From Convolutriloba macropyga (taxonomy: Eukaryota): a stretch of DNA of 64,000 nt. The notes under the pieces were generated by a model, which searched no databases, was not told the DNA's origin, and saw only the letters and a program-made list of their open reading frames with translations. A program made the translations under genes and the position numbers. The stretch is taken from NCBI RefSeq assembly GCF_964194025.1, contig NC_134472.1, forward strand, positions 4,464,001-4,528,000, in the 5' to 3' direction. Shown piece after piece: positions 1 through 64,000 of the stretch (its first letter is position 1; every line of letters begins with the position of its first letter).

Positions 1-3000
1 CCAGGTAACCACCCAACAAAGCATGTATATGGGAAAAACTGAAAATGTTCAGCAAAAACTCTTTGCATTTGGCGTCAATAACAATACGATCAACACCAAA
101 TGAAAATTGAACTAGTTTGTTCCTACCACAAGTTGGGATAAAACAACGAGAAATAGGTTTTGACCTGCAAATGCATCAATCAATTGCGTCTCGTGTAAAT
201 TGGGCGAAACTAATGCTTGCGATGGACAAAACAATTGAAATCTCCTACTGCTATAAATTTTATCTTTCCTCATTCATCGAGGTTTAGGAAGCAGAAGAAA
301 GCGAAGAATTTGTCTTTTGTCCTTTGGTGTTTGTTCTGATTAAAAAGTTCTATGATCACAAACTAAAATTTTCTTTTATTAGGAATAATGAACAAATCTG
401 AAAATGCAGACCCTATTTCTTAGTTCAGAAACTAAATATCGAAAGAAGTTGAAGTATTTTAATCTCTTATCACCTATCACCTAGCACACCTATCACTAGA
501 CCTCCTCCATGTTTGCTCTTGAGATATGTTTCTCTTTCACTTTCTTAAAGCTGATAATTTTGCGGAACGAAATTCGACACTGTTGACGATAAAAAACATT
601 TGATAGAATGTGTTCCTAACAAAAGTGAAAAAAACATCCAAACACAATTATGGCAATAAAATGCATCAGCAAACTGCATCCAATTAAAAGTGGCCGGCAA
701 AGCCAAAAAATCCGTCAGTTGTGATTCGGTGTTGTAAGTAAGAGGATTTTTACATAAACATAAGAAATATCTCCTCACAATTAACAATAATTGCTAAATC
801 AAAAAAGTAATGGAAATAAATTAATTATGTGCCGACACGCCAATCATTATACCTGCACGTTTGCAATTGAGATATACTTTCTTGTCGCTACTATAAAGCT
901 GACAGTTCTGCAAAAGAAATTCACTATTACTAATTTTTGTTGGTATACCTTTTAGTTGAAGGTATGATGTCATATATAGAAGCTTTTGTCGCCAATGCAA
1001 ACATTTTTTGACCTCACACAATCAGGAGACTCCATGTATTATAAAGTAAACAACTAACTGAAACTTGTAGTCAGTTTTTTGATTAACCGGAAATTTCAAA
1101 GCATTTTTTGCCCGTTAAAACTAGGTCTTAAATGTTTGGACACTTTAGGTCTAGCAGTTTAATATGAATAACCAGTTTTTACGCCCGACAAATTACTATG
1201 GCACGCTTTTTGAGAAGCATTACTTTCTCAATTTTGATTTCTTCTTGATTTGAAGAATTTAATAGATCTCCTTTGACCCAAACAGCTCACAATTACTAAA
1301 AACGTTCTCGGCCACTTCCAATTTGATTTGTAATTCGTTAGTCTTCTGATGTTTTTCACATTTGTTTAATTGCTAAAAAATGATTGCAATCTGTGTGTTA
1401 GTAATCTGTGTGCTCTGTGCATTAAGCAGTTTTTCAGTCAACAATGTTTTGGCTTTACACCGCTGTTACAAATTTGATTTAACATTTGCGGATATTTTCT
1501 CCTGCAAAACTTATGTCTCTCGAGCAAACAGGGAGTTTTTGTTCAATTTTCCATAACCCCTCTCTGTTAAGGATTTTTTGTAGAGCTACTGGTTGGTTTT
1601 TGAGCAAATAGCCAAACGTTTTTTAATTACCTCATGTACGGTTTCTTTGATGTCATTGCCTTCATCTATTTGTTAGCAAGATATTGTGCTATTTTTGTTT
1701 TGGGTTAAAAAATCACGCAACAGAAAATGATCTAAATTTTTTGCATATTGTGTATATCTTTACTGAGTGTTCACGTCTTCTTTAATAATACAGCAATAAT
1801 AAGATAGGAGTCCTTCAGTTGTGATTCAAATTTGTTTCGCCAGCTGGATCTGCATTGGACATATTTGCTTTTTCGTTCGAGAAAAAACGAGATTAGTTAG
1901 ACAAACGAGAGGAAGTCAGGGAAATGGAGATGCTCTTTACTAACACCTACGTGACAACAAATTACCTATTTTAGGAGCCTTGCAAGATAAGAGTTCGAAA
2001 ACTAACGTTCCTTGCTCTCGTCGGATTGCTCTTCGCTTAATTTCGTATTTATCGATTTTCTTAAGTGAAAGGAGATGAGAAATTCCTTGTTTCCACAGTT
2101 AGAATCTTTTAATAAGATTTTTTCAATAGATGTTAACTAGAATTAGATTAAAATTGCTACGTTGACAGCTAGCAAAAAGCGCTGAACCTCAGTTGCTTTC
2201 TGTTCCATGGTTGATGAGAGGGAGAAGGAAAGCAATTATCTGTTTCCCGTGATATTTTTGCAAATTTTACAACCATCGTCTTAAAAGTAACACCACATGA
2301 CTTACACTGCTTTTTCATGTAAAGCAAAAGCAACATGGATCCTAAAGTGATTGACCTGTGGGAAATGCCAGTAGAAGGACCTAATTTGCTGGAGTTAACA
2401 TCATCAGTCCAACACAACCACATTGCACAGAATAATTCACCATTTCAGAAGAACCAATGATGTTTTTTCATGATGAAAAGTATTAGGAATTTGACACGGT
2501 TTCTGAGAAACTGAGCTGTATAGTAATTTTCTAGAAAAAGAGACATTGCATAGCAGTGTTAGAGGACGGTAAAATACCACTTCCAATTTCGCAAGATCTG
2601 CACAGTTTCTGAGGACATCTACAGGCAGATTTTCTGGGCCACCCAACTACGAAACGTATAATGATCCGATACAACATGAAATGATTCTTCCGTTTTTTTC
2701 ACATTGTTCAAGTTTTCTATTTGCATTGTAGTCCAACGATACAATAAAATGAACGAAAACTATTTATTGACATGGGAAACATTTTTAGCACCACCGTTGG
2801 CTACATGTTTGTTGCATTTAGCTTGCGACAAATCTGAAGGTTCCTTCCGTAGGCTTTTTAGTAAAATGTACTGAAGTTGAAAATTACGTGATTTGAAAAA
2901 CTTTGATTCAAAATTTTTCTGTTCTAAGTCTATGTCTTCTGCGAGATTGTTTTTCGACATTTTATCTCATTTGTCAATGATCAAAGTGGGCTGAAAATAT

Positions 3001-6000
3001 TTGGTTTCTCATAGTAGTGTCAAGACTGTTATTTTTGATTGGATGTGAGAGGCGTGACAACAGTTCAATCTTGATCTATGCCAACCCGTGCTAATATGCA
3101 TTTTGTGATCGTCTCTGATATCTAACGTAAAGTTTCGCCGAAAATTAGCTGAAGCAGGCATGTGGGGAAAACTGAAAATTTTCCGCAGACGCACGTCGCG
3201 TTTGATGTCACAATGGCGTAGGTGCAGAAAGACTGCTGCACCACATTCAAATTGTTGATAAGCAGTCTCACTGCTAATAATCTACCGAATTCTCTAAAAT
3301 AAAATGAATTAACAAAATCATGAATCAACAACAAAATCAACAAAATTATTATTTCTAGATTTTCGAATTTCCCCGGTAATTTGTTTTGATTTCCTGAAAA
3401 GGACTTTTACTTTCATTTTTATCTGATGTTATTCTTGACTTGTTGGGGTTGACAAAATATCGAACTAACTTGTACCAGACTTTTTTGTGAATTTCAAAAG
3501 TTTCTTTGATGCAATTTCAACTGTTTTACGAAGGTCGCTCCCTTTTTTCATTAGTTGTTCAACCGTGCGCCACGCATCAAATCTGTCCAATTTAATATTA
3601 TGCACAGTATCATAGCTTTCAATGACGTGTTGTTCCATAGGGGAATCTTACCTTTGATGTTCCGAAATTCTAATGGTACTATGTAGGCTTGGTTTGGCCA
3701 GCATTAATGGAGTTCGATCCATTACATATAGCTTTAAATACCACAATCAATTTCAACTTTTTCTCAAAATTTTCTTATGGGATTGGAAAACAAGTTCTTA
3801 GTTTTTTTGGTTGTAAAAAGGATTTGAATAACACATATTTTGTTCTGTCTAATTTCAGAATTTGGAGTGATAATTCTTCTGAATTTAAACAAAAAAACAT
3901 TGGTGATAAACTACATTTGGTTTGCAAGGGGCTGCGGTGACAAATAGCACAAAGCGGTATTCCGCAGTTGCCTTTAGTGCTGCCGAGGATGACGAGAAGA
4001 AACAAGGCAAAAAATGTTTTCTAGTGAAATTTATACTAGGAACCAGAGAACCTAGACTTGCCTAATCGGCCCCAAAAACCCGTTTCTCGCCGTTTCATAA
4101 CAAAGTGTGTGGATGCAGAGAGTGATAGTCCGATCTTAGTTCTGCCGCGTAGAGGCGTTCATAATTGAAAGTCAACTGAGAACGGGAGGGATAATGTCTC
4201 CAGCTAAACATTAACCTGAATATGATGTGTAACAATGTTGACAACCACTATCTCAATTGCGAAATGGCACCACTTGAAATAAACTTCTATTTCAAATGAA
4301 GCAATATGATTAAGGACCTGAAAGTTACTGATGTATGGGGAAAACCCAGTAGACGCAGCTATTTGGTTGGACGTACTACCATCATTCCAAAATTTTCTCA
4401 ATCTACTTGCAGAATTTTGAATGATGTTTGCTCTGTATTGAACAAAAACACAGAGGTGATAAATTAGATTTGGATTTTCCTGTTGAAACAATGACAAATA
4501 GCGGAAATCGACTGGCCTCAGTTGTTTTAATTGCCGCCAAGGATAAGGAGAACAAGCAGCGCAAGTATTTGATTCCCAGTGATATTAATACTAGAGAACA
4601 AAGAGATTGGTCTTAGCTGATCCCGCTGCAAAGACCCATTTCTCGCAGTCTGTTTGTCCGTTAACAAAATCCGTGGATCCGGGGAGGAGTTGTCTTTTCG
4701 TAGTTCTGTTGCATAGCGGCGTCCATAATTTAAAATCAACTGAGAACTTCCTACTGCCTCCTGCTACACACTTACACGGGTTCAATAAGTAACAATATTG
4801 ACAACCACCGTCTCAAATGTGAAGTAGCACCACATTACCTCAACTAGTTTTTCAACTGAAATTATAACACCACGGGCCTGAAAAAGATAGAGCTGTGGGA
4901 AAAGCTAGTAGAGGTAGCTAACTGGCTGGACTTGTTACCATCAGTCCAACACGACCAACCTACACAGAATAATCTGCCGTCCTTATTCCTTTCCCCCCGA
5001 CATTGACCATGCTCCTCCTGGCCCGCGTAGCCTGGGGAACGATTGTAATTCACCATAGCGTAAACACAGAAAGATCGCTGCACCACAAGAAAGTTGTGGT
5101 TAGACAGTCACGTTACTACTAATCTGAAAAATTCTACAAAATGAGTTAAAATGTTAATTTTTTTTTAATAATTGACAATGATTGTCCCATTTACATTTTT
5201 TTTACCTTCTGTTCTCACAAAGACCTTTCAAATTTTTGTTTTAAATTTTTTGAATTTCCCAGGAACATTTTTCAACTCTTAAAAAGGAGGTTTTACTTTC
5301 ATTACTATCTGTTGGTATCATTTACTTGCTGTAGAAGAGCATTTTTTTTGAATTTTAAAATTCAATTTTTTTGCATTCGATCCAAACCTTCATTGTCAAT
5401 TGCCGTCCGCTACAATTGTCACGAGTATTTACATATGGTTTCCACTTTTTTTGTTGGTTGCTTCTATTGCAATTAATTTGTCAACACTGCAACATGCATC
5501 AAGTATGTCGCATTCAATATTATGCGCTGTAACACCACATTCAACGAGGTGTTGTCCCAAATTCAATGAAGTCTTGTCCGGTATGTAAATTGCCTTGGCG
5601 TATATGCAAAAAGTTGGCTGCACCACAAGAAAAGTGGTTAGGGAATGACACTACTACTAATCAACCAAATGCTACGCATAGAGTTGAAATATTAACCATT
5701 TTTCAAATAATTTATAGTTATAGTTACATTTACAACATTTTTCTTAAAATTATTGCACCCAAAAAAATTCAATTCTTGTTTCAAAGTTTTGAAGTTTCCT
5801 GATAATTTTTCCAACTTTTAAAAGGGAGTTTTTTTTTCATTACTATCTGTTGTTATCCATTACATTTTGTAAAAGAGCATTTTTTTGAATTCAAAAGCAA
5901 TTTTTTTTAAATTCGATCCAATAATTCATTGTCAACTCTCGCCCGTCGTCCTCCTCGCGAGTATTTAGATGCCAATGCAACCTTTTTTTAAATATGTTGC

Positions 6001-6469
6001 TTCAAAAATCCTTAGTTTGTCAACCCTGCAGCATGCATCGAATAGGTCCAATTCAATGTTATGAGTTGTACCTCAACATTGAATGAGGTGTTTTCCCACA
6101 TAGAATGAGGTGCTGTCCTGCTTGTTGTGGCCAACATTGATGGAATTGGATCCCTTACATGAAACTTTTAATACCACAAGCGTTTTCAGATTTTTGATAT
6201 TTCCTCTGTGTAAAATGAAAAACTTTGGTAACGAACTAGAATTGGATTTCATTTGCTAAAATGACAAATAGCACAAAGTTCTGGGTCGCAGTCGCCTTCA
6301 GTGCCATCGACAATATGGAGAAGAAGCAGAGCAAATGATTATTCCAAGCGAAATTTATACTGGGGATCAGCGAGACTGGCCATACCAGACGCCACTGCAA
6401 AACTCATTTCTTGCAGTCTGATTACAAATTGCATAGATCCGGGTAGTGGTTGTCCTCTCGAAGTTTTAT

Positions 6470-9400
6470 TAGCGTAGAAGCTTCCATAATTGACTGGATT
6501 TGAACCATCAGTCCAATACAACAACACTGCACAGACAAATCTGCAGTCCCTCTGCCTTTCTACCGACATTCACGATGATCCTCCTGGCCCCCCTAACCTG
6601 GGGACCGCATGTAAATCACCATAGCGTAAACGCCGAAAGATCGCTGCACCACATGAAAGTTGTGGCTAGGCAGTCACATTACTACTAATCGAACAAGATC
6701 TAAGGAATGAGTTGAAATATTGACAAATTTTTCAAATCATTGACAGTTATTGTTCCATATACAATTTTTTTCTTACATTTACTAACCACACAAAATTTTC
6801 AATTTTTGTTCCAAGGTTTTGAAATTTTCAGGTATTTTTTTCGACTCATTGTCAAATGCCGCCTGCTATACTCGTCGCGCTTATTTAAATATGGTTTCAA
6901 CATTTTTAAAATGGTTGCTTCTATTGTCTTTAATTTGTCAACCCTGCGACATGCATCAAGTGTGTCCCAATCCATATTATGCGTTGTACCACCACATTCT
7001 TTGAGGTGTTTTCCCACCTTCAATGAAGTGTTGTACCGCATGTAAATTGCCTTTGCGTATCTGCAGAAAGTTTGCCGCAAGAGAAGAAAAGTGGCTGTGA
7101 ATCAAACTACTACTAATCAACCAAATTCTACGAAATGAGTTAAAATACTAACGGTATTTTAAAATATTTCGCAGTTATAGTAAAGTTTGAAACATTTTTC
7201 TTACATTCATCACACCCAAAAAAATTTCAATTTTTAATTCAAAGTTTTGATTTTGCCGGGTAATTTTTTCAACTCTTAAAAGGGAGCTTTTACTTTCGTT
7301 TTTATCTGTTGTTATCCTTTACTGGTTGTAGAAGAGCTTTTTGTAATTGGAAATTTTTTTGCATTCGACCCATTAATTCATTGTCACTTCTCACCTACTG
7401 TACTCGTCAGGCGTATTTAGATGCCGTTTCAATTTTTTTATATAGGTTGCTTCTATTGTCATTAGTTTGTCATCCCTGCATCATGCATTGAGTAGGTCCA
7501 ATTCAAAAATATGCGCTTTACCACAACTCTTAATGAGGTGTTTTCCCATATACAATGAGGTGTTTCCCCGCTTGTTGTGGCCAACATTGATGGAATTGGA
7601 TCCCTTACATGAAGTTCTTTATAACACAAGCAATTTGAGATTTTTATGAATGGATTATTTCAAGGTGGGCAAACAAAATTTTTATTTTCTTGATGTGAAA
7701 ATGACTTGAATTATACACATTTTCTTCTGTCTACTTGCTTCACTTTGAATGATGTTTCCTCTGTGTTGAACAAAAAAAATTGATGACGAACTAGATTTGG
7801 ATTTCAGTTGCTACAATGACATATAGCACAAAGCTCTGGGGCGCAGTCGCTTTCCTTGCCATCGCTAATAAGGAGAAAAAGCAGAACAAATGTTTGTTTC
7901 CAGTGATGTTTATACTGGGGATCAGCGAGACTTGTCTTATCAGACTCCAACACAAAAACTCATCTCTCGCAGTCTTTTAACAAATTGCGTGCTTCCGTGT
8001 AGTGGTTGTCGTCTCCAAATTCTTTCGCGTAGAGGCTTCCATAAATAACAGTCAACTGAAAACTTGATAATTTCTCCGGCTGAACAATTAATCGAGTTGG
8101 TTGTGTAGCAATGTTGAAAACCACCATCTCATATCTGAAGTAGCACCGTATCACTTTCACTACTTTTTCAACTGCACTAATAACACCGCAGACCTGAAAG
8201 TGATTGACCTGCGGAAGAGGCCAAAAGAGGTACCTTAGTGGCTGGAGTGAAAACCATCAGTCCAACACAACCAAAGTGCACAAAATAATCCGCTTTCCCT
8301 GTTTCTTGTTTCTTTCCACCGACTTTTACGATCATCCTTCTGCCCCCCCCCCTAACCTAGAGACTGCATGTCGTTTATCTTGGCGCGGATGCAGAAAATT
8401 TGCTGCACCACATTGGATTGGCAGTCACACTTCTACTCATCTACCGAATTCTACAAAAATAATTAAATTAACAGCGGATATCCGAAACTATTTACAGTTA
8501 TAATCATATTTAAAACGTTTTTCTAACATTTTATACACTAAAAATTTTTCATTTTTTATCTAAATATTTTAGGTTCCGGCTTTTTTGTTTTCAGTTCCTC
8601 AAAAAGAGTTTTTAATTTCGTTTCTGCTTGTTGTTTTTTCTTTCCTGTTGGGGTTGACAGAATTTCGATTTAACGTGTAACAGAGTTTTTTTGATTTGCA
8701 GAAGCCAAATTTTTGGCAATTGAACTAATAATTGATTGTCAATTCCAGCCAGTACTTGCTGAGTTTATTTAGTAGCCGTTTCAGCTTTTGAGGTAGGTCG
8801 CTTCTTTTGTTATTACTTATTCAACCCTGCGACTTTTTCATTGACTTTGACCAATTCAAAACTCTGTGCATCACCACTACATTCAAGGAGGTGTTCTCCC
8901 ACTGGGCAATCTTTTTTTTGATGCTCCTAAGTTCTTTCGCGTAAAAGCTTCCATAATTGACTGGATTTAAAACCATCAGTCCAATACAACAACACTGCAC
9001 AGACAAATCTGCAGTCCCTCTGCCTTTCCACCGACATTCACGATGATCCTCCTGGCCCCCCTAACCTGGGGACCGCATGTAAATCACCATGGCGTAAACG
9101 CCGAAAGATCGCTGCACCACATGAAAGTTGTGGCTAGGCAGTCACATTACTACTAATCGAACAAGATCTAAGGAATGAGTTGAAATATTGACAAATTTTT
9201 CAAATCATTGACAGTTATTGTTCCATATACAATTTTTTTCTTACATTTACTAACCACACAAAATTTTCAATTTTTGTTCCAAGGTTTTGAAATTTTCGGG
9301 TATTTTTTTCGACTCATTGTCAAATGCCGCCTGCTATACTCGTCGCGCTTATTTAAATACTGTTTCAACATTTTTAAAATGGTTGCTTCTATTGTCTTTA

Positions 9401-12400
9401 ATTTGTCAACCCTGCGACATGCATCAAGCGTGTCCCAATCCATATTATGCGTTGTACCACCACATTCTTTGAGGTGTTTTCCCACCTTCAATGAAGTGTT
9501 GTACCGCATGTAAATTGCCTTTGCGTATCTGCAGAAAGTTTGCCGCAAGAGAAGAAAAGTGGCTGTGAATCAAACTACTACTAATCAACCAAATTCTACG
9601 AAATGAGTTAAAATACTAACGGTATTTTAAAATATTTCGCAGTTATAGTAAAGTTTGAAACATTTTTCTTACATTCATCACACCCAAAAAAATTTCAATT
9701 TTTAATTCAAAGTTTTGATTTTGCCGGGTAATTTTTTCAACTCTTAAAAGGGAGCTTTTACTTTCGTTTTTATCTGTTGTTATCCTTTACTGGTTGTAGA
9801 AGAGCTTTTTGTAATTGGAAATTTTTTTGCATTCGACCCATTAATTCATTGTCACTTCTCACCTACTGTACTCGTCAGGCGTATTTAGATGCCGTTTCAA
9901 TTTTTTTATAAAGGTTGCTTCTATTGTCATTAGTTTGTCATCCCTGCATCATGCATTGAGTAGGTCCAATTCAAAAATATGCGCTTTACCACAACTCTTA
10001 ATGAGGTGTTTTCCCATATACAATGAGGTGTTTCCCCGCTTGTTGTGGCCAACATTGATGGAATTGGATCCCTTACATGAAGTTCTTTATAACACAAGCA
10101 ATTTGAGATTTTTATGAATGGATTATTTCAAGGTGGGCAAACAAAATTTTTATTTTCTTGATGTGAAAATGACTTGAATTATACACATTTTCTTCTGTCT
10201 ACTTGCTTCACTTTGAATGATGTTTCCTCTGTGTTGAACAAAAAAAATTGATGACGAACTAGATTTGGATTTCAGTTGCTACAATGACATATAGCACAAA
10301 GCTCTGGGGCGCAGTCGCTTTCCTTGCCATCGCTAATAAGGAGAAAAAGCAGAACAAATGTTTGTTTCCAGTGATGTTTATACTGGGGATCAGCGAGACT
10401 TGTCTTATCAGACTCCAACACAAAAACTCATCTCTCGCAGTCTTTTAACAAATTGCGTGCTTCCGTGTAGTGGTTGTCGTCTCGAAATTCTTTCGCGTAG
10501 AGGCTTCCATAAATAACAGTCAACTGAAAACTTGATAATTTCTCCGGCTGAACAATTAATCGAGTTGGTTGTGTAGCAATGTTGAAAACCACCATCTCAT
10601 ATCTGAAGTAGCACCGTATCACTTTCACTACTTTTTCAACTGCACTAATAACACCGCAGACCTGAAAGTGATTGACCTGCGGAAGAGGCCAAAAGATGTA
10701 GCTTAGTGGCTGGAGTGAAAACCATCAGTCCAACACAACCAAAGTGCACAAAATAATCCGCTTTCCCTGTTTCTTGTTTCTATCCACCGACTTTTACGAT
10801 CATCCTTCTGCCCCCCCCCCCCTAACCCAGAGACTGCATGTCGTTTATCTTGGCGCGGATGCAGAAAATTTGCTGCACCACATTGGATTGGCAGTCACAC
10901 TTCTACTCATCTACCGAATTCTACAAAAATAGTTAAATTAACAGCGGATATCCGAAACTATTTACAGTTATAATCATATTTAAAACGTTTTTCTAACATT
11001 TTATACACTAAAAATTTTTCATTTTTTATCTAAATATTTTAGGTTCCGGCTTTTTTGTTTTCAGTTCCTCAAAAAAAGTTTTTAATTTCGTTTCTGCTTG
11101 TTGTTTTTTTTACCTGTTGGGGTTGACAGAATTTCGATTTAACGTGTAACAGATTATTTTTTGATTTGCAGAAGCCAAATTTTTGGCAATTGAACTAATA
11201 ATTGATTGTCAATTCCAGCCAGTACTTGCTGAGTTTATTTAGTAGCCGTTTCAGCTTTTGAGGTAGGTCGCTTCTTTTGTTATTACTTATTCAACCCTGC
11301 GACTTTTTCATTGAATTTGACCAATTCAAAACTCTGTGCATCACCACTACATTCAAGGAGGTGTTCTCCCACTGGGCAATCTTTCTTTTGATGCTCCGAA
11401 GTTCTTTCGCGTAAAAGCTTCCATAATTGACTGGATTTAAAACCATCAGTCCAATACAACAACACTGCACAGACAAATCTGCAGTCCCTCTGCCTTTCCA
11501 CCGACATTCACGATGATCCTCCTGGCCCCCCTAACCTGGGGACCGCATGTAAATCACCATAGCGTAAACGCCGAAAGATCGCTGCACCCCAAGAAAGTTG
11601 TGGTTAGACAGTCACATTACTACTAATCGAACAAGATCGACGGAATGAGTTGAAATATTAAAAAAAAATTTCAAATGATTGACAGTTATTGTTCCATTTA
11701 CGTTTTTTTCTTACATTTGTTACGCACATAAAATTTTCATTTTTTGTTCCAAAGTTTTGAACTTTTTGGGTATTTTTTTTTACTCATTGTCACATGCCGC
11801 CTGCTATACTTGTCGCGCTATTTTGAATATGGTTTCAACATTTTTAAAATGGTTGCTTCTCTTGTCTTTAATTTGTCAACCTTGCGACATGCATCAAGTG
11901 TGTCCCAATTCATATTATGCGTTGTACCACCACATTCTTTGAGGTGTTTTCCCACCTTCAATGAAGTGTTGTACCGCATGTTAATTGCCTTGGCGTATCT
12001 GCAGAAAGTTTGCTGCACCAGAAGAAAAGTGGCCGGGAATCACACTACTACTAATCATCCAAATGCTACGCACAGTTATAGTATCGTTTACAACATTTTT
12101 CTTACATTCATCACACCCAAAGAATTTCAATTTCTATTCCAAAGTTTTGATTTTCCCGAGTATTTTTTCAACTCTTAAAAAAGAGCTTTTACTTTCGTTC
12201 TTATCTGTTGTTATCCTTTACTGGTTGTAGAAGAGCTTTTTTTAATTAGAAAAGTCAAATTTTTTGCATTCGATCCAATAACTCATTGTCAATTGCTGCT
12301 CGCTATACTTGTCAGGTGTATTTAGATATGGGTTCAATTTTTCTGTTTTGGTTGCTTCCACTGTCATTATATTGTCATCTCTGCATCATGCATTGAGTAG

Positions 12401-13820
12401 GTCCAATTCATGGATATGCGCTTTACCACAACTCTAAATGATGTGTTTTCCCATAATCAATGAGGTGTTGTCCCGCTTGTTGTAGCCAACATTGACGGAA
12501 TTGGATCCCTTACATGAAGCCCTTTATAACACAAGCAATTTGAGATTTTCATGAATGGATTATTTCAGGGTGGGCAAACAAAATTTTAAATTTCTTGTTG
12601 TGAAAATTATTTGAAAGATACACATTTTTTTCTGTCTACTTGCTTCACTTTGAATGATGCCTCCTCTGTGTTGAACAAGAAAAAATTGATGACGAACTAG
12701 ATTTGGATTTCAGTTGCTACAATGACATATAGCACAAAGCTCTGGGGCGCAGTCGCTTTCTTTGCCATCGCTAATAAGGAGAAAAAGCAGAACAAATGTT
12801 TGTTTCCAGTGATGTTTATAGTGGGGATCAGCGAGGCTTTTCTTATCAGACTCCAACATAAAAACCCATATCTCGCAGTCTATGAACAAATTGCATGCAT
12901 CCGTGTAGTGGTTGTCCTCTCGAAGTTCTTTCGCGTAGAGGCTTCCATAATTGAAAGTCAACTGAAAAGTTGATAATTTCCCCGGCTGAACAATTACTCG
13001 AGTTGGTTGTGTAGCAATGTTGAGAACCACCATCTTATATTTGGAGTAGCACCGTATCACTAACACTACTTTTTCAACTGCACTAATAACACTGCAGACC
13101 TTAAATTGATTGACCTGTGGAAGAAGACAAAAGAGGTAGCTTGGTGGCTGGAGTGGAAACCATCAGACCAACACGGCCACAATGCACAAAATAATCCGCT
13201 TTCCCTGTTTCCTGTTTCTTTCCACCTACTTTTACGATCATCCTTCTGCCCCCCCCTAACCCAGAGACTGCATGTTGTTTACCTTGGCGCGGATGCAGAA
13301 AATTCGCTGCACCACATTGGATTGGCAGTCGCACTTCTACTCATCTACCGAATTCTACAAAAATAGTTAAATTAACAGCGAATATATGAAATTATTTACA
13401 GTTATAATCCTATTTAAAACGTTTTTCTAACATTTTATACCCTAAAAATTTTTCATTTTTTATCTAATTTTTTTAAGTTCCCGGTTTTTTGTTTTCAATT
13501 CCTCAAAAAGAGATTTTAATTTCATTTCTGCTGGTTGTTTTTTCTTTCCTGTTGGGGTTGACAGAATTTCGATTTAACGTGTAACAGAGTTTTTTTGATT
13601 TGCAGAAGCCAAATTTCTGGCAATTGAACTAATTATTGATAGTCATTTCCAGCCAGTACTGGCTGAGTTTATTTAGTAGCGGTTTCAACTTTCGAGGTCG
13701 GTCGCTTCTTTTGTTAATACTTTTTCAACCCTGCGACATGCCTTGACTTTGCCCAATTCAAAACTCTGTGCGTTACCACTACATTCAAGGAGGTGTTCTC
13801 CCACAGGGCAATCTTTGTTT
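6470..13820. repeat. Higher-order repeat, about 3 copies of a ~2.47-kb unit
   Basis: Equivalent ORF-track entries are offset by 2468-2471 bp (6740/9208/11679; 7960/10428; 8821/11291). Copies 1 and 2 are nearly identical; copy 3 is more diverged and slightly shorter. Confidence 0.92.
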
Positions 13821-14929
13821 TGATGCTCCGAAGTTCTGGCGGTACCCTGTAGGCTTGTTTTGGCGAAAATTGATGAAGTTTCATTCCTTACATGCAAATT
13901 TATATGCCACATGCCATGTCAGTTTTTTTTATCAAAAGATTAATTTAGGGTGGGCAATCAAGTTCTTAATTTTTTCGTCGTGAAATTTTTTTGATTAACA
14001 CACCTGTTTTTCAGTCTGCTTGCAGAATTTTGAGTGATGACACTTGTGCGTTCAACAAAAAACATTGATGATGAACTAGAATTGGATTCCATTTGCTAAG
14101 ATTACAAATAGCACAAAACTCGGAATTGCAGTTGTCGTTATTGCCATTGATGATGAGGAGAAGCAAAAGGGTAAACTTTTGTTTACCAATAAAATTTATG
14201 CCAGGGACCAGAAAGCACGGTCTTGCCTGATCCCGCCACAAAAACTCATATCTTGCAGTCCGTAAACAAATTGTGTGGATCCGGGAATTGGTTGTCTTCT
14301 CGTAGATTTGGTACGTACAGGCTTCCATAATTGAAAATCAACTGAGAAAGGGATACGGTCGCCTGCTAAAAACTTACTCGATTTGGATGTGGAACAAAGT
14401 TGACAACCACTGTCTCAAATTTAAAGTAGCGCCACACGGCTCAACTTACGTTTTTAACTGAAGTAATAACACCAAAGACTGAAGGAGATTGACCTGAGGG
14501 AAAGGCCAGTACAGGTTGCTATTTGGCTGAACTTAATATCATCAGTCCTACAGCACCACACTGCACAGAATAATCCACCTTCCCTGTTTTCCCCCGAATT
14601 TGATGCTAATCCTCCTTGCCCCCTAACTCGGGGACTGCATGAAAATCACCATGACGTACATGTAGAAAGATTGCTGCACCATAATCAAATTTTCGTTAGT
14701 CAGTCACACTACTATTAGTCTACCAAATTCTACGCAATGAATTAAAACATTAACTAAATTTGCAAATAATTTTCAGTTGTAATTACGTTTATAACCTCTT
14801 TCTTACATTTATGACACCAAAAAAGGTTTAAATTTTTTTTCCAAATTTTTTAAATTCCAAAAAAGAGTTTTTACCTTTATTACTATCTGTTGTTATCTTT
14901 ACTTGTTGTAGAAGAGCATTATTATTTAA

Positions 14930-15400
14930 TTTCAAAAGTCAAATTTTCTGCATTCAATCCAATAACTCATTGTCAATTGCTGCTCGCTATACTTGTCGCG
15001 TGTATTTAGATATGGGTTCAATTTTTCTGTATTGGTTGCTTCCACTGTCATTATATTGTCAACCCCGCGACATGCATCGAGTATGTCCCATTCAATATTA
15101 TGCTCTTTACCACAACATTCAATGAGGTGTTTTCTCATATTCAATGAGGTGTTGTCCCGCTTGTTGTAGCCAACATTGACGGAATTGAATCCCTTACATG
15201 AAGCCCTTTATAACACAAGCAATTTGCGATTTTTATGAATGGATTCTTTCAGGGTGGTCAAACAAAATTTTAATTTTTCTTGTTGTGAAAATGATTTGAA
15301 TTATTCACATTTTTTTCTGTCTACTTGCTTCACTTTGAATGATGTCTCCTCTGTGTTGAACAAGAAAAATTGATGACGAACTAGTTTTGAATTTCAGTTG
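14930..15400 (-). mobile_element. Penelope-like element GIY-YIG endonuclease/C-terminal fragment (representative copy in the array), pseudogenised
   Basis: Across copies the minus strand reads QYRANI.QN.ASRL.K..C.IQVIFT.RK...PTLK.SI.KNLK..V..SC.G.NS.NVG..KR...HLIECCGKEHNIEWDILDACRGVDNIMTVEATNTEKLNPYLNTRDKY. This matches the PLE pattern VY...C..C...YVGQT...EA..I....P.LN. Confidence 0.85.
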
Positions 15401-17460
15401 CTATAATGACATATAGCACAAAGCTCTGGGGCGCAGTCGCTTTCCTTGCCATCGCTAATAAGGAGAAAAGCAGAACAAATGTTTGTTTCCCAGTGATGTT
15501 TATACTGGGGATCAGCGAGGCTTGTATTATCAGACTCCAACACAAAAACTCATCTCTCGCAGTCTATTAACAAATTGCATGGATCCGGGGAGTGGTTGTC
15601 CTCTCAAAATTTTTTCGCGTAGATGCTTCCATAATTGATTGAATTTAATACCATCAGTCCAACATGACCAAACTACACAGAACAATCTATCGTATCTGTT
15701 GATTTTCCCAACATTGACAATGCTCCGCATGCTTCCCCCCTAAATTGGGGGCAGCATGTAATTCACCATAGCTTAAACGCAGAAAGATCGTTGCACCACA
15801 AGAAAATATGGTTAGACAGTCGAAATACTGCTAATCGATCAAATTCCACGGAATGAGTTAAAACATTAACGATTTTTTCAAAAAAGTGGCAGTTATTGTT
15901 CCATATACAATTTTTTTTCTCACATTTATTACACACATAAAATTATCAATTTTTGTTTAAAATTTTTGAAGTTCCCGGGTTTTTTTTTCTTCCCGAGTTT
16001 TTACTTTCATTACTACCTGTTGTTATCCTTTACTTGTTGTAGAGGAGCATTTTTTTACTTTCAAAAGTCAAATTTTTTGCATTCAATCTCCAATAATTCA
16101 TTGTCAAATGCCACCTGCTATACTCTTTGCGCGTATATATATATATATGGTTTCATTTTTTTGTTTGCTTCTATTGTCATTATTTGTCAACCCTTCGATA
16201 TGCATCGAATATGTCCCATTCAATATTATGCTCTGTACCACAACATTCAATTAGGTGCTGTCCCACATACAAGGAGATCCGCTTGTTGCGGTCAACGCTG
16301 ATGGAGTTGGACAATAACATGAAGCTCTTCATACCACATACGATTTCAGATTTTTATGAAAGGATTCTTTCAGGGTGTGAAGACATTTTTTTAATTTTCT
16401 TTTTGTGGAATTGATTTAGATCACAAACATTTTTTTTCAGTCTAGTTGCTGAATTTTCAGTGATGTTATTCAAAAAAATACGAAGGCGATGAACTAGTTT
16501 TAGATTCCAGTTGTTTTATACATCAACAAATAGCAAAAAACGCTGCGCCTAGGATAATGAGAGGAAGCAGGGCAAAAATGTGTTTCCTAGTGAAATTTTT
16601 ACTAGGGATCAGAAAACCTAGTCTTGCTTAGTTTCATGCCGTCTGTTTACAAATGCGTGGATGCCGGGAGTGGTTTTCCGCTCGTAACTCTGCCGCGTAA
16701 AAGCGTCCATAATTGAAAATCAACAGAACGGGATACTGCCACCAGTTAAACATTTACTTGAATAGGATGTGTAACAATGCTGACAACCACTATCTCAAAT
16801 GCAAAGCAGCCACTATCTCAAATGCCACTTGAATTAAATTTCTATTTGAAATGAAGTAATAAGTCCCCGGACCTAAAAGTGATTGACGTATAGGAAAACC
16901 CAGTAGAGGTAGCTAACTGGCTGGACCGAATACCACCATTTCAACATTTTTTCAGTCTCCTTGCAGAATTTTGAGTGATGTTTGCTCTGTATTAAACAAA
17001 AACACAGAAGTGATGAACTAGATTTGGATTCTAGTTGGTCCAATGACAAATAGCTTAGAGCGCTTGCCCCAGTAATTTTAATTGCCGCCAAAAATGAGAA
17101 AAATGAGTGCAAATATTTGTTTCCCAATGAGAATTTTGTTAGGGAACGGAGAGACTGGTCTTACTTGATCCCGCCAAAAAAATCCATTTCCCGCATTATG
17201 TTAACCGATTTTGTGGATCCGTGGAGTAGTTGTCCACTCGTTGTTTTGCTGCGTAGAGGCGTCCATAATCAACTTCACAGAATAAACCGCCTTCCCTGTT
17301 ACATGTTTCTTTGCCCGACGTTGAAGATGCGCCTCCTGCCCTCCCTTAACCGGGGATGGCATGTCATTCACCATGGCGTTGATGCCGAAAGGTCGTGGAA
17401 TACAAGCAAGTGGTGAATAGGCAATCAAACTACTACTAATCTACCGAATTCTACCGAAGA

Positions 17461-17968
17461 TCCAGACAATTTTCTGTTTTTCTCTTGCTCCTTGTCAGTA
17501 ATGCCTCAGAAATTGTAATCAAAGTTTTAATTTGATTCGCACCCGACTCCTTTCCCCTCGTAAAGGAACGCGTCGGTTACAATCAATGCACATTACCAGC
17601 ATGTCGGGAGTTTTGTTCTCCCTTCCCTTGTTTGGTTTCTGCAAGGATTGTTCAAAAGATTTCAACCACAATATTTCCAATATTACTGCCAGTGAAGCAC
17701 CAATGGCCGAACCGTCCGATTGAGTGTACCACAGTTTATTACACTCAAATTGAACACTCGTTACGGCTAGTCTCAGAATGCTCTTCATAGCTGACCCCGG
17801 AATCTCAGGAACCTCGTCAATGAAGTACAAGCTAAAGCGCAATTTCAATTGCCTCAACCGGTACATAGGTGTACAAGCTTTTAACTTCGAGAGATACTAT
17901 TAGATCATCTTATTTTAAATCTGTAGCCTCATAAGCCGCTTTGACATCCTTCGAGTTAATCTCAATAT
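17461..17968 (-). mobile_element. Penelope-like element reverse transcriptase remnant (motifs A-B) followed by a PHD-like Cys insert
   Basis: Minus strand, with frameshifts: IVSLEVKSLYTYVPVEAIEIA (motif A, cf. SLDVKSLYTNVP), then FECNKLWYTQSDGSAIGASLAVILEILWL (PLE motif B, cf. YxQxDGLAMGSPL), then MCIDCNRRV..RGKGVGCES...GITDKE...IVWI. Confidence 0.85.
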
Positions 17969-17989
17969 GTGTACCTAGTAACCTCTGGA

Positions 17990-18360
17990 AAAGAGAAACA
18001 AATTTGTTGAGAATCTGGCAACTGGTAGTGGGTACTGACAGAACAGGCGATTACCTGTGAATTGCAGCTCTGTGGGACAGCTACTGCAACAATAACAACC
18101 AGATTTGGATATCCTTCGCTTTGCAGGTGAATAATGGCATCAGTTTTAGCTTTGAGCTGCTCAATCAAATTGATCTTCTCGCTAGGGCTACAGGCTGTGT
18201 TGTTGCTCTTGTGCTTGTTGCCAGTGTTGATCACATATTTTCTTTTCTTAAACGGGGGTGTGATACACGGACGGAACAGTGAGCCACCACTATGAACCAT
18301 CACAGCATCATATGTAAATTTTCCGCAAAATACATGCTCGTAGCATCGTCAAACACGGCA
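17990..18360 (-). mobile_element. Possible LINE ORF1 (zinc-knuckle) remnant
   Basis: NTGNKHKSNNTACSP resembles a decayed C-x2-C-G-x2-H-x-S-x4-C knuckle. The segment cctcgctttgcaggtgaataatggca..ttttagctttg recurs at about 23062-23102. Confidence 0.3.
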
Positions 18361-19028
18361 CTCTAACTCTTTTAGAGCTGCGTCATTTAAGTTTATTTTA
18401 ATATGAATCTAGTCTCCCCTCCCGCACTATGGCACTGCAAAAACTACCAATGTCAGTCGGCCGTTTGGATATGGAAAGACTTGAATTATAAATGTCATAA
18501 TGGCTAACAAATTTCAAAATAACATGAAAGAAACAGAAAGAGCAAACTGTATGGCAATGACAGCGAGACGGTCGGGGTTAAGAGCAAGAGCACATAAAAA
18601 AAATTTATTGTGTGCGCAGCAGCAACAGCCATGAAAAGAATAAGTTATCTATGATATTGTTGTGGAGGTCAACTTGAGGTCATTTAGAGGTCGTTTTGGC
18701 ATTGAATGCGAAGACAGTGTCTGTCATTAGAGGTCATATGGTTGCAGTTATTTAAAAATTTGGGATAATTAGGATCAGACTTCTACGTTGAAAGTTTCTA
18801 TGCTGATGTCATCTGAAGTCATCATACGGCACCCTCTGAGGCATATGATTGCACTGAGCAGAAGAGCAAAACTTGTTCTCGTGCGTATGTACGTTATTGC
18901 GTCCGAGTATGATTCGTCCGAGTATTGCTGATCACATCGTGCCAGAGAATAATATCAAGCTTAAGACCAATTGATCCTCGTTTAATTAATAATAAAAACC
19001 TTAAAACTGACTTATTGCGGCTGGGTTA

Positions 19029-21478
19029 AGTTCGAGTTCGAGTATTCTGGTCTGTAGGTTTGTTGCCTCTGTCGACCAGCTCCTCCGTGTTGTCCCTTAC
19101 CCTAGGACAATTCGCGGAACAACCTGTGTTGCCAGTGTCTGTCAAGTCGTGTCTTGAAGATATCCAAGCTTTCACTTGACACGACGTGTTCTGGTAACTC
19201 GTTCCAATCTTTAGGTCCATCAACTGAGAAAAACTTTTTCCTCAGCTCCAGTCGTGCTCTTCTGATGGAAAGTTGCTGCCCATGTTTCCTCGAGTTTCGT
19301 TCGATAAACTGAATTAGATTTCCCGTAGCAGATTCGTCGTACATTCCATTGATGATTTTGAAGATTTCTATCATCCGGCCTCTTTGTCTTCTGTATTCTG
19401 TGGTTGGTAGCTTGAGTTCCCTGAGCCGCTCTTCATAACTTAAACCTCGCAGGGATCCAACTAGCCTTGTGGCTCTTCTTTGAACATTTTCTATACTGGT
19501 CTTATGCTTTTTAAGATTTGGATACCAGATTTGGTTCGCGTACTCTAGGTGGGGTCTGATTAATGCTTTGTACAGTTGTAGAAATACTTGTTTGCTGATG
19601 TTAATAAAACTTCTGCGGATTAGGGCAAGAATAGAGTTCGCTTTCTTCAACTTCATACAGATGTGCTCTTCGAAACTAAGTTTGCTGTCGGTCATTATTC
19701 CCAGGTCTTTCTCTTTGTACACACTCTTAAGATTTTGGTCTTTGTTAAGATTGTACGTTCTCTCTGATGTGGTCTTCTTCTTTGATGTCAATGTCATCTT
19801 TACACATTTCTCTGCGTTGAACTCAAGGAGGCTCGTCTTCGACCATGTTCGGAGTTCTTCTAGGTCTTTCTGGAGGATTAGTTGATCTTCTACTGTTGAG
19901 ATCTCTCTGTAGAGCTTTGCGTCGTCTGCGAACAGTAGGAGTGGGGACTGAACCACGTCTGTCATTGAGTTGATGTAGATGATGAACAAGACTGGTCCTA
20001 GTACCGATCCTTGCGGTATTCCGCTCAGTACTGGTTCCCATCTTGAAGGAATTTCGTTTACCATCACTCTTTGCTCTCTTCCATTGAGGAAGCTTCGGAT
20101 CCAGTCGTGGGTTTTACCTCCAATTCCAAGTTGATGTAGTACTCTGAAGAGTCTCTGGTGAGGGACTGTGTCGAAGGCTTTTTTGAAGTCAAGGTAGATA
20201 ATATCCACTTCGTTATTCTTATCTAGCGCTTCTGTCCAATCGTCCATTGCTCTTAAGAGCTGCAGTGTTGTCGACCTTCCAGTCATGAACCCATACTGTT
20301 TCTGACTAATCAGGTCGTTTGTCAGAATATGGTTCATGAGGTGTTTTCTTACAAACTTCTCCATAACTTTGCAGCATACGGATGTCAGGCTAACCGGTCT
20401 GTAGTTAGCTGCGTCTTTCTTTGGTCCTTTTTTGTAGATCGCTGAGATGTTGGCCCTTCTCCAGTCGTCCGGGACTGTACCTGTTCTCCAAGATTCGTAG
20501 AAAATTTCTGTGAGATATTGAGCTATTTTTTCTCTTGCTTCCAGCAGAACTCTAGCGTGGATTCCGTCATATCCTGGTGATTTCGTGTCGTCTAATTTTT
20601 TTAGTTGCTCTAAGACTTCACTTGTTGATATATTGATGTTGTCGTCGATTTGGTCTCGGTTTGTGACTGCAATGTCCCAGTCTGGTTCTTCTTCGTGGAC
20701 AAACACAGATGCGAAGAACTTGGATAACGTTTCTGCTTTCTCATAGTCACAGCTTGTCGTGTTTCCATCCTCCCTCTCAAGGTCGGGGATGGTTTCCCTT
20801 GTTTTCGTTTTCTGGTTGACGAAAGACCAAAACGCTTTCGGGTTGCTCTTGCACACCGCTGCCACAGTTTGTTCTTTTTCATGTTGGCGTTTTCTAGTTA
20901 GCTTCCTGACCATGTTCCGTCTTCGTGCGTACTCTCGATATGACCAGTCCGAGTTCTCCTTGATGAACTGCTTCCATGTCTTCTTCTTTTGTTTGATGGC
21001 TTCTCTAGTTGTGGAGTCAAGTGGTAATCTACTTTTTTCTCCTCTTGTTATTTTTGTCAATGGAACGTGGTTCTCCACTGCGGTCTGGATCGTGTCCCGG
21101 AAGAGCTCCCATTTCTCGTTTACATTTTGGGTGACTGTGGAGTTGGTGTCTAATTTAGATTTCAGGTACTTTCTGATGGCTTTGAAGTTGGATTTCCTGT
21201 AGTTTCGTCGATACTTGATGTCAGTTCCTACAGTTAGAGCAAACGATGTTTTGGTCATTACATGATGGCCTTTTCCTAAGGGTGCACAATGGTCTATTCT
21301 CTTTGGTTCCAGGGAACTATGCGTCAGCATTAGATCTAGCAAAGATGGTCGGTTGTTTCTGGCACTTCGAGTTGGCGTCTTCACATGTTGTTCCATGAAA
21401 GAGTCCTTCACGGCTTCCAGGAATATCCATTCGTTGCTCTCTGCTTCACCAGTTGCACGTGCCACTTCCCAATCAATT
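19029..21478 (-). mobile_element. Young 5'-truncated CR1-clade LINE
   Basis: Uninterrupted ORF2, a short 3' UTR and a short (ACTCGA)n tail at 19029-19043. Truncated inside the APE domain at (K)IDWE. Visibly more GC-rich than its flanks. Confidence 0.93.
19102..21465 (-). CDS. CR1-type ORF2: C-terminal part of APE endonuclease plus complete reverse transcriptase (no native start)
   Basis: QHVKTPTR..SLLDLML; NPKAFWSFV; KSPGYDGIH; NYRPVSLTSVCCKVME; DIIYLDFKKAFDTVPHQRL; SGIPQGSVLGPVLF; LFADDAK; LYKALIRPHLEYA; WNELPEHVV...FKTRLD. Confidence 0.95.
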   Translation of the reverse strand: MARATGEAESNEWIFLEAVKDSFMEQHVKTPTRSARNNRPSLLDLMLTHSSLEPKRIDHCAPLGKGHHVMTKTSFALTVGTDIKYRRNYRKSNFKAIRKYLKSKLDTNSTVTQNVNEKWELFRDTIQTAVENHVPLTKITRGEKSRLPLDSTTREAIKQKKKTWKQFIKENSDWSYREYARRRNMVRKLTRKRQHEKEQTVAAVCKSNPKAFWSFVNQKTKTRETIPDLEREDGNTTSCDYEKAETLSKFFASVFVHEEEPDWDIAVTNRDQIDDNINISTSEVLEQLKKLDDTKSPGYDGIHARVLLEAREKIAQYLTEIFYESWRTGTVPDDWRRANISAIYKKGPKKDAANYRPVSLTSVCCKVMEKFVRKHLMNHILTNDLISQKQYGFMTGRSTTLQLLRAMDDWTEALDKNNEVDIIYLDFKKAFDTVPHQRLFRVLHQLGIGGKTHDWIRSFLNGREQRVMVNEIPSRWEPVLSGIPQGSVLGPVLFIIYINSMTDVVQSPLLLFADDAKLYREISTVEDQLILQKDLEELRTWSKTSLLEFNAEKCVKMTLTSKKKTTSERTYNLNKDQNLKSVYKEKDLGIMTDSKLSFEEHICMKLKKANSILALIRRSFINISKQVFLQLYKALIRPHLEYANQIWYPNLKKHKTSIENVQRRATRLVGSLRGLSYEERLRELKLPTTEYRRQRGRMIEIFKIINGMYDESATGNLIQFIERNSRKHGQQLSIRRARLELRKKFFSVDGPKDWNELPEHVVSSESLDIFKTRLDRHWQHRLFRELS

Positions 21479-21824
21479 TTTAATTATTAAAAAGCTCAGA
21501 GTGAAAATCTGGAAATATTTGGTCTGTTCTTGTGAACGGTTTTAAGACCGGTATTGAAATGCTATTCTATATTGGTGCCTGGACAATATTCGAAATCATT
21601 CACCCTTTTCTTTGCGACAAGTTTTCGACAATTGTAAATGCTGAGTTCTCGAACGCAGATTTACAATTGTCGAAAACTTGTCGCAAAGAAAAGGGTGAAT
21701 GATTTCGAATATTGTCCAGGCACCAATATAGAATAGCATTTCAATACCGGTCTTAAAACCGTTCACAAGAACAGACCAAATATTTCCAGATTTTCACTGT
21801 GAGCTTTTTAATAATTAAAAATTG
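21474..21824. repeat. Near-perfect inverted repeat: 166-bp arms with a 19-nt quasi-palindromic centre
   Basis: 21474-21639 is the reverse complement of 21659-21824; I found one mismatch (cagagtg vs cactgtg). The centre gctgagttctcgaacgcag pairs further (ctg/cag, gttc/gaac). Confidence 0.97.
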
Positions 21825-22740
21825 TCTTTCACCTTTTTTCTTTAAAAATTACGCTATTGTTTTCCGATGTGTCTTATTAATTACCTTAGTCTGTAGATTT
21901 TGTGGGAGATGCGATTTTTTAAACCTTGAGTGCAGTTTGACGAATTGAATGTGTTTGAGAACTGTCTCATTTAATGGAATTTCAGGTGTATGAACTTGGC
22001 AAGTTGGTTATAGCCTCTCTATAAAATGGAGTTAATACAGAATTTGGCGTTGTTTTGTGGGTTGATTTTGATAGTCAGAGCAGAAGATTTGGCAAAACGG
22101 TGCTCATTATTCATCAAGGAAATTCCAGATTGCATCCAGTGTAATGGTAAGTTCTACGGTGTCTAATAGTTGGGCAAACCGATTTCGACTGACTGCTATT
22201 AGAGTATTGGGCTTTGTTTAATAGATCAAAGGTGTTCTAACATTTGTTTCAATAAAATTTATCGTTTCATAATACGGATCTATTCTGTTCCGGCCCCCCA
22301 GTATTTTTTTATGACCCCCAGTTACAAATTATATATTGTTATATAGCACGTTACTATGTAAGAAAATAGCACGTGCGCCTGTTATACTCCTGCTTCTTAC
22401 CACAGTACCCTATTGTCTATTTGTATCTATTCTGCCCCCCCCCGCTTAGAGAGCTTAAAACTTTTGGCTAACGTGGTATTTTTTACATAGTAACTACCAT
22501 CGTTCTATTATAGCAAATTGGATCTTTTCCGTTTAAGTGCTTCTCTCATTCTTTCAAAATTATGGGATTTTTGTATTCCCCCACTGAACTGACATTCTCT
22601 CCTGAAGTGAAAAAACCGAAAAAAACCTGAACGAGAGCAACAAAACCGGAAAAGTCCTGAAAGCCTTGTTCAGACTTAGAAGAAATATTGCCAGCACAAC
22701 GCTCCAGAATAAAAGAAACTGCTATGCATGCTTTGCACAC

Positions 22741-23037
22741 GATCCAATTTACACGAGAAATCGTGTAAAATTATACGTTTCTCTCGGGCTTAAAATCAGG
22801 AGTTTTCGTGCGATTTGCATGATTAATCATGTGAAACTCGTGCAATTTTTCGTTTGTTTTGAACCAATTTGTGTGTTTCACACGAAAAATCGCGTGGTTT
22901 TTCACACGAAAAATCGGCAAAAACGCACGAGAAATTGCATGAATTCTGCATGACTTATCGTGTGAATAACACGAGAAATCCTGAGGTTGAGCACGAGAGA
23001 ATCGTGTAATTTACACGATTTCTTGTGTAAATTGGCC
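22741..23037. mobile_element. MITE with ~48-bp terminal inverted repeats and internal cacgagaaa motifs
   Basis: Left gatccaatttacacgagaaatcgtgtaaaattatacgtttctctcgggct versus right agcacgagagaatcgtgtaatttacacgatttcttgtgtaaattggcc. The GGCC end suggests PIF/Harbinger; no clear TSD. Confidence 0.8.
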
Positions 23038-23124
23038 TTTTATCGTGTCTCATTTCACGCTCCTCGCTTTGCAGGTGAATAATGGCAGCAATTTTAGCTT
23101 TGTAGTAATGGATGAGCCGACACA

Positions 23125-23930
23125 ATCTTTCGGTGCTGGAAATGCAATCGATGTGACATAAATGAATTTCACGAAAGCGTTTGACAGCGTACCGCACAAG
23201 CGCTTATTGAACGTTATGATGCTATTGGTATTCAAAAGGCAATGACTAAAATGGATTAAAAGTTTAATAACATATAGACATCAACAAGTAACCATCAAAG
23301 GTATATACTCAAACTGGAACCTGTCTAGAGCAGAATTTGTCAAGTTTCAAGCTTCGGACCAATATTATTCAGTTTGTATCTGAATTTTCTTTAAAATCTT
23401 GTCAGATCTAACTTGTACCTAATCGAAGACGTCACAAAACTACAACGTAAGCATCAACCCGAATGTTGAAATTCAACTGCAAGAAGATCTGACAAACCTT
23501 CAGATATGGCCAGGCGTCAGTCCACTTACGTTTCAACACGAAAAATTGTTACAGTGCGAATCTCTCTAAAACATGGAAAGGAAGCACGAGATTCAAACTC
23601 CGCTTTAAAAATCTACTGAACATTTATAACTAAACGCTTTAAAAATCGACTGAACATTTATAACTAAAAGGACTTAAGCGTTTATACAGACTATGACCGG
23701 GCATTTGACGGACGTATCAGAACGAAATAGTCTTCCTTCAATTATATAAATTGCCGGTGCAACCACGTTTTGAATATCGGAATCAAATTTGTTGTCCATG
23801 TAACAACATCAGTTCATGATAGAAATTGTACAACCAAGAGCAGCTAATTTAGTCAGAAGTCTCTGAGAAATCTCACATACCATGAAAGACAGAAAACTCG
23901 AGTTACCATCACTTGAATATCGAATTCAAA
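23125..23930 (+). mobile_element. Old decayed CR1-type RT fragment
   Basis: AIDVT*MNFTKAFDSVPHKRLL, LQEDLTNLQIW and LELPSLEYR, collinear with the intact CR1 ORF2 but broken by stops and frameshifts. Confidence 0.8.
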
Positions 23931-24546
23931 CTCAATCCATTCCACCGAATTTCGGGACCAGTTTTCAAGCTTCAGTGAAAGAGCTTATAGAAGTTATTCA
24001 TATCAACTCAAAATCACGATTGGAAATTGGACGAATTTTTTTGCTGAAATTCTGGCATTCTGTGCGAGATACTGTAAGGACAATTACCACAAAATGGATC
24101 CGTGCGGATGCACAAACTGTAAAGATGCAAAGAAACTGAATTTTCAGTGACTTGATACCTCTACAGGCTTTCAAATTGGTATCGGAGAATGTCTCTGATT
24201 GGACCTCTGAAGACTGCTACTATTATAAATATTGTTATCTTCATTATATAACTACTCATCAATTGTGATCGAGAGGCAAAAAATACGGGGGGGGGGGGGG
24301 GGGAAGAAGAAATCCAAAATATGGCACGTGCTTATTGAGGGGGGAGGTGCTAATATGCACCCACTTGGCTGGGATTCACAGATGGAGAAGGTCCAACAAG
24401 TTATTTATAGCAAGGGGGATATAAAAAACGAGGATAGGTCCTCAGTTCCTTTCAGTTCTCGTTTTCACATTCTACCTGCTTATTACTTTCTTTACATACA
24501 GCGTTTCCTGACAGTCGGGTGGTAATGGACCTCTGAGAAATGAGTC

Positions 24547-24643
24547 AGGGACCTTTCCGTTATAGCCCCATTATGGTAAACTTACGGTAATGGGGGTATA
24601 CGATATATGCCCACTAAGCTTGTGACTATAACGGAAGAACCCT
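24547..24643. mobile_element. Small MITE/hairpin element
   Basis: Terminal inverted repeats agggacctttccgttatagcc / gactataacggaagaaccct. Confidence 0.6.
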
Positions 24644-24964
24644 ATATTTAGCTCGAGTGTAGACCCTTGTTTTAATATTGGTTATCTGCTTATACCTTAG
24701 TTAGTTAATTGGTTTATTAGAAACTGACTTTTGGTTTTTGCACCCATCTTTTCGGAGTTCCTTCATGTTTTTGGGTCAGCTCTGTGTTTTTAATTGGTTG
24801 TTCTCACTACCTCTTCGTTAACCTGATTGTGCTGTTCTCTTCTATCCCTCTTCATCTCACATCAACAAAACGCGACATCATAAATTGTGTTAGTTAATCT
24901 TTCATAATTTTGTAATGACATTTGAAAATAACTCCATTTTTGAAACATGATTTTTTTCTTTTAG

Positions 24965-25750
24965 TCCAGGAAAGCTCGAAGGAGGAGTTTGATCTTCATT
25001 TCAAAAACGATTCATTCTACCATAACGACTGTCAGACCCAAATAAATGCCAGATTCTTTTCAATTGTCTTTGAAAACTCAACAAATCAATATTACGTAAT
25101 TACTAGCTTGCACAGTGACCTTTCAACAATCCATCATACAAAGAAAATCTTGTTCCGAGTTAATTACGTTTCACAATCGAAAGGTTTACGAAACAGCTTC
25201 TATGCCGCAGATGTTTCCTTCGGTGGAAGTCACAAAGTTGATTTACCCAAGATGCGAATTTTCCTGCCGTTAGAAGATGTAGATCTAAGTAGACCCATTG
25301 ACGTGAAATCGCACAGCAAGCTCGCCTGCGCTGGTCTGTACAGTGAGTTTAATTTAGAGTCACCAGTACGTGGTGGTATTTCTAATGTTCTTTTCAAACC
25401 TGAAGATTCGAAAGGATGCAAGCATTTGGCGATTGGAATTCTGGGAACAAAAACGTTTGCCACGAGCCTTGAAATTTCAAAAACAGAGTTAGAAAGATTT
25501 TCAGTGGGCAGTACAGAGAGTGTTGAGCCAATCAAGCCTTTAAGGAGTGCTAAGTCACCTTCATTCGGAAACGTATTGACTGGAATAGTTGCGGCTGTAG
25601 TGGTTGTCATTGTAGTGATTGTCTTAGTTATCGTCTTCGGTCCTGGAACCTGTCTGCGAAAGAAACCACAGCCGGCTGTTGAACCAAATCCGCCACCCCC
25701 ACATGAAGATGGCCAAGTTGTGAAATACCTTGAGCGTGATCACTCCCCAG
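24965..25750 (+). CDS. Internal coding exon of unknown single-pass membrane protein A (ectodomain, TM, Pro-rich tail)
   Basis: 282-codon ORF. Acceptor ttttctttttag|TC and donor CCAG|gtataa, both phase 1. TM segment VLTGIVAAVVVVIVVIVLVIVF followed by CLRKK. Clear paralogy to 34807-35712. Confidence 0.85.
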
Positions 25751-25804
25751 GTATAAATATCTCATATTGAAAAATATGGTCATTGAAATAATGCGCGGAT
25801 TCAG

Positions 25805-25845
25805 TTTTGGCTGAATTGGCAGCTAAGAAAGCCCAGCAAGACTAA
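25805..25845 (+). CDS. Candidate terminal exon of membrane protein A (VLAELAAKKAQQD*)
   Basis: A 54-nt gt...ttcag intron (25751-25804) keeps phase 1 and gives a short open frame ending in TAA. Alternatively the previous exon simply reads on to the stop at 25770. Confidence 0.45.
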
Positions 25846-26356
25846 TTTTTTCACTCCTTATCTTTTTCGGCTAAAATTTCATTTCGGTCGTCAAATGAGC
25901 ATGAAGTTTTCAATTTTTAAATCTTATTTACGTTTGATGAATTTTAACGGTTAAGTTTGCGAGCGTGCTTTTGAATATTCAATAGAGAATCAATGTTTTA
26001 TTTGCCTTAATAACGTAGACTGTTTACCTTTGTTCTCAGTGCCCTCTCATAATAGAGATATAAACAAACAGAGTTCCTTTTACGGCTTCTCTGAAACATT
26101 CCGAAGTTATTTCAAGGCGTTCGAAGACAGGAATAGTTATTCGAGCTACAAAAATGTATTTTCAAAGGTTGAAATAATATCTTTTGGAAATAATATCAGG
26201 GTTTGTCTCTATTTTTCATATTTTCAAGAAGGCAAAATATAGGCGAGACCAATTTTTAACTCGTTGAAATTTAAGTTTTCTCAGTAATTGCAGCAGAATA
26301 AGTAGAGTGAAATAGCTCTCTTCATGTGCACATCATCAGCGCTTCATCAGCACATC

Positions 26357-26405
26357 ATAGCCGCATAGGGATAGCTGGGGCTATTATTGACCTTCTGGTT
26401 TTTTA
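26357..26405 (+). repeat. Helentron/HINE-like terminal hairpin motif (atagcc...gatagctggggctattattg)
   Basis: Near-identical copy at 30981-31042, decayed copy at about 54743-54800, reverse-oriented relative at 52745-52776. Short atagcc/ggctat inverted repeat followed by a T-run. Confidence 0.5.
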
Positions 26406-28199
26406 CTCCAAGAAAAGTATTGACGGGGTGTCTTTTTCAATGGATATTTTTTTGGTGTGCATATAAAAGTTAATGTAAAAGTCAATGCTGATCGTGAAAA
26501 CTAAGTGTCGTGGTCAATCGGCTGAATGAATTCAACAGCAAAGAGAAGCGGAGCGGTTATTTGAGCATGCCGCATTTTTGAGAGCGGGAATAGTAGGTGT
26601 AATTTTTTTAAGAAGTGAGCAAAATTTTTCAGCACGTGCTGTTCAACTCAACCCTATTATTTTTTCCGCTATTTTCCACTTATACTTTTGGGACCAATTT
26701 TAACCTTATTAAAGTTTTTAGACCTCTAATAAGACCTCTATTAAAGTTCTTTTAACCATATTAAAGTTCTTAGACCATTAAAGTTTTAAGCTACTTATTT
26801 TCATTTTGCCATTTTTACGCTTTTTAGTGGTTTTCACATTTTCGGAAATGTTTTTATTATTGTAGATAACGATAGCCTTTTATTGGTTTTTGAAGCAATA
26901 ATTGTGAACGTGTGTGTCTTTTTTATGAAAAGTTTTTGCTTGACCGTCTTGTTCTAGAAAGATCACTTTGAATTCACGTCTCTTAAGAGTGACTTTTTCA
27001 CGCTTTACTTCTTGATTTGTTCGTGACTTTAATTGCACTTATTCAGAAGTTAAGTCTATTGCTAGAACAAAGTGATTGTAACATTAGCAATCACAAGGCC
27101 CTGTTAGCCGAATGTTTAAGGTTAATGCTTCTGTCTAGAACGGTCAAGAGCGCGGATCCGTTTGACAGAGGACGGGAAATTCCTTAAAAGGCCCCAGTGA
27201 AGAATTTGGTCGCAATAATGTCTGCTGTAAGGAGGACAATCTACTAAAGTCAACTGAATTGCTCGCTAACATTGGGTGTTCAATTTTAATAGCTTTATAG
27301 AAATGAGTTATGATGGTAGTTCTCCACCTTTTTCGATAACTCAAGTGGTTCAAAATGATGAATATATGTTTTTTTATGCCTTAAATGTTTTTTTGTTAAA
27401 ACCGTTTAATATGCTTACTTGTCTGTCGGCGTAAGTTAGGTTTGTCGCTGGTTTGCTTGCAAAACCGTTTTGACTTTTAAATTATGAAGCTAGAGGGCAA
27501 GCTATGGGAAAACTTCAAATGCAAATTCTAAAGAGATATTTGGAGAAGAGCACAAATTTGGATTCCAAAATTGTGAGGAATTTTGTAGGTTATGAATTCA
27601 AGAGCATAAGTTCTTTGCCGAGACCTGCATATTTGAAAAACGCACTTTCTTTCCTTGGAAGCCAGTCAGACGAATGAAACCAAATTTTAAGTGAGTTAAG
27701 AGGAACTTAACCAATGTTCAAATTTTTGGGATCACTTGAAATTATAAGCTACTGCTGAAAGAAATATCAGGCTGCAGTTGATGCGACGTTTTGTACGCTT
27801 TTCCAAAACTAAACAATTCTACGGAAAAAGTTATAGAGCAATATTTTTTTATTTTCTGTTCTGTCAATTGAATGTTCGTTAGCTGTGTACAAACACAAAT
27901 TTTTATATAATTTGAAAGAATTGCATTGAAAGATTATATAAATTGGAACAAAACTGATAAGAAACTGAGAAACAGGAAAATATTGCAGAGACATATATCA
28001 ACAAGGAACATATATCATCAATAGGAACCAACAAGGAGGCTCAGTAATGTTCATTTGCACATAATTTTCCGAGCCTGCTTATCCACATTTCTGAATTAAT
28101 TGACTACCAATTGAACTTACGCAAAAATTTAAAAAGTTCACATAATGTTAGAGAACAATAAGTGTTTGAGTGAAATGAAGCGTTACATACTCAAACTGC

Positions 28200-29600
28200 T
28201 CAATAAGTTAATTAATGCTATGTCGAGTTAGAGCGCAGATGAGACCCTTCAATAATAAGACTACGAGACAATATAAACAACAAAACAAACCAAGATTATT
28301 TGCTAAGTAGCGAGTCGACGAATTAAATAAAGGGGCAAAGTTCAAAAACCAATTGAAAAGAGATAACAATCATTATTTCAATTAAAAGCTAGATAGTTTT
28401 ATATTTAACTCTTTGCCAAGTCATTGGTGCCTGTTGTTAGTGAGAGTAGGTCATAAGACTACACAATCACGACAAATACATGCAAAACAAAAGTTTACAA
28501 AAAACATTTTAACAAAACAAAAAAGCATTGAAGCCATAAAAAATCATGAGCTATTAAGCGAAAGGAGTATACACGTTCTCTTGGGTTGTATTTGAACATT
28601 AGTGGGATTTTTTTTATGAAAATGACTATGTGAAAAGACCACCTAAAGACCACAATTCTTGACTCAGTATCAAATAATCACTAGATTTTCATGGAAACTA
28701 GTGTCGAACTCGTAAAACATCACTTAAAACCTTCAACCAATAGAGATGTTCATGTTCGCTTTGCATAAAAATTGATCGGACATGTCTTTGACAACACTTA
28801 ATTAGCAAGAAAAAGTTGACGAAAAGCAGAACAGAAAGGTTGAAGTTCAGAAATACATTTTGAGCACAAAAAATGATTAGAAATAAAGTTTGAAAAAGCC
28901 TTTGCTATCAAGTAAGAGCCTTAAATAGGTTTATTTGGAGTTCAATTAAACCTTTACTTAATCAAAGTAATTTTAAGACTACAAAAAAGAGAACAAAAAC
29001 GGCATAAACAAAAGGTTTAATAAAGATGAAAAACGTGAACATCAGCTAGTCACTGAAATATTTTGTTCAAGTGGGCTTCTTATCAACGCAAAAAGCTGTT
29101 ACTGTTATGAAAGGAATGCAAAAAAGACCACCAATTTGAAGCAGTGTCCTGAAAACAATTTTCTGACAGTCGAAATCATAAAAGAGCCGAACATATTAAT
29201 TTTTGTTTCACTAGTAACTAGATGGGACCTGTCGTCAGTGAGGCCTAACTAGAAATTGAGAAATAAGATTTAAAATGAGCTCAAGTATGCCCTTATATTC
29301 TCAGAAAAACTATTTTCAAAGGCGTAACAGCAATCAGGCATGAACTCAAAGCGTTAGACAGCTTCGCTTGTTCTTTTTGAAAGCCAAATGCATTTTTAAT
29401 GAGACTTCTGTTAACTAAAAATAGATTAACAAATGTACACAAAAATAAATAGTTCTTTAAAATTTTATCAAAACTATCAAAGCCGTAAAAACCATGAGCT
29501 ATTCTCTGAAATTAAATTATGTCCACAGGGCCTCATTTGAATTCAAATGGCATCTCTCAGTAATGAAATTTTGTTATGAAAATTGACTTCTTGTAATTGA
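28200..29600. repeat. Diverged copy of the ~525-bp satellite family found in the RTCA intron
   Basis: Shared motifs taggtcataagactac..caaatacatgcaaaa..gaagccat..aaaccat and atgggacctgtc..agtgag, also present at 51173-52750. Confidence 0.55.
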
Positions 29601-30182
29601 CATCAAAGAAACAATATCCTGAAATTATTTTTAAATTGATTGCCCCAATACAATTGGAATCCGTTTTCCACGATAAGACGAATGGTAAACTTTCCATCGC
29701 TGGGCTTCAATTGAAAGCACGTAATCGAATCAACAATTAATGTCCTAGCGCGTACATTTAGCTTTCCAGAAATTTGGCCCATTTTAAGTTTTGTAGACTA
29801 GCAATTACCGGAGATTTATTCTTGATCCATTGTTAGTAGGCATTTTATTTTTCTCGTACGTATTAGTGTAAATTGACTAGTGATTTAATCATCAATTTTT
29901 TTTAAAAAAAAAAACGAAGAAGGTTGTTATCGATATTGTTGCTTTGAAATGTGATCTGTAACTGTCATTTGTGCTTAAAACCTTCAGAAAAGTATCTTAG
30001 CTCAGCGATTTGACCTTTTTATCATGATTTGTGTTGAAGTCTTGCACGAATCGTCTTCTGTTCATTTTGAGTTCAATTCTTTTCTAGTCTACAGGTTTTT
30101 GTTTATCGTTGCTACTTTATGATAGTTCAAACTAAACGACTTTTTATCATTGGCTAGAGATGTAATCAGTTAAATGTTTCAG

Positions 30183-30230
30183 AACGTTTTAACCCAGGAA
30201 TGCTGCAGTTGAACAACGCAGCCGGAAACG
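30183..30230 (+). CDS. Candidate 48-nt phase-1/1 micro-exon (RFNPGMLQLNNAAGN), possibly upstream in gene B
   Basis: Consensus splice sites tttcag|AACG...AAACG|gtaagt. Length is a multiple of 3 and only the phase-1 frame is open, matching the phase of the 34807 exon. Confidence 0.35.
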
Positions 30231-31074
30231 GTAAGTTTCTACCAAAGGTGACTTTAACTATATTTGTATTTCGTAATGCAGTAACATTTACAATTATCAC
30301 AATTTCTGGATATTATCAAATTTTCTGGTGTTCATTTTTTTCGATAGTCTTCGGATTGGACATGTACCCTTAGGCTTTCTGGGATTTAGCGAATGCTCCT
30401 GCTTACTCGAAAATGCTTCATTTTGGCTTTTGTAGGTGTTGCTCTTGAGAGAGGAGGTGTCCCTTTTGAACGGGGAGATGAACTTGTGTAGAACAGTGAT
30501 GGAAATGCGAGGAATGAGAGCTACATTCTAGCAATACAATCCTAAGCGCAAACCATCAACAGGATGTTCCCTGGAATTGAACTAACTGGTTGTACTGACT
30601 CATCAAAGTTTTGTGCCTTCAAGGAAAAAATAATGTACAAATGGTTATTGAAACACCTAACTGCTCCGTACGAGCAATGTCACCCCAGATCTATCTCAAT
30701 AATGAATGTAAAATTGATGAAATTCCTTATTTGAATTTGAGCTTCATATAACTGTAACGGTCATTGTTTGATAAATAACATATCAATCTAAAAGGCGTTG
30801 CTCATTTGGTCGACATTACTTTTTATCAGTGCTGAATTGACAGGATTTTGCTCTTACTCATAGTGGCACAACAATTTACAATGTGGCGAATTGAAGGTTT
30901 CCCAAACTGTTAGGCCTCCAAATGGTGCTCAGACGAGAATTTGTGATCATTAGATCTGTTTCCTAATCGATGTGAACAAGTTTTTAATAGCCGCACAGCG
31001 ATAGCTGGGGCTATTATTGGCCTTCTCTTGGTTTTTTTTTTTATTTCGTCGTCATGATTTTTGTTACGACCATA

Positions 31075-31360
31075 TGACGTCACAGCCACTTTTTGTTCAT
31101 TCGTTCATGCAATTTCAACTGAATTGCATGTGTGACGTCATTTTTCGCTCTTAGTGGAGAGCGAGTTTTTTTGTTCATGCGCGTGATTAAATTTTTGGTC
31201 ACACTTGACTTACCTCACTCTCAAAAATGACTTCCTCTCTTTGAAATTGACTTTTATTTACTTTAATTCAAAGAGATAAGGTCAAATGGGTGTGTGTCAC
31301 TCTAAATGAAGGTTATTTGAGATCAGCTAATAGAGGCAGCAATAACTTATACAGATTTTT
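31075..31360 (+). repeat. Dispersed interspersed repeat (second copy at about 39160-39415)
   Basis: Shared gtcacag.cact...gcgtgatta..tttt...ttacctcactctc.aaaatgactt...aaggttatttgag...ctaataga. Confidence 0.75.
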
Positions 31361-31655
31361 AATCAAAATATAACAGATCAGCCTTCAATGAAAAGACTAA
31401 TTTTTTTGGTCTGTCTTTTTTACTGTTTTTTTAGACTACCGATCTACGAATCTATTGCGGCTATTTTCTGGCAATCTGCCAGCTATGTTCATTAACTGGC
31501 GTGAATTATCTAATGCGTATTTTTTCTGCAATTTTATCTAGCCTTGTTAGAATGTGGTGGACCGCTTTCTTTACAATCTATTAACAAATTAGTATGTTTT
31601 AGCACTAATAATAGTCCGCGTAGCCTTATAAGCGATGGGACTAGCCATTACAAGT

Positions 31656-31701
<46 letters not shown>
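31656..31701. repeat. (TA)n microsatellite
   Basis: Read directly from the sequence. Confidence 0.95.
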
Positions 31702-31709
<8 letters not shown>

Positions 31710-34519
31710 GATGGTCATTTTTTACCGGGGTGGATTTAGGAAACAATTCGTTCACAATTTATACACCCAAACTGTTTGGAACTATTCAAATGTTTGTCGA
31801 CCAATTGAAATTGACTGGCCATAACATCAATCTTCCTGTTGCTTTGTAAATAATCTTAGTTATGCGAAGTGTTTTATTTGAGAGTTCTGCTTATAGTAAA
31901 TCAGTGATCAAATATTGCTCAACAGGTTACTAACGGACGTGATAACAATCATGACAATAATGAGCCTATTTATATGGTATTTAACACCAGGAGCTGAATT
32001 TTTACACTTTAGTAACTTTTTAACACAGGTAACTTTAAAACGAGGTAACTTTTCTCTGTTCTGCCTAACAACTTTTCTCTGCGGAAATTTATCAGGTATT
32101 TTTTTCAAAAACAGAACTCTGAAATGTGTGCAATCTATCAAAATCTTAATGCTGATTGTAAATATCTTGCTTATTTGAACTCAACCTAACCTATCCATAT
32201 TTTTCTGTATTAATTTTTGACGTTTTGTAATTGTTTCAGTAAATTGTTCGAAAATTGTTGTTTTCAAAAGACTATTTTCTGCAAAAATTGCGAATGTGTA
32301 GGGTAGTGAAGTGTACAGACTTTATATAATATCAATAAAACTGAATGCAATTAGATTGGTTGTCAAAGTTTTTCGGAAACTCTTATTTGGAAAGGAAAAT
32401 TGAGATTCCTGTGTTTGTTAAATTGATTCGTCACCCGCTAAAAATAAGTTGATGAGTTTAGTAACGTATCAATATGCGCCTGCGATATAATTTTCGCAGA
32501 TTTGCTCTGGTAGGAATTTTCTTTCCTCTATTTTTTCCCGTCCCGAAAGTTCTGGCGACATTTGGAGACATCAAAAACCGAATGTTTTGCTGCTATTTTT
32601 CAATGCCGTAAAATTATTGAACACGGCAATGATTTTTAAATGATCAAAATATTGTCAAATTGTTTTCTGCGGTCTTCTGAATTTGAACCTTAACAACTTA
32701 TTTATAGATAATGTTTTTTTAATTGAATATTACAAATGATTCATTTGTATTATGTAGCTACACGGGAAACTCACCCAAAAGAGATGTTAAAAATTGGTGA
32801 CAACAGATACTATATGCCTCTTTTAAATTGCTCTCGAACAATTTGAAGCTATTTTTTTAAACGTTTGTATTTTGCTACAAATTTTTACTTGAGCGTTCGC
32901 TATAATGGTTATGGCTCGCTTTGTTCTTTGACATTTGGTCGAAAGAATTGAAATAAACTGGTAAAGCCCGAGCGCAATAAGTCTTTGAGCAGCTCTCTTC
33001 AGGGCTTTTCTAAACCTGATGTATGGTTCAGTGAAACATCCGAGCACTTTTAGGAGGATACGCATAGCTTATAGGGCGATCTTCCCCTAGGCCCCCGATT
33101 TTACCCCACTCGTCCGCTTTTATATTGAATAAGGGTACCCCCGTGTGCATAAGCTAACTACAATCAAAGTGAAAAACTGGGTTATCGTTCGAGAGGATTT
33201 CGGCCGACTTTTGTCGCTTATGTTTTCTTTTATGAAGCCCTGTTATTCCTTCGAAATTGTTTTTGTTGAATTGTGGCAAAAAATCGAAACAATCAGTGAA
33301 TTCGCAAATACAAATTGAAATCAGGAAATTTGAGTGCCCAAAGTAGAGAACAAAAGTTTGTAACTCCACAGTTCTCAGCTTTCGGTCAAGAGCCCTTTTT
33401 TAAGTCAATTCCTTCAGTAAACATAAATTTGGGTAAATGCTTTGGCTAATTGCTTTGAATTCTAACTACTCTGAACAATTTTATGCAAGTTAACACAAAA
33501 GTTTTTTTTCCTTGAAGGTGTTAGTTAAGTGCGATATCTTAAAACTCACTTTAGGGTTAAAGAACTACCAGCTAACAATACTCTACCTGAAATTAACTAA
33601 AGCTTCAAAACAAATGAAGGTTCTTATATCTTGATTAACAATTGGAGACACAGTATTTGCTTAAAAAGGTTGTGCTCAGATGAATACATTAAATGTTGGT
33701 TGATAAATGCAGGGGTATTAAGTATTTTGAAAGTGCATCCATTCTTACTATCCGACATGAAAGCAAGGTTTAAATTTCTAAGCTACATCCCCTCTAAATT
33801 AGATTGCCCTCGCCTGCTGTTAGCCCTCCTATAGTTTGAGAGCGATTCATTCGACTCTAGTCGGTTTATTTTCATTTTTCTCTCAATTGAGTTGAATAGT
33901 TCAGTTTTTTTTAGCTCTCAATCGGATTCTCGGTTTACTCAACTTAAAAAAATGGGTTAAAAGAATCTTTGTGTCTGATTGAAACAAATTCTGGGAAGCT
34001 CGTAGAAAATCTCGATATTTTTTACGCATAATTTTTTAGAAGGGAAATTTTTGTTTTGCGTAAATTTAGTTGCTTTTTGGTATCTCTAAAAATAATTGAA
34101 CGCTCATGAAATTAATTGAACGTTACCTAAAAAGAATCATTTAAATTTTTTCGATGTATTTTTGTTTAAACGAAATGAAAAACTGAATTATGGATTTGAA
34201 TCAAATTCTCTGGGTGTCATTATACATTTTAAACAATTTTCTTTTCAATGCATGCTGAGAAGGTGCCATTTTTTAAGAAATCCTGTTAGAACTCCGTAGC
34301 ATCCAAAAACTTAATTTTTATTGTTCAGAATAGCTCAAACTCATTTTTTTGTGTTTAGAATGGCAATAGGTTTTAAAACATTAGTACGTGATTGTTTTTC
34401 TAAATTAAAATCTTGAAGTAGAACCAATTTCGAGTATTCTTAATTTTTTGTCATCTTCATTAAATTTTCGTCTTGATTCGTCCGCCTCTTCAAAGCTGGT
34501 TATGACCCCTTTGTTTAAA

Positions 34520-34688
34520 AGTGATATTTGTGCCCCCCTTCCAAAGCTTAGTGGGTGCATATAACCCCCCCCCCAAAACTCACGTGCCATATTTTTACAT
34601 AATGATTTACTATGTAATGGCACATGCTCTGTTACTGGGGGGAGCATAACGTACGGGGGGGGGGGGGGGGCACAAATGAGAGATCCTC
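34520..34688. mobile_element. G/C-run MITE family (other copies at about 24280-24375, 42341-42495, 43308-43430)
   Basis: Termini tttgtgccccc / ggggcacaaa(tgagagatcc). Shared core gcttagtgggtgcatata...cacgtgccatat...atgatttactat..aatggcacatg occurs in both orientations. Confidence 0.7.
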
Positions 34689-34806
34689 AGATTATTATGA
34701 TGTGCACATGGGCTCATGCAAGACATTTCTGATAAAGTTGTCGTTCTCTAAGGATAAATGTATTCAATTCAAACTCTGACTTATGATTTTAATAAAATTA
34801 TTTTAG

Positions 34807-35712
34807 TCGAGTATAATACCCCAAGTGAGGATTTCTACCATCAGTTTCTGAACGAATCGTATAGTCATGAAGACTGTCAAGTACAGATCAACGCTTCATT
34901 CGATGAAGTTGTCATCAATTCTGAGACAGGTGCAAAATACATTCTTTTTATTTTGATCCCAGAGCTTAACGCCATTCACTCTGTCAACGCAGTTCTATTC
35001 AAGCTGAAATATTTCTCGAAAAGGATTCAAAGATACGTAGAAGCATTCCACTCGACAAGAACAGATTTCAGCGGACTTCACAAGCCCTACCTGGAGAATA
35101 TGAAGATCCTTCTGCCTATAGAAGACGCTGACGACGCCAAACAAATTGAAGTATGGTCACACAGTCACAAGCCCTGTAAGGGGGCACACAATGGCTCCTT
35201 TCTAATTCCAGCAGTTTCTTTGCAAAGTCCAACAGAGGTACAATTGAGATCCAAATCCAAATCAGATTCGAGGACTCAATGCAGTTATTTGAATATTTCC
35301 AGAATCGGAAACAGAACACGCTTAACAAGTCCAAGTACAAATGAATATGAGAGAGATCGCTATATGGATGTCAAATCTGCATCCATGTCTAACGGTGCTT
35401 CGATAACCGAGCAAAACGACGGATCGGAAAATCAAGAAATGCAAAATTTTTTTTTGCCAGTTGTGCTGAGTTTAATTCTCTTTGTCATTTGCGCATTTCT
35501 GATTGATCTAGCCTGCAGGAAATTTATGCGTAATAATCGACTAGAACTGGTCACCTGGAAAATATTTTCGTGTTGCTTGCGAAGGCCTGATGACAATAAT
35601 GAACAGAGAAATGTACCTACAGATAACGGTATAGAACTGCGGGAAGTTGAAAATATGGAGCAGTCTACGGACTTAACACCGTGGGCAATCAGAGAGGACG
35701 TCTATGCTCCTA
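34807..35712 (+). CDS. Internal coding exon of unknown single-pass membrane protein B (paralog of A)
   Basis: 345-codon ORF. Acceptor ttattttag|TC and donor CCTA|gtaagc, both phase 1 as in gene A. TM segment FFLPVVLSLILFVICAFLIDLAC then RK. Shares HxDCQxQINAxF, FxGxHK, MxIxLPxEDxD and IxVxSHSxxxCxG with A. Confidence 0.85.
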
Positions 35713-36119
35713 GTAAGCTGAATTTAAGGTTTACTTTAAGAAAGGGTATTGTTACTGGGTTCAAGTTAGGGTTAAAGAAGAGAACTCTTATTTAGAAGCT
35801 TATACTTGCTTAATCGTAGTGAAAAATTTATTGATTAAAAAAATTTCACTAAAAGTATCTTGATAAAGTTATTGAAGAACACAAAAGAATAGAAAGGCAA
35901 CACATTAATAGCGCTGCACATTATTGGCGGACCTAAGAGGGATATTTAGGCTTTTAAGTGAACTGAATCAGATTTTTGAGACCTGTAAATTAGCCGAGAT
36001 GAGATTTAATAATATCTGGACAGATTTAGTATTGGTCTTCTGTTGGTTTTTGACACTCTAAGAGGAGTTTGATGAAGTGTCTTGTTTGACGACTCGAAGC
36101 TGCCTTATGGCTTTCTATT

Positions 36120-37960
36120 TTTTTAATTAGTCTGTGAATAAAGAAACAAAAGTTCAGGGATTGAATTAAGTTTAAGTTTGTGGAAAGTGGTTTCAGTGAA
36201 CAAATTCGAGAGATGAAAGGTAATGGTTAATTTGTTCATACCCTCTTTAGAAAGAGCGAGAAATGTAGGTGTGAAAAATTTCCGTAAAGTGAGCAATTTC
36301 CGTAAAATGATCCAAACAAGTCTCAGTATTTTGGCTGGTGCGGGTTGGTTCAAGAAAACTTAATTCAAAACCATTTGATCTTAATGTTGATAGATCTGAC
36401 GATGTCAATCGATTAGTATCTAGTGCGTTTCTGTTGAAGTCTTCACTGACAACTATTCTGTCATAACGATCGCTAAGGCTTTCTAATGTATTATCTAGTT
36501 CAAAGATAAAATTTTGCTAGTTTACTCTTGGAGGATTATACACTACTAACAAAGCGATCTTCAAAGCTCCAACTTTTAGATGAGCTAAAAGACTCATCCA
36601 AACCACAATTCAGCTCTTCAGTCAAGCTTACTTCGTCTCTTATTTGAATCATAATACAACCACCCCTGGTAACCCTTGATTTTGACAAGCAAGTATTATA
36701 GTTAGTTTCTTTGAATAAGTTTGGATCATCTTCAATTGTTAGCCAGGATTCTGATAAAAAGATTATGGTAGGCGGAGACTCAAAACGAGAGATCAGTGTC
36801 TCTAATTCTTCATAATGTTTTTTAATGGATCTAGTGTTTAAATGTAAAATTTTACAGGAATTTGATGCAGAAACGTTTTTGGTAGGTTTGATTAGACCAT
36901 TGGCTGAATTTTTAGGTGACATAGTCTTCGCTTTCCTCTGCATCCCGAAACGGCTGCTCCTCAATACTATCCAGAAAAGTCTCTTTCGCATTAGGTGAAT
37001 CACTTAAGATACCCATAACAAAGTCCAGCAACTCATCTTCATTTGCTCTCCTACTTTTAAGCTCCGCCAGAAGATTTTTTTCAAGGGATTCGCGCACACA
37101 TTTGAGAGAAGGGACCTTAGTTGATAATGGGGTTACAGGCGTGAAATATGGTGGTGTCAATAACTTTGGAACAGGCGTGATGAAATTGTTTGCATTTATT
37201 TGCATTGAATTAGTATCCGTGCGGCTTGCTTGTCTTTGATTTAAGTTGGCATTCATTGAAAATCTGTTCAATGCTTGATCCATTTCCTTGGCAATCGTCT
37301 GTAACTCAGCAATATCTTTTGTCGAGTTAAGTTCAAGATAAAGAGTCGTCCCTTCGGACTGGATTTGAACAATTGGTGCCCAGTTCTTAGTGGTCACTTT
37401 CAATTGCTTGGCTTCAGCGTCCTCTTTCAATGCCAGATCGTATTTGCTCAACCTTTCATGTGTATACACTGGTTTTTCATTATTTGGATTTTGAAAAGCT
37501 CAAAATTCAAGAATTTTGCTATTATTGGATGTGGATTGAACGGCGATCATCTACCCAGTGGATGGCAAGCTTTAATGTCACTCTGTTCAATGTTGACATT
37601 CAGAACGTTCTGGATTAGGCAAATAAGATCTGATAGATAAGTACCATTTGGCAGATAAGTACTAAATGGCAGATTTTGAAATATTAAACAATCTTTGGAT
37701 TGATATCTCTCAAGTTGACTCACTTTAATTTTTATTTGCGTCACCTCTGATTCTAATTGCGCAATTCGTGCATTTTTCCGGCGTTTTCTGTAATGAGAAT
37801 TTTCAAAATTTCTTTTGATGTTTCGTCGAGACCCTCACTCTCATGCAATTTTTCCATCAGATCTCAATGCCTCGCTGGCTCATCTCTAAAACTATTTATG
37901 ACAACAATTAGGCTTAATAATGGCTTTGCACGTTCTGGTTTGCACTAGGATTCATATTTA
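36120..37960 (-). mobile_element. Decayed 5' half of a CR1/L2-group LINE (ORF1 RRM-type plus APE start) in the intron of gene B
   Basis: LERYQSKDCLIFQNLP...DIKACHPLG (ORF1, cf. LEQYSRRNN...IDRAHRLG) and CKILHLNTRSIKKHYEELETL...IIFLSESWL...RGGCIMIQI (APE); frameshifted. Confidence 0.8.
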
Positions 37961-40269
37961 GGCTTTCTATCGGGTTTTTGTGCTCTTCTCTATGTTGTCT
38001 AAAGGATTACTGTGAACGAAAGCCATAATGAAATTTTTTGAGCTAAAAACGTAATTTTTTGAGCTATTTGTGATTTTATGCCTTATTTTTATAGCAGTTA
38101 TTTGTAACTTAGTTGGACCCTATTGATTGTAAACATTTTCGATAAACATTTTCATAAATTTGTTGCGTTAGAAAGCAGCTTTTAAGGAAAAAATTAGTGA
38201 AAAAGCAGTTTTTGCGACAAAAATTTAAAAATTTTCTTGAGTTTTGATTTTTAAAAAAAGAGAAGAAACTCTACGAAGTAATACCAGTGACCTTGCTGTT
38301 ATTTTTGCATAAGGGTGGATATTTAGGCTTTTAATTGAACTTAATCAGATGGTTCGCGACATTTAAATTAGTTGAGATGGCTTTTGTTTCTACCTGACAA
38401 TAGCATTTTCTTCGTCTTTACGACTGGAAGTGTAGTAGGTGGAGCGCCTTTTTGTATGACTTGAAGACAAGTGAGCGATCAATCAAACTGGAGATTTGGA
38501 GTGCATATGTTTTGAGAAGTGAGCAAGCGAAGAAATTGAGGTTCGTTAAGTTTATGGCTTGCCTAATGTGAGAACATTTTCATGCTTGCGATTGCATGAA
38601 ACAAATTTTCATGTATTTGATTGGCAAGTGTTTTTGTAACAAATTAAGTACTTTTGTTTTCTTTTTGCATTTTTTATTGTTGGTTTCTGTGGAGTGATGG
38701 TGATAAGCGATTGAGCTCAGAGGTCATCAGAATTTTTTATTGTAATTTTGGGATGGTAGCCCGGTGACAAGTTTTTTTTTTAAATTTCATCAGGTTTTCA
38801 GTTTTTCTCATTTTTGTCTGTGTATGTATGATTTTTTCCATTAAGTAGTTTGTTCTGGATTGAACAGAATTGGTATCAAAAGGTTTGTTCAGAATGAATG
38901 ATATACAGTTGAAGGCTTGTCAAAAAACGGGGCTTGTTATAGATTTGTTATAGATTTGGGAAGCCTTCTTAGGATTTGGGATAGCCTTCTTAGGGGCTTG
39001 TTATAGATTTGTTTTTAGTTCGTTTTTACATTTTTCGAATTCGCCTGGTTGATGAAAAGATGGGTTATTTGAAAAGCTAGTTGGTTTTATGCCAAGGTCA
39101 TTTTTCAGTTGTGTGGTTTCCGGAGTCTGCCCGATTTGTTTGTTTTCGTCATTAAGATTATATGATGTCACAGTCACTACAAATCGGCTTAATTCATTGG
39201 TGCAATTCCGAATGAATTGCGTGCGTGGAAGGAGTGTTTTCTTCATTCGCGTGATTACGTTTTTGATCAGACATGATTTACCTCACTCTCGAAAATGACT
39301 TTCCACATTTTCAAAATGACTTGTTTACTTTATTGAGATAAGATCAACTGAGAACATGGCATACTATTCAAAGGTTATTTGAGGGCAACTAATAGAAACA
39401 ACACAACTTATCGTAGAAGATATTTGAAACAGTGTGCAGAAGACACGATATGTGACGTAAAAAATTGTCAAACCTTTAAACAATGATATGCTTTTTGTCA
39501 TCGATTGAACGTTGTCTATTGCATTGTCAGTCACGTGTTTTTAGTTAGGCTTCAATTTTATCCAAGAGCTCCATTTGTTGTTTTTTTTTCATAATTTTAA
39601 AAATTGTTAGATTTATCTTTTGGAATGTGGTAAAGAGAGACGCTATTTTGCCTCCTTTACAAAATCAGCTCTGCAATTGTTTTTCCTTTACCGTTTTGCT
39701 TTTGACCGAAACCTCAATTTTGCAGGCACCAGTGCGTTGTTTTCCTTAACCATTTTGCTTTTGACAGAAACCTCAGTTTTGCTGGTACCAGTGCGATTTC
39801 TAGTTATTCATTTTGTATTCATATTGTAATGCCTGTTTACTGCAAATATGTAAGACCCAACAGTTTTTTTTCATGTCTGCATTCAAATTCATCTTTGATA
39901 TTTTGTTTTGAACTATAGAATGAACTAGAATTCAAATATATCAATGGGATTTTGACCCGATAACGATCTTATATGATGCATATTTTTGTTTGATAGTGGA
40001 GTGCTACCGAACAGAAACTTCCTAGGAAAGTTATCTTCATTTTTTTAGTGCTGCAATTTGAAAAATGTTACACCAAGAATTTGAAATTTATTCAGTTTGC
40101 CTATTCAATTTTCGAATGTTCGTTTTTGCGCCTCTGTTATAGAAAATTCTCCTCTCTCAAGTGACTTTTTCACTTTTGACTTCTTAATTTTTACGTGATG
40201 TAAATTGATATAGTTCCGATATAAAGGCTGTTGCTAACATAAAGGCGATTGTAAGCCAGGAAGTAGCAA

Positions 40270-40346
40270 AGCCGGAATAGCTTAGTGTTTAGTGACGAAG
40301 ACCGCTACCTGGTAGGTCGCGTGTTGGAACCCCTCTCTGTTCGGTA
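40270..40346 (+). mobile_element. tRNA-derived SINE-like cassette (related copies at about 27096-27170, 43436-43512, 44840-44925)
   Basis: gccggaatagcttagtgtttag (A-box-like) ... ggtcgcgtgttggaacccc (decayed B-box), then a T-run. The cloverleaf is broken. Confidence 0.6.
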
Positions 40347-41268
40347 ATTTTTAATCGTTTGAGAACAGTCACACGACTTCAATACGTTTGTTGCTTTCTA
40401 ATTTTTTTTTATTTTGGGTTTATTTTATAAAGTTAGTTAATGGTATTCAATAAATTGAAAACAAGTTTTATTAGTGCAATCCATGGAACGGTTTTGTTTT
40501 TTTTCCGGCTCTGAGTTTGGAAGTAGGTCTTTTCCTTTGTGCTGACTAGCCTGTTCATCATTTTTCATCTTGTGCATTCTGTTCTTTGAATTTTTTTAAA
40601 TCAAAATCTGTCATGCTCTTTCAAATGTCATCACGCTTTTTTGCTGATTTTGAGCTTTTGGAAGGGGATAACCAATAAAAACTCGAGGGATAAAATCTGG
40701 GATTGAGTATCTTTCTGATATTTGATTCGTCTTCCGTTTTACGTGATACTGTCGCGCTTGAATTTGCGACTATTTAACGGGAAATTCTGAAGAATGAGCA
40801 ATCACATATTTTATTTCACAATTTTTTTTGAAAGAAAATTCAATTTTACTCTATGGAATAGAGCCTCCAACGTTCTTCTAATTGAGCTATTTTTCTCGAC
40901 ACGGAACACTAAGCACCAGTATATTGCAAAAAATGCGTAAAAATATTGGAAACCAGGAAAGGTTTTAATTTAAAAAGGACCATCGAAAAAATCTCTTTGA
41001 AAAAAATCTATTTGAATTGATGCTTAAAAAGAATCTGATGTAATTACATTAATTACTTAACCTTCAGATATCGTATATAAGAGATTGAAGAAGAATTTTC
41101 CGAAAAAATAACCAATACGGGCGAAACGATAATCAAATTTGTTTAGAACTTCTGCGAAGTTATAGCTGATTAAAATTATGCTCCAACTTCATTTTGTTCA
41201 TGAACACTGTTGGAACTTTCTGTACTGCGCACAGACTCGAACGAGCCGTCCTGTTGTTTCTGTTTTAG

Positions 41269-41360
41269 ATCGATTTGAGGATCCGATTGCAAGTTTTCAA
41301 TCAGGCAGTGAGCCAGGAGACGAACCGGAGATACTGTCAGAAGGAGAGGTTTTATCTTAG
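41269..41360 (+). CDS. Candidate terminal exon of membrane protein B (NRFEDPIASFQSGSEPGDEPEILSEGEVLS*)
   Basis: Strong acceptor gttgtttctgttttag|AT. Phase 1 joins the 35712 donor in frame and gives an acidic tail ending in TAG. Confidence 0.6.
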
Positions 41361-43069
41361 CTTTATTTAATTAGTTAACCACGTCAAAACTACTTTCCAA
41401 GCATCAAACTTGGTTTCATATATTTGCCTTTCTATTTAGTTTTGCTTATTTCTGCCTTTATGTTAATGTGCTTTATTGCCTTCAAGTTGAGGACTGTTTA
41501 GACGATGATTGAAATTTCGAGGTTTAATTTACGCCTAGTGCAAATTTCCGGGTTATTACTGAATATTACTTCAATGTCTTCTTTTTTGAGATCTTGCCGA
41601 TAATTGGTGCACACTTTTGCATTGCTGCTATGGAAGAAAAATATGAAGTATTAGAATATGAGAAAAGAATTTTATCAATTTTTCATAAACCGAGGCCGAT
41701 AATTTTCAAAAGCTTTTATTATAAACTTAAGGCTTATTAACTCCAGAAATCAAATTCTTTTCTGTCGTGAGCTCATCGCTTAACGGCTAATAAGATGCTA
41801 ATTTGAATAGCCTAATTCTTTATTGTCTGATTACTAATTGCTCTTGAACGTAGTTCATAGCAATTGTAAACGTGTGTCTTTTTATGCAAAATTTTCGCTT
41901 GACGGTTTTGACATTTCGAGTGACTTTTACGCCCTTGACTTTTTGCGTTTCGCGTGGTCTAAAATTCTCTCTCAATCACAATTTGAAGCAGGTGAACTCA
42001 ATTGGCGGCAATTTAATACTAAAATTCAAATGAAAATTGCGCTGAAACTGGTGCCATTTTTCCACTTTAAATCTTAATAGTGGTAAACGTTAACCTTTAA
42101 TGCTGTTTTTTGAAGCCCACTATTGAACTTCTTAGTCCCATTTAGGCTCCCCCCCCCCCCCCCCCCCCCCGACTGAAGCAGGTTGGAATTGATTAGAGCT
42201 CCCACTAGTCGTTCAAGAGCAATTCTTCCGACGTTTAGTCGATTATGTTTATATCCCTGCTTTTCGAACAGTTAATTTGTTAGCCTGAAGTGCATATTGA
42301 CCGTACAAATATCCCTAGCGAAGTATCAAAATGAAACTTTGGATCTTTTTCGTTCGTGCCCCCGCCCCCTCCAGTGCGTTATGCGCCCCAGGAACAGAGC
42401 ACGCGCCATTGCATAGTAAATCATTTTAAAGATATGCCACGTGTGTCTGGGGCGTGCAAATTATATGCACCCATTAAGCTGGGGGCACAAACGGAAGCTT
42501 TTTATGAAAAAAGGAGTTGATTTTTGTTTATCTGATGCTAAGCATGGTTATAGTTTCAACGAACATTGACATTTTTAAAATATTATAATAAAGTGAGAAC
42601 TAGTTAACAAATGGGGCTGATAACAGATCTCAAAAGTCTTCGAATACGAAGTTGTAGAAGCCGTGTCAAATTTCCGAAGCAGTTTTGTCAGTTCAATCTA
42701 TCAAAGTTGATATTGACGAGTACTATTCAAACAAATGGTGCCTGGAAGTTAAGTCGACGGTCGGAGATGTTGCAATTAGTTAGCTGCAGAGTTAAATGAC
42801 AGTTGTTTCTCTGCAGTCTTGATGATGAAATGTTAAATACATGAAACAGAAATTTGGACTAAAATTTTGTCATGATTCTGCATAACGATTTAATATGTCA
42901 AAATTAGCGCTAAGAATATGCTTGTGAAATGTTGAAAACTGACTTTAAAAAGTATCTAGTCGTCCAGTTTTTCATGTTTGGAACCTGTCATAGTTCCCTA
43001 ACGGCGCGTGGAGCAATTAGTAGTCCTGTTGGTTTGTTAGATCGATTTTTTGTAATAATAACTGTCGTC

Positions 43070-43170
43070 TGATTGGTTTTTTTCGTCTGGCCATTTGACT
43101 TTTCTTCCTCAAAACCGGGATAAACAGGTAAAGCGCGGAGGCCATTAAGTCGCTCAGCAGCGCTCTAAGA
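43070..43170 (+). repeat. Dispersed repeat (copies at about 59145-59280 and 61065-61200)
   Basis: Shared ttttcgtct..ccatttga.tttt..tcctcaaaa.cgggat.aa.ag. Confidence 0.7.
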
Positions 43171-43999
43171 GCTCAAGTGAGCTTCCCTAAGCCCCATCTA
43201 GCCGCTTCTCAGTCTTTTGAATGCAATTCGCACAACGTTAGTTGGTTATTCGTTTGCCATTACACCTCCCGCAAATTAAGGCATTTCAGGAGGCTAAATA
43301 GAAGTTCGGATCTTTTTGGTTTGTGCCCCCCAGCTTAATGGGTGTATATTATTTGTACCCCCCCCCCACACACGCACTGCAATATATACATATGATGATT
43401 TACTATTTAATAGCACATGTTCTTTTATGCGTACATAGCCAGTGTAGCGTAGTGTTTAATGTCGCAACCCTCATCCAAGAGGTTGCGTGATTAAATGTCT
43501 CCCTAGTCAGAATTTTTTGCACCATAAAAGTTTCCCTAGCATATGCCCTCTTTTAAATTGTTTGTCTCGCAAGTTGTTCGCGAGCAATCTATCTGACGTT
43601 AATCGGTTTATGTTTGCATTAAGTTAATAAAAAGCATTTGAAGCACTTCTAATAAGAACTTTGAAGCTCAGTTTTATAAGTAATCCATTTCTTGAAGTGG
43701 ATCTGAATTATTCAGTTAGAAAACCTTGATTCAGTGATAAATTTTAAGAATAAACTGTTATGATGAACTCGATAATGTTGCTTGAACTCTGCTGAGCTGT
43801 TACGCTTCTTTAATTTCGCTATTTGTTTGTGGTTTGCTTTTAGAAGCAATAATAACCCAATCATTAGTATTTTATAACCCAAATGATATGTTTTTATTGA
43901 TAGTGTTTTAATGATATGAAGTAATAATGTTGCTGATTATCTTTTGTACTTCAAAATTGATTGATATTTTGAATTTTTTGAATCACTGCCTTTTTCAAT

Positions 44000-46900
44000 T
44001 TTATACTGCTAAATTGTCTGTTGGTCGCCAATTGAACTTGATTTAAAACCACTGTTTTCAAACCACAATGCTTAAAAAGAGAATTATTATGTTTTTGAAA
44101 AGTGAGATAAGGTATTTTCCTCTTAAGAGAGGACATGACATCGTTTTGTTATCAGTTTAAAAAATGGAAATTATAACATTTGTCAAAAATCTGGTTTTTC
44201 TCGGCATTATTTCCCATGGTTTTATATATCGCCCTGAAATATATAGTGTTTCCTTTGTGAGTCGGGGGATTAGGTGAATACATTTTTGTAGCTCTTAGGA
44301 AAAAAATTTTGAAATCACGTTTTGTGGACATTCGTCAAAATCCAAATAAAACACTTAAACACGGTATTTCAAAATCCACTTGACGCTAAAGTTCTGAATT
44401 GTTCCTGATATGATCAAAGTGATGCTTGTTATGAGGTAATAACATCACTGCTGAGTTCTATAGTTTCAATTGAATCTTAAAGGCAGTCAACTGGAAAGCA
44501 CAAGTTTCAAACTTAGTTTGAGAATTTGGAGATATGAGCAACTGTCATGAATGAAAAATAAGTTGACGAGTTGAATTTGAGGAAATTTTAATTTCCTTTT
44601 TCCTGAAAATTTGTTTTCCTAATTTGAAGAAACCCACTTTTTCTTTTTCAGAACATATTTGTTTTCAATCGGACGAAATTTGAAGCAATTATTATAAACG
44701 TGTTTGTCTTTGCTATGCAATTTTTTTTCTTTGACTTCTCAAGTGAGTTTTTCAGGCTTCTGTTCATCAATTTAGAGTAATCTCAATTGCTCTCACTCAG
44801 AAGTAAAGTTTGTTGTTAAAGCAGAGCGATTGTAGCAAGATGTGGTGGCTTTCAGCCCAGTGGTGAGGGTAATAAGGCTAGGACTTCTGAGGTTGCGGCT
44901 TGGAATGCCGATGTTTGTGCACCCATAATAAAAATTTTATTTAGGCTACAGCACCTTAATTAAAATGCCCCGCCTGTCGTTCGAGAGCAATTTGTCCGAC
45001 GTTAGTCCGTATATGTGTTTTCAAATCAGGAGACCCAATTTGGTTAGATTTTATGGTTTAGACTGAGTAAATGATCTAATCAAATGGAGAGTATTGGTTC
45101 CGAATTGAAATGGAAAAAATGCAGAAAAATCAACGAGAGTCCAAGTAGGCGACAAGAGTTTAGTCGTTATGAAAGTATTTAATTTCAATTATTTGTTCAG
45201 ATTGTACGACAATGTAAAAATTCTGAACTGCAATAGTGGATCAGTCTATATCAAGTGTAACTTATGGTTTTTCATTCTGATTTTTGAATTTCGGAAAAAT
45301 GAATTATATCCGAAGAATTTCGGTTTTCTGAACATTCAGTCTTTCAGTCTGTTTTTCCGATTATAGTATTCTTAGAAGGTGCATTCTTTAAACTCTCTGT
45401 TGAGTTAGTTTTCGGATCAACTATAGAGTTTAAATTTGAAAGATTTTAAAAAATCCAAAATGGGTGATATCTGTTTTTTGAAGCGATCTCCTGTTTAATT
45501 ATAGTGATAAAACGGTTTGTTCAAATTGTTCAAAAATAATTGTTCAAAAAGATTAATAGATATAGTCGAGAAATCTTTGATTTCATGTAAATAATGCTCC
45601 GAAAGAAATTGTGACGTGTGTTTCATCAATTACCACTTTCTAGTATCCTATTTACTGTTCTTAGAGTCAAATTTTGGTTACCCAAATTTAATCCAAATAA
45701 AGTAATTTTTTTTTATGTATTCCAAGATTTCAAGGTACTAACAAAGATGAACTTAAAGTTTAATATCTTGAAAGCAAGTTGTTGATTTTAAGTCACGAAG
45801 TCCATATTAGGAAAAAAAGTTTTTCCTTCCAGCTTTAACGAATTTGCATTGAATAACAGAATCCTTATCAAAACTATACCTAAGGTTTCAGCGAATTATT
45901 TTGCTGCTTTCCGTACAAATTTAGAATTTGCAGCATTTTGTATTTTTTTCGCCTCTATAGATTTTCTTTTAAAAAAATAGAATTATCGATACTTCTTTCC
46001 TGCAGAAGCTGAAAAAGACAATAAAATTTGCATTGGGATGCGAACGTGTTAGATGAATTTGATGAAAAAGTGACAAAGGTTTTGTTCAATTTTCTTTTTG
46101 ATTGCTTTTTTTTATAGTTTTCACTTGTCTATAATTGAAGACGGCAGTTCTGTAATCTGTATTTGCGAATTTCGCGCTCTCAACTAACGCGTGTTCGTTT
46201 GCGTCCTTTTGTGATGATCTCAAACTTTTTGGATACAGAATGAACTTCTTTTTAAAAGAATGATTACTTTATTTCGTGTGGTTACAGAAAAGCAAATGTT
46301 GAGGTAAGTCTTTTTTATGTTGAAAATTGTCAACGTTCATCAAAATACTGTTTTAATGTTCGTTTTCGACATTTTTTAACTGCTAATTTTGTCGTTTGAG
46401 TTCGCTAGTTTATTATTGGTTTTCTGAACGACGTTGAAGTTTTTGTAGATACCAGTGGTTATAACATAAAAATTTTCTACAGTGGAACAGTATTAAACGT
46501 AGCGTCATGACCTGGTTAAATGTTAACCAATCAGAGATTGTGTTATTAACTTCAGCATTTTGTCTTTTTTATCACTGATAATGACGGGTTGAACTTAGTT
46601 AATCCAGTTGTTTAGTTACAGATAAGTTGCAAGCTTTATAAATAGAATACCAAATTTAAGTTTTCGAATCTAGATACAGTTGCATTTGACGTGCTTTGTG
46701 GCTTGGTGTACACAATTGTTGAAGATTTCACTCTGCGTTCTATATTTAGGTGTAAAGAAAATTCTGTAAGTTCTCCATTCAAATCTCTTTGGTCAGAATT
46801 ATGTACTGCTAACTTGTCGGCAATTGAACTTGATTTAAAACCGCTGGTTACAAACCGCAGACTGCTTAAAAACACAATTAGTGTTTTTGAAAAGTGAGCT

Positions 46901-49105
46901 AAGGCCTTTTCCTGTTAAGAACGAGACCACCACAGCGTTTTGTTATGAGCAGTGTATAGGGAAAATGAAAATGATAACATTTGTCGAAAATTCTGATGGT
47001 GGAGTTTCTAAAATCTTTTCCCTGGAGATTATTTCCCATGTTATATATGGCCCTGAAATATATAGTATTTCCTTTGTGTGTCGGAGGATTAGGTGAACAA
47101 TTTTTTTTAGCTCTTTAGCAAAAGTTTTGAACTGAGATTCTGTGGACATTCAGCAAAAAAAAGCTCTTAGAAACGGCATTACAAAATCTACTTGAGGCTT
47201 GGAATGCCGATGTTTGGGCCTCCATAATAGAAATTTTATTTAGGCTACAGCACTTTAATTAAAATGCCCCGCCTTTCGTTCGAAAGCAATTTGTCCGACG
47301 TTAGTCGGTGTATGTGTTTTCAAATCGGGAGACCCAATTTGTTTAGATTTTATGATTTAGACTGAGTAAATGATCTAATCAAATGGAGAGTATTAGTTCC
47401 GAATTGAAATGAAAAATGCAGAAAATTCAACGAGAGTCAAAGTAGGCGACAAGAGTTTTGTCGTTATGAAAATATTTAATTTCAATTATTTTTTCAGATT
47501 GTACGACAATGTTAATATTCTGAACTGTAATAGTGGATCAGTCTAATTCAAGTATAGCTAATGGTTTTTCATTCTGATTTTTGAACTTCGGAAAAATGAA
47601 ATATATGCGAAGATTTTCGGTTTTCTGAACATGGAGTTTTTCAGTCTATTTTTCCGATTATTGTATTCGCAGAAGGTGCATTCTTTAAAGTCTCTGTTGA
47701 GTTTGTTTTCTGATCAACTTTAAAGAGTTTAAATTTGAATTTTTTTTAAAAATCCAAAATGGGTGCTATCTGTTTTTCGAAGCGATCTCCTGTTTAGCTG
47801 TAGGACGATAATTGTTCAAAAAAAATTACAAGATGTGTTCGGAAATTTTGCGATTTCATGTAAATGTTGCTCCTAAAAAAATTGTGACATGTGTTTCATC
47901 AATCATCACATTCTAGTGTCCTTTTTACTGTTATTAGAGTCAGATTTTGGTAGTCCAAGTTTAATCAAAATATTTTTCTTGATGAAATGTTTTTAATCAG
48001 TATTCCAAGATTTCAAGGCTCCTATAAAGGTGAACTTAATGTTTTCTCATTAATATCGTGAAAGCAAGTTGTTTAATTTAATTCACGAAGTTCGTATCAG
48101 GCCAAAAGTTTTCCCTTCCAGCGTTAACAAATTTGTATTGAGGTACAGAATCCTTATCAAAACTATACCTAAGGATTCGGCGGTAATTAATTTGCTGTTT
48201 TCCGTACAAATTTAAAATTTGCTGCATTTTGTATTTTGTCGCCTCTATAGATTTTCTCAAAAAAAATAATTCATATCAATACTTCTAGCCTGTAGAAGCT
48301 TAAAAAGGCAATAAAATTTGCATTGGGATGGGAACGTGTTAGATGAAGTTGATGAAAAAGTGTCAAAGGTTTTGTTCAAATTTCTTTTCTTTGTAGTTTT
48401 CTTGGGTCTGTAATTGAAGACGGCAGTTCTGTAATCTGTATTTGTGAATTTGGCGCTCTCAACTAACGCATTTTTGTTTGCGTCCTTTTGTAATGGTCTC
48501 AAACATTTTGGATACAGAATGAATTTCTTTTTAAAACAATGATTACTCTATTCCGTGTGGTTACAGATGAGCAAATATTTAGATAAATGTTTTTAATGTT
48601 CAAAGATTGTCAACGTGCATCAAAATTCAAGTGGCGATACTATAAACATTATCTACAGTGGGGAAGTATTAAACATGGTGGAATGACCTGGTTTACTGTT
48701 AACCATTCAGAGATTGTGTTATTGACTTAAGCATTTTTGTCCATTTTATCACTGATAATGACTTATATAGCCGTAAAAAGATATGTTGGCGCTAGTTTAA
48801 ATGTGCTCTATCATTTTATAGAATTCTAAATGTGTAAAAATATGAAAGAAAATTTTGGAGTTATTCTGCCGGGCGAAAAAGGAATTATAACCTCTCATGC
48901 CTCACAGGTACAAAAATTCATGAAAGGCTGCACTTAGGTAATCCAGGTTTTCAGTTATAGATAAGTCGAGAGCTTTATAAATAGCAAACCAAATTTAAGT
49001 TTTCGAATCTAGTTACAGTTGTATTTGACGTGCTTTGTGGCTTAGTGTACACAATTGTTAAAGAATTTGACTCAGCGTACTATATTTACGTGTAAGAAAA
49101 TTCTG
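44000..49105. repeat. Diverged tandem duplication of non-coding/TE-derived DNA (about 44000-46765 and 46800-49105)
   Basis: Long collinear matches (e.g. 44895/47195, 45169/47466, 46600/48941). Copy 2 lacks about 44385-44895 and has an extra segment at about 48765-48935. Confidence 0.9.
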
Positions 49106-49830
49106 GTTGCAAATTCTCGATACAAAGCTATTTTTAGACCAAATTGTGGTAGCTTTTCAATTTTTTCTTCACAATATGTTTGTGATGCGGTATTTTAAGA
49201 AAATACGTAGGCGCTAATTCTTCGCATATTTTTGAATATCGAGTTAAAAAAATGGCCAGAACTTTTGCTAAGCTTGCTAGTTGAATAAAATTTGTGTGAC
49301 ATGATAATTCAATGACAATAAAGTGGGGTAATAGCAAGATATTTTAACTTGAATGAAAATGAAAATGTGTCAATTCGTCCTTACAGTGAACAAAATTTTT
49401 GGTTCCTAAATCACCCAGATGAGCTGATAATTTTCGCTTGATTATTGCCTCACCTCAAAAGTCAAGACTACAGATTAAGATTTTAAAAATGCGATTAAGT
49501 TCCAAACAACTCGCGGAGAGCACAAGCAACCAGCTGCAGCGCAAACCATGAGATCTTAAAGTAAAAGGGGAAGAAATATTGAAATATAAAGAAAGTGAGA
49601 ATGTGACAGATTGAAAATATGTTGATTTATTTTCGAGACTGAACGTCTTTGTTATGGTGATGTAAGTGATTAGTGACCATGATTAGATGTAATGTAACCA
49701 AAGTTCTTTTTATAAATTTTTATAATATTTACAGATGATTCGGGAGAAGAAGGGGGAGGAGGAAATAGCGCCAAAAAATTCAAAACTGAATGCTCTCAAG
49801 AATCGATTTGCTTTCAGATTTTTGCTGCCA

Positions 49831-50043
49831 ATGTCTGGAGATATGCAATCTGATGAGGTTACAGAGATTGATGGGTCGCAAGGCGAAGGAGGTGGAGAGA
49901 TATTGCGCAACTGCATTGCATATTCCACCATTTTGGGTAAAGCTATAAGTGTCACAAAGATCCGAGCTGGGAGACCGAAGCCGGGATTGAGACCGCAGCA
50001 CTTGCAAGGAATTCTGCTGGCGAGAGATCTTTGCAGAGCAAAG
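49831..50043 (+). CDS. RTCA: RNA 3'-terminal phosphate cyclase, coding exon 1
   Basis: EIDGSQGEGGGEILR...IRAGRPKPGLRPQHLQG is the RTC N-terminal signature. Donor AAG|gttcaa, phase 0. An in-frame upstream ATG at 49735 is an alternative start. Confidence 0.93.
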
Positions 50044-51172
50044 GTTCAAATGCTTCAGTTCATAACATGGTACATTTTGAGTTGATAAGAGGCACTTACA
50101 CGAAAAATTATTTCTGCAACACTGTTTCGAAAGAACTGAAAGTTTGTGTTGCCAATTTTTTTTAGCAAAACCTCAGAATGAAAGCGTTATCAACAAGCGT
50201 TTTTGATCGCTTTTTTTTAGAAAACTCATTGAAAGGCTATACATGAAATAATAATTATCAAATTTGTTCGATCTAATTGCGAATCGGGGATAACGGAAAA
50301 AGGGGGTAAGGGGGGGGGATCGTCGTACATTATACCCCCCAGCTTTTAACGTATTCTCCTAATTATCATAAATATACAACAAGGATGCTCGTTAATGTGC
50401 GTTGGCACATGATGTTCCGACCCGACATCATCTACATTTTTCACTTAATTGTCAACCTAACTATGAGATAATTAAGAATAGATGTTTGAGTTTTAAAAAA
50501 TCGTTACAAAACTGAACTACTAATTGAATTGCAAAATATCATGCCTCTTTAAACGCTCACAAGATTTGCCAATAAAAAAACGAGAAAAAAACAATAAGCC
50601 AAAACAAAATTTTTTCAGCGAATGTGATAAAAGAAGAGAAAAAGAAACACAAATATTGACCACTGACAAAACTTTATGAAAATGCATATTGTCCAACAAA
50701 GCATGAGTTACGACATGACATCAATGAAAAAATACTTTTTGAATTACAAGAAATTGGATGGAACCTCTCAATGATGAGATTACAAGCTGACGAAAAGAAC
50801 AAAAACTGAAAAGTATAAAAAAGGTTTGAGAACGAACAATATCGTAAACTTTAATGCTTCGCTAAAAATTGAGTACAGTGAGCAACATTATTCATTCAAT
50901 CAACAGTTAGAAGCCTATGAGACCAGTCAGGATTTTACGACTACATGAAGAATTAAATGGCAAAAATAGCCAATTCAAAAAAATTTGAGCGAGAAAAGTG
51001 TCGAAGCCAATAAAAACAAATTTTTGGTTAAAACTTTTCAAATCCCATATAAAATTTTAGCAGCAATGGGGTTTAACTTTTTTTAACAATATGACTTCAA
51101 AAATCAACAAGTATGAACAAATATTAAAAAAAAACCACGAAGTTTTTATAGAAAAACCGTTATATCAACGAC

Positions 51173-52750
51173 GTTAAATTCAATAGCTTTCAACGGAAGA
51201 TAAGCTAAGTTATGCCTCGGTGAAAAGGCAAAGACGTTTGTCAATCATAATTCATCAAAAGAACATCACAATAAGTCATGATTATGAAAACAACAACAAA
51301 TACATGCAAAAACCAAAAATTCAGTAGAAAAGTGCGAGAAGAAAGTGTCGAAGCCATTTAAACCATAAGAGTTTCTCTGGAAACCTAATCTATGGTCCAT
51401 TGGACTTCTTCTATAAGCCAATGGGAACTATCAATATTGGGATAACGAGATAAGATTTCAAAAGGAACCAAAATTACAAAAAATAAAATCCGAAATTTTT
51501 TGAAATCATGAAAACTCAAGGCATCGAAGTCATGAAACCATTAGTAAGTCGATAAACCGCTTACCAGATTGTTTTAATTGCAATTAAAAGGAATGGGGTC
51601 CTGTCATTACTGAGACTGACTTACAGTTCAGGAAAATAGTTTCATAATGGTTAGTGTCCAAAAAAGTTTTTTTTTTAAATATCTTAACAGCCGTTAAATT
51701 CAATAGCTCTCAACTGAAAACAATAAATACGGACAATTATGCCTCAATAAGGAGATAAAGATGTGTTTTGTTCTTACGTTATCAGTATGACATCAAAATA
51801 GGTCTTATGATTATGAAAACACCAACAGAACAGGCAAAAACCAAAAATTCAGAAGGAAAGTGCAAGAAAGTTAAGAAGCCATTTAAACCACAAATTTTTG
51901 TCTAAAAATTTTATCTATGACCCCTTGAACGCCTTGTCTAAGCCACTGAGAACAATCAATATTAGGATAATGTGAAAAATTTTCAAAGTGAAACAAAATT
52001 TTAAAAATATCCGAAAAATGATCAAAAATTATGAAAACTGGTGGCAGCGAAGTCATAAAACCAATACTTAGAAGATAAAACCACTAGCCAGATGCATTGC
52101 AGTTGCAATAGGAAATATGGAACTCCTGTCATTACTGAGATTGAGTTACAGATCATGAAAATTAATTTAAGATTGGATAATGTCCAAAAAAATTTTAAAT
52201 GTTTTTTTAGTCTTTAACAGCCATTAAATTCAAGAGCGTTCAGCGAAAGTAAAAATTATCTTGCTATATGCCTTGATGGGAAGACATGGATGTTTGTCAT
52301 CAACATGTTATCAATAAGACACCACAATAATTCCTATGATTTTGAAAACAACAACAAACACAAGCAAAAACCAAAAAAGTGCAGCAGAAATTTGAGAAGA
52401 AAGTGACGAAGCCGTTTAAACCAGAATCTTTTCTCTGAAAACTTTATATATGATCCTTCGGACGTCTATGTTAAGCCAATAAAACTACCAATACGAAGAT
52501 AATGAGATAAGATTTCAAAAGGAAACAAAATTACAAAAAAAAAATTTTTTTTGTAATTACGAAAACTCGTGTTATCGAAGTCATAAAACCGATAGCTAGC
52601 AGATAAAACCCCTTACCAGATTAATTTTATTTGCAGTAAAAAGGAAGGGGTTCATGTCATTACTGAGACTGACTTAGTATTCATGAAAATTAGTTTAATA
52701 TCGGTTAATCGAAAAATGAAATTTGAAAAATTTTTTTAGTCTTGACAGCC
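51173..52750. repeat. Tandem satellite, 3 units of 520-530 bp, in the RTCA intron
   Basis: Anchor (acagcc)gttaaattcaatagct at 51173, 51693 and 52223, with a fourth acagcc at 52745. More decayed sequence extends leftwards. Confidence 0.88.
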
Positions 52751-53429
52751 CTTAGCTGTCCCCTCAAAGCGCTATATAGGTTTACCTATTGCACCTATTG
52801 ACAATACGAAAGCCAAATGAATTTTTAGTTGGCAAAAATGTGCAATAGGACTACCAAAATTAAGTAAAATCTCAAAAAAATATCAAAATTTCATTAAAAA
52901 CTTCGAAAAATCAGACAATGTCGAAGACAAAAAAGACATGAGCGATGCCTTAAAAAGGATTTCTCTTTCATTGGGTATCATTTGACTGTAAATGAAGTTT
53001 GTCATTAATGGAACTTCGATATGAAAATGACAAGTCTCTAAGTGACTACAAAAGCAATAATAAATAGGAAAAGTTTTCTAAAAACAGCTCTCAAATTGTA
53101 TTCGAGTTTTTTTTATAGTAAACTTCCTCAGGAGATCTGAACTAGCCTTTTTATTGATCTACTGGTAGCACGAATTTGTTTCTTGTAGCATGAAATGTTG
53201 TTTTGTAAAAATTTTTTTGTAGAAAAGCCTTAATTTGAACAAAAATTTGAGTACATTTGAAATTGAAACCCATCATTTGAGTATATAGTTCCCCCCCCCC
53301 CCCCACAAGTGGGGTCGGAACAATAATGGGGGGGGGGGGGGGTATAATGGGAAAGACCCAGATGAATAAGAAGTTTCAACAATTTTATTTTCATTCTTTG
53401 AAGAATGCAATTTGATGAAATATTGACAG

Positions 53430-54329
53430 GTCGACGGATGCTGTGAAAATTCGATCGAAGTGTCCTATCACCCTGGTCAAATATCCGGAGGAAACTTTTT
53501 AGCTGATACAAAAACTGCCGGCAGTGTCACGCTATTGCTTCAGACAATTTTACCTTGCATGTTATTTTCAAACAGCCGTTGTTCAGTCTCACTCAGAGGG
53601 GGTACAAATGCAGAAATGGCGCCTCAAATTGACTTTGTTGATTTGATTCTGAAGCCCATTTTAGCTCGCTTTTCAATTGTGTTTGATCTGAACATTGTGA
53701 TGCGTGGATACTTTCCAAAAGGTGGGGGTGAAATTGTTGCCCAGGCAAATCCGATCAAAGATATGAAACCTATTTTGCTGACTGAAAGAGGTCAACTGGT
53801 CAAGATTTACGGACGCTGTTTTGTTGCTGGTGTTTTGCCCGTGAAAGTTGCTCATGAAATGAAGTCAATTTTGATGCGAAATTTGAACAAAGCTGGTTTA
53901 TGTAGTCCTGACATTCACGTTAATATCGATGCTGTGAAAGAATCAAATGCATTCGGAAACGGATCAGGAATTCAAATCGTGGCTGAAACTTCAACTGGAT
54001 GTTTGTTTTCTGGGTCTGCGCTTGGGAATCGTAATATTAGCAACCAACAGGTTGCCGATAAAGCTTTCAACGAACTGATGGAGTCATTGGTCACAAATGC
54101 CAATTGCTGTGTTGATAAATATATACAAGATCAGCTGATAATCTTCATGGCATTGGCGAAAGGAACAAGTCAAATCAGATGTGGACCTCTGACGTCACAC
54201 ACCAACACTGCCATTAATGTTGCTGAGACGATGACTGGGGTTAAGTTCGAAATTGAAAGTGGGCAGAATTCTAATGACATGATAATATCATGTGATGGAG
54301 TTGGTTTCGAGAACAAATATCTTGCTTAG
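53430..54329 (+). CDS. RTCA: RNA 3'-terminal phosphate cyclase, coding exon 2
   Basis: Acceptor ttgacag|GTC gives CRAK|VDGCCENSIEV. Motifs TAGSVTLLLQ, LRGGTNAEMAP, RGYFPKGGG, VDKYIQDQL and LTSHTNT with the adenylated His (present in RTCA, absent in RCL1). Confidence 0.95.
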   Translation, partial: VDGCCENSIEVSYHPGQISGGNFLADTKTAGSVTLLLQTILPCMLFSNSRCSVSLRGGTNAEMAPQIDFVDLILKPILARFSIVFDLNIVMRGYFPKGGGEIVAQANPIKDMKPILLTERGQLVKIYGRCFVAGVLPVKVAHEMKSILMRNLNKAGLCSPDIHVNIDAVKESNAFGNGSGIQIVAETSTGCLFSGSALGNRNISNQQVADKAFNELMESLVTNANCCVDKYIQDQLIIFMALAKGTSQIRCGPLTSHTNTAINVAETMTGVKFEIESGQNSNDMIISCDGVGFENKYLA

Positions 54330-54473
54330 AGGACGCGTTCTTGATTTTTGTGGTGCTATTCTCTACTTTCTTTGTTTTTGGTCTGTAATATGTTGTCTTT
54401 GTCGGTTATTTAGTTTTGGGCTATTGGACGTTAACTATGTGATTTTGTTGACATTTTATGTTAAATTATAGAT

Positions 54474-54479
54474 AATAAA
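54474..54479 (+). terminator. Putative RTCA polyadenylation signal AATAAA
   Basis: 145 nt after the stop, followed by GT/T-rich sequence. A second AATAAA lies near 54524. Confidence 0.5.
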
Positions 54480-55295
54480 TGTTCTATCGTTCGTTTTGAG
54501 AGCCGTGCCCCGTTGATTCCTGAAATAAATATTTATCTGAAGAACTGAATTTCTTGCCTGATAGATCGCATCGAGAGTTCCAAAAATTTTACTTTCCTTG
54601 ATTTATTACGCCAATCTTCCAACGTGTATTAGTTTTGATAACTCTTGTATTAGGCGTGATGTAAGACTGGAAACAAGCCCGTTTTAAACATTGATATATT
54701 TTTCTTGTTCTTTGCCTGTTTCAATCACAAAAACCAGTTTTTATAGCTGCAATAACCATAGCTGAGTCGAACTATTACTGGCCATTGTTTGGTTTTTCGA
54801 CTCGAAGAACAGATTGATATTTTTAAAAACCAGCGAAGTCGTATTGACCTTTTTAGAATTGCATGTTTCTCAGGTTTGTGCAGTCTATTGGAAGGTTTTT
54901 GTCTTTGAGGATTTTGTCAATGTTTCTATCAGTACTGTTGTTGACCTTTGGATCTGACTCTTGTCAATTCTTAAATGTTGTCGTATAAGAAAACTAATTG
55001 GAGCAATAGCAATAAATGGCCTGTTTTTGTCACTTTCTATTTTTGGCATATCTCTCTTGTTTACTATATATTTTAGATTTTTCCTTTGTGATATTGATTA
55101 AAGAAAACTGTATCGAACGAAATTGTGAAAATGTTTTTTTTTCGTGTCTCAACTTGAGAATTTCCAAACCAAATATTAGGCTGCTTCTTCTTTCTTCGTT
55201 TTATTTTTTTACTCCCATTTTTATTCAAATGCTTTATTGAAATGATTGCTTTGTTTAAGTAAGTAGATAATTGCTGTTCTTTCAGATTGGTCTCC

Positions 55296-57647
55296 ATGGC
55301 ATCAAACCCAAGTGCCTCCGTCGACTATTCTCGCCTGAAGGACCCTGAGCTGGATTCTGTCGAGTGGATAAACGCCATGTTCCAAACAGCGTCTAATGGA
55401 GGCACCACTCAACCTACAGGAGCCGAACAAGAGGCACTAGCTACATCAGTTGTGATGAAACTGCAACTCTACATACAAGAAGTGGAAAAACATGTTGAGG
55501 ATGTTATGCAATCAGTATCCGCTTCGGTTCCCCGAGTCATCCGAGACGTTGAGTCGTTGCGCCATGAGACCATGATGTTGCATAACGAAATGAGTCACGT
55601 ATCAAGCGAGGTGGGAACTCTATGCACCGATACTAAAGAATCAATGCATACGTTGGTGAAACTTGATCAAGAACATGATCGCATTAGTCAAGTTTTGAAA
55701 TTTATTCAGCAAGCCGATAGCTGGAGCACTTTGACGCAGCAGATTGAGGATTGTTTCCTTGTTGACGATATTGATGGTGTTTGTGAAAAGATCGTGGCGC
55801 TTAAAACTTGTGTTGATGCTGCAAAACCATCAAGCGGCCAAATTTCTCAAGAATTCGAGTCAAGAAAATCAACTCTTGAGGTTTTGAAGAACCGAACAGA
55901 AGCTCTGTTGTCTCCTAAAATTATCGAAGCAGTGGCTAATGATGATATTGAAACTATTATAAATTATAAGAAGATATTTGCTCAAGTAGACAGACCTGAT
56001 TCAGTTTTTAAAATTTACTATCAACATCAGAAAGTACAGTTCCAGAGAACATGGTCAGAAATTTATGCTGAAGGGCTTAATGATAAAGTATCTGATTTGT
56101 TAACACTACTATTTGGAGATTTGCAAACGGAAGCTGAGAAACAGCAAGAGTTTATTCAAAAAGTTTCGTCGTCTGAAAACAAAAATGCAGAACAGCCTCA
56201 CAGTGTATCGAACTCGTCAGGTGATGTTATATGTGAACTTGTCACACAATGCGTGCTGGCCTTGGAACCCTCAATAACCGCAGTTGTAAAGCAAAGTTTG
56301 GGAAGTCTTAACCCTAAGGATGTTCTTCCGGCTTTGAAAGAGGTTCACGCTGTTGAAAAGACGTTCGTCGATAACATAGAACTAATGGCTTCTCAGAAAA
56401 GTGTGCGACTTGAAGCTGCAGTTTATGCTAGTTTGGTTCCAATTTTAATGAACTACAACCGATATCTGTATGAACAATTGCTCCCATCGTTAGCCGTCTT
56501 TTCATCATATTCTGCAAAAGATTTTCATCAGGTGTCTAATTTGATTGAAGATTCCCGTCAAGTCGTTGAACGTGCTGTCAACGATTCCCTGAAACTGTGT
56601 CAGCGTGTGAGTGATGACCTGGCGATTCTCAGCGTAGTTGAAGTCTTGGAAACGCAATTTTTTGTAGCTTATCTTAATAATATTGGCGAGGTCATCAGAA
56701 AAGTTGCGAGGAAACTCGGACTGACCATTGAATCGCAGAAAATTGATCTTCAACGACTTGAGAGTTCTGTCAAGTCTTCAGTTGTGGCAGAGGACTGGAC
56801 AATGTTCCACAACACGGCAAAACTGACGCAAACTGTGGGACGCATATGCGATAATCTGGCGTCACTTGAATCTTCGATTATTGAGAAACATCTATTGGGC
56901 GATCGATTAGTTGTGTTGAACGAAAAGTCAAATGATAGTCAACGCGAGAAGGACTTGGTGTTCAACCACCTCAAAATGTGGAATATGCAAGCTTGGACCA
57001 GATTACAGGACACTATCAAACTGGCACAAAGTAGCAAAGATTTGGTTGTCTTATTCCCCAAAAGCAAAAAGGGGGTCAACTCGCTTATTGGAAAATGTCA
57101 ACGCCTCGCGATCAATTGCGTTTTGGAGTACCCAAAACAGCAGTTTGTTAACATGCAGGAACTGAACGAATGGGTTAAGATGACCGACCCGAGGTTATCG
57201 AAGTTCAGCTTATCGCCGTTGGAATATATCACACGTGTAGGTCAGTACATGATGTCATTACCTGCTCAGCTTGAAGTACTGGAATCGGATTCTGAGATCC
57301 AAAAAGTATTCTCGGCAAATTACATCACTGACGGTGCGCATGGAACTTTCAAACTTGGCGAAGATGAAACATTATGCGAGTTGTGGCTCTCAGCTATCGT
57401 TCAGGACTTAATGCGGCTGTATTTAGAAAGCATAATGTGTCTAGAAATGTTAACAGATGAAGGAGCAAGACAGCTTAGCACCGATATCAATTACCTTCAG
57501 AATGTTCTAGACGACCTGGGGTTAAAATTGAGCGATGACTTGAGTGCAATGTTGACTTTGTTGGACTGTCCTGCGAATGAGTTGAACAAATTTCAGAATT
57601 CAGTTCCACAGAGGTTGTTCAACTGTGTCAGAACTCAAAGAAAATGA
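55296..57647 (+). CDS. COG7: Conserved oligomeric Golgi complex subunit 7, single coding exon (783 aa)
   Basis: DYSRLKDPELDSVEWINAMF...ATSVVMKLQLYIQEV...PRVIRDVESLR (N-terminus) and FSLSPLEYITRVGQYMMSLP, QLSTDINYLQNVLDDLGL (C-terminus) match COG7. First ATG after the ttctttcag acceptor. Confidence 0.95.
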   Translation: MASNPSASVDYSRLKDPELDSVEWINAMFQTASNGGTTQPTGAEQEALATSVVMKLQLYIQEVEKHVEDVMQSVSASVPRVIRDVESLRHETMMLHNEMSHVSSEVGTLCTDTKESMHTLVKLDQEHDRISQVLKFIQQADSWSTLTQQIEDCFLVDDIDGVCEKIVALKTCVDAAKPSSGQISQEFESRKSTLEVLKNRTEALLSPKIIEAVANDDIETIINYKKIFAQVDRPDSVFKIYYQHQKVQFQRTWSEIYAEGLNDKVSDLLTLLFGDLQTEAEKQQEFIQKVSSSENKNAEQPHSVSNSSGDVICELVTQCVLALEPSITAVVKQSLGSLNPKDVLPALKEVHAVEKTFVDNIELMASQKSVRLEAAVYASLVPILMNYNRYLYEQLLPSLAVFSSYSAKDFHQVSNLIEDSRQVVERAVNDSLKLCQRVSDDLAILSVVEVLETQFFVAYLNNIGEVIRKVARKLGLTIESQKIDLQRLESSVKSSVVAEDWTMFHNTAKLTQTVGRICDNLASLESSIIEKHLLGDRLVVLNEKSNDSQREKDLVFNHLKMWNMQAWTRLQDTIKLAQSSKDLVVLFPKSKKGVNSLIGKCQRLAINCVLEYPKQQFVNMQELNEWVKMTDPRLSKFSLSPLEYITRVGQYMMSLPAQLEVLESDSEIQKVFSANYITDGAHGTFKLGEDETLCELWLSAIVQDLMRLYLESIMCLEMLTDEGARQLSTDINYLQNVLDDLGLKLSDDLSAMLTLLDCPANELNKFQNSVPQRLFNCVRTQRK

Positions 57648-57812
57648 AACTTTTTGTGCTAGGCGTTAAATTTAATTGTAAATGGGCTGGATGAAATCTT
57701 ATGTCACATATCTGAATTTGGCTGTCAAGGCAATATTGTATATGAATATTTCTTGTAATTTACTATTTCACTTCAAGATTCTTCCTTAATTAAATATTTA
57801 AGCATGAGCTTG

Positions 57813-57818
57813 AATAAA
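57813..57818 (+). terminator. Putative COG7 polyadenylation signal AATAAA
   Basis: 166 nt downstream of the stop. Confidence 0.45.
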
Positions 57819-59341
57819 TAGACAAAAATCGAGAAGTTTTCCACAAATGGATTTTTTGTTCTGATAGTTGACGTTTTTTGAGAATTGCATTATTTGCTGT
57901 CCATCAATGCTGTCCACAGAGCTGATAAATGTGCTTTAATGTCCTTCAAAAATTATGATAAGCAAACGTGCGTAATGAATGCTTCCTCGACTGAGAAAGT
58001 TTCAGTTTCGGAAATCGTTTCAATTTCAATTTTCTGGAAATCTTCTCTGAACTGTTGGACAGTTTTAACTATGGGGTATCCTTATTTGACTCGCAGCATT
58101 CGTCGGCTGGGTGCAAGTTGCCGTTGATGATCAGAGCAATTGTTACGTTTAGTTTAATTCGAAGATCATATATGTGCTGCGTCTGTTGAATTTCATGATC
58201 ACCATGAAATTGCTGTCGTTCTCCCGTTGAGTGTCCCTTTTGCTAAGTCTGGTTTTCAGTATTATTAAGATTCATCTTTGTCTCAAATTTTGTCTCGCTC
58301 TCAAATCATTGATTGTGACTTGAGCTGATACACTAATTGATTATTGACTAATTCATTAATTGATTATACACTAATTGATACACTATTTATTAACTAATTG
58401 ATTTCTGTTTTCCAATATCTTTGGATAATTTGATTTTGGTTAAAATAATTCTTCCAAATCAAAATAATTCTTCCAAATCTCCATTTTTTGCAGGTGGGGA
58501 TGCTACTGACTTTTTTTGGGTATGTGAATATTGGGTGATAGATGTAATTTGTGGAGAGATATACAAGTGGTATCATTGGAAAGCCCTTCAAAAACGGTAT
58601 CAATTCTTAGATATTTTTCAATTTTTGGTTTCTGGAAGAGAAATTAAAGCTCCATCAGTTTTATTTTTCTGGCCTTTTCAACATTCATATAATCCCTCGA
58701 TTAATACCTTGTTTACACTTGAAATAAACAACTTATACATTATGGGATTAACATTTCAAACTCAATGTTTTCTGGCAAAAAAACTATTTTGAGTAGCAAA
58801 TGCAAGGCAGCTTAAATCAGTGTCGGGATTTCGGCAAAGCAATTGAAAAGTCAAACTTTTGTCATCAGAAAATTGTACGTGATAGTAAGCAAGCAAACCT
58901 GTGTAATTATGTAATTTATCTAAAGGTGCAATTAGTTCTGATTGCATAAAAGAATTTTCTTAAAAGTATGAAAGAAACTTGTATAAAAGAATTTTCTTAA
59001 AAGGTTATCTGTTTAGCTTCGAAAGTTGACCATCACCTTGGCAATTGTTCATACCAATTTCTTTGTTGAAAACCAAACTGTGTTCTCAAATGAAGTTCGT
59101 TGCTATTATATTGGTTCTGCTGGTCTTTTTGAATGCGATTTTCCGCACGGCTAACTTTTCGTCTTACCATTTGATTTTTTCATCCTCAAAAACGGGATAA
59201 ACAGATAGAGACCGGAGAGCATTTAGTGCTTTTAGTGCTTACGGCTCATTAGTCTCTAAGTATGCGATTCACCAAAACTTTTCAAGAGAAATCCCCCTCC
59301 CCCACCTCAATTAAGCTGAGCTAGCCAAATGCGCCGCTAGC

Positions 59342-59622
59342 TACTGATGAAGTCAAGTGCTCGCCAGTAGTTTGAAAGCAATTTAATCGAAATTTTGTCT
59401 CGCTAGTATCTACTGTTATCTAGTATCTACTCTGTTACCCCGTGATTTTTACACCCCTACCCTCTCAATATTTGTAGATACTCATGTTTTCAACCCTTTC
59501 TTGAACAAGTTAGATAAAGAATAGCTAGACACATCAGATGCATGGGGGCGAAAAAACAAGAAACGGATTAACGCCGGATGAATTGCTCTCAAATGGATGG
59601 CAAGCTGTTGCCTTCATCAGTA
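59342..59622. mobile_element. MITE with ~42-bp imperfect TIRs and TA ends
   Basis: Left tactgatgaagtcaagtgctcgccagtagtttgaaagcaatt; reverse complement of the right arm tactgatgaaggcaacagcttgccatccatttgagagcaatt. Confidence 0.7.
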
Positions 59623-60454
59623 TACAGCTAAGACTTAGTTAGCCCAGCTTTCGTTTAACTGAGGGAGAATGTTTGCTGGTGATGTTTTACAGTTATTTGT
59701 GGAGTTTTATGTGGCCATTGTGTCTTTGGTTTTCTTGTTGAAATAAATAATATGGAACTGATACTTTCTGGAAGTTGGAATTTATCAACCTGTAAATAGT
59801 ATATTTTTCCCTCATAATGGTAGTTTTTTAATACTAATGAGAAGTATCACCTGTTTTGTTATGTAAAAGAAAAAGGTATCAGAAAAAGAACACGCATTAG
59901 TATGTTCACACAGGCTTTTGGAACAAAAAATGTTCTCATGGTGATCGGGGGGGGATTAATCAAACTCTGGTGAAGATCTTCTTCTGTTTACAGAACCTCC
60001 GTAGACAGCAAACAGTGCAACTCGGTGATGCATAAAAAAATCTAAGTTCGTCAATCTGATAAAAAATTGCACAAAAAATAGTAAAACGTTTTCTCGCTTC
60101 GCAAATTTTAGGTTTGATTTTGATTTTTCAATTCCAAAGCATTATTGAATAGTACAAGACTGCAAACATTGCGACAGCTCTTCTGCGCCCCAAGCCGGAT
60201 TTTCTTACATATTTTCAATGAAAAACTATAAATGAGTTCAGATTAATTTTGCAACAGTGTATGAAATTTGTGGCCTGAATGGATGAGACATATTTCCATT
60301 GTTGCAATACTCTCTGACCATTAGATTGAATTTTTTTAAAGCCCAATGCTGAACTTTTTATATAAATATAAATTTTGGCTGCTCAATTTATTTCACCTAA
60401 ATTTTGCCAAATTTAGCAGAATTGTAACGATTTCTGACTTAACACCATTTTCAG

Positions 60455-60482
60455 AGTCCACAGTATGCTTGCTGACACAATG
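60455..60482 (+). other. Candidate ATG7 leader mini-exon containing ATG CTT GCT GAC ACA ATG
   Basis: Branch-like ctgac at 60434, acceptor cattttcag| at 60454, donor ATG|gtaaga at 60483. Confidence 0.5.
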
Positions 60483-60612
60483 GTAAGATTGTATTGATAG
60501 ACTACTACTGATGACCGATTTGTTTGCAAAATCAACATTTCGAAACGCACAAAGTGAACTGATTTGCTTTGAAATTATTTCCATTTTGGTCCAGTGAGTG
60601 TCATCTTTTAAA

Positions 60613-60769
60613 ATGATCAATCCGTTTCTGAGTTCGCTTGACATTGGCTTTTGGTACCAATTAGCCGACAAAAAGTTAAACGAATGGAAACTGGACAACT
60701 CCCCCAAATCTATCAAAGGATACTTCAACAATTCTCTGAAACCAGGTAGGAATAAATTGTATATTGAAG
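60613..60769 (+). CDS. ATG7: Autophagy E1-like enzyme ATG7, first conserved coding exon (gene continues beyond the window)
   Basis: PFLSSLDIGFWYQLADKKLNEWKLDNSPKSIKGYF matches the ATG7 N-terminus ([35 protein letters not shown]). Consensus donor GAAG|gtgagt at 60769/60770. Confidence 0.9.
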
Positions 60770-61405
60770 GTGAGTGGGTTGATATTATGCTCTTTATTTA
60801 TAGCCCCGTTCAGCTACTCAAACGGTTGTCATTAAGGCAATGTTTTCGAGAGAGCTAAAAATGAACGGAATGTTTTTCTCTCAAGAGAGAGGAATGCTTT
60901 CGGTCACCTGTGGATCTTTAGAAGAGTTTTTTGGTTTGCAATAAGATCAGGAGTATTAGTTTTCTAATTGTTTAATTGCTCTCAAACGAAGTTTTTTAGC
61001 AATTGTATTAGTCCTTTTTTATTTTTTTAAATTCTATTAGTCTTTTAATGCAATTTTTTTTTGCTTGACCGATTTTTCGTCTGAGCCATTTGACTTTTCG
61101 TCCTCAAAAACGGGATCAATAAGTAGCGCCCAGCGGGCCTTAATTGCTCTTAGATCCTTTCAGCCCTCTTGTCTCCAAGTATGTGATTCACAGAAACTGT
61201 TTTTGAGCCTTATACTTAGGGTGTAAAGTGCGGTTCTTAGAAACTGACCCCCCACAACAGCACCCCAAATCACCACCCTTGCACATGTTGTTGTAGCTGT
61301 CGCAGAGCTGCAAATTGCAGGTAATTTTTGCCGGATACTTGCGCTTATTGCCGTTTTTTAACTAGTACTTTTGTTGCATTTGTATGATCAGAAAAATTGT
61401 TATAA

Positions 61406-64000
61406 TAGTAGTACTGTGACTGCCTATCCACAAAACTAGCTTGTGGTGCGGCGACCTTTCTGCGTCTTCGACCCGGGTTAGGGGCCAGGAGGGCCATCGT
61501 CAGCATCGGGGGAAAGGTGAATGACATGCGGTCCCCGGCTTAGGGGGGGCCAGGAGGGCCATCATCAGCATCGGAGAAAGGGCCAAGCAAGGCGGATTAT
61601 TCTTTGCAGTGTGGTTGTGTTGGAATAATGGTATTAAGTCCAGCCAGTTAGCAACGTCTACTTGTCTTTCCCACAGGTCAATTACTTTCAGGACCGTGGT
61701 CTTCTTACTGCAGTTGAAAATTTTTAAGTGAATGTGGTGCTACTTATTTTTTGGGCCAGCGGTTAACATTTTTACAGATCCTACTCTAGGAAGAATTTAG
61801 GAGGGGGCAGTATCCAGTTCTTGAGTTTAGTTGCTCTTTATTGTTTGCTAATTGTTTCACGAACTCCCTTCAAGTATAATTTATTATCGGTCTCATGGGA
61901 CAAAAACTGGTTGAGGAGGTTGTTTTATGATCAACACGGTGGCTCTGATAACAACCGGCTAGCAATTGCTCTGCTAACATTTCAGTGCGAGCTTTCACAG
62001 GCACCCTTTCACCCTCATTGTGTAAGTCAATGATTTCTGATAATTTTACACAGCCAGTAATAGTGCAGCAAGCAATGTTTTGTTGCGTCTGCAGATGGTT
62101 CCAGTTTGTTTTGCTGATTGTGGAAGCCCAAATGGGAGCACCGTAGTTCAGGACGCTCCGACCGATAGCTTTTGATGTAACTGAGAGTGTCTCTTTTTGT
62201 GCGACCCTAGTCGCACCAGCAATCTTTTTCTGTATGTTATTGCGCTTTTGTAGCGTCTCTTGTGCTCCTTACATGTTCCCCAAAATTGAGCATATTATCG
62301 ACACCAAATACTTTGACTTTAGACCTTACTTGTATTGTGAATTGTTGATTCTGAAGTGTTGGTGAATTTTGGCCTCCTTTCCCCAGGTTGTTAGTATGGT
62401 TGCACTTGGTTTCTCAGCTGATAATTTAAGCTTTATTGGTTCTAGCGAGTCGTGTAAAATATTTAGGTCGGGAGTTATCATTTCACAATTTTTCAAACTG
62501 TGTTTGAAATCTAGTTTAAGTTATATCATCAGAGTAGGAAGTGATGTTTATATCTTTAGGGGGTAGGGGGTGCTTGCTCATGTATATGTTGAAGAGCATT
62601 GGCGATAATATACCACCTGTGCGAAACCCTGTTTTACTTATCTCCCCTTTGATGGTTTTTTATTGTTATATTCTACGTAAGACCTGCCCTGTAAATATAA
62701 ATCGACCCTTGTTTTTGCCTTTTGGCAGTGGTGCCTCGAGTATGTCTCTTAGTAGTAGGTTTTGGTCAACTGTGTTGAGATATAAGGCTACTAGTAGATT
62801 ACGGTTGCATGGTTCATTTTGATTAAGGCATTTTCGTAAATCGTTGTTGACAATATTGAGAGCTGTCGTTGTGGAGTGCTCAGGTCTGAAACCGAGCTGA
62901 TGTTCTTTTTATTGGATATTCGATAAAGTCACTTATTAAGCAGCTTTTTTCTGTTAGTTCTGCTATGGGGGAGAGGAGTACAATGGGTCTGAAGTTTTAA
63001 GATTCGTTTATGGGTTTCCCGTCTGGGATAGGGGTAAAACCCGGCCAACTTTGCAGATGTTCGCGATTTTCGTAATGTTTACAGAAAGGTTTATGAGGTC
63101 AGTGAGATATCTGAGTGCTATAGGGCTTAGATAGTGTATGTGGATTGGCCCTATTCTATTTGGGACCAGCGCCTTTTTTTCTGTGTCTTATAGCTTCTTT
63201 CACTGTGTTCCACTTTTACCCTCTATTTCCAGTTTCCTTATTGTTATTAGTGTAATTCTGTTGTTTTTCATTTTTCTTGGGGTATCGAGTGTACTGTTGG
63301 TTAAACTTGTTTGAACATTTCCTTGGATCATGGCGAGGAGTTGTCTTCTTAACGTCAAAATATATGGCTATGTTTGCAGGTGTTTTCGCGTTACTCGACG
63401 AAACTCTTTTTCTGTTCTCCCGAGTTTTGAACGTTTACCTCTGCGAGTAAGTGTTTGCACAAACTCGTTCCATTTTTTGCGCTTTTGACATTGAAAGGGT
63501 TTGTTTATTTCACGGTTTGGTTGCGTTATTTTGGGGTCCCATTGATATTTTATTTGCATATCCTCTCTTTTAGAAAGTTTTAATGCTTCGCTGAAAAAAT
63601 TGGCAACCACTTTTAATTTTTCCATGTATGTTATGCCTGCCAGCCGCTGCATTGATGCCTTTCCTTAATCTATTTTCCTCAATGGAGACGTTTGTTGGCA
63701 TTTTTTGTTTCCTCAGTTTTAGTTCAATGTCGTCTCTTAAACTTGCTCAGTCAGCTGTTTAGTAGTCGTTGAATTTTGTTGTGGTGTGTTGTGTGACAAG
63801 GACAGAGATGATGGATAGAATTATAAGTAAACGGTCTTAGCCTAATGCGTACTCCCTGCGCCAGTTGATGTTCATTGCTATGCTTGAACTGACGAAACTA
63901 ATGTCTGGGGAGCTTTTTCAAGATTTAGTTACTCTTGTGCGGGCCTTTTCTCAGTTTTCATGATTAGAGAGGTCTATTTCAGTTGCAATTGTGTTTCGTC
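61406..64000 (-). mobile_element. Decayed Ingi/Vingi-like (I-group) LINE without RNase H, antisense in the ATG7 intron
   Basis: Minus strand: HQLGFRPEHSTTTAL...NQNEPCNRNLLVAL; GGILSPMLFNIYMSK; AIGRSVLNYGAPIWASTISKTNWNHLQTQQN; RTGYCPLLNS...APH...FNCSKKTTVLKVIDLWERQVDVANWLDL; then 3' UTR and (ACT)n tail at 61406-61413. Clade label is from memory. Confidence 0.85.

Follow-up and report, generated by a model that had tools for sequence, protein, structure and literature searches.

The window analyzed here, a 64,000-nucleotide stretch of Convolutriloba macropyga DNA, contains a tandem array (Table 1) that is best read as an ordinary transposon-derived tandem repeat of a known kind and not as a new mobile element. 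The array very likely descends from an old nested pair of retrotransposons, a LINE and a Penelope-like element (PLE), which was duplicated in tandem at the DNA level and subsequently reshaped by unequal exchange, remaining bound to its locus without any mobility of its own. For repeat annotation, this means that the unit should be kept out of transposable element libraries as a new composite family.

Architecture of the array

Self-comparison and self-BLAST reveal a dense block of direct repeats at ~2.1-17.5 kb and none in the rest of the window; outside the array, self-comparison detects only a few inverted matches of 60-235 bp (75-82%) to one LINE 3' UTR copy at 61.4-61.7 kb. The repeat reported in an earlier note on this DNA is therefore real, being recovered both by self-comparison and by matches to reference copies, but its boundaries shift: the start, previously placed at 2170, is set at 2126 by local alignment, and the founding elements extend past the array, not to 17968 but to the LINE terminus at 18100 and the target-site duplication that ends at 18113. 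Every stretch of 2126-18100 can be placed by BLASTN on one PLE copy (L006) and one LINE copy (L071), with protein-level confirmation by tblastn. These references, as well as the additional L010, L011 and L031, are single natural copies from the same genome, not consensus or repaired elements.

A full monomer is ~1.38 kb long and, on the plus strand, consists of ~15 bp of host flank with the target-site duplication, an inverted LINE 5' piece, a LINE C-terminal/3' UTR piece, and a minus-strand PLE GIY-YIG/3' UTR piece. The three components named previously (the GIY-YIG/3' end of a PLE and the 5' part of a LINE on the minus strand, and the LINE C-terminal Zn knuckle with the 3' UTR on the plus strand) each match copies from the same genome in tblastn searches, whereas the AT-rich spacer that had been listed as a separate part is the PLE 3' UTR. 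The ACT-containing LINE/PLE junction J1 is present in 15 copies, in agreement with the ~15 LINE tails counted before; these are not tails, however, as the ACT run lies inside the LINE 3' UTR. The recurring junctions and the many internal deletions described in the same note are seen in the map against the reference copies and in the junction alignments. The end of the left-edge flank and the target-site duplication recur inside every J3 junction; the one at 14064-14084 directly precedes the inverted LINE piece at 14085-14340. All coding parts of the array are broken.

In the center of the array, a higher-order unit of 2.47 kb is present three times, and both edges consist of older monomers, with K2P distances up to 0.49. 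One derived deletion, in which LINE position ~4950 is joined to PLE position ~1330, is common to the edge monomers at 4173-4448 and 16725-17002.

Table 1. Coordinates of the array, its representative pieces and the remains of the parental elements (window positions; ref, position in the reference copy)
Feature	Position	Strand	Description
Tandem array	2126..17457	.	~17 monomers, full or internally deleted; self-BLAST, reference-copy map, junction alignments
Array left edge	2126..2152	+	Host flank of ~13 bp (2126-2138) and diverged copy of the upstream target-site duplication (2139-2152)
Foreign insertion	2420..3207	+	788 bp; splits the first monomer's LINE 3' piece; outside the repeat unit
Higher-order unit, copy 1	6461..8928	.	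2468 bp; three monomers, each deleted differently
Higher-order unit, copy 2	8929..11396	.	98.9% identity to copy 1
Higher-order unit, copy 3	11397..13837	.	90.5-92.9% identity to copies 1 and 2; 40-bp deletion
Best-preserved LINE 3' piece	12959..13350	+	ref 4737 to ~5075; BLASTN; tblastn E 9e-14; alignment with 12 dispersed LINE 3' ends
Best-preserved PLE piece	13351..14063	-	ref 1985 to 1269; BLASTN 73% over 727 bp; tblastn E 1e-21
Inverted LINE 5' piece	14085..14340	-	ref ~2219 to 1966, between ORF1 and the APE domain; tblastn E 3e-11
PLE remnant, 5'-truncated	17458..18048	-	ref 722 to 120; RT motifs and start of a PHD-like finger
Outer LINE, true 3' end	18049..18100	+	ref ~5135-5185; 89-91% to L037 and L043; CAA-rich end
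Downstream target-site duplication	18101..18113	+	13 bp, AGATTTGGATATC; 12/13 bases match the J3-junction copy

The source families

The minus-strand PLE pieces match the same-genome reference copies with tblastn E-values down to 1e-34. The best-preserved one takes in the C-terminal region with the GIY-YIG endonuclease and continues ~200 bp into the 3' UTR; the last ~125 bp of the PLE are absent. The GIY-YIG domain (PF01541) scores 28.2 bits (cut-off 22.6) in the dispersed PLE copy L011:907-1653, to whose protein the window pieces align with E-values down to 8e-27, and 19.8 bits in L010. In the source PLE, a putative member of the canonical C-terminal EN+ type, this domain is C-terminal to the RT, for which a 173-aa fragment (L006:4-522) gives an RVT_1 score of 23.4 bits, below the cut-off of 29.6; Atlas neighbors of the PLE carry HTH_animal, RVT_1 and GIY-YIG, at scores of only 0.80-0.83. 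The dispersed copies show the typical PLE pattern: they are often truncated at the 5' end, at varying points, but share a uniform 3' end (24 of the 29 other copies sampled stop within ref 2106-2122), and they form partial tandems (pLTRs), with two overlapping copies at several loci; true partial tandems of PLEs are many in the genome. The array pieces, by contrast, end at ref 1985, short of the family end at ref 2112-2120. The PLE RT remnant noted previously at 17461-17968 is indeed present on the minus strand, with its bounds now at 17458-18048; it scores 79% against the reference copies at the DNA level (78-84% to L002, L004, L006 and L010; E 3e-36 for the protein) and meets the last J1 through an internal deletion of ref ~722-1972. 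In the left flank of the array, the local alignment score for PLE homology equals the shuffled background. A hammerhead ribozyme in the PLE 3' end was considered and dropped, as Rfam searches produced zero matches at E<=0.1 in 9 PLE loci and at E<=1 in window positions 1-24000; a CUGAnGA...GAAA-like string was noticed by eye only.

The minus-strand LINE 5' piece maps just upstream of the APE domain (tblastn E down to 4e-14), and the plus-strand LINE piece with the C-terminal CCHC region and the 3' UTR matches with E-values down to 6e-14; in its best-preserved copy, the C-terminal CCHC region of ORF2 is degenerate, the 3' UTR reaches as far as the internal ACT motif, and the last ~110 bp of the LINE are absent. 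Dispersed relatives encode both the APE endonuclease (Exo_endo_phos_2, 34.3 bits in L071, cut-off 27.4) and the RT (RVT_1, 32.8 bits in L031, cut-off 29.6). A reading of the LINE 3' piece, in its minus-strand sense, as the N-terminal part (one half) of a GIY-YIG domain ('YWTDG...') was rejected because dispersed LINE copies share that antisense ORF.

Order of nesting

The LINE is the outer element and harbors the PLE in its 3' UTR, because the PLE has LINE sequence to either side (up to ref ~5075 on the left and, at 18049-18100, ref ~5135-5185 on the right) and because a 13-bp target-site duplication bounds the LINE. The LINE end is present once, to the right of the PLE remnant, with the CAA-rich terminus at 18087-18100 defining the 3' end of the insertion; in the J3 junctions, AGATTTGGATTTC borders the inverted LINE piece on its outer side and is the counterpart of AGATTTGGATATC at 18101. 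By a by-eye comparison of bases, the upstream duplication possibly has a short overlap (~11/12 bases) with the LINE where the inverted piece begins. This nesting is the reverse of that proposed in the earlier note, namely a Penelope element interrupted by a LINE. The associated assignment of the (ACT)n run as the LINE 3' tail is ruled out by the alignment of 12 dispersed LINE 3' ends, in which the family runs on for another ~120 bp after the ACT motif before it ends, CAA-rich.

A single chimera at a single locus

A single chimera was amplified, not many, because all three junctions (J1, J2 and J3) sit at the same, homologous positions in every monomer, as seen in the junction alignments. The truncation points are likewise constant: PLE 1985 and 1270, and LINE ~2245, 1966-1980, 4737 and ~5075. 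In a tree of 228 columns, 13 PLE segments of the array fall on one side of a branch (support 90/72) and 34 dispersed copies on the other, which lends moderate support to the single origin of these segments. The proposal that one nested insertion founded the unit, which was then amplified, thus holds; the differing junction positions that would have pointed to independent insertions are not observed among the monomers.

The junctions are confined to this locus. In the 1.18-Gb genome, matches to a 241-bp junction-spanning query (best 40 of 78 candidates), a 361-bp query (all 16 candidates scored) and two 106-bp queries (all candidates scored) are found only at C5:4466-4482 kb, and away from the array locus matches break off at the junction; the whole-genome DNA search scores best candidates only. 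Short junction-centered queries were used given that the whole 2.47-kb unit is unreliable as a genome query (with the best 39 of 1138 candidates, it missed its own locus). These queries recovered no other PLE-in-LINE junction of such kind elsewhere in the genome. The junction k-mers suggested in the earlier note yield 4 and 7 matches in the array and one outside match each, the level of the reversed-pattern control; the outside near-matches, at C8:59414312 and C5:33667492, are at chance level.

Scenario of amplification and the alternatives

In the favored scenario, a non-LTR element (LINE) that encoded an RT as well as an APE endonuclease and had a CCHC motif at its C-terminus would have inserted on the plus strand with a 5' inversion, probably by twin priming, leaving the 13-bp target-site duplication, and a 5'-truncated PLE, oriented the other way, would then have entered its 3' UTR. 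J1 probably arose when ~190 bp spanning the 3' junction of the PLE were deleted. A segment that starts ~15 bp before the upstream target-site duplication, on its left, and reaches PLE position ~1270 would have been duplicated in tandem, and the array would have grown, shrunk and lost internal pieces by out-of-register recombination, with ~17 monomers, old variants at the edges and a young three-monomer higher-order unit in the center as the outcome. The host DNA inside the unit argues for duplication at the DNA level, and the parental ends and target-site duplication that are still in place indicate that it occurred at one site. Unequal exchange, the first of the two modes of amplification offered previously, is the probable amplifier: the high identities between the higher-order copies (98.9% and ~91%) versus K2P distances of 0.2-0.49 between monomer types are its signature. 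As for the initial duplication, illegitimate recombination, a replication template switch, and a circle or rolling circle could each have produced it and would be indistinguishable in the sequence.

Classical twin priming usually leaves small gaps only. Here, a distance of 2.5 kb separates the inverted LINE piece (ref 1966-2245) from the direct one (which starts at ref 4737), and this counts against twin priming. The left breakpoint of the unit lies only ~15 bp outside the LINE insertion, a near-coincidence that counts against the favored scenario and might hint at a link to the insertion event. Such a boundary would be explained if the first duplication were a by-product of retrotransposition, for example, of a read-through transcript that was reverse-transcribed with a template jump, so that the chimera was copied through RNA at least once, but this is very unlikely.

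The second mode offered in the earlier note, a mobile composite retroelement, would be a non-autonomous unit copied through RNA by the PLE or LINE machinery, the array being a multicopy head-to-tail insertion. PLEs and their non-autonomous derivatives do form such insertions (PMC8557442), and the left end of the array is within ~15 bp of an element boundary. However, this possibility is extremely unlikely and close to refuted, because the junctions, expected under it at many unlinked loci, are confined to C5:4.466-4.482 Mb in both the k-mer and the junction-spanning BLAST searches (the very finding that the note had named as speaking for a local satellite only), because the units lack the 3' termini of both parents (the PLE extends to ref 1985 of ~2115 and the LINE to ~5075 of ~5185) although non-autonomous PLEs retain that of their autonomous partner (PMC8557442), and because each unit includes host flank and the target-site duplication; moreover, the divergence of the monomers is hierarchical, not star-like. 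Repeated independent insertions of LINEs and PLEs at a hotspot are the least probable reading of all. Double insertion is a documented route to transposon tandems (PMC5932611), PLEs are biased toward insertion in microsatellites (PMC8557442), and the junction adjoins an ACT/TTA-rich motif, but separate events would differ in their truncation points and junctions, which are the same in all monomers; furthermore, the array PLE pieces are monophyletic and the junction-spanning queries found no similar PLE-in-LINE junction elsewhere in the genome.

Involvement of extrachromosomal circular DNA, with rolling-circle copying, reinsertion at or recombination with the parental locus and subsequent unequal exchange, has been proposed for transposon tandems without intrinsic repeats (PMC5932611) and would explain the sharp unit boundary. 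Nevertheless, it is an unlikely route here: no sequence feature demands circles, the array resides in its parental context, with the right-hand LINE end and target-site duplication intact, and the divergence of the monomers is deep and graded, so that the initial copy number would have been small at most. There is, finally, an exceedingly slim chance that the assembler expanded some of the array, above all the higher-order copies, which are nearly identical, given that assemblies are known to have difficulty with PLE tandems (PMC8557442). Most monomers are 20-45% different and hence are not assembler duplicates, and even among the higher-order units, copies 1 and 2 differ by ~1.1% and 6 gap positions, and copy 3 by ~9%.

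Comparison with known systems

The founding LINE insertion resembles the twin-primed, 5'-inverted LINE insertions reportedly described for mammalian L1 by Ostertag and Kazazian in 2001, with a target-site duplication, an antisense 5'-ward LINE segment, a sense 3' segment that reaches the LINE end, and again the target-site duplication. It differs in that 2.5 kb lie between the inverted segment and the direct one and in belonging to a different, CCHC-bearing LINE family with a CAA-rich end.

On the PLE side, non-LTR retrozymes and non-autonomous PLE derivatives occupy many dispersed loci, derive from the pLTR or the 3' end and contain hammerhead ribozymes (bioRxiv 10.64898/2026.07.22.740005; PMC8557442). 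The array, similarly, is PLE-derived, non-coding and tandem but, unlike retrozymes, is present at one locus, without the PLE 3' end and without a hammerhead match. It also resembles the pseudo-LTRs and partial tandems of PLEs (Craig et al. 2021, PMC8557442) in that the 3' part of a PLE with a C-terminal GIY-YIG domain is found in direct repeats. Unlike in pseudo-LTRs, the unit neither starts nor ends at PLE termini, is missing the final ~125 bp of the PLE and takes in sequence from the LINE and the host, and accordingly is not a PLE integration product.

The closest counterparts appear to be the transposon-derived tandem arrays and young satellites that arise from nested or adjacent insertions and grow through unequal exchange (McGurk and Barbash 2018, PMC5932611). 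Although head-to-tail tandem monomers with higher-order structure are typical of satellites, classical satellites have high copy numbers and long arrays, usually at several loci, unlike the ~17 monomers in 15 kb at one euchromatic-looking locus described here. With transposon-derived arrays in general, the array shares head-to-tail monomers made of transposon pieces, higher-order structure, a young center with old edges, internal deletions and the loss of coding capacity; unlike in these arrays, each monomer joins three parts (inverted LINE 5', LINE 3' and antisense PLE) into a chimera, accompanied by host flank and a target-site duplication. The value of the locus is mainly for annotation, as a dissected case of a dead nested retrotransposon pair that, together with a few host bases, became a higher-order tandem repeat.

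Organization and Age Layers of the Array

The array resides in a window, G000:C5:4464001-4528000, of an animal genome of 1.18 Gb (4694 contigs). Self-BLAST of the first 22 kb of the window yielded 175 matches; all direct-repeat matches fall within about 2.1-17.5 kb, and inverted ones occur in only two places, at 61.4-61.7 kb (one LINE 3' UTR copy) and at 21.5-21.8 kb (an unrelated hairpin). The LINE copy (61397-61745, minus strand) is a lone dispersed member of the LINE family of the array, and no other sequence in the rest of the window matches the array. The hairpin (21474-21824), 351 bp long and perfect-looking, adjoins the 787-aa ORF (19102-21465, minus strand; RVT_1, 126 bits) of a CR1-like LINE that neighbors the array and is separate from it.

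The youngest layer, as indicated by self-comparison, is a 2468-bp higher-order unit that consists of three internally deleted monomers and is present in three copies (Table); the remainder of the array aligns to parts of this unit at 70-84%. Altogether, there are about 17 monomers, the majority of which bear one of a few internal deletions, and two monomers located close to the opposite edges of the array (4173-4448 and 16725-17002) share a derived deletion. The first monomer carries a 788-bp insertion (2420-3207), a low-copy repeat with 66-71% identity to copies elsewhere. Two more copies, 83-85% identical, are found 2.5-6 kb upstream (G000:C5:4460139-4460863 and 4463155-4463875), a pattern suggesting that this approximately 700-bp element duplicated or hopped locally.

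In a maximum-likelihood tree built on 228 aligned columns of a PLE segment, a single branch (support 90/72) separates the 13 array copies from 34 dispersed ones, and the array copies cluster by their place within the higher-order unit. The K2P distances are 0.00-0.08 inside the young layer and 0.2-0.49 between monomer types; the median among dispersed copies is 0.16.

Features of the array and related loci (LINE and PLE positions refer to single natural reference copies)
Feature	Position	Detail
Higher-order unit copy 1	6461-8928	self-comparison
Higher-order unit copy 2	8929-11396	98.9% identical to copy 1
Higher-order unit copy 3	11397-13837	90.5-92.9% identical
Monomer part 1	LINE 4737 to about 5075	sense (monomer read on + strand)
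Monomer part 2	PLE 1985 to 1270	antisense (monomer read on + strand)
Monomer part 3		~25 bp non-TE sequence
Monomer part 4	LINE about 2245 to 1966	antisense (monomer read on + strand)
J1	LINE about 5075 / PLE 1985	
J2	LINE 1966-1980 / LINE 4737	
J3	PLE 1270 / short non-TE stretch / LINE about 2245	
Downstream TSD copy AGATTTGGATATC	18101-18113	directly after LINE terminus
Diverged TSD copy	2139-2152	left array edge
Loci with spaced same-strand matches	G000:C6:24853601-24860019; C15:39546722-39550306; C3:34060174-34063375; C4:34834614-34841941; C2:85274641-85280061	

Monomer Anatomy and Source Families

Positions were assigned along single natural copies, PLE locus L006 and the reverse complement of LINE locus L071:2101-7300. 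A full monomer totals about 1.38 kb (best example, 12959-14340), and tblastn of reference peptides against the window confirmed the PLE, LINE 5' and LINE 3' components in nearly every monomer. The LINE 5' fragment recognized in the earlier note is borne out: the 245-bp stretch matches, in antisense, the segment that immediately precedes the APE start in the LINE that also supplied the 3' piece. In alignments, the breakpoints are identical across 15 copies of J1, 7 intact copies of J2 and 10 copies of J3, the oldest monomers included; in the last monomer, J1 is fused to PLE position about 722 via a further internal deletion.

The source of the minus-strand pieces is a canonical C-terminal-endonuclease Penelope-like element of the kind described in PMC8557442. 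Against the genome, the 2468-bp unit gave many dispersed 480-bp matches that all end at one point in the unit (among the matches listed, the best 39 of 1138 candidates), and dispersed PLE copies have variable 5' ends and uniform 3' ends at reference position 2112-2120. Within the RT of this family, after a GxAMG-like motif, there is a PHD-like zinc finger (L010:506-1321, L001:2069-3169, window 17458-17665) that scores 19.9-21.2 bits with Pfam PHD, below the cut-off of 24 bits; Chlamys PLEs are reported to carry PHD insertions within the RT (PMC8557442). In the last ~125 bp of the dispersed copies (L006:1990-2115 and the same positions in L001-L030), a CUGAnGA...GAAA-like string recalls a hammerhead core; no Rfam hammerhead match was obtained in nine PLE loci at E<=0.1 and none was found in window 1-24000, which includes the array, at E<=1. 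A related PLE family (~60% protein identity) has many copies with an unbroken 869-aa reading frame (e.g., C16:44129045, C15:25220358, C7:66969669) and is probably young or active.

The plus-strand piece extends upstream, at loci L031, L032, L069 and L071, into a non-LTR element with Exo_endo_phos_2 (34.3 bits; cut-off 27.4) and RVT_1 (32.8 bits; cut-off 29.6) domains and a C-terminal Cys-X2-Cys...His...Cys motif. The LINE region upstream of the APE domain (L071:4822-5319, minus strand; window 12707-12943 and paralogues) includes the peptide string ..GGIETNPGA.., which is 2A-like, degenerate in the array copies, and similar to the translational-recoding 2A motifs carried by some APE-type LINEs.

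Nesting Order and Target-Site Duplication

Unexpectedly, the sequence to the right of the PLE remnant matches LINE loci. When 12 dispersed LINE 3' ends are aligned, the ACT-rich motif is followed by ~120 bp more of the family, up to a CAA-rich terminus; every LINE 3' piece of the array ends just past this motif. The missing terminus is found once, at 18049-18100, where it directly follows the PLE remnant (17458-18048) at its 5'-truncated end. The LINE is present on both sides of the PLE and is therefore the outer element. The repeat reported in the earlier note stands, with its boundaries corrected and its nesting order, a LINE inside a PLE, reversed. An upstream version of the TSD, AGATTTGGATTTC, is located in the J3 junctions just outside the inverted LINE piece, and the ~13 bases preceding it recur at the very end of the unique left flank (2126-2138). 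Judging from these sequences, the TSD encloses a 5'-inverted LINE insertion, with the caveat that the inverted and direct parts are 2.5 kb of LINE apart. J1 is short of ~60 bp of LINE UTR and of the final ~125 bp of PLE sequence; both losses would be accounted for by one ~190-bp deletion that spanned the PLE 3' junction in its original form.

Locus-Bound Amplification

The earlier note had proposed a mobile chimera as one possible origin of the array and had suggested a genome-wide junction search to test it; that search matched no junction-spanning copy outside the array. The whole-genome DNA search scores only the best candidates and once missed a self-match (with the 2.47-kb unit as the query), and the negative result rests on short junction queries with all candidates scored. 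Two 106-bp queries centered on J1, from different monomer lineages, matched only the array, apart from a single match confined to the PLE. Of the 16 candidates for a 361-bp query covering J3 and J2, all scored, eight belong to the array and each extends into the flanking PLE piece; of the eight outside the array, none spans J2 or J3: seven match only within the LINE 5' piece, and the remaining one only within the PLE piece. A 241-bp J1 query gave three young copies, the other matches beginning or ending at the junction save five that reach 7-12 bp beyond it, where locus L050 shows a PLE variant (best 40 of 78 candidates). The 25-mer from the earlier note (<=3 mismatches) had four array matches and one other in the genome, vs one for the reversed control, and the 20-mer (<=2 mismatches) seven and one, vs four. 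The left flank (1913-2125) is unique in the genome. The array units contain host DNA and lack the 3' termini of both parent elements, unlike non-autonomous PLEs, whose 3' ends are similar to those of their partners (PMC8557442). Given the array-only junctions, the missing termini, the host DNA and the lack of a hammerhead, a composite retroelement is not supported by these sequence comparisons.

The best-supported history of the array includes five steps. Direct sequence evidence points to insertion of the LINE with 5' inversion and a 13-bp TSD, and to subsequent antisense insertion of the PLE into the LINE 3' UTR. The pattern of the repeats further suggests that a deletion created J1 and that the segment from ~15 bp left of the upstream TSD to PLE about 1270 was then tandemly duplicated, with closure at an A-run producing J3; repeated out-of-register exchange and deletions would have homogenized the center to the three-monomer higher-order unit, leaving older variants at the edges. 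This history has no account for the proximity of the left breakpoint of the duplicated segment to the LINE boundary. Rolling circle is a less probable route for the initial amplification.

Closely spaced same-strand LINE RT or PLE ORF matches (~0.6-3.2 kb apart) are present at five other loci (Table), so retrotransposon fragments seem to be commonly arrayed in tandem in this genome. The array is a nested LINE/PLE fragment amplified in tandem and bound to this locus; it is a fresh instance of a known phenomenon and of low general significance, and its history fits the two-stage model for TE-derived satellites that is summarized in PMC5932611.
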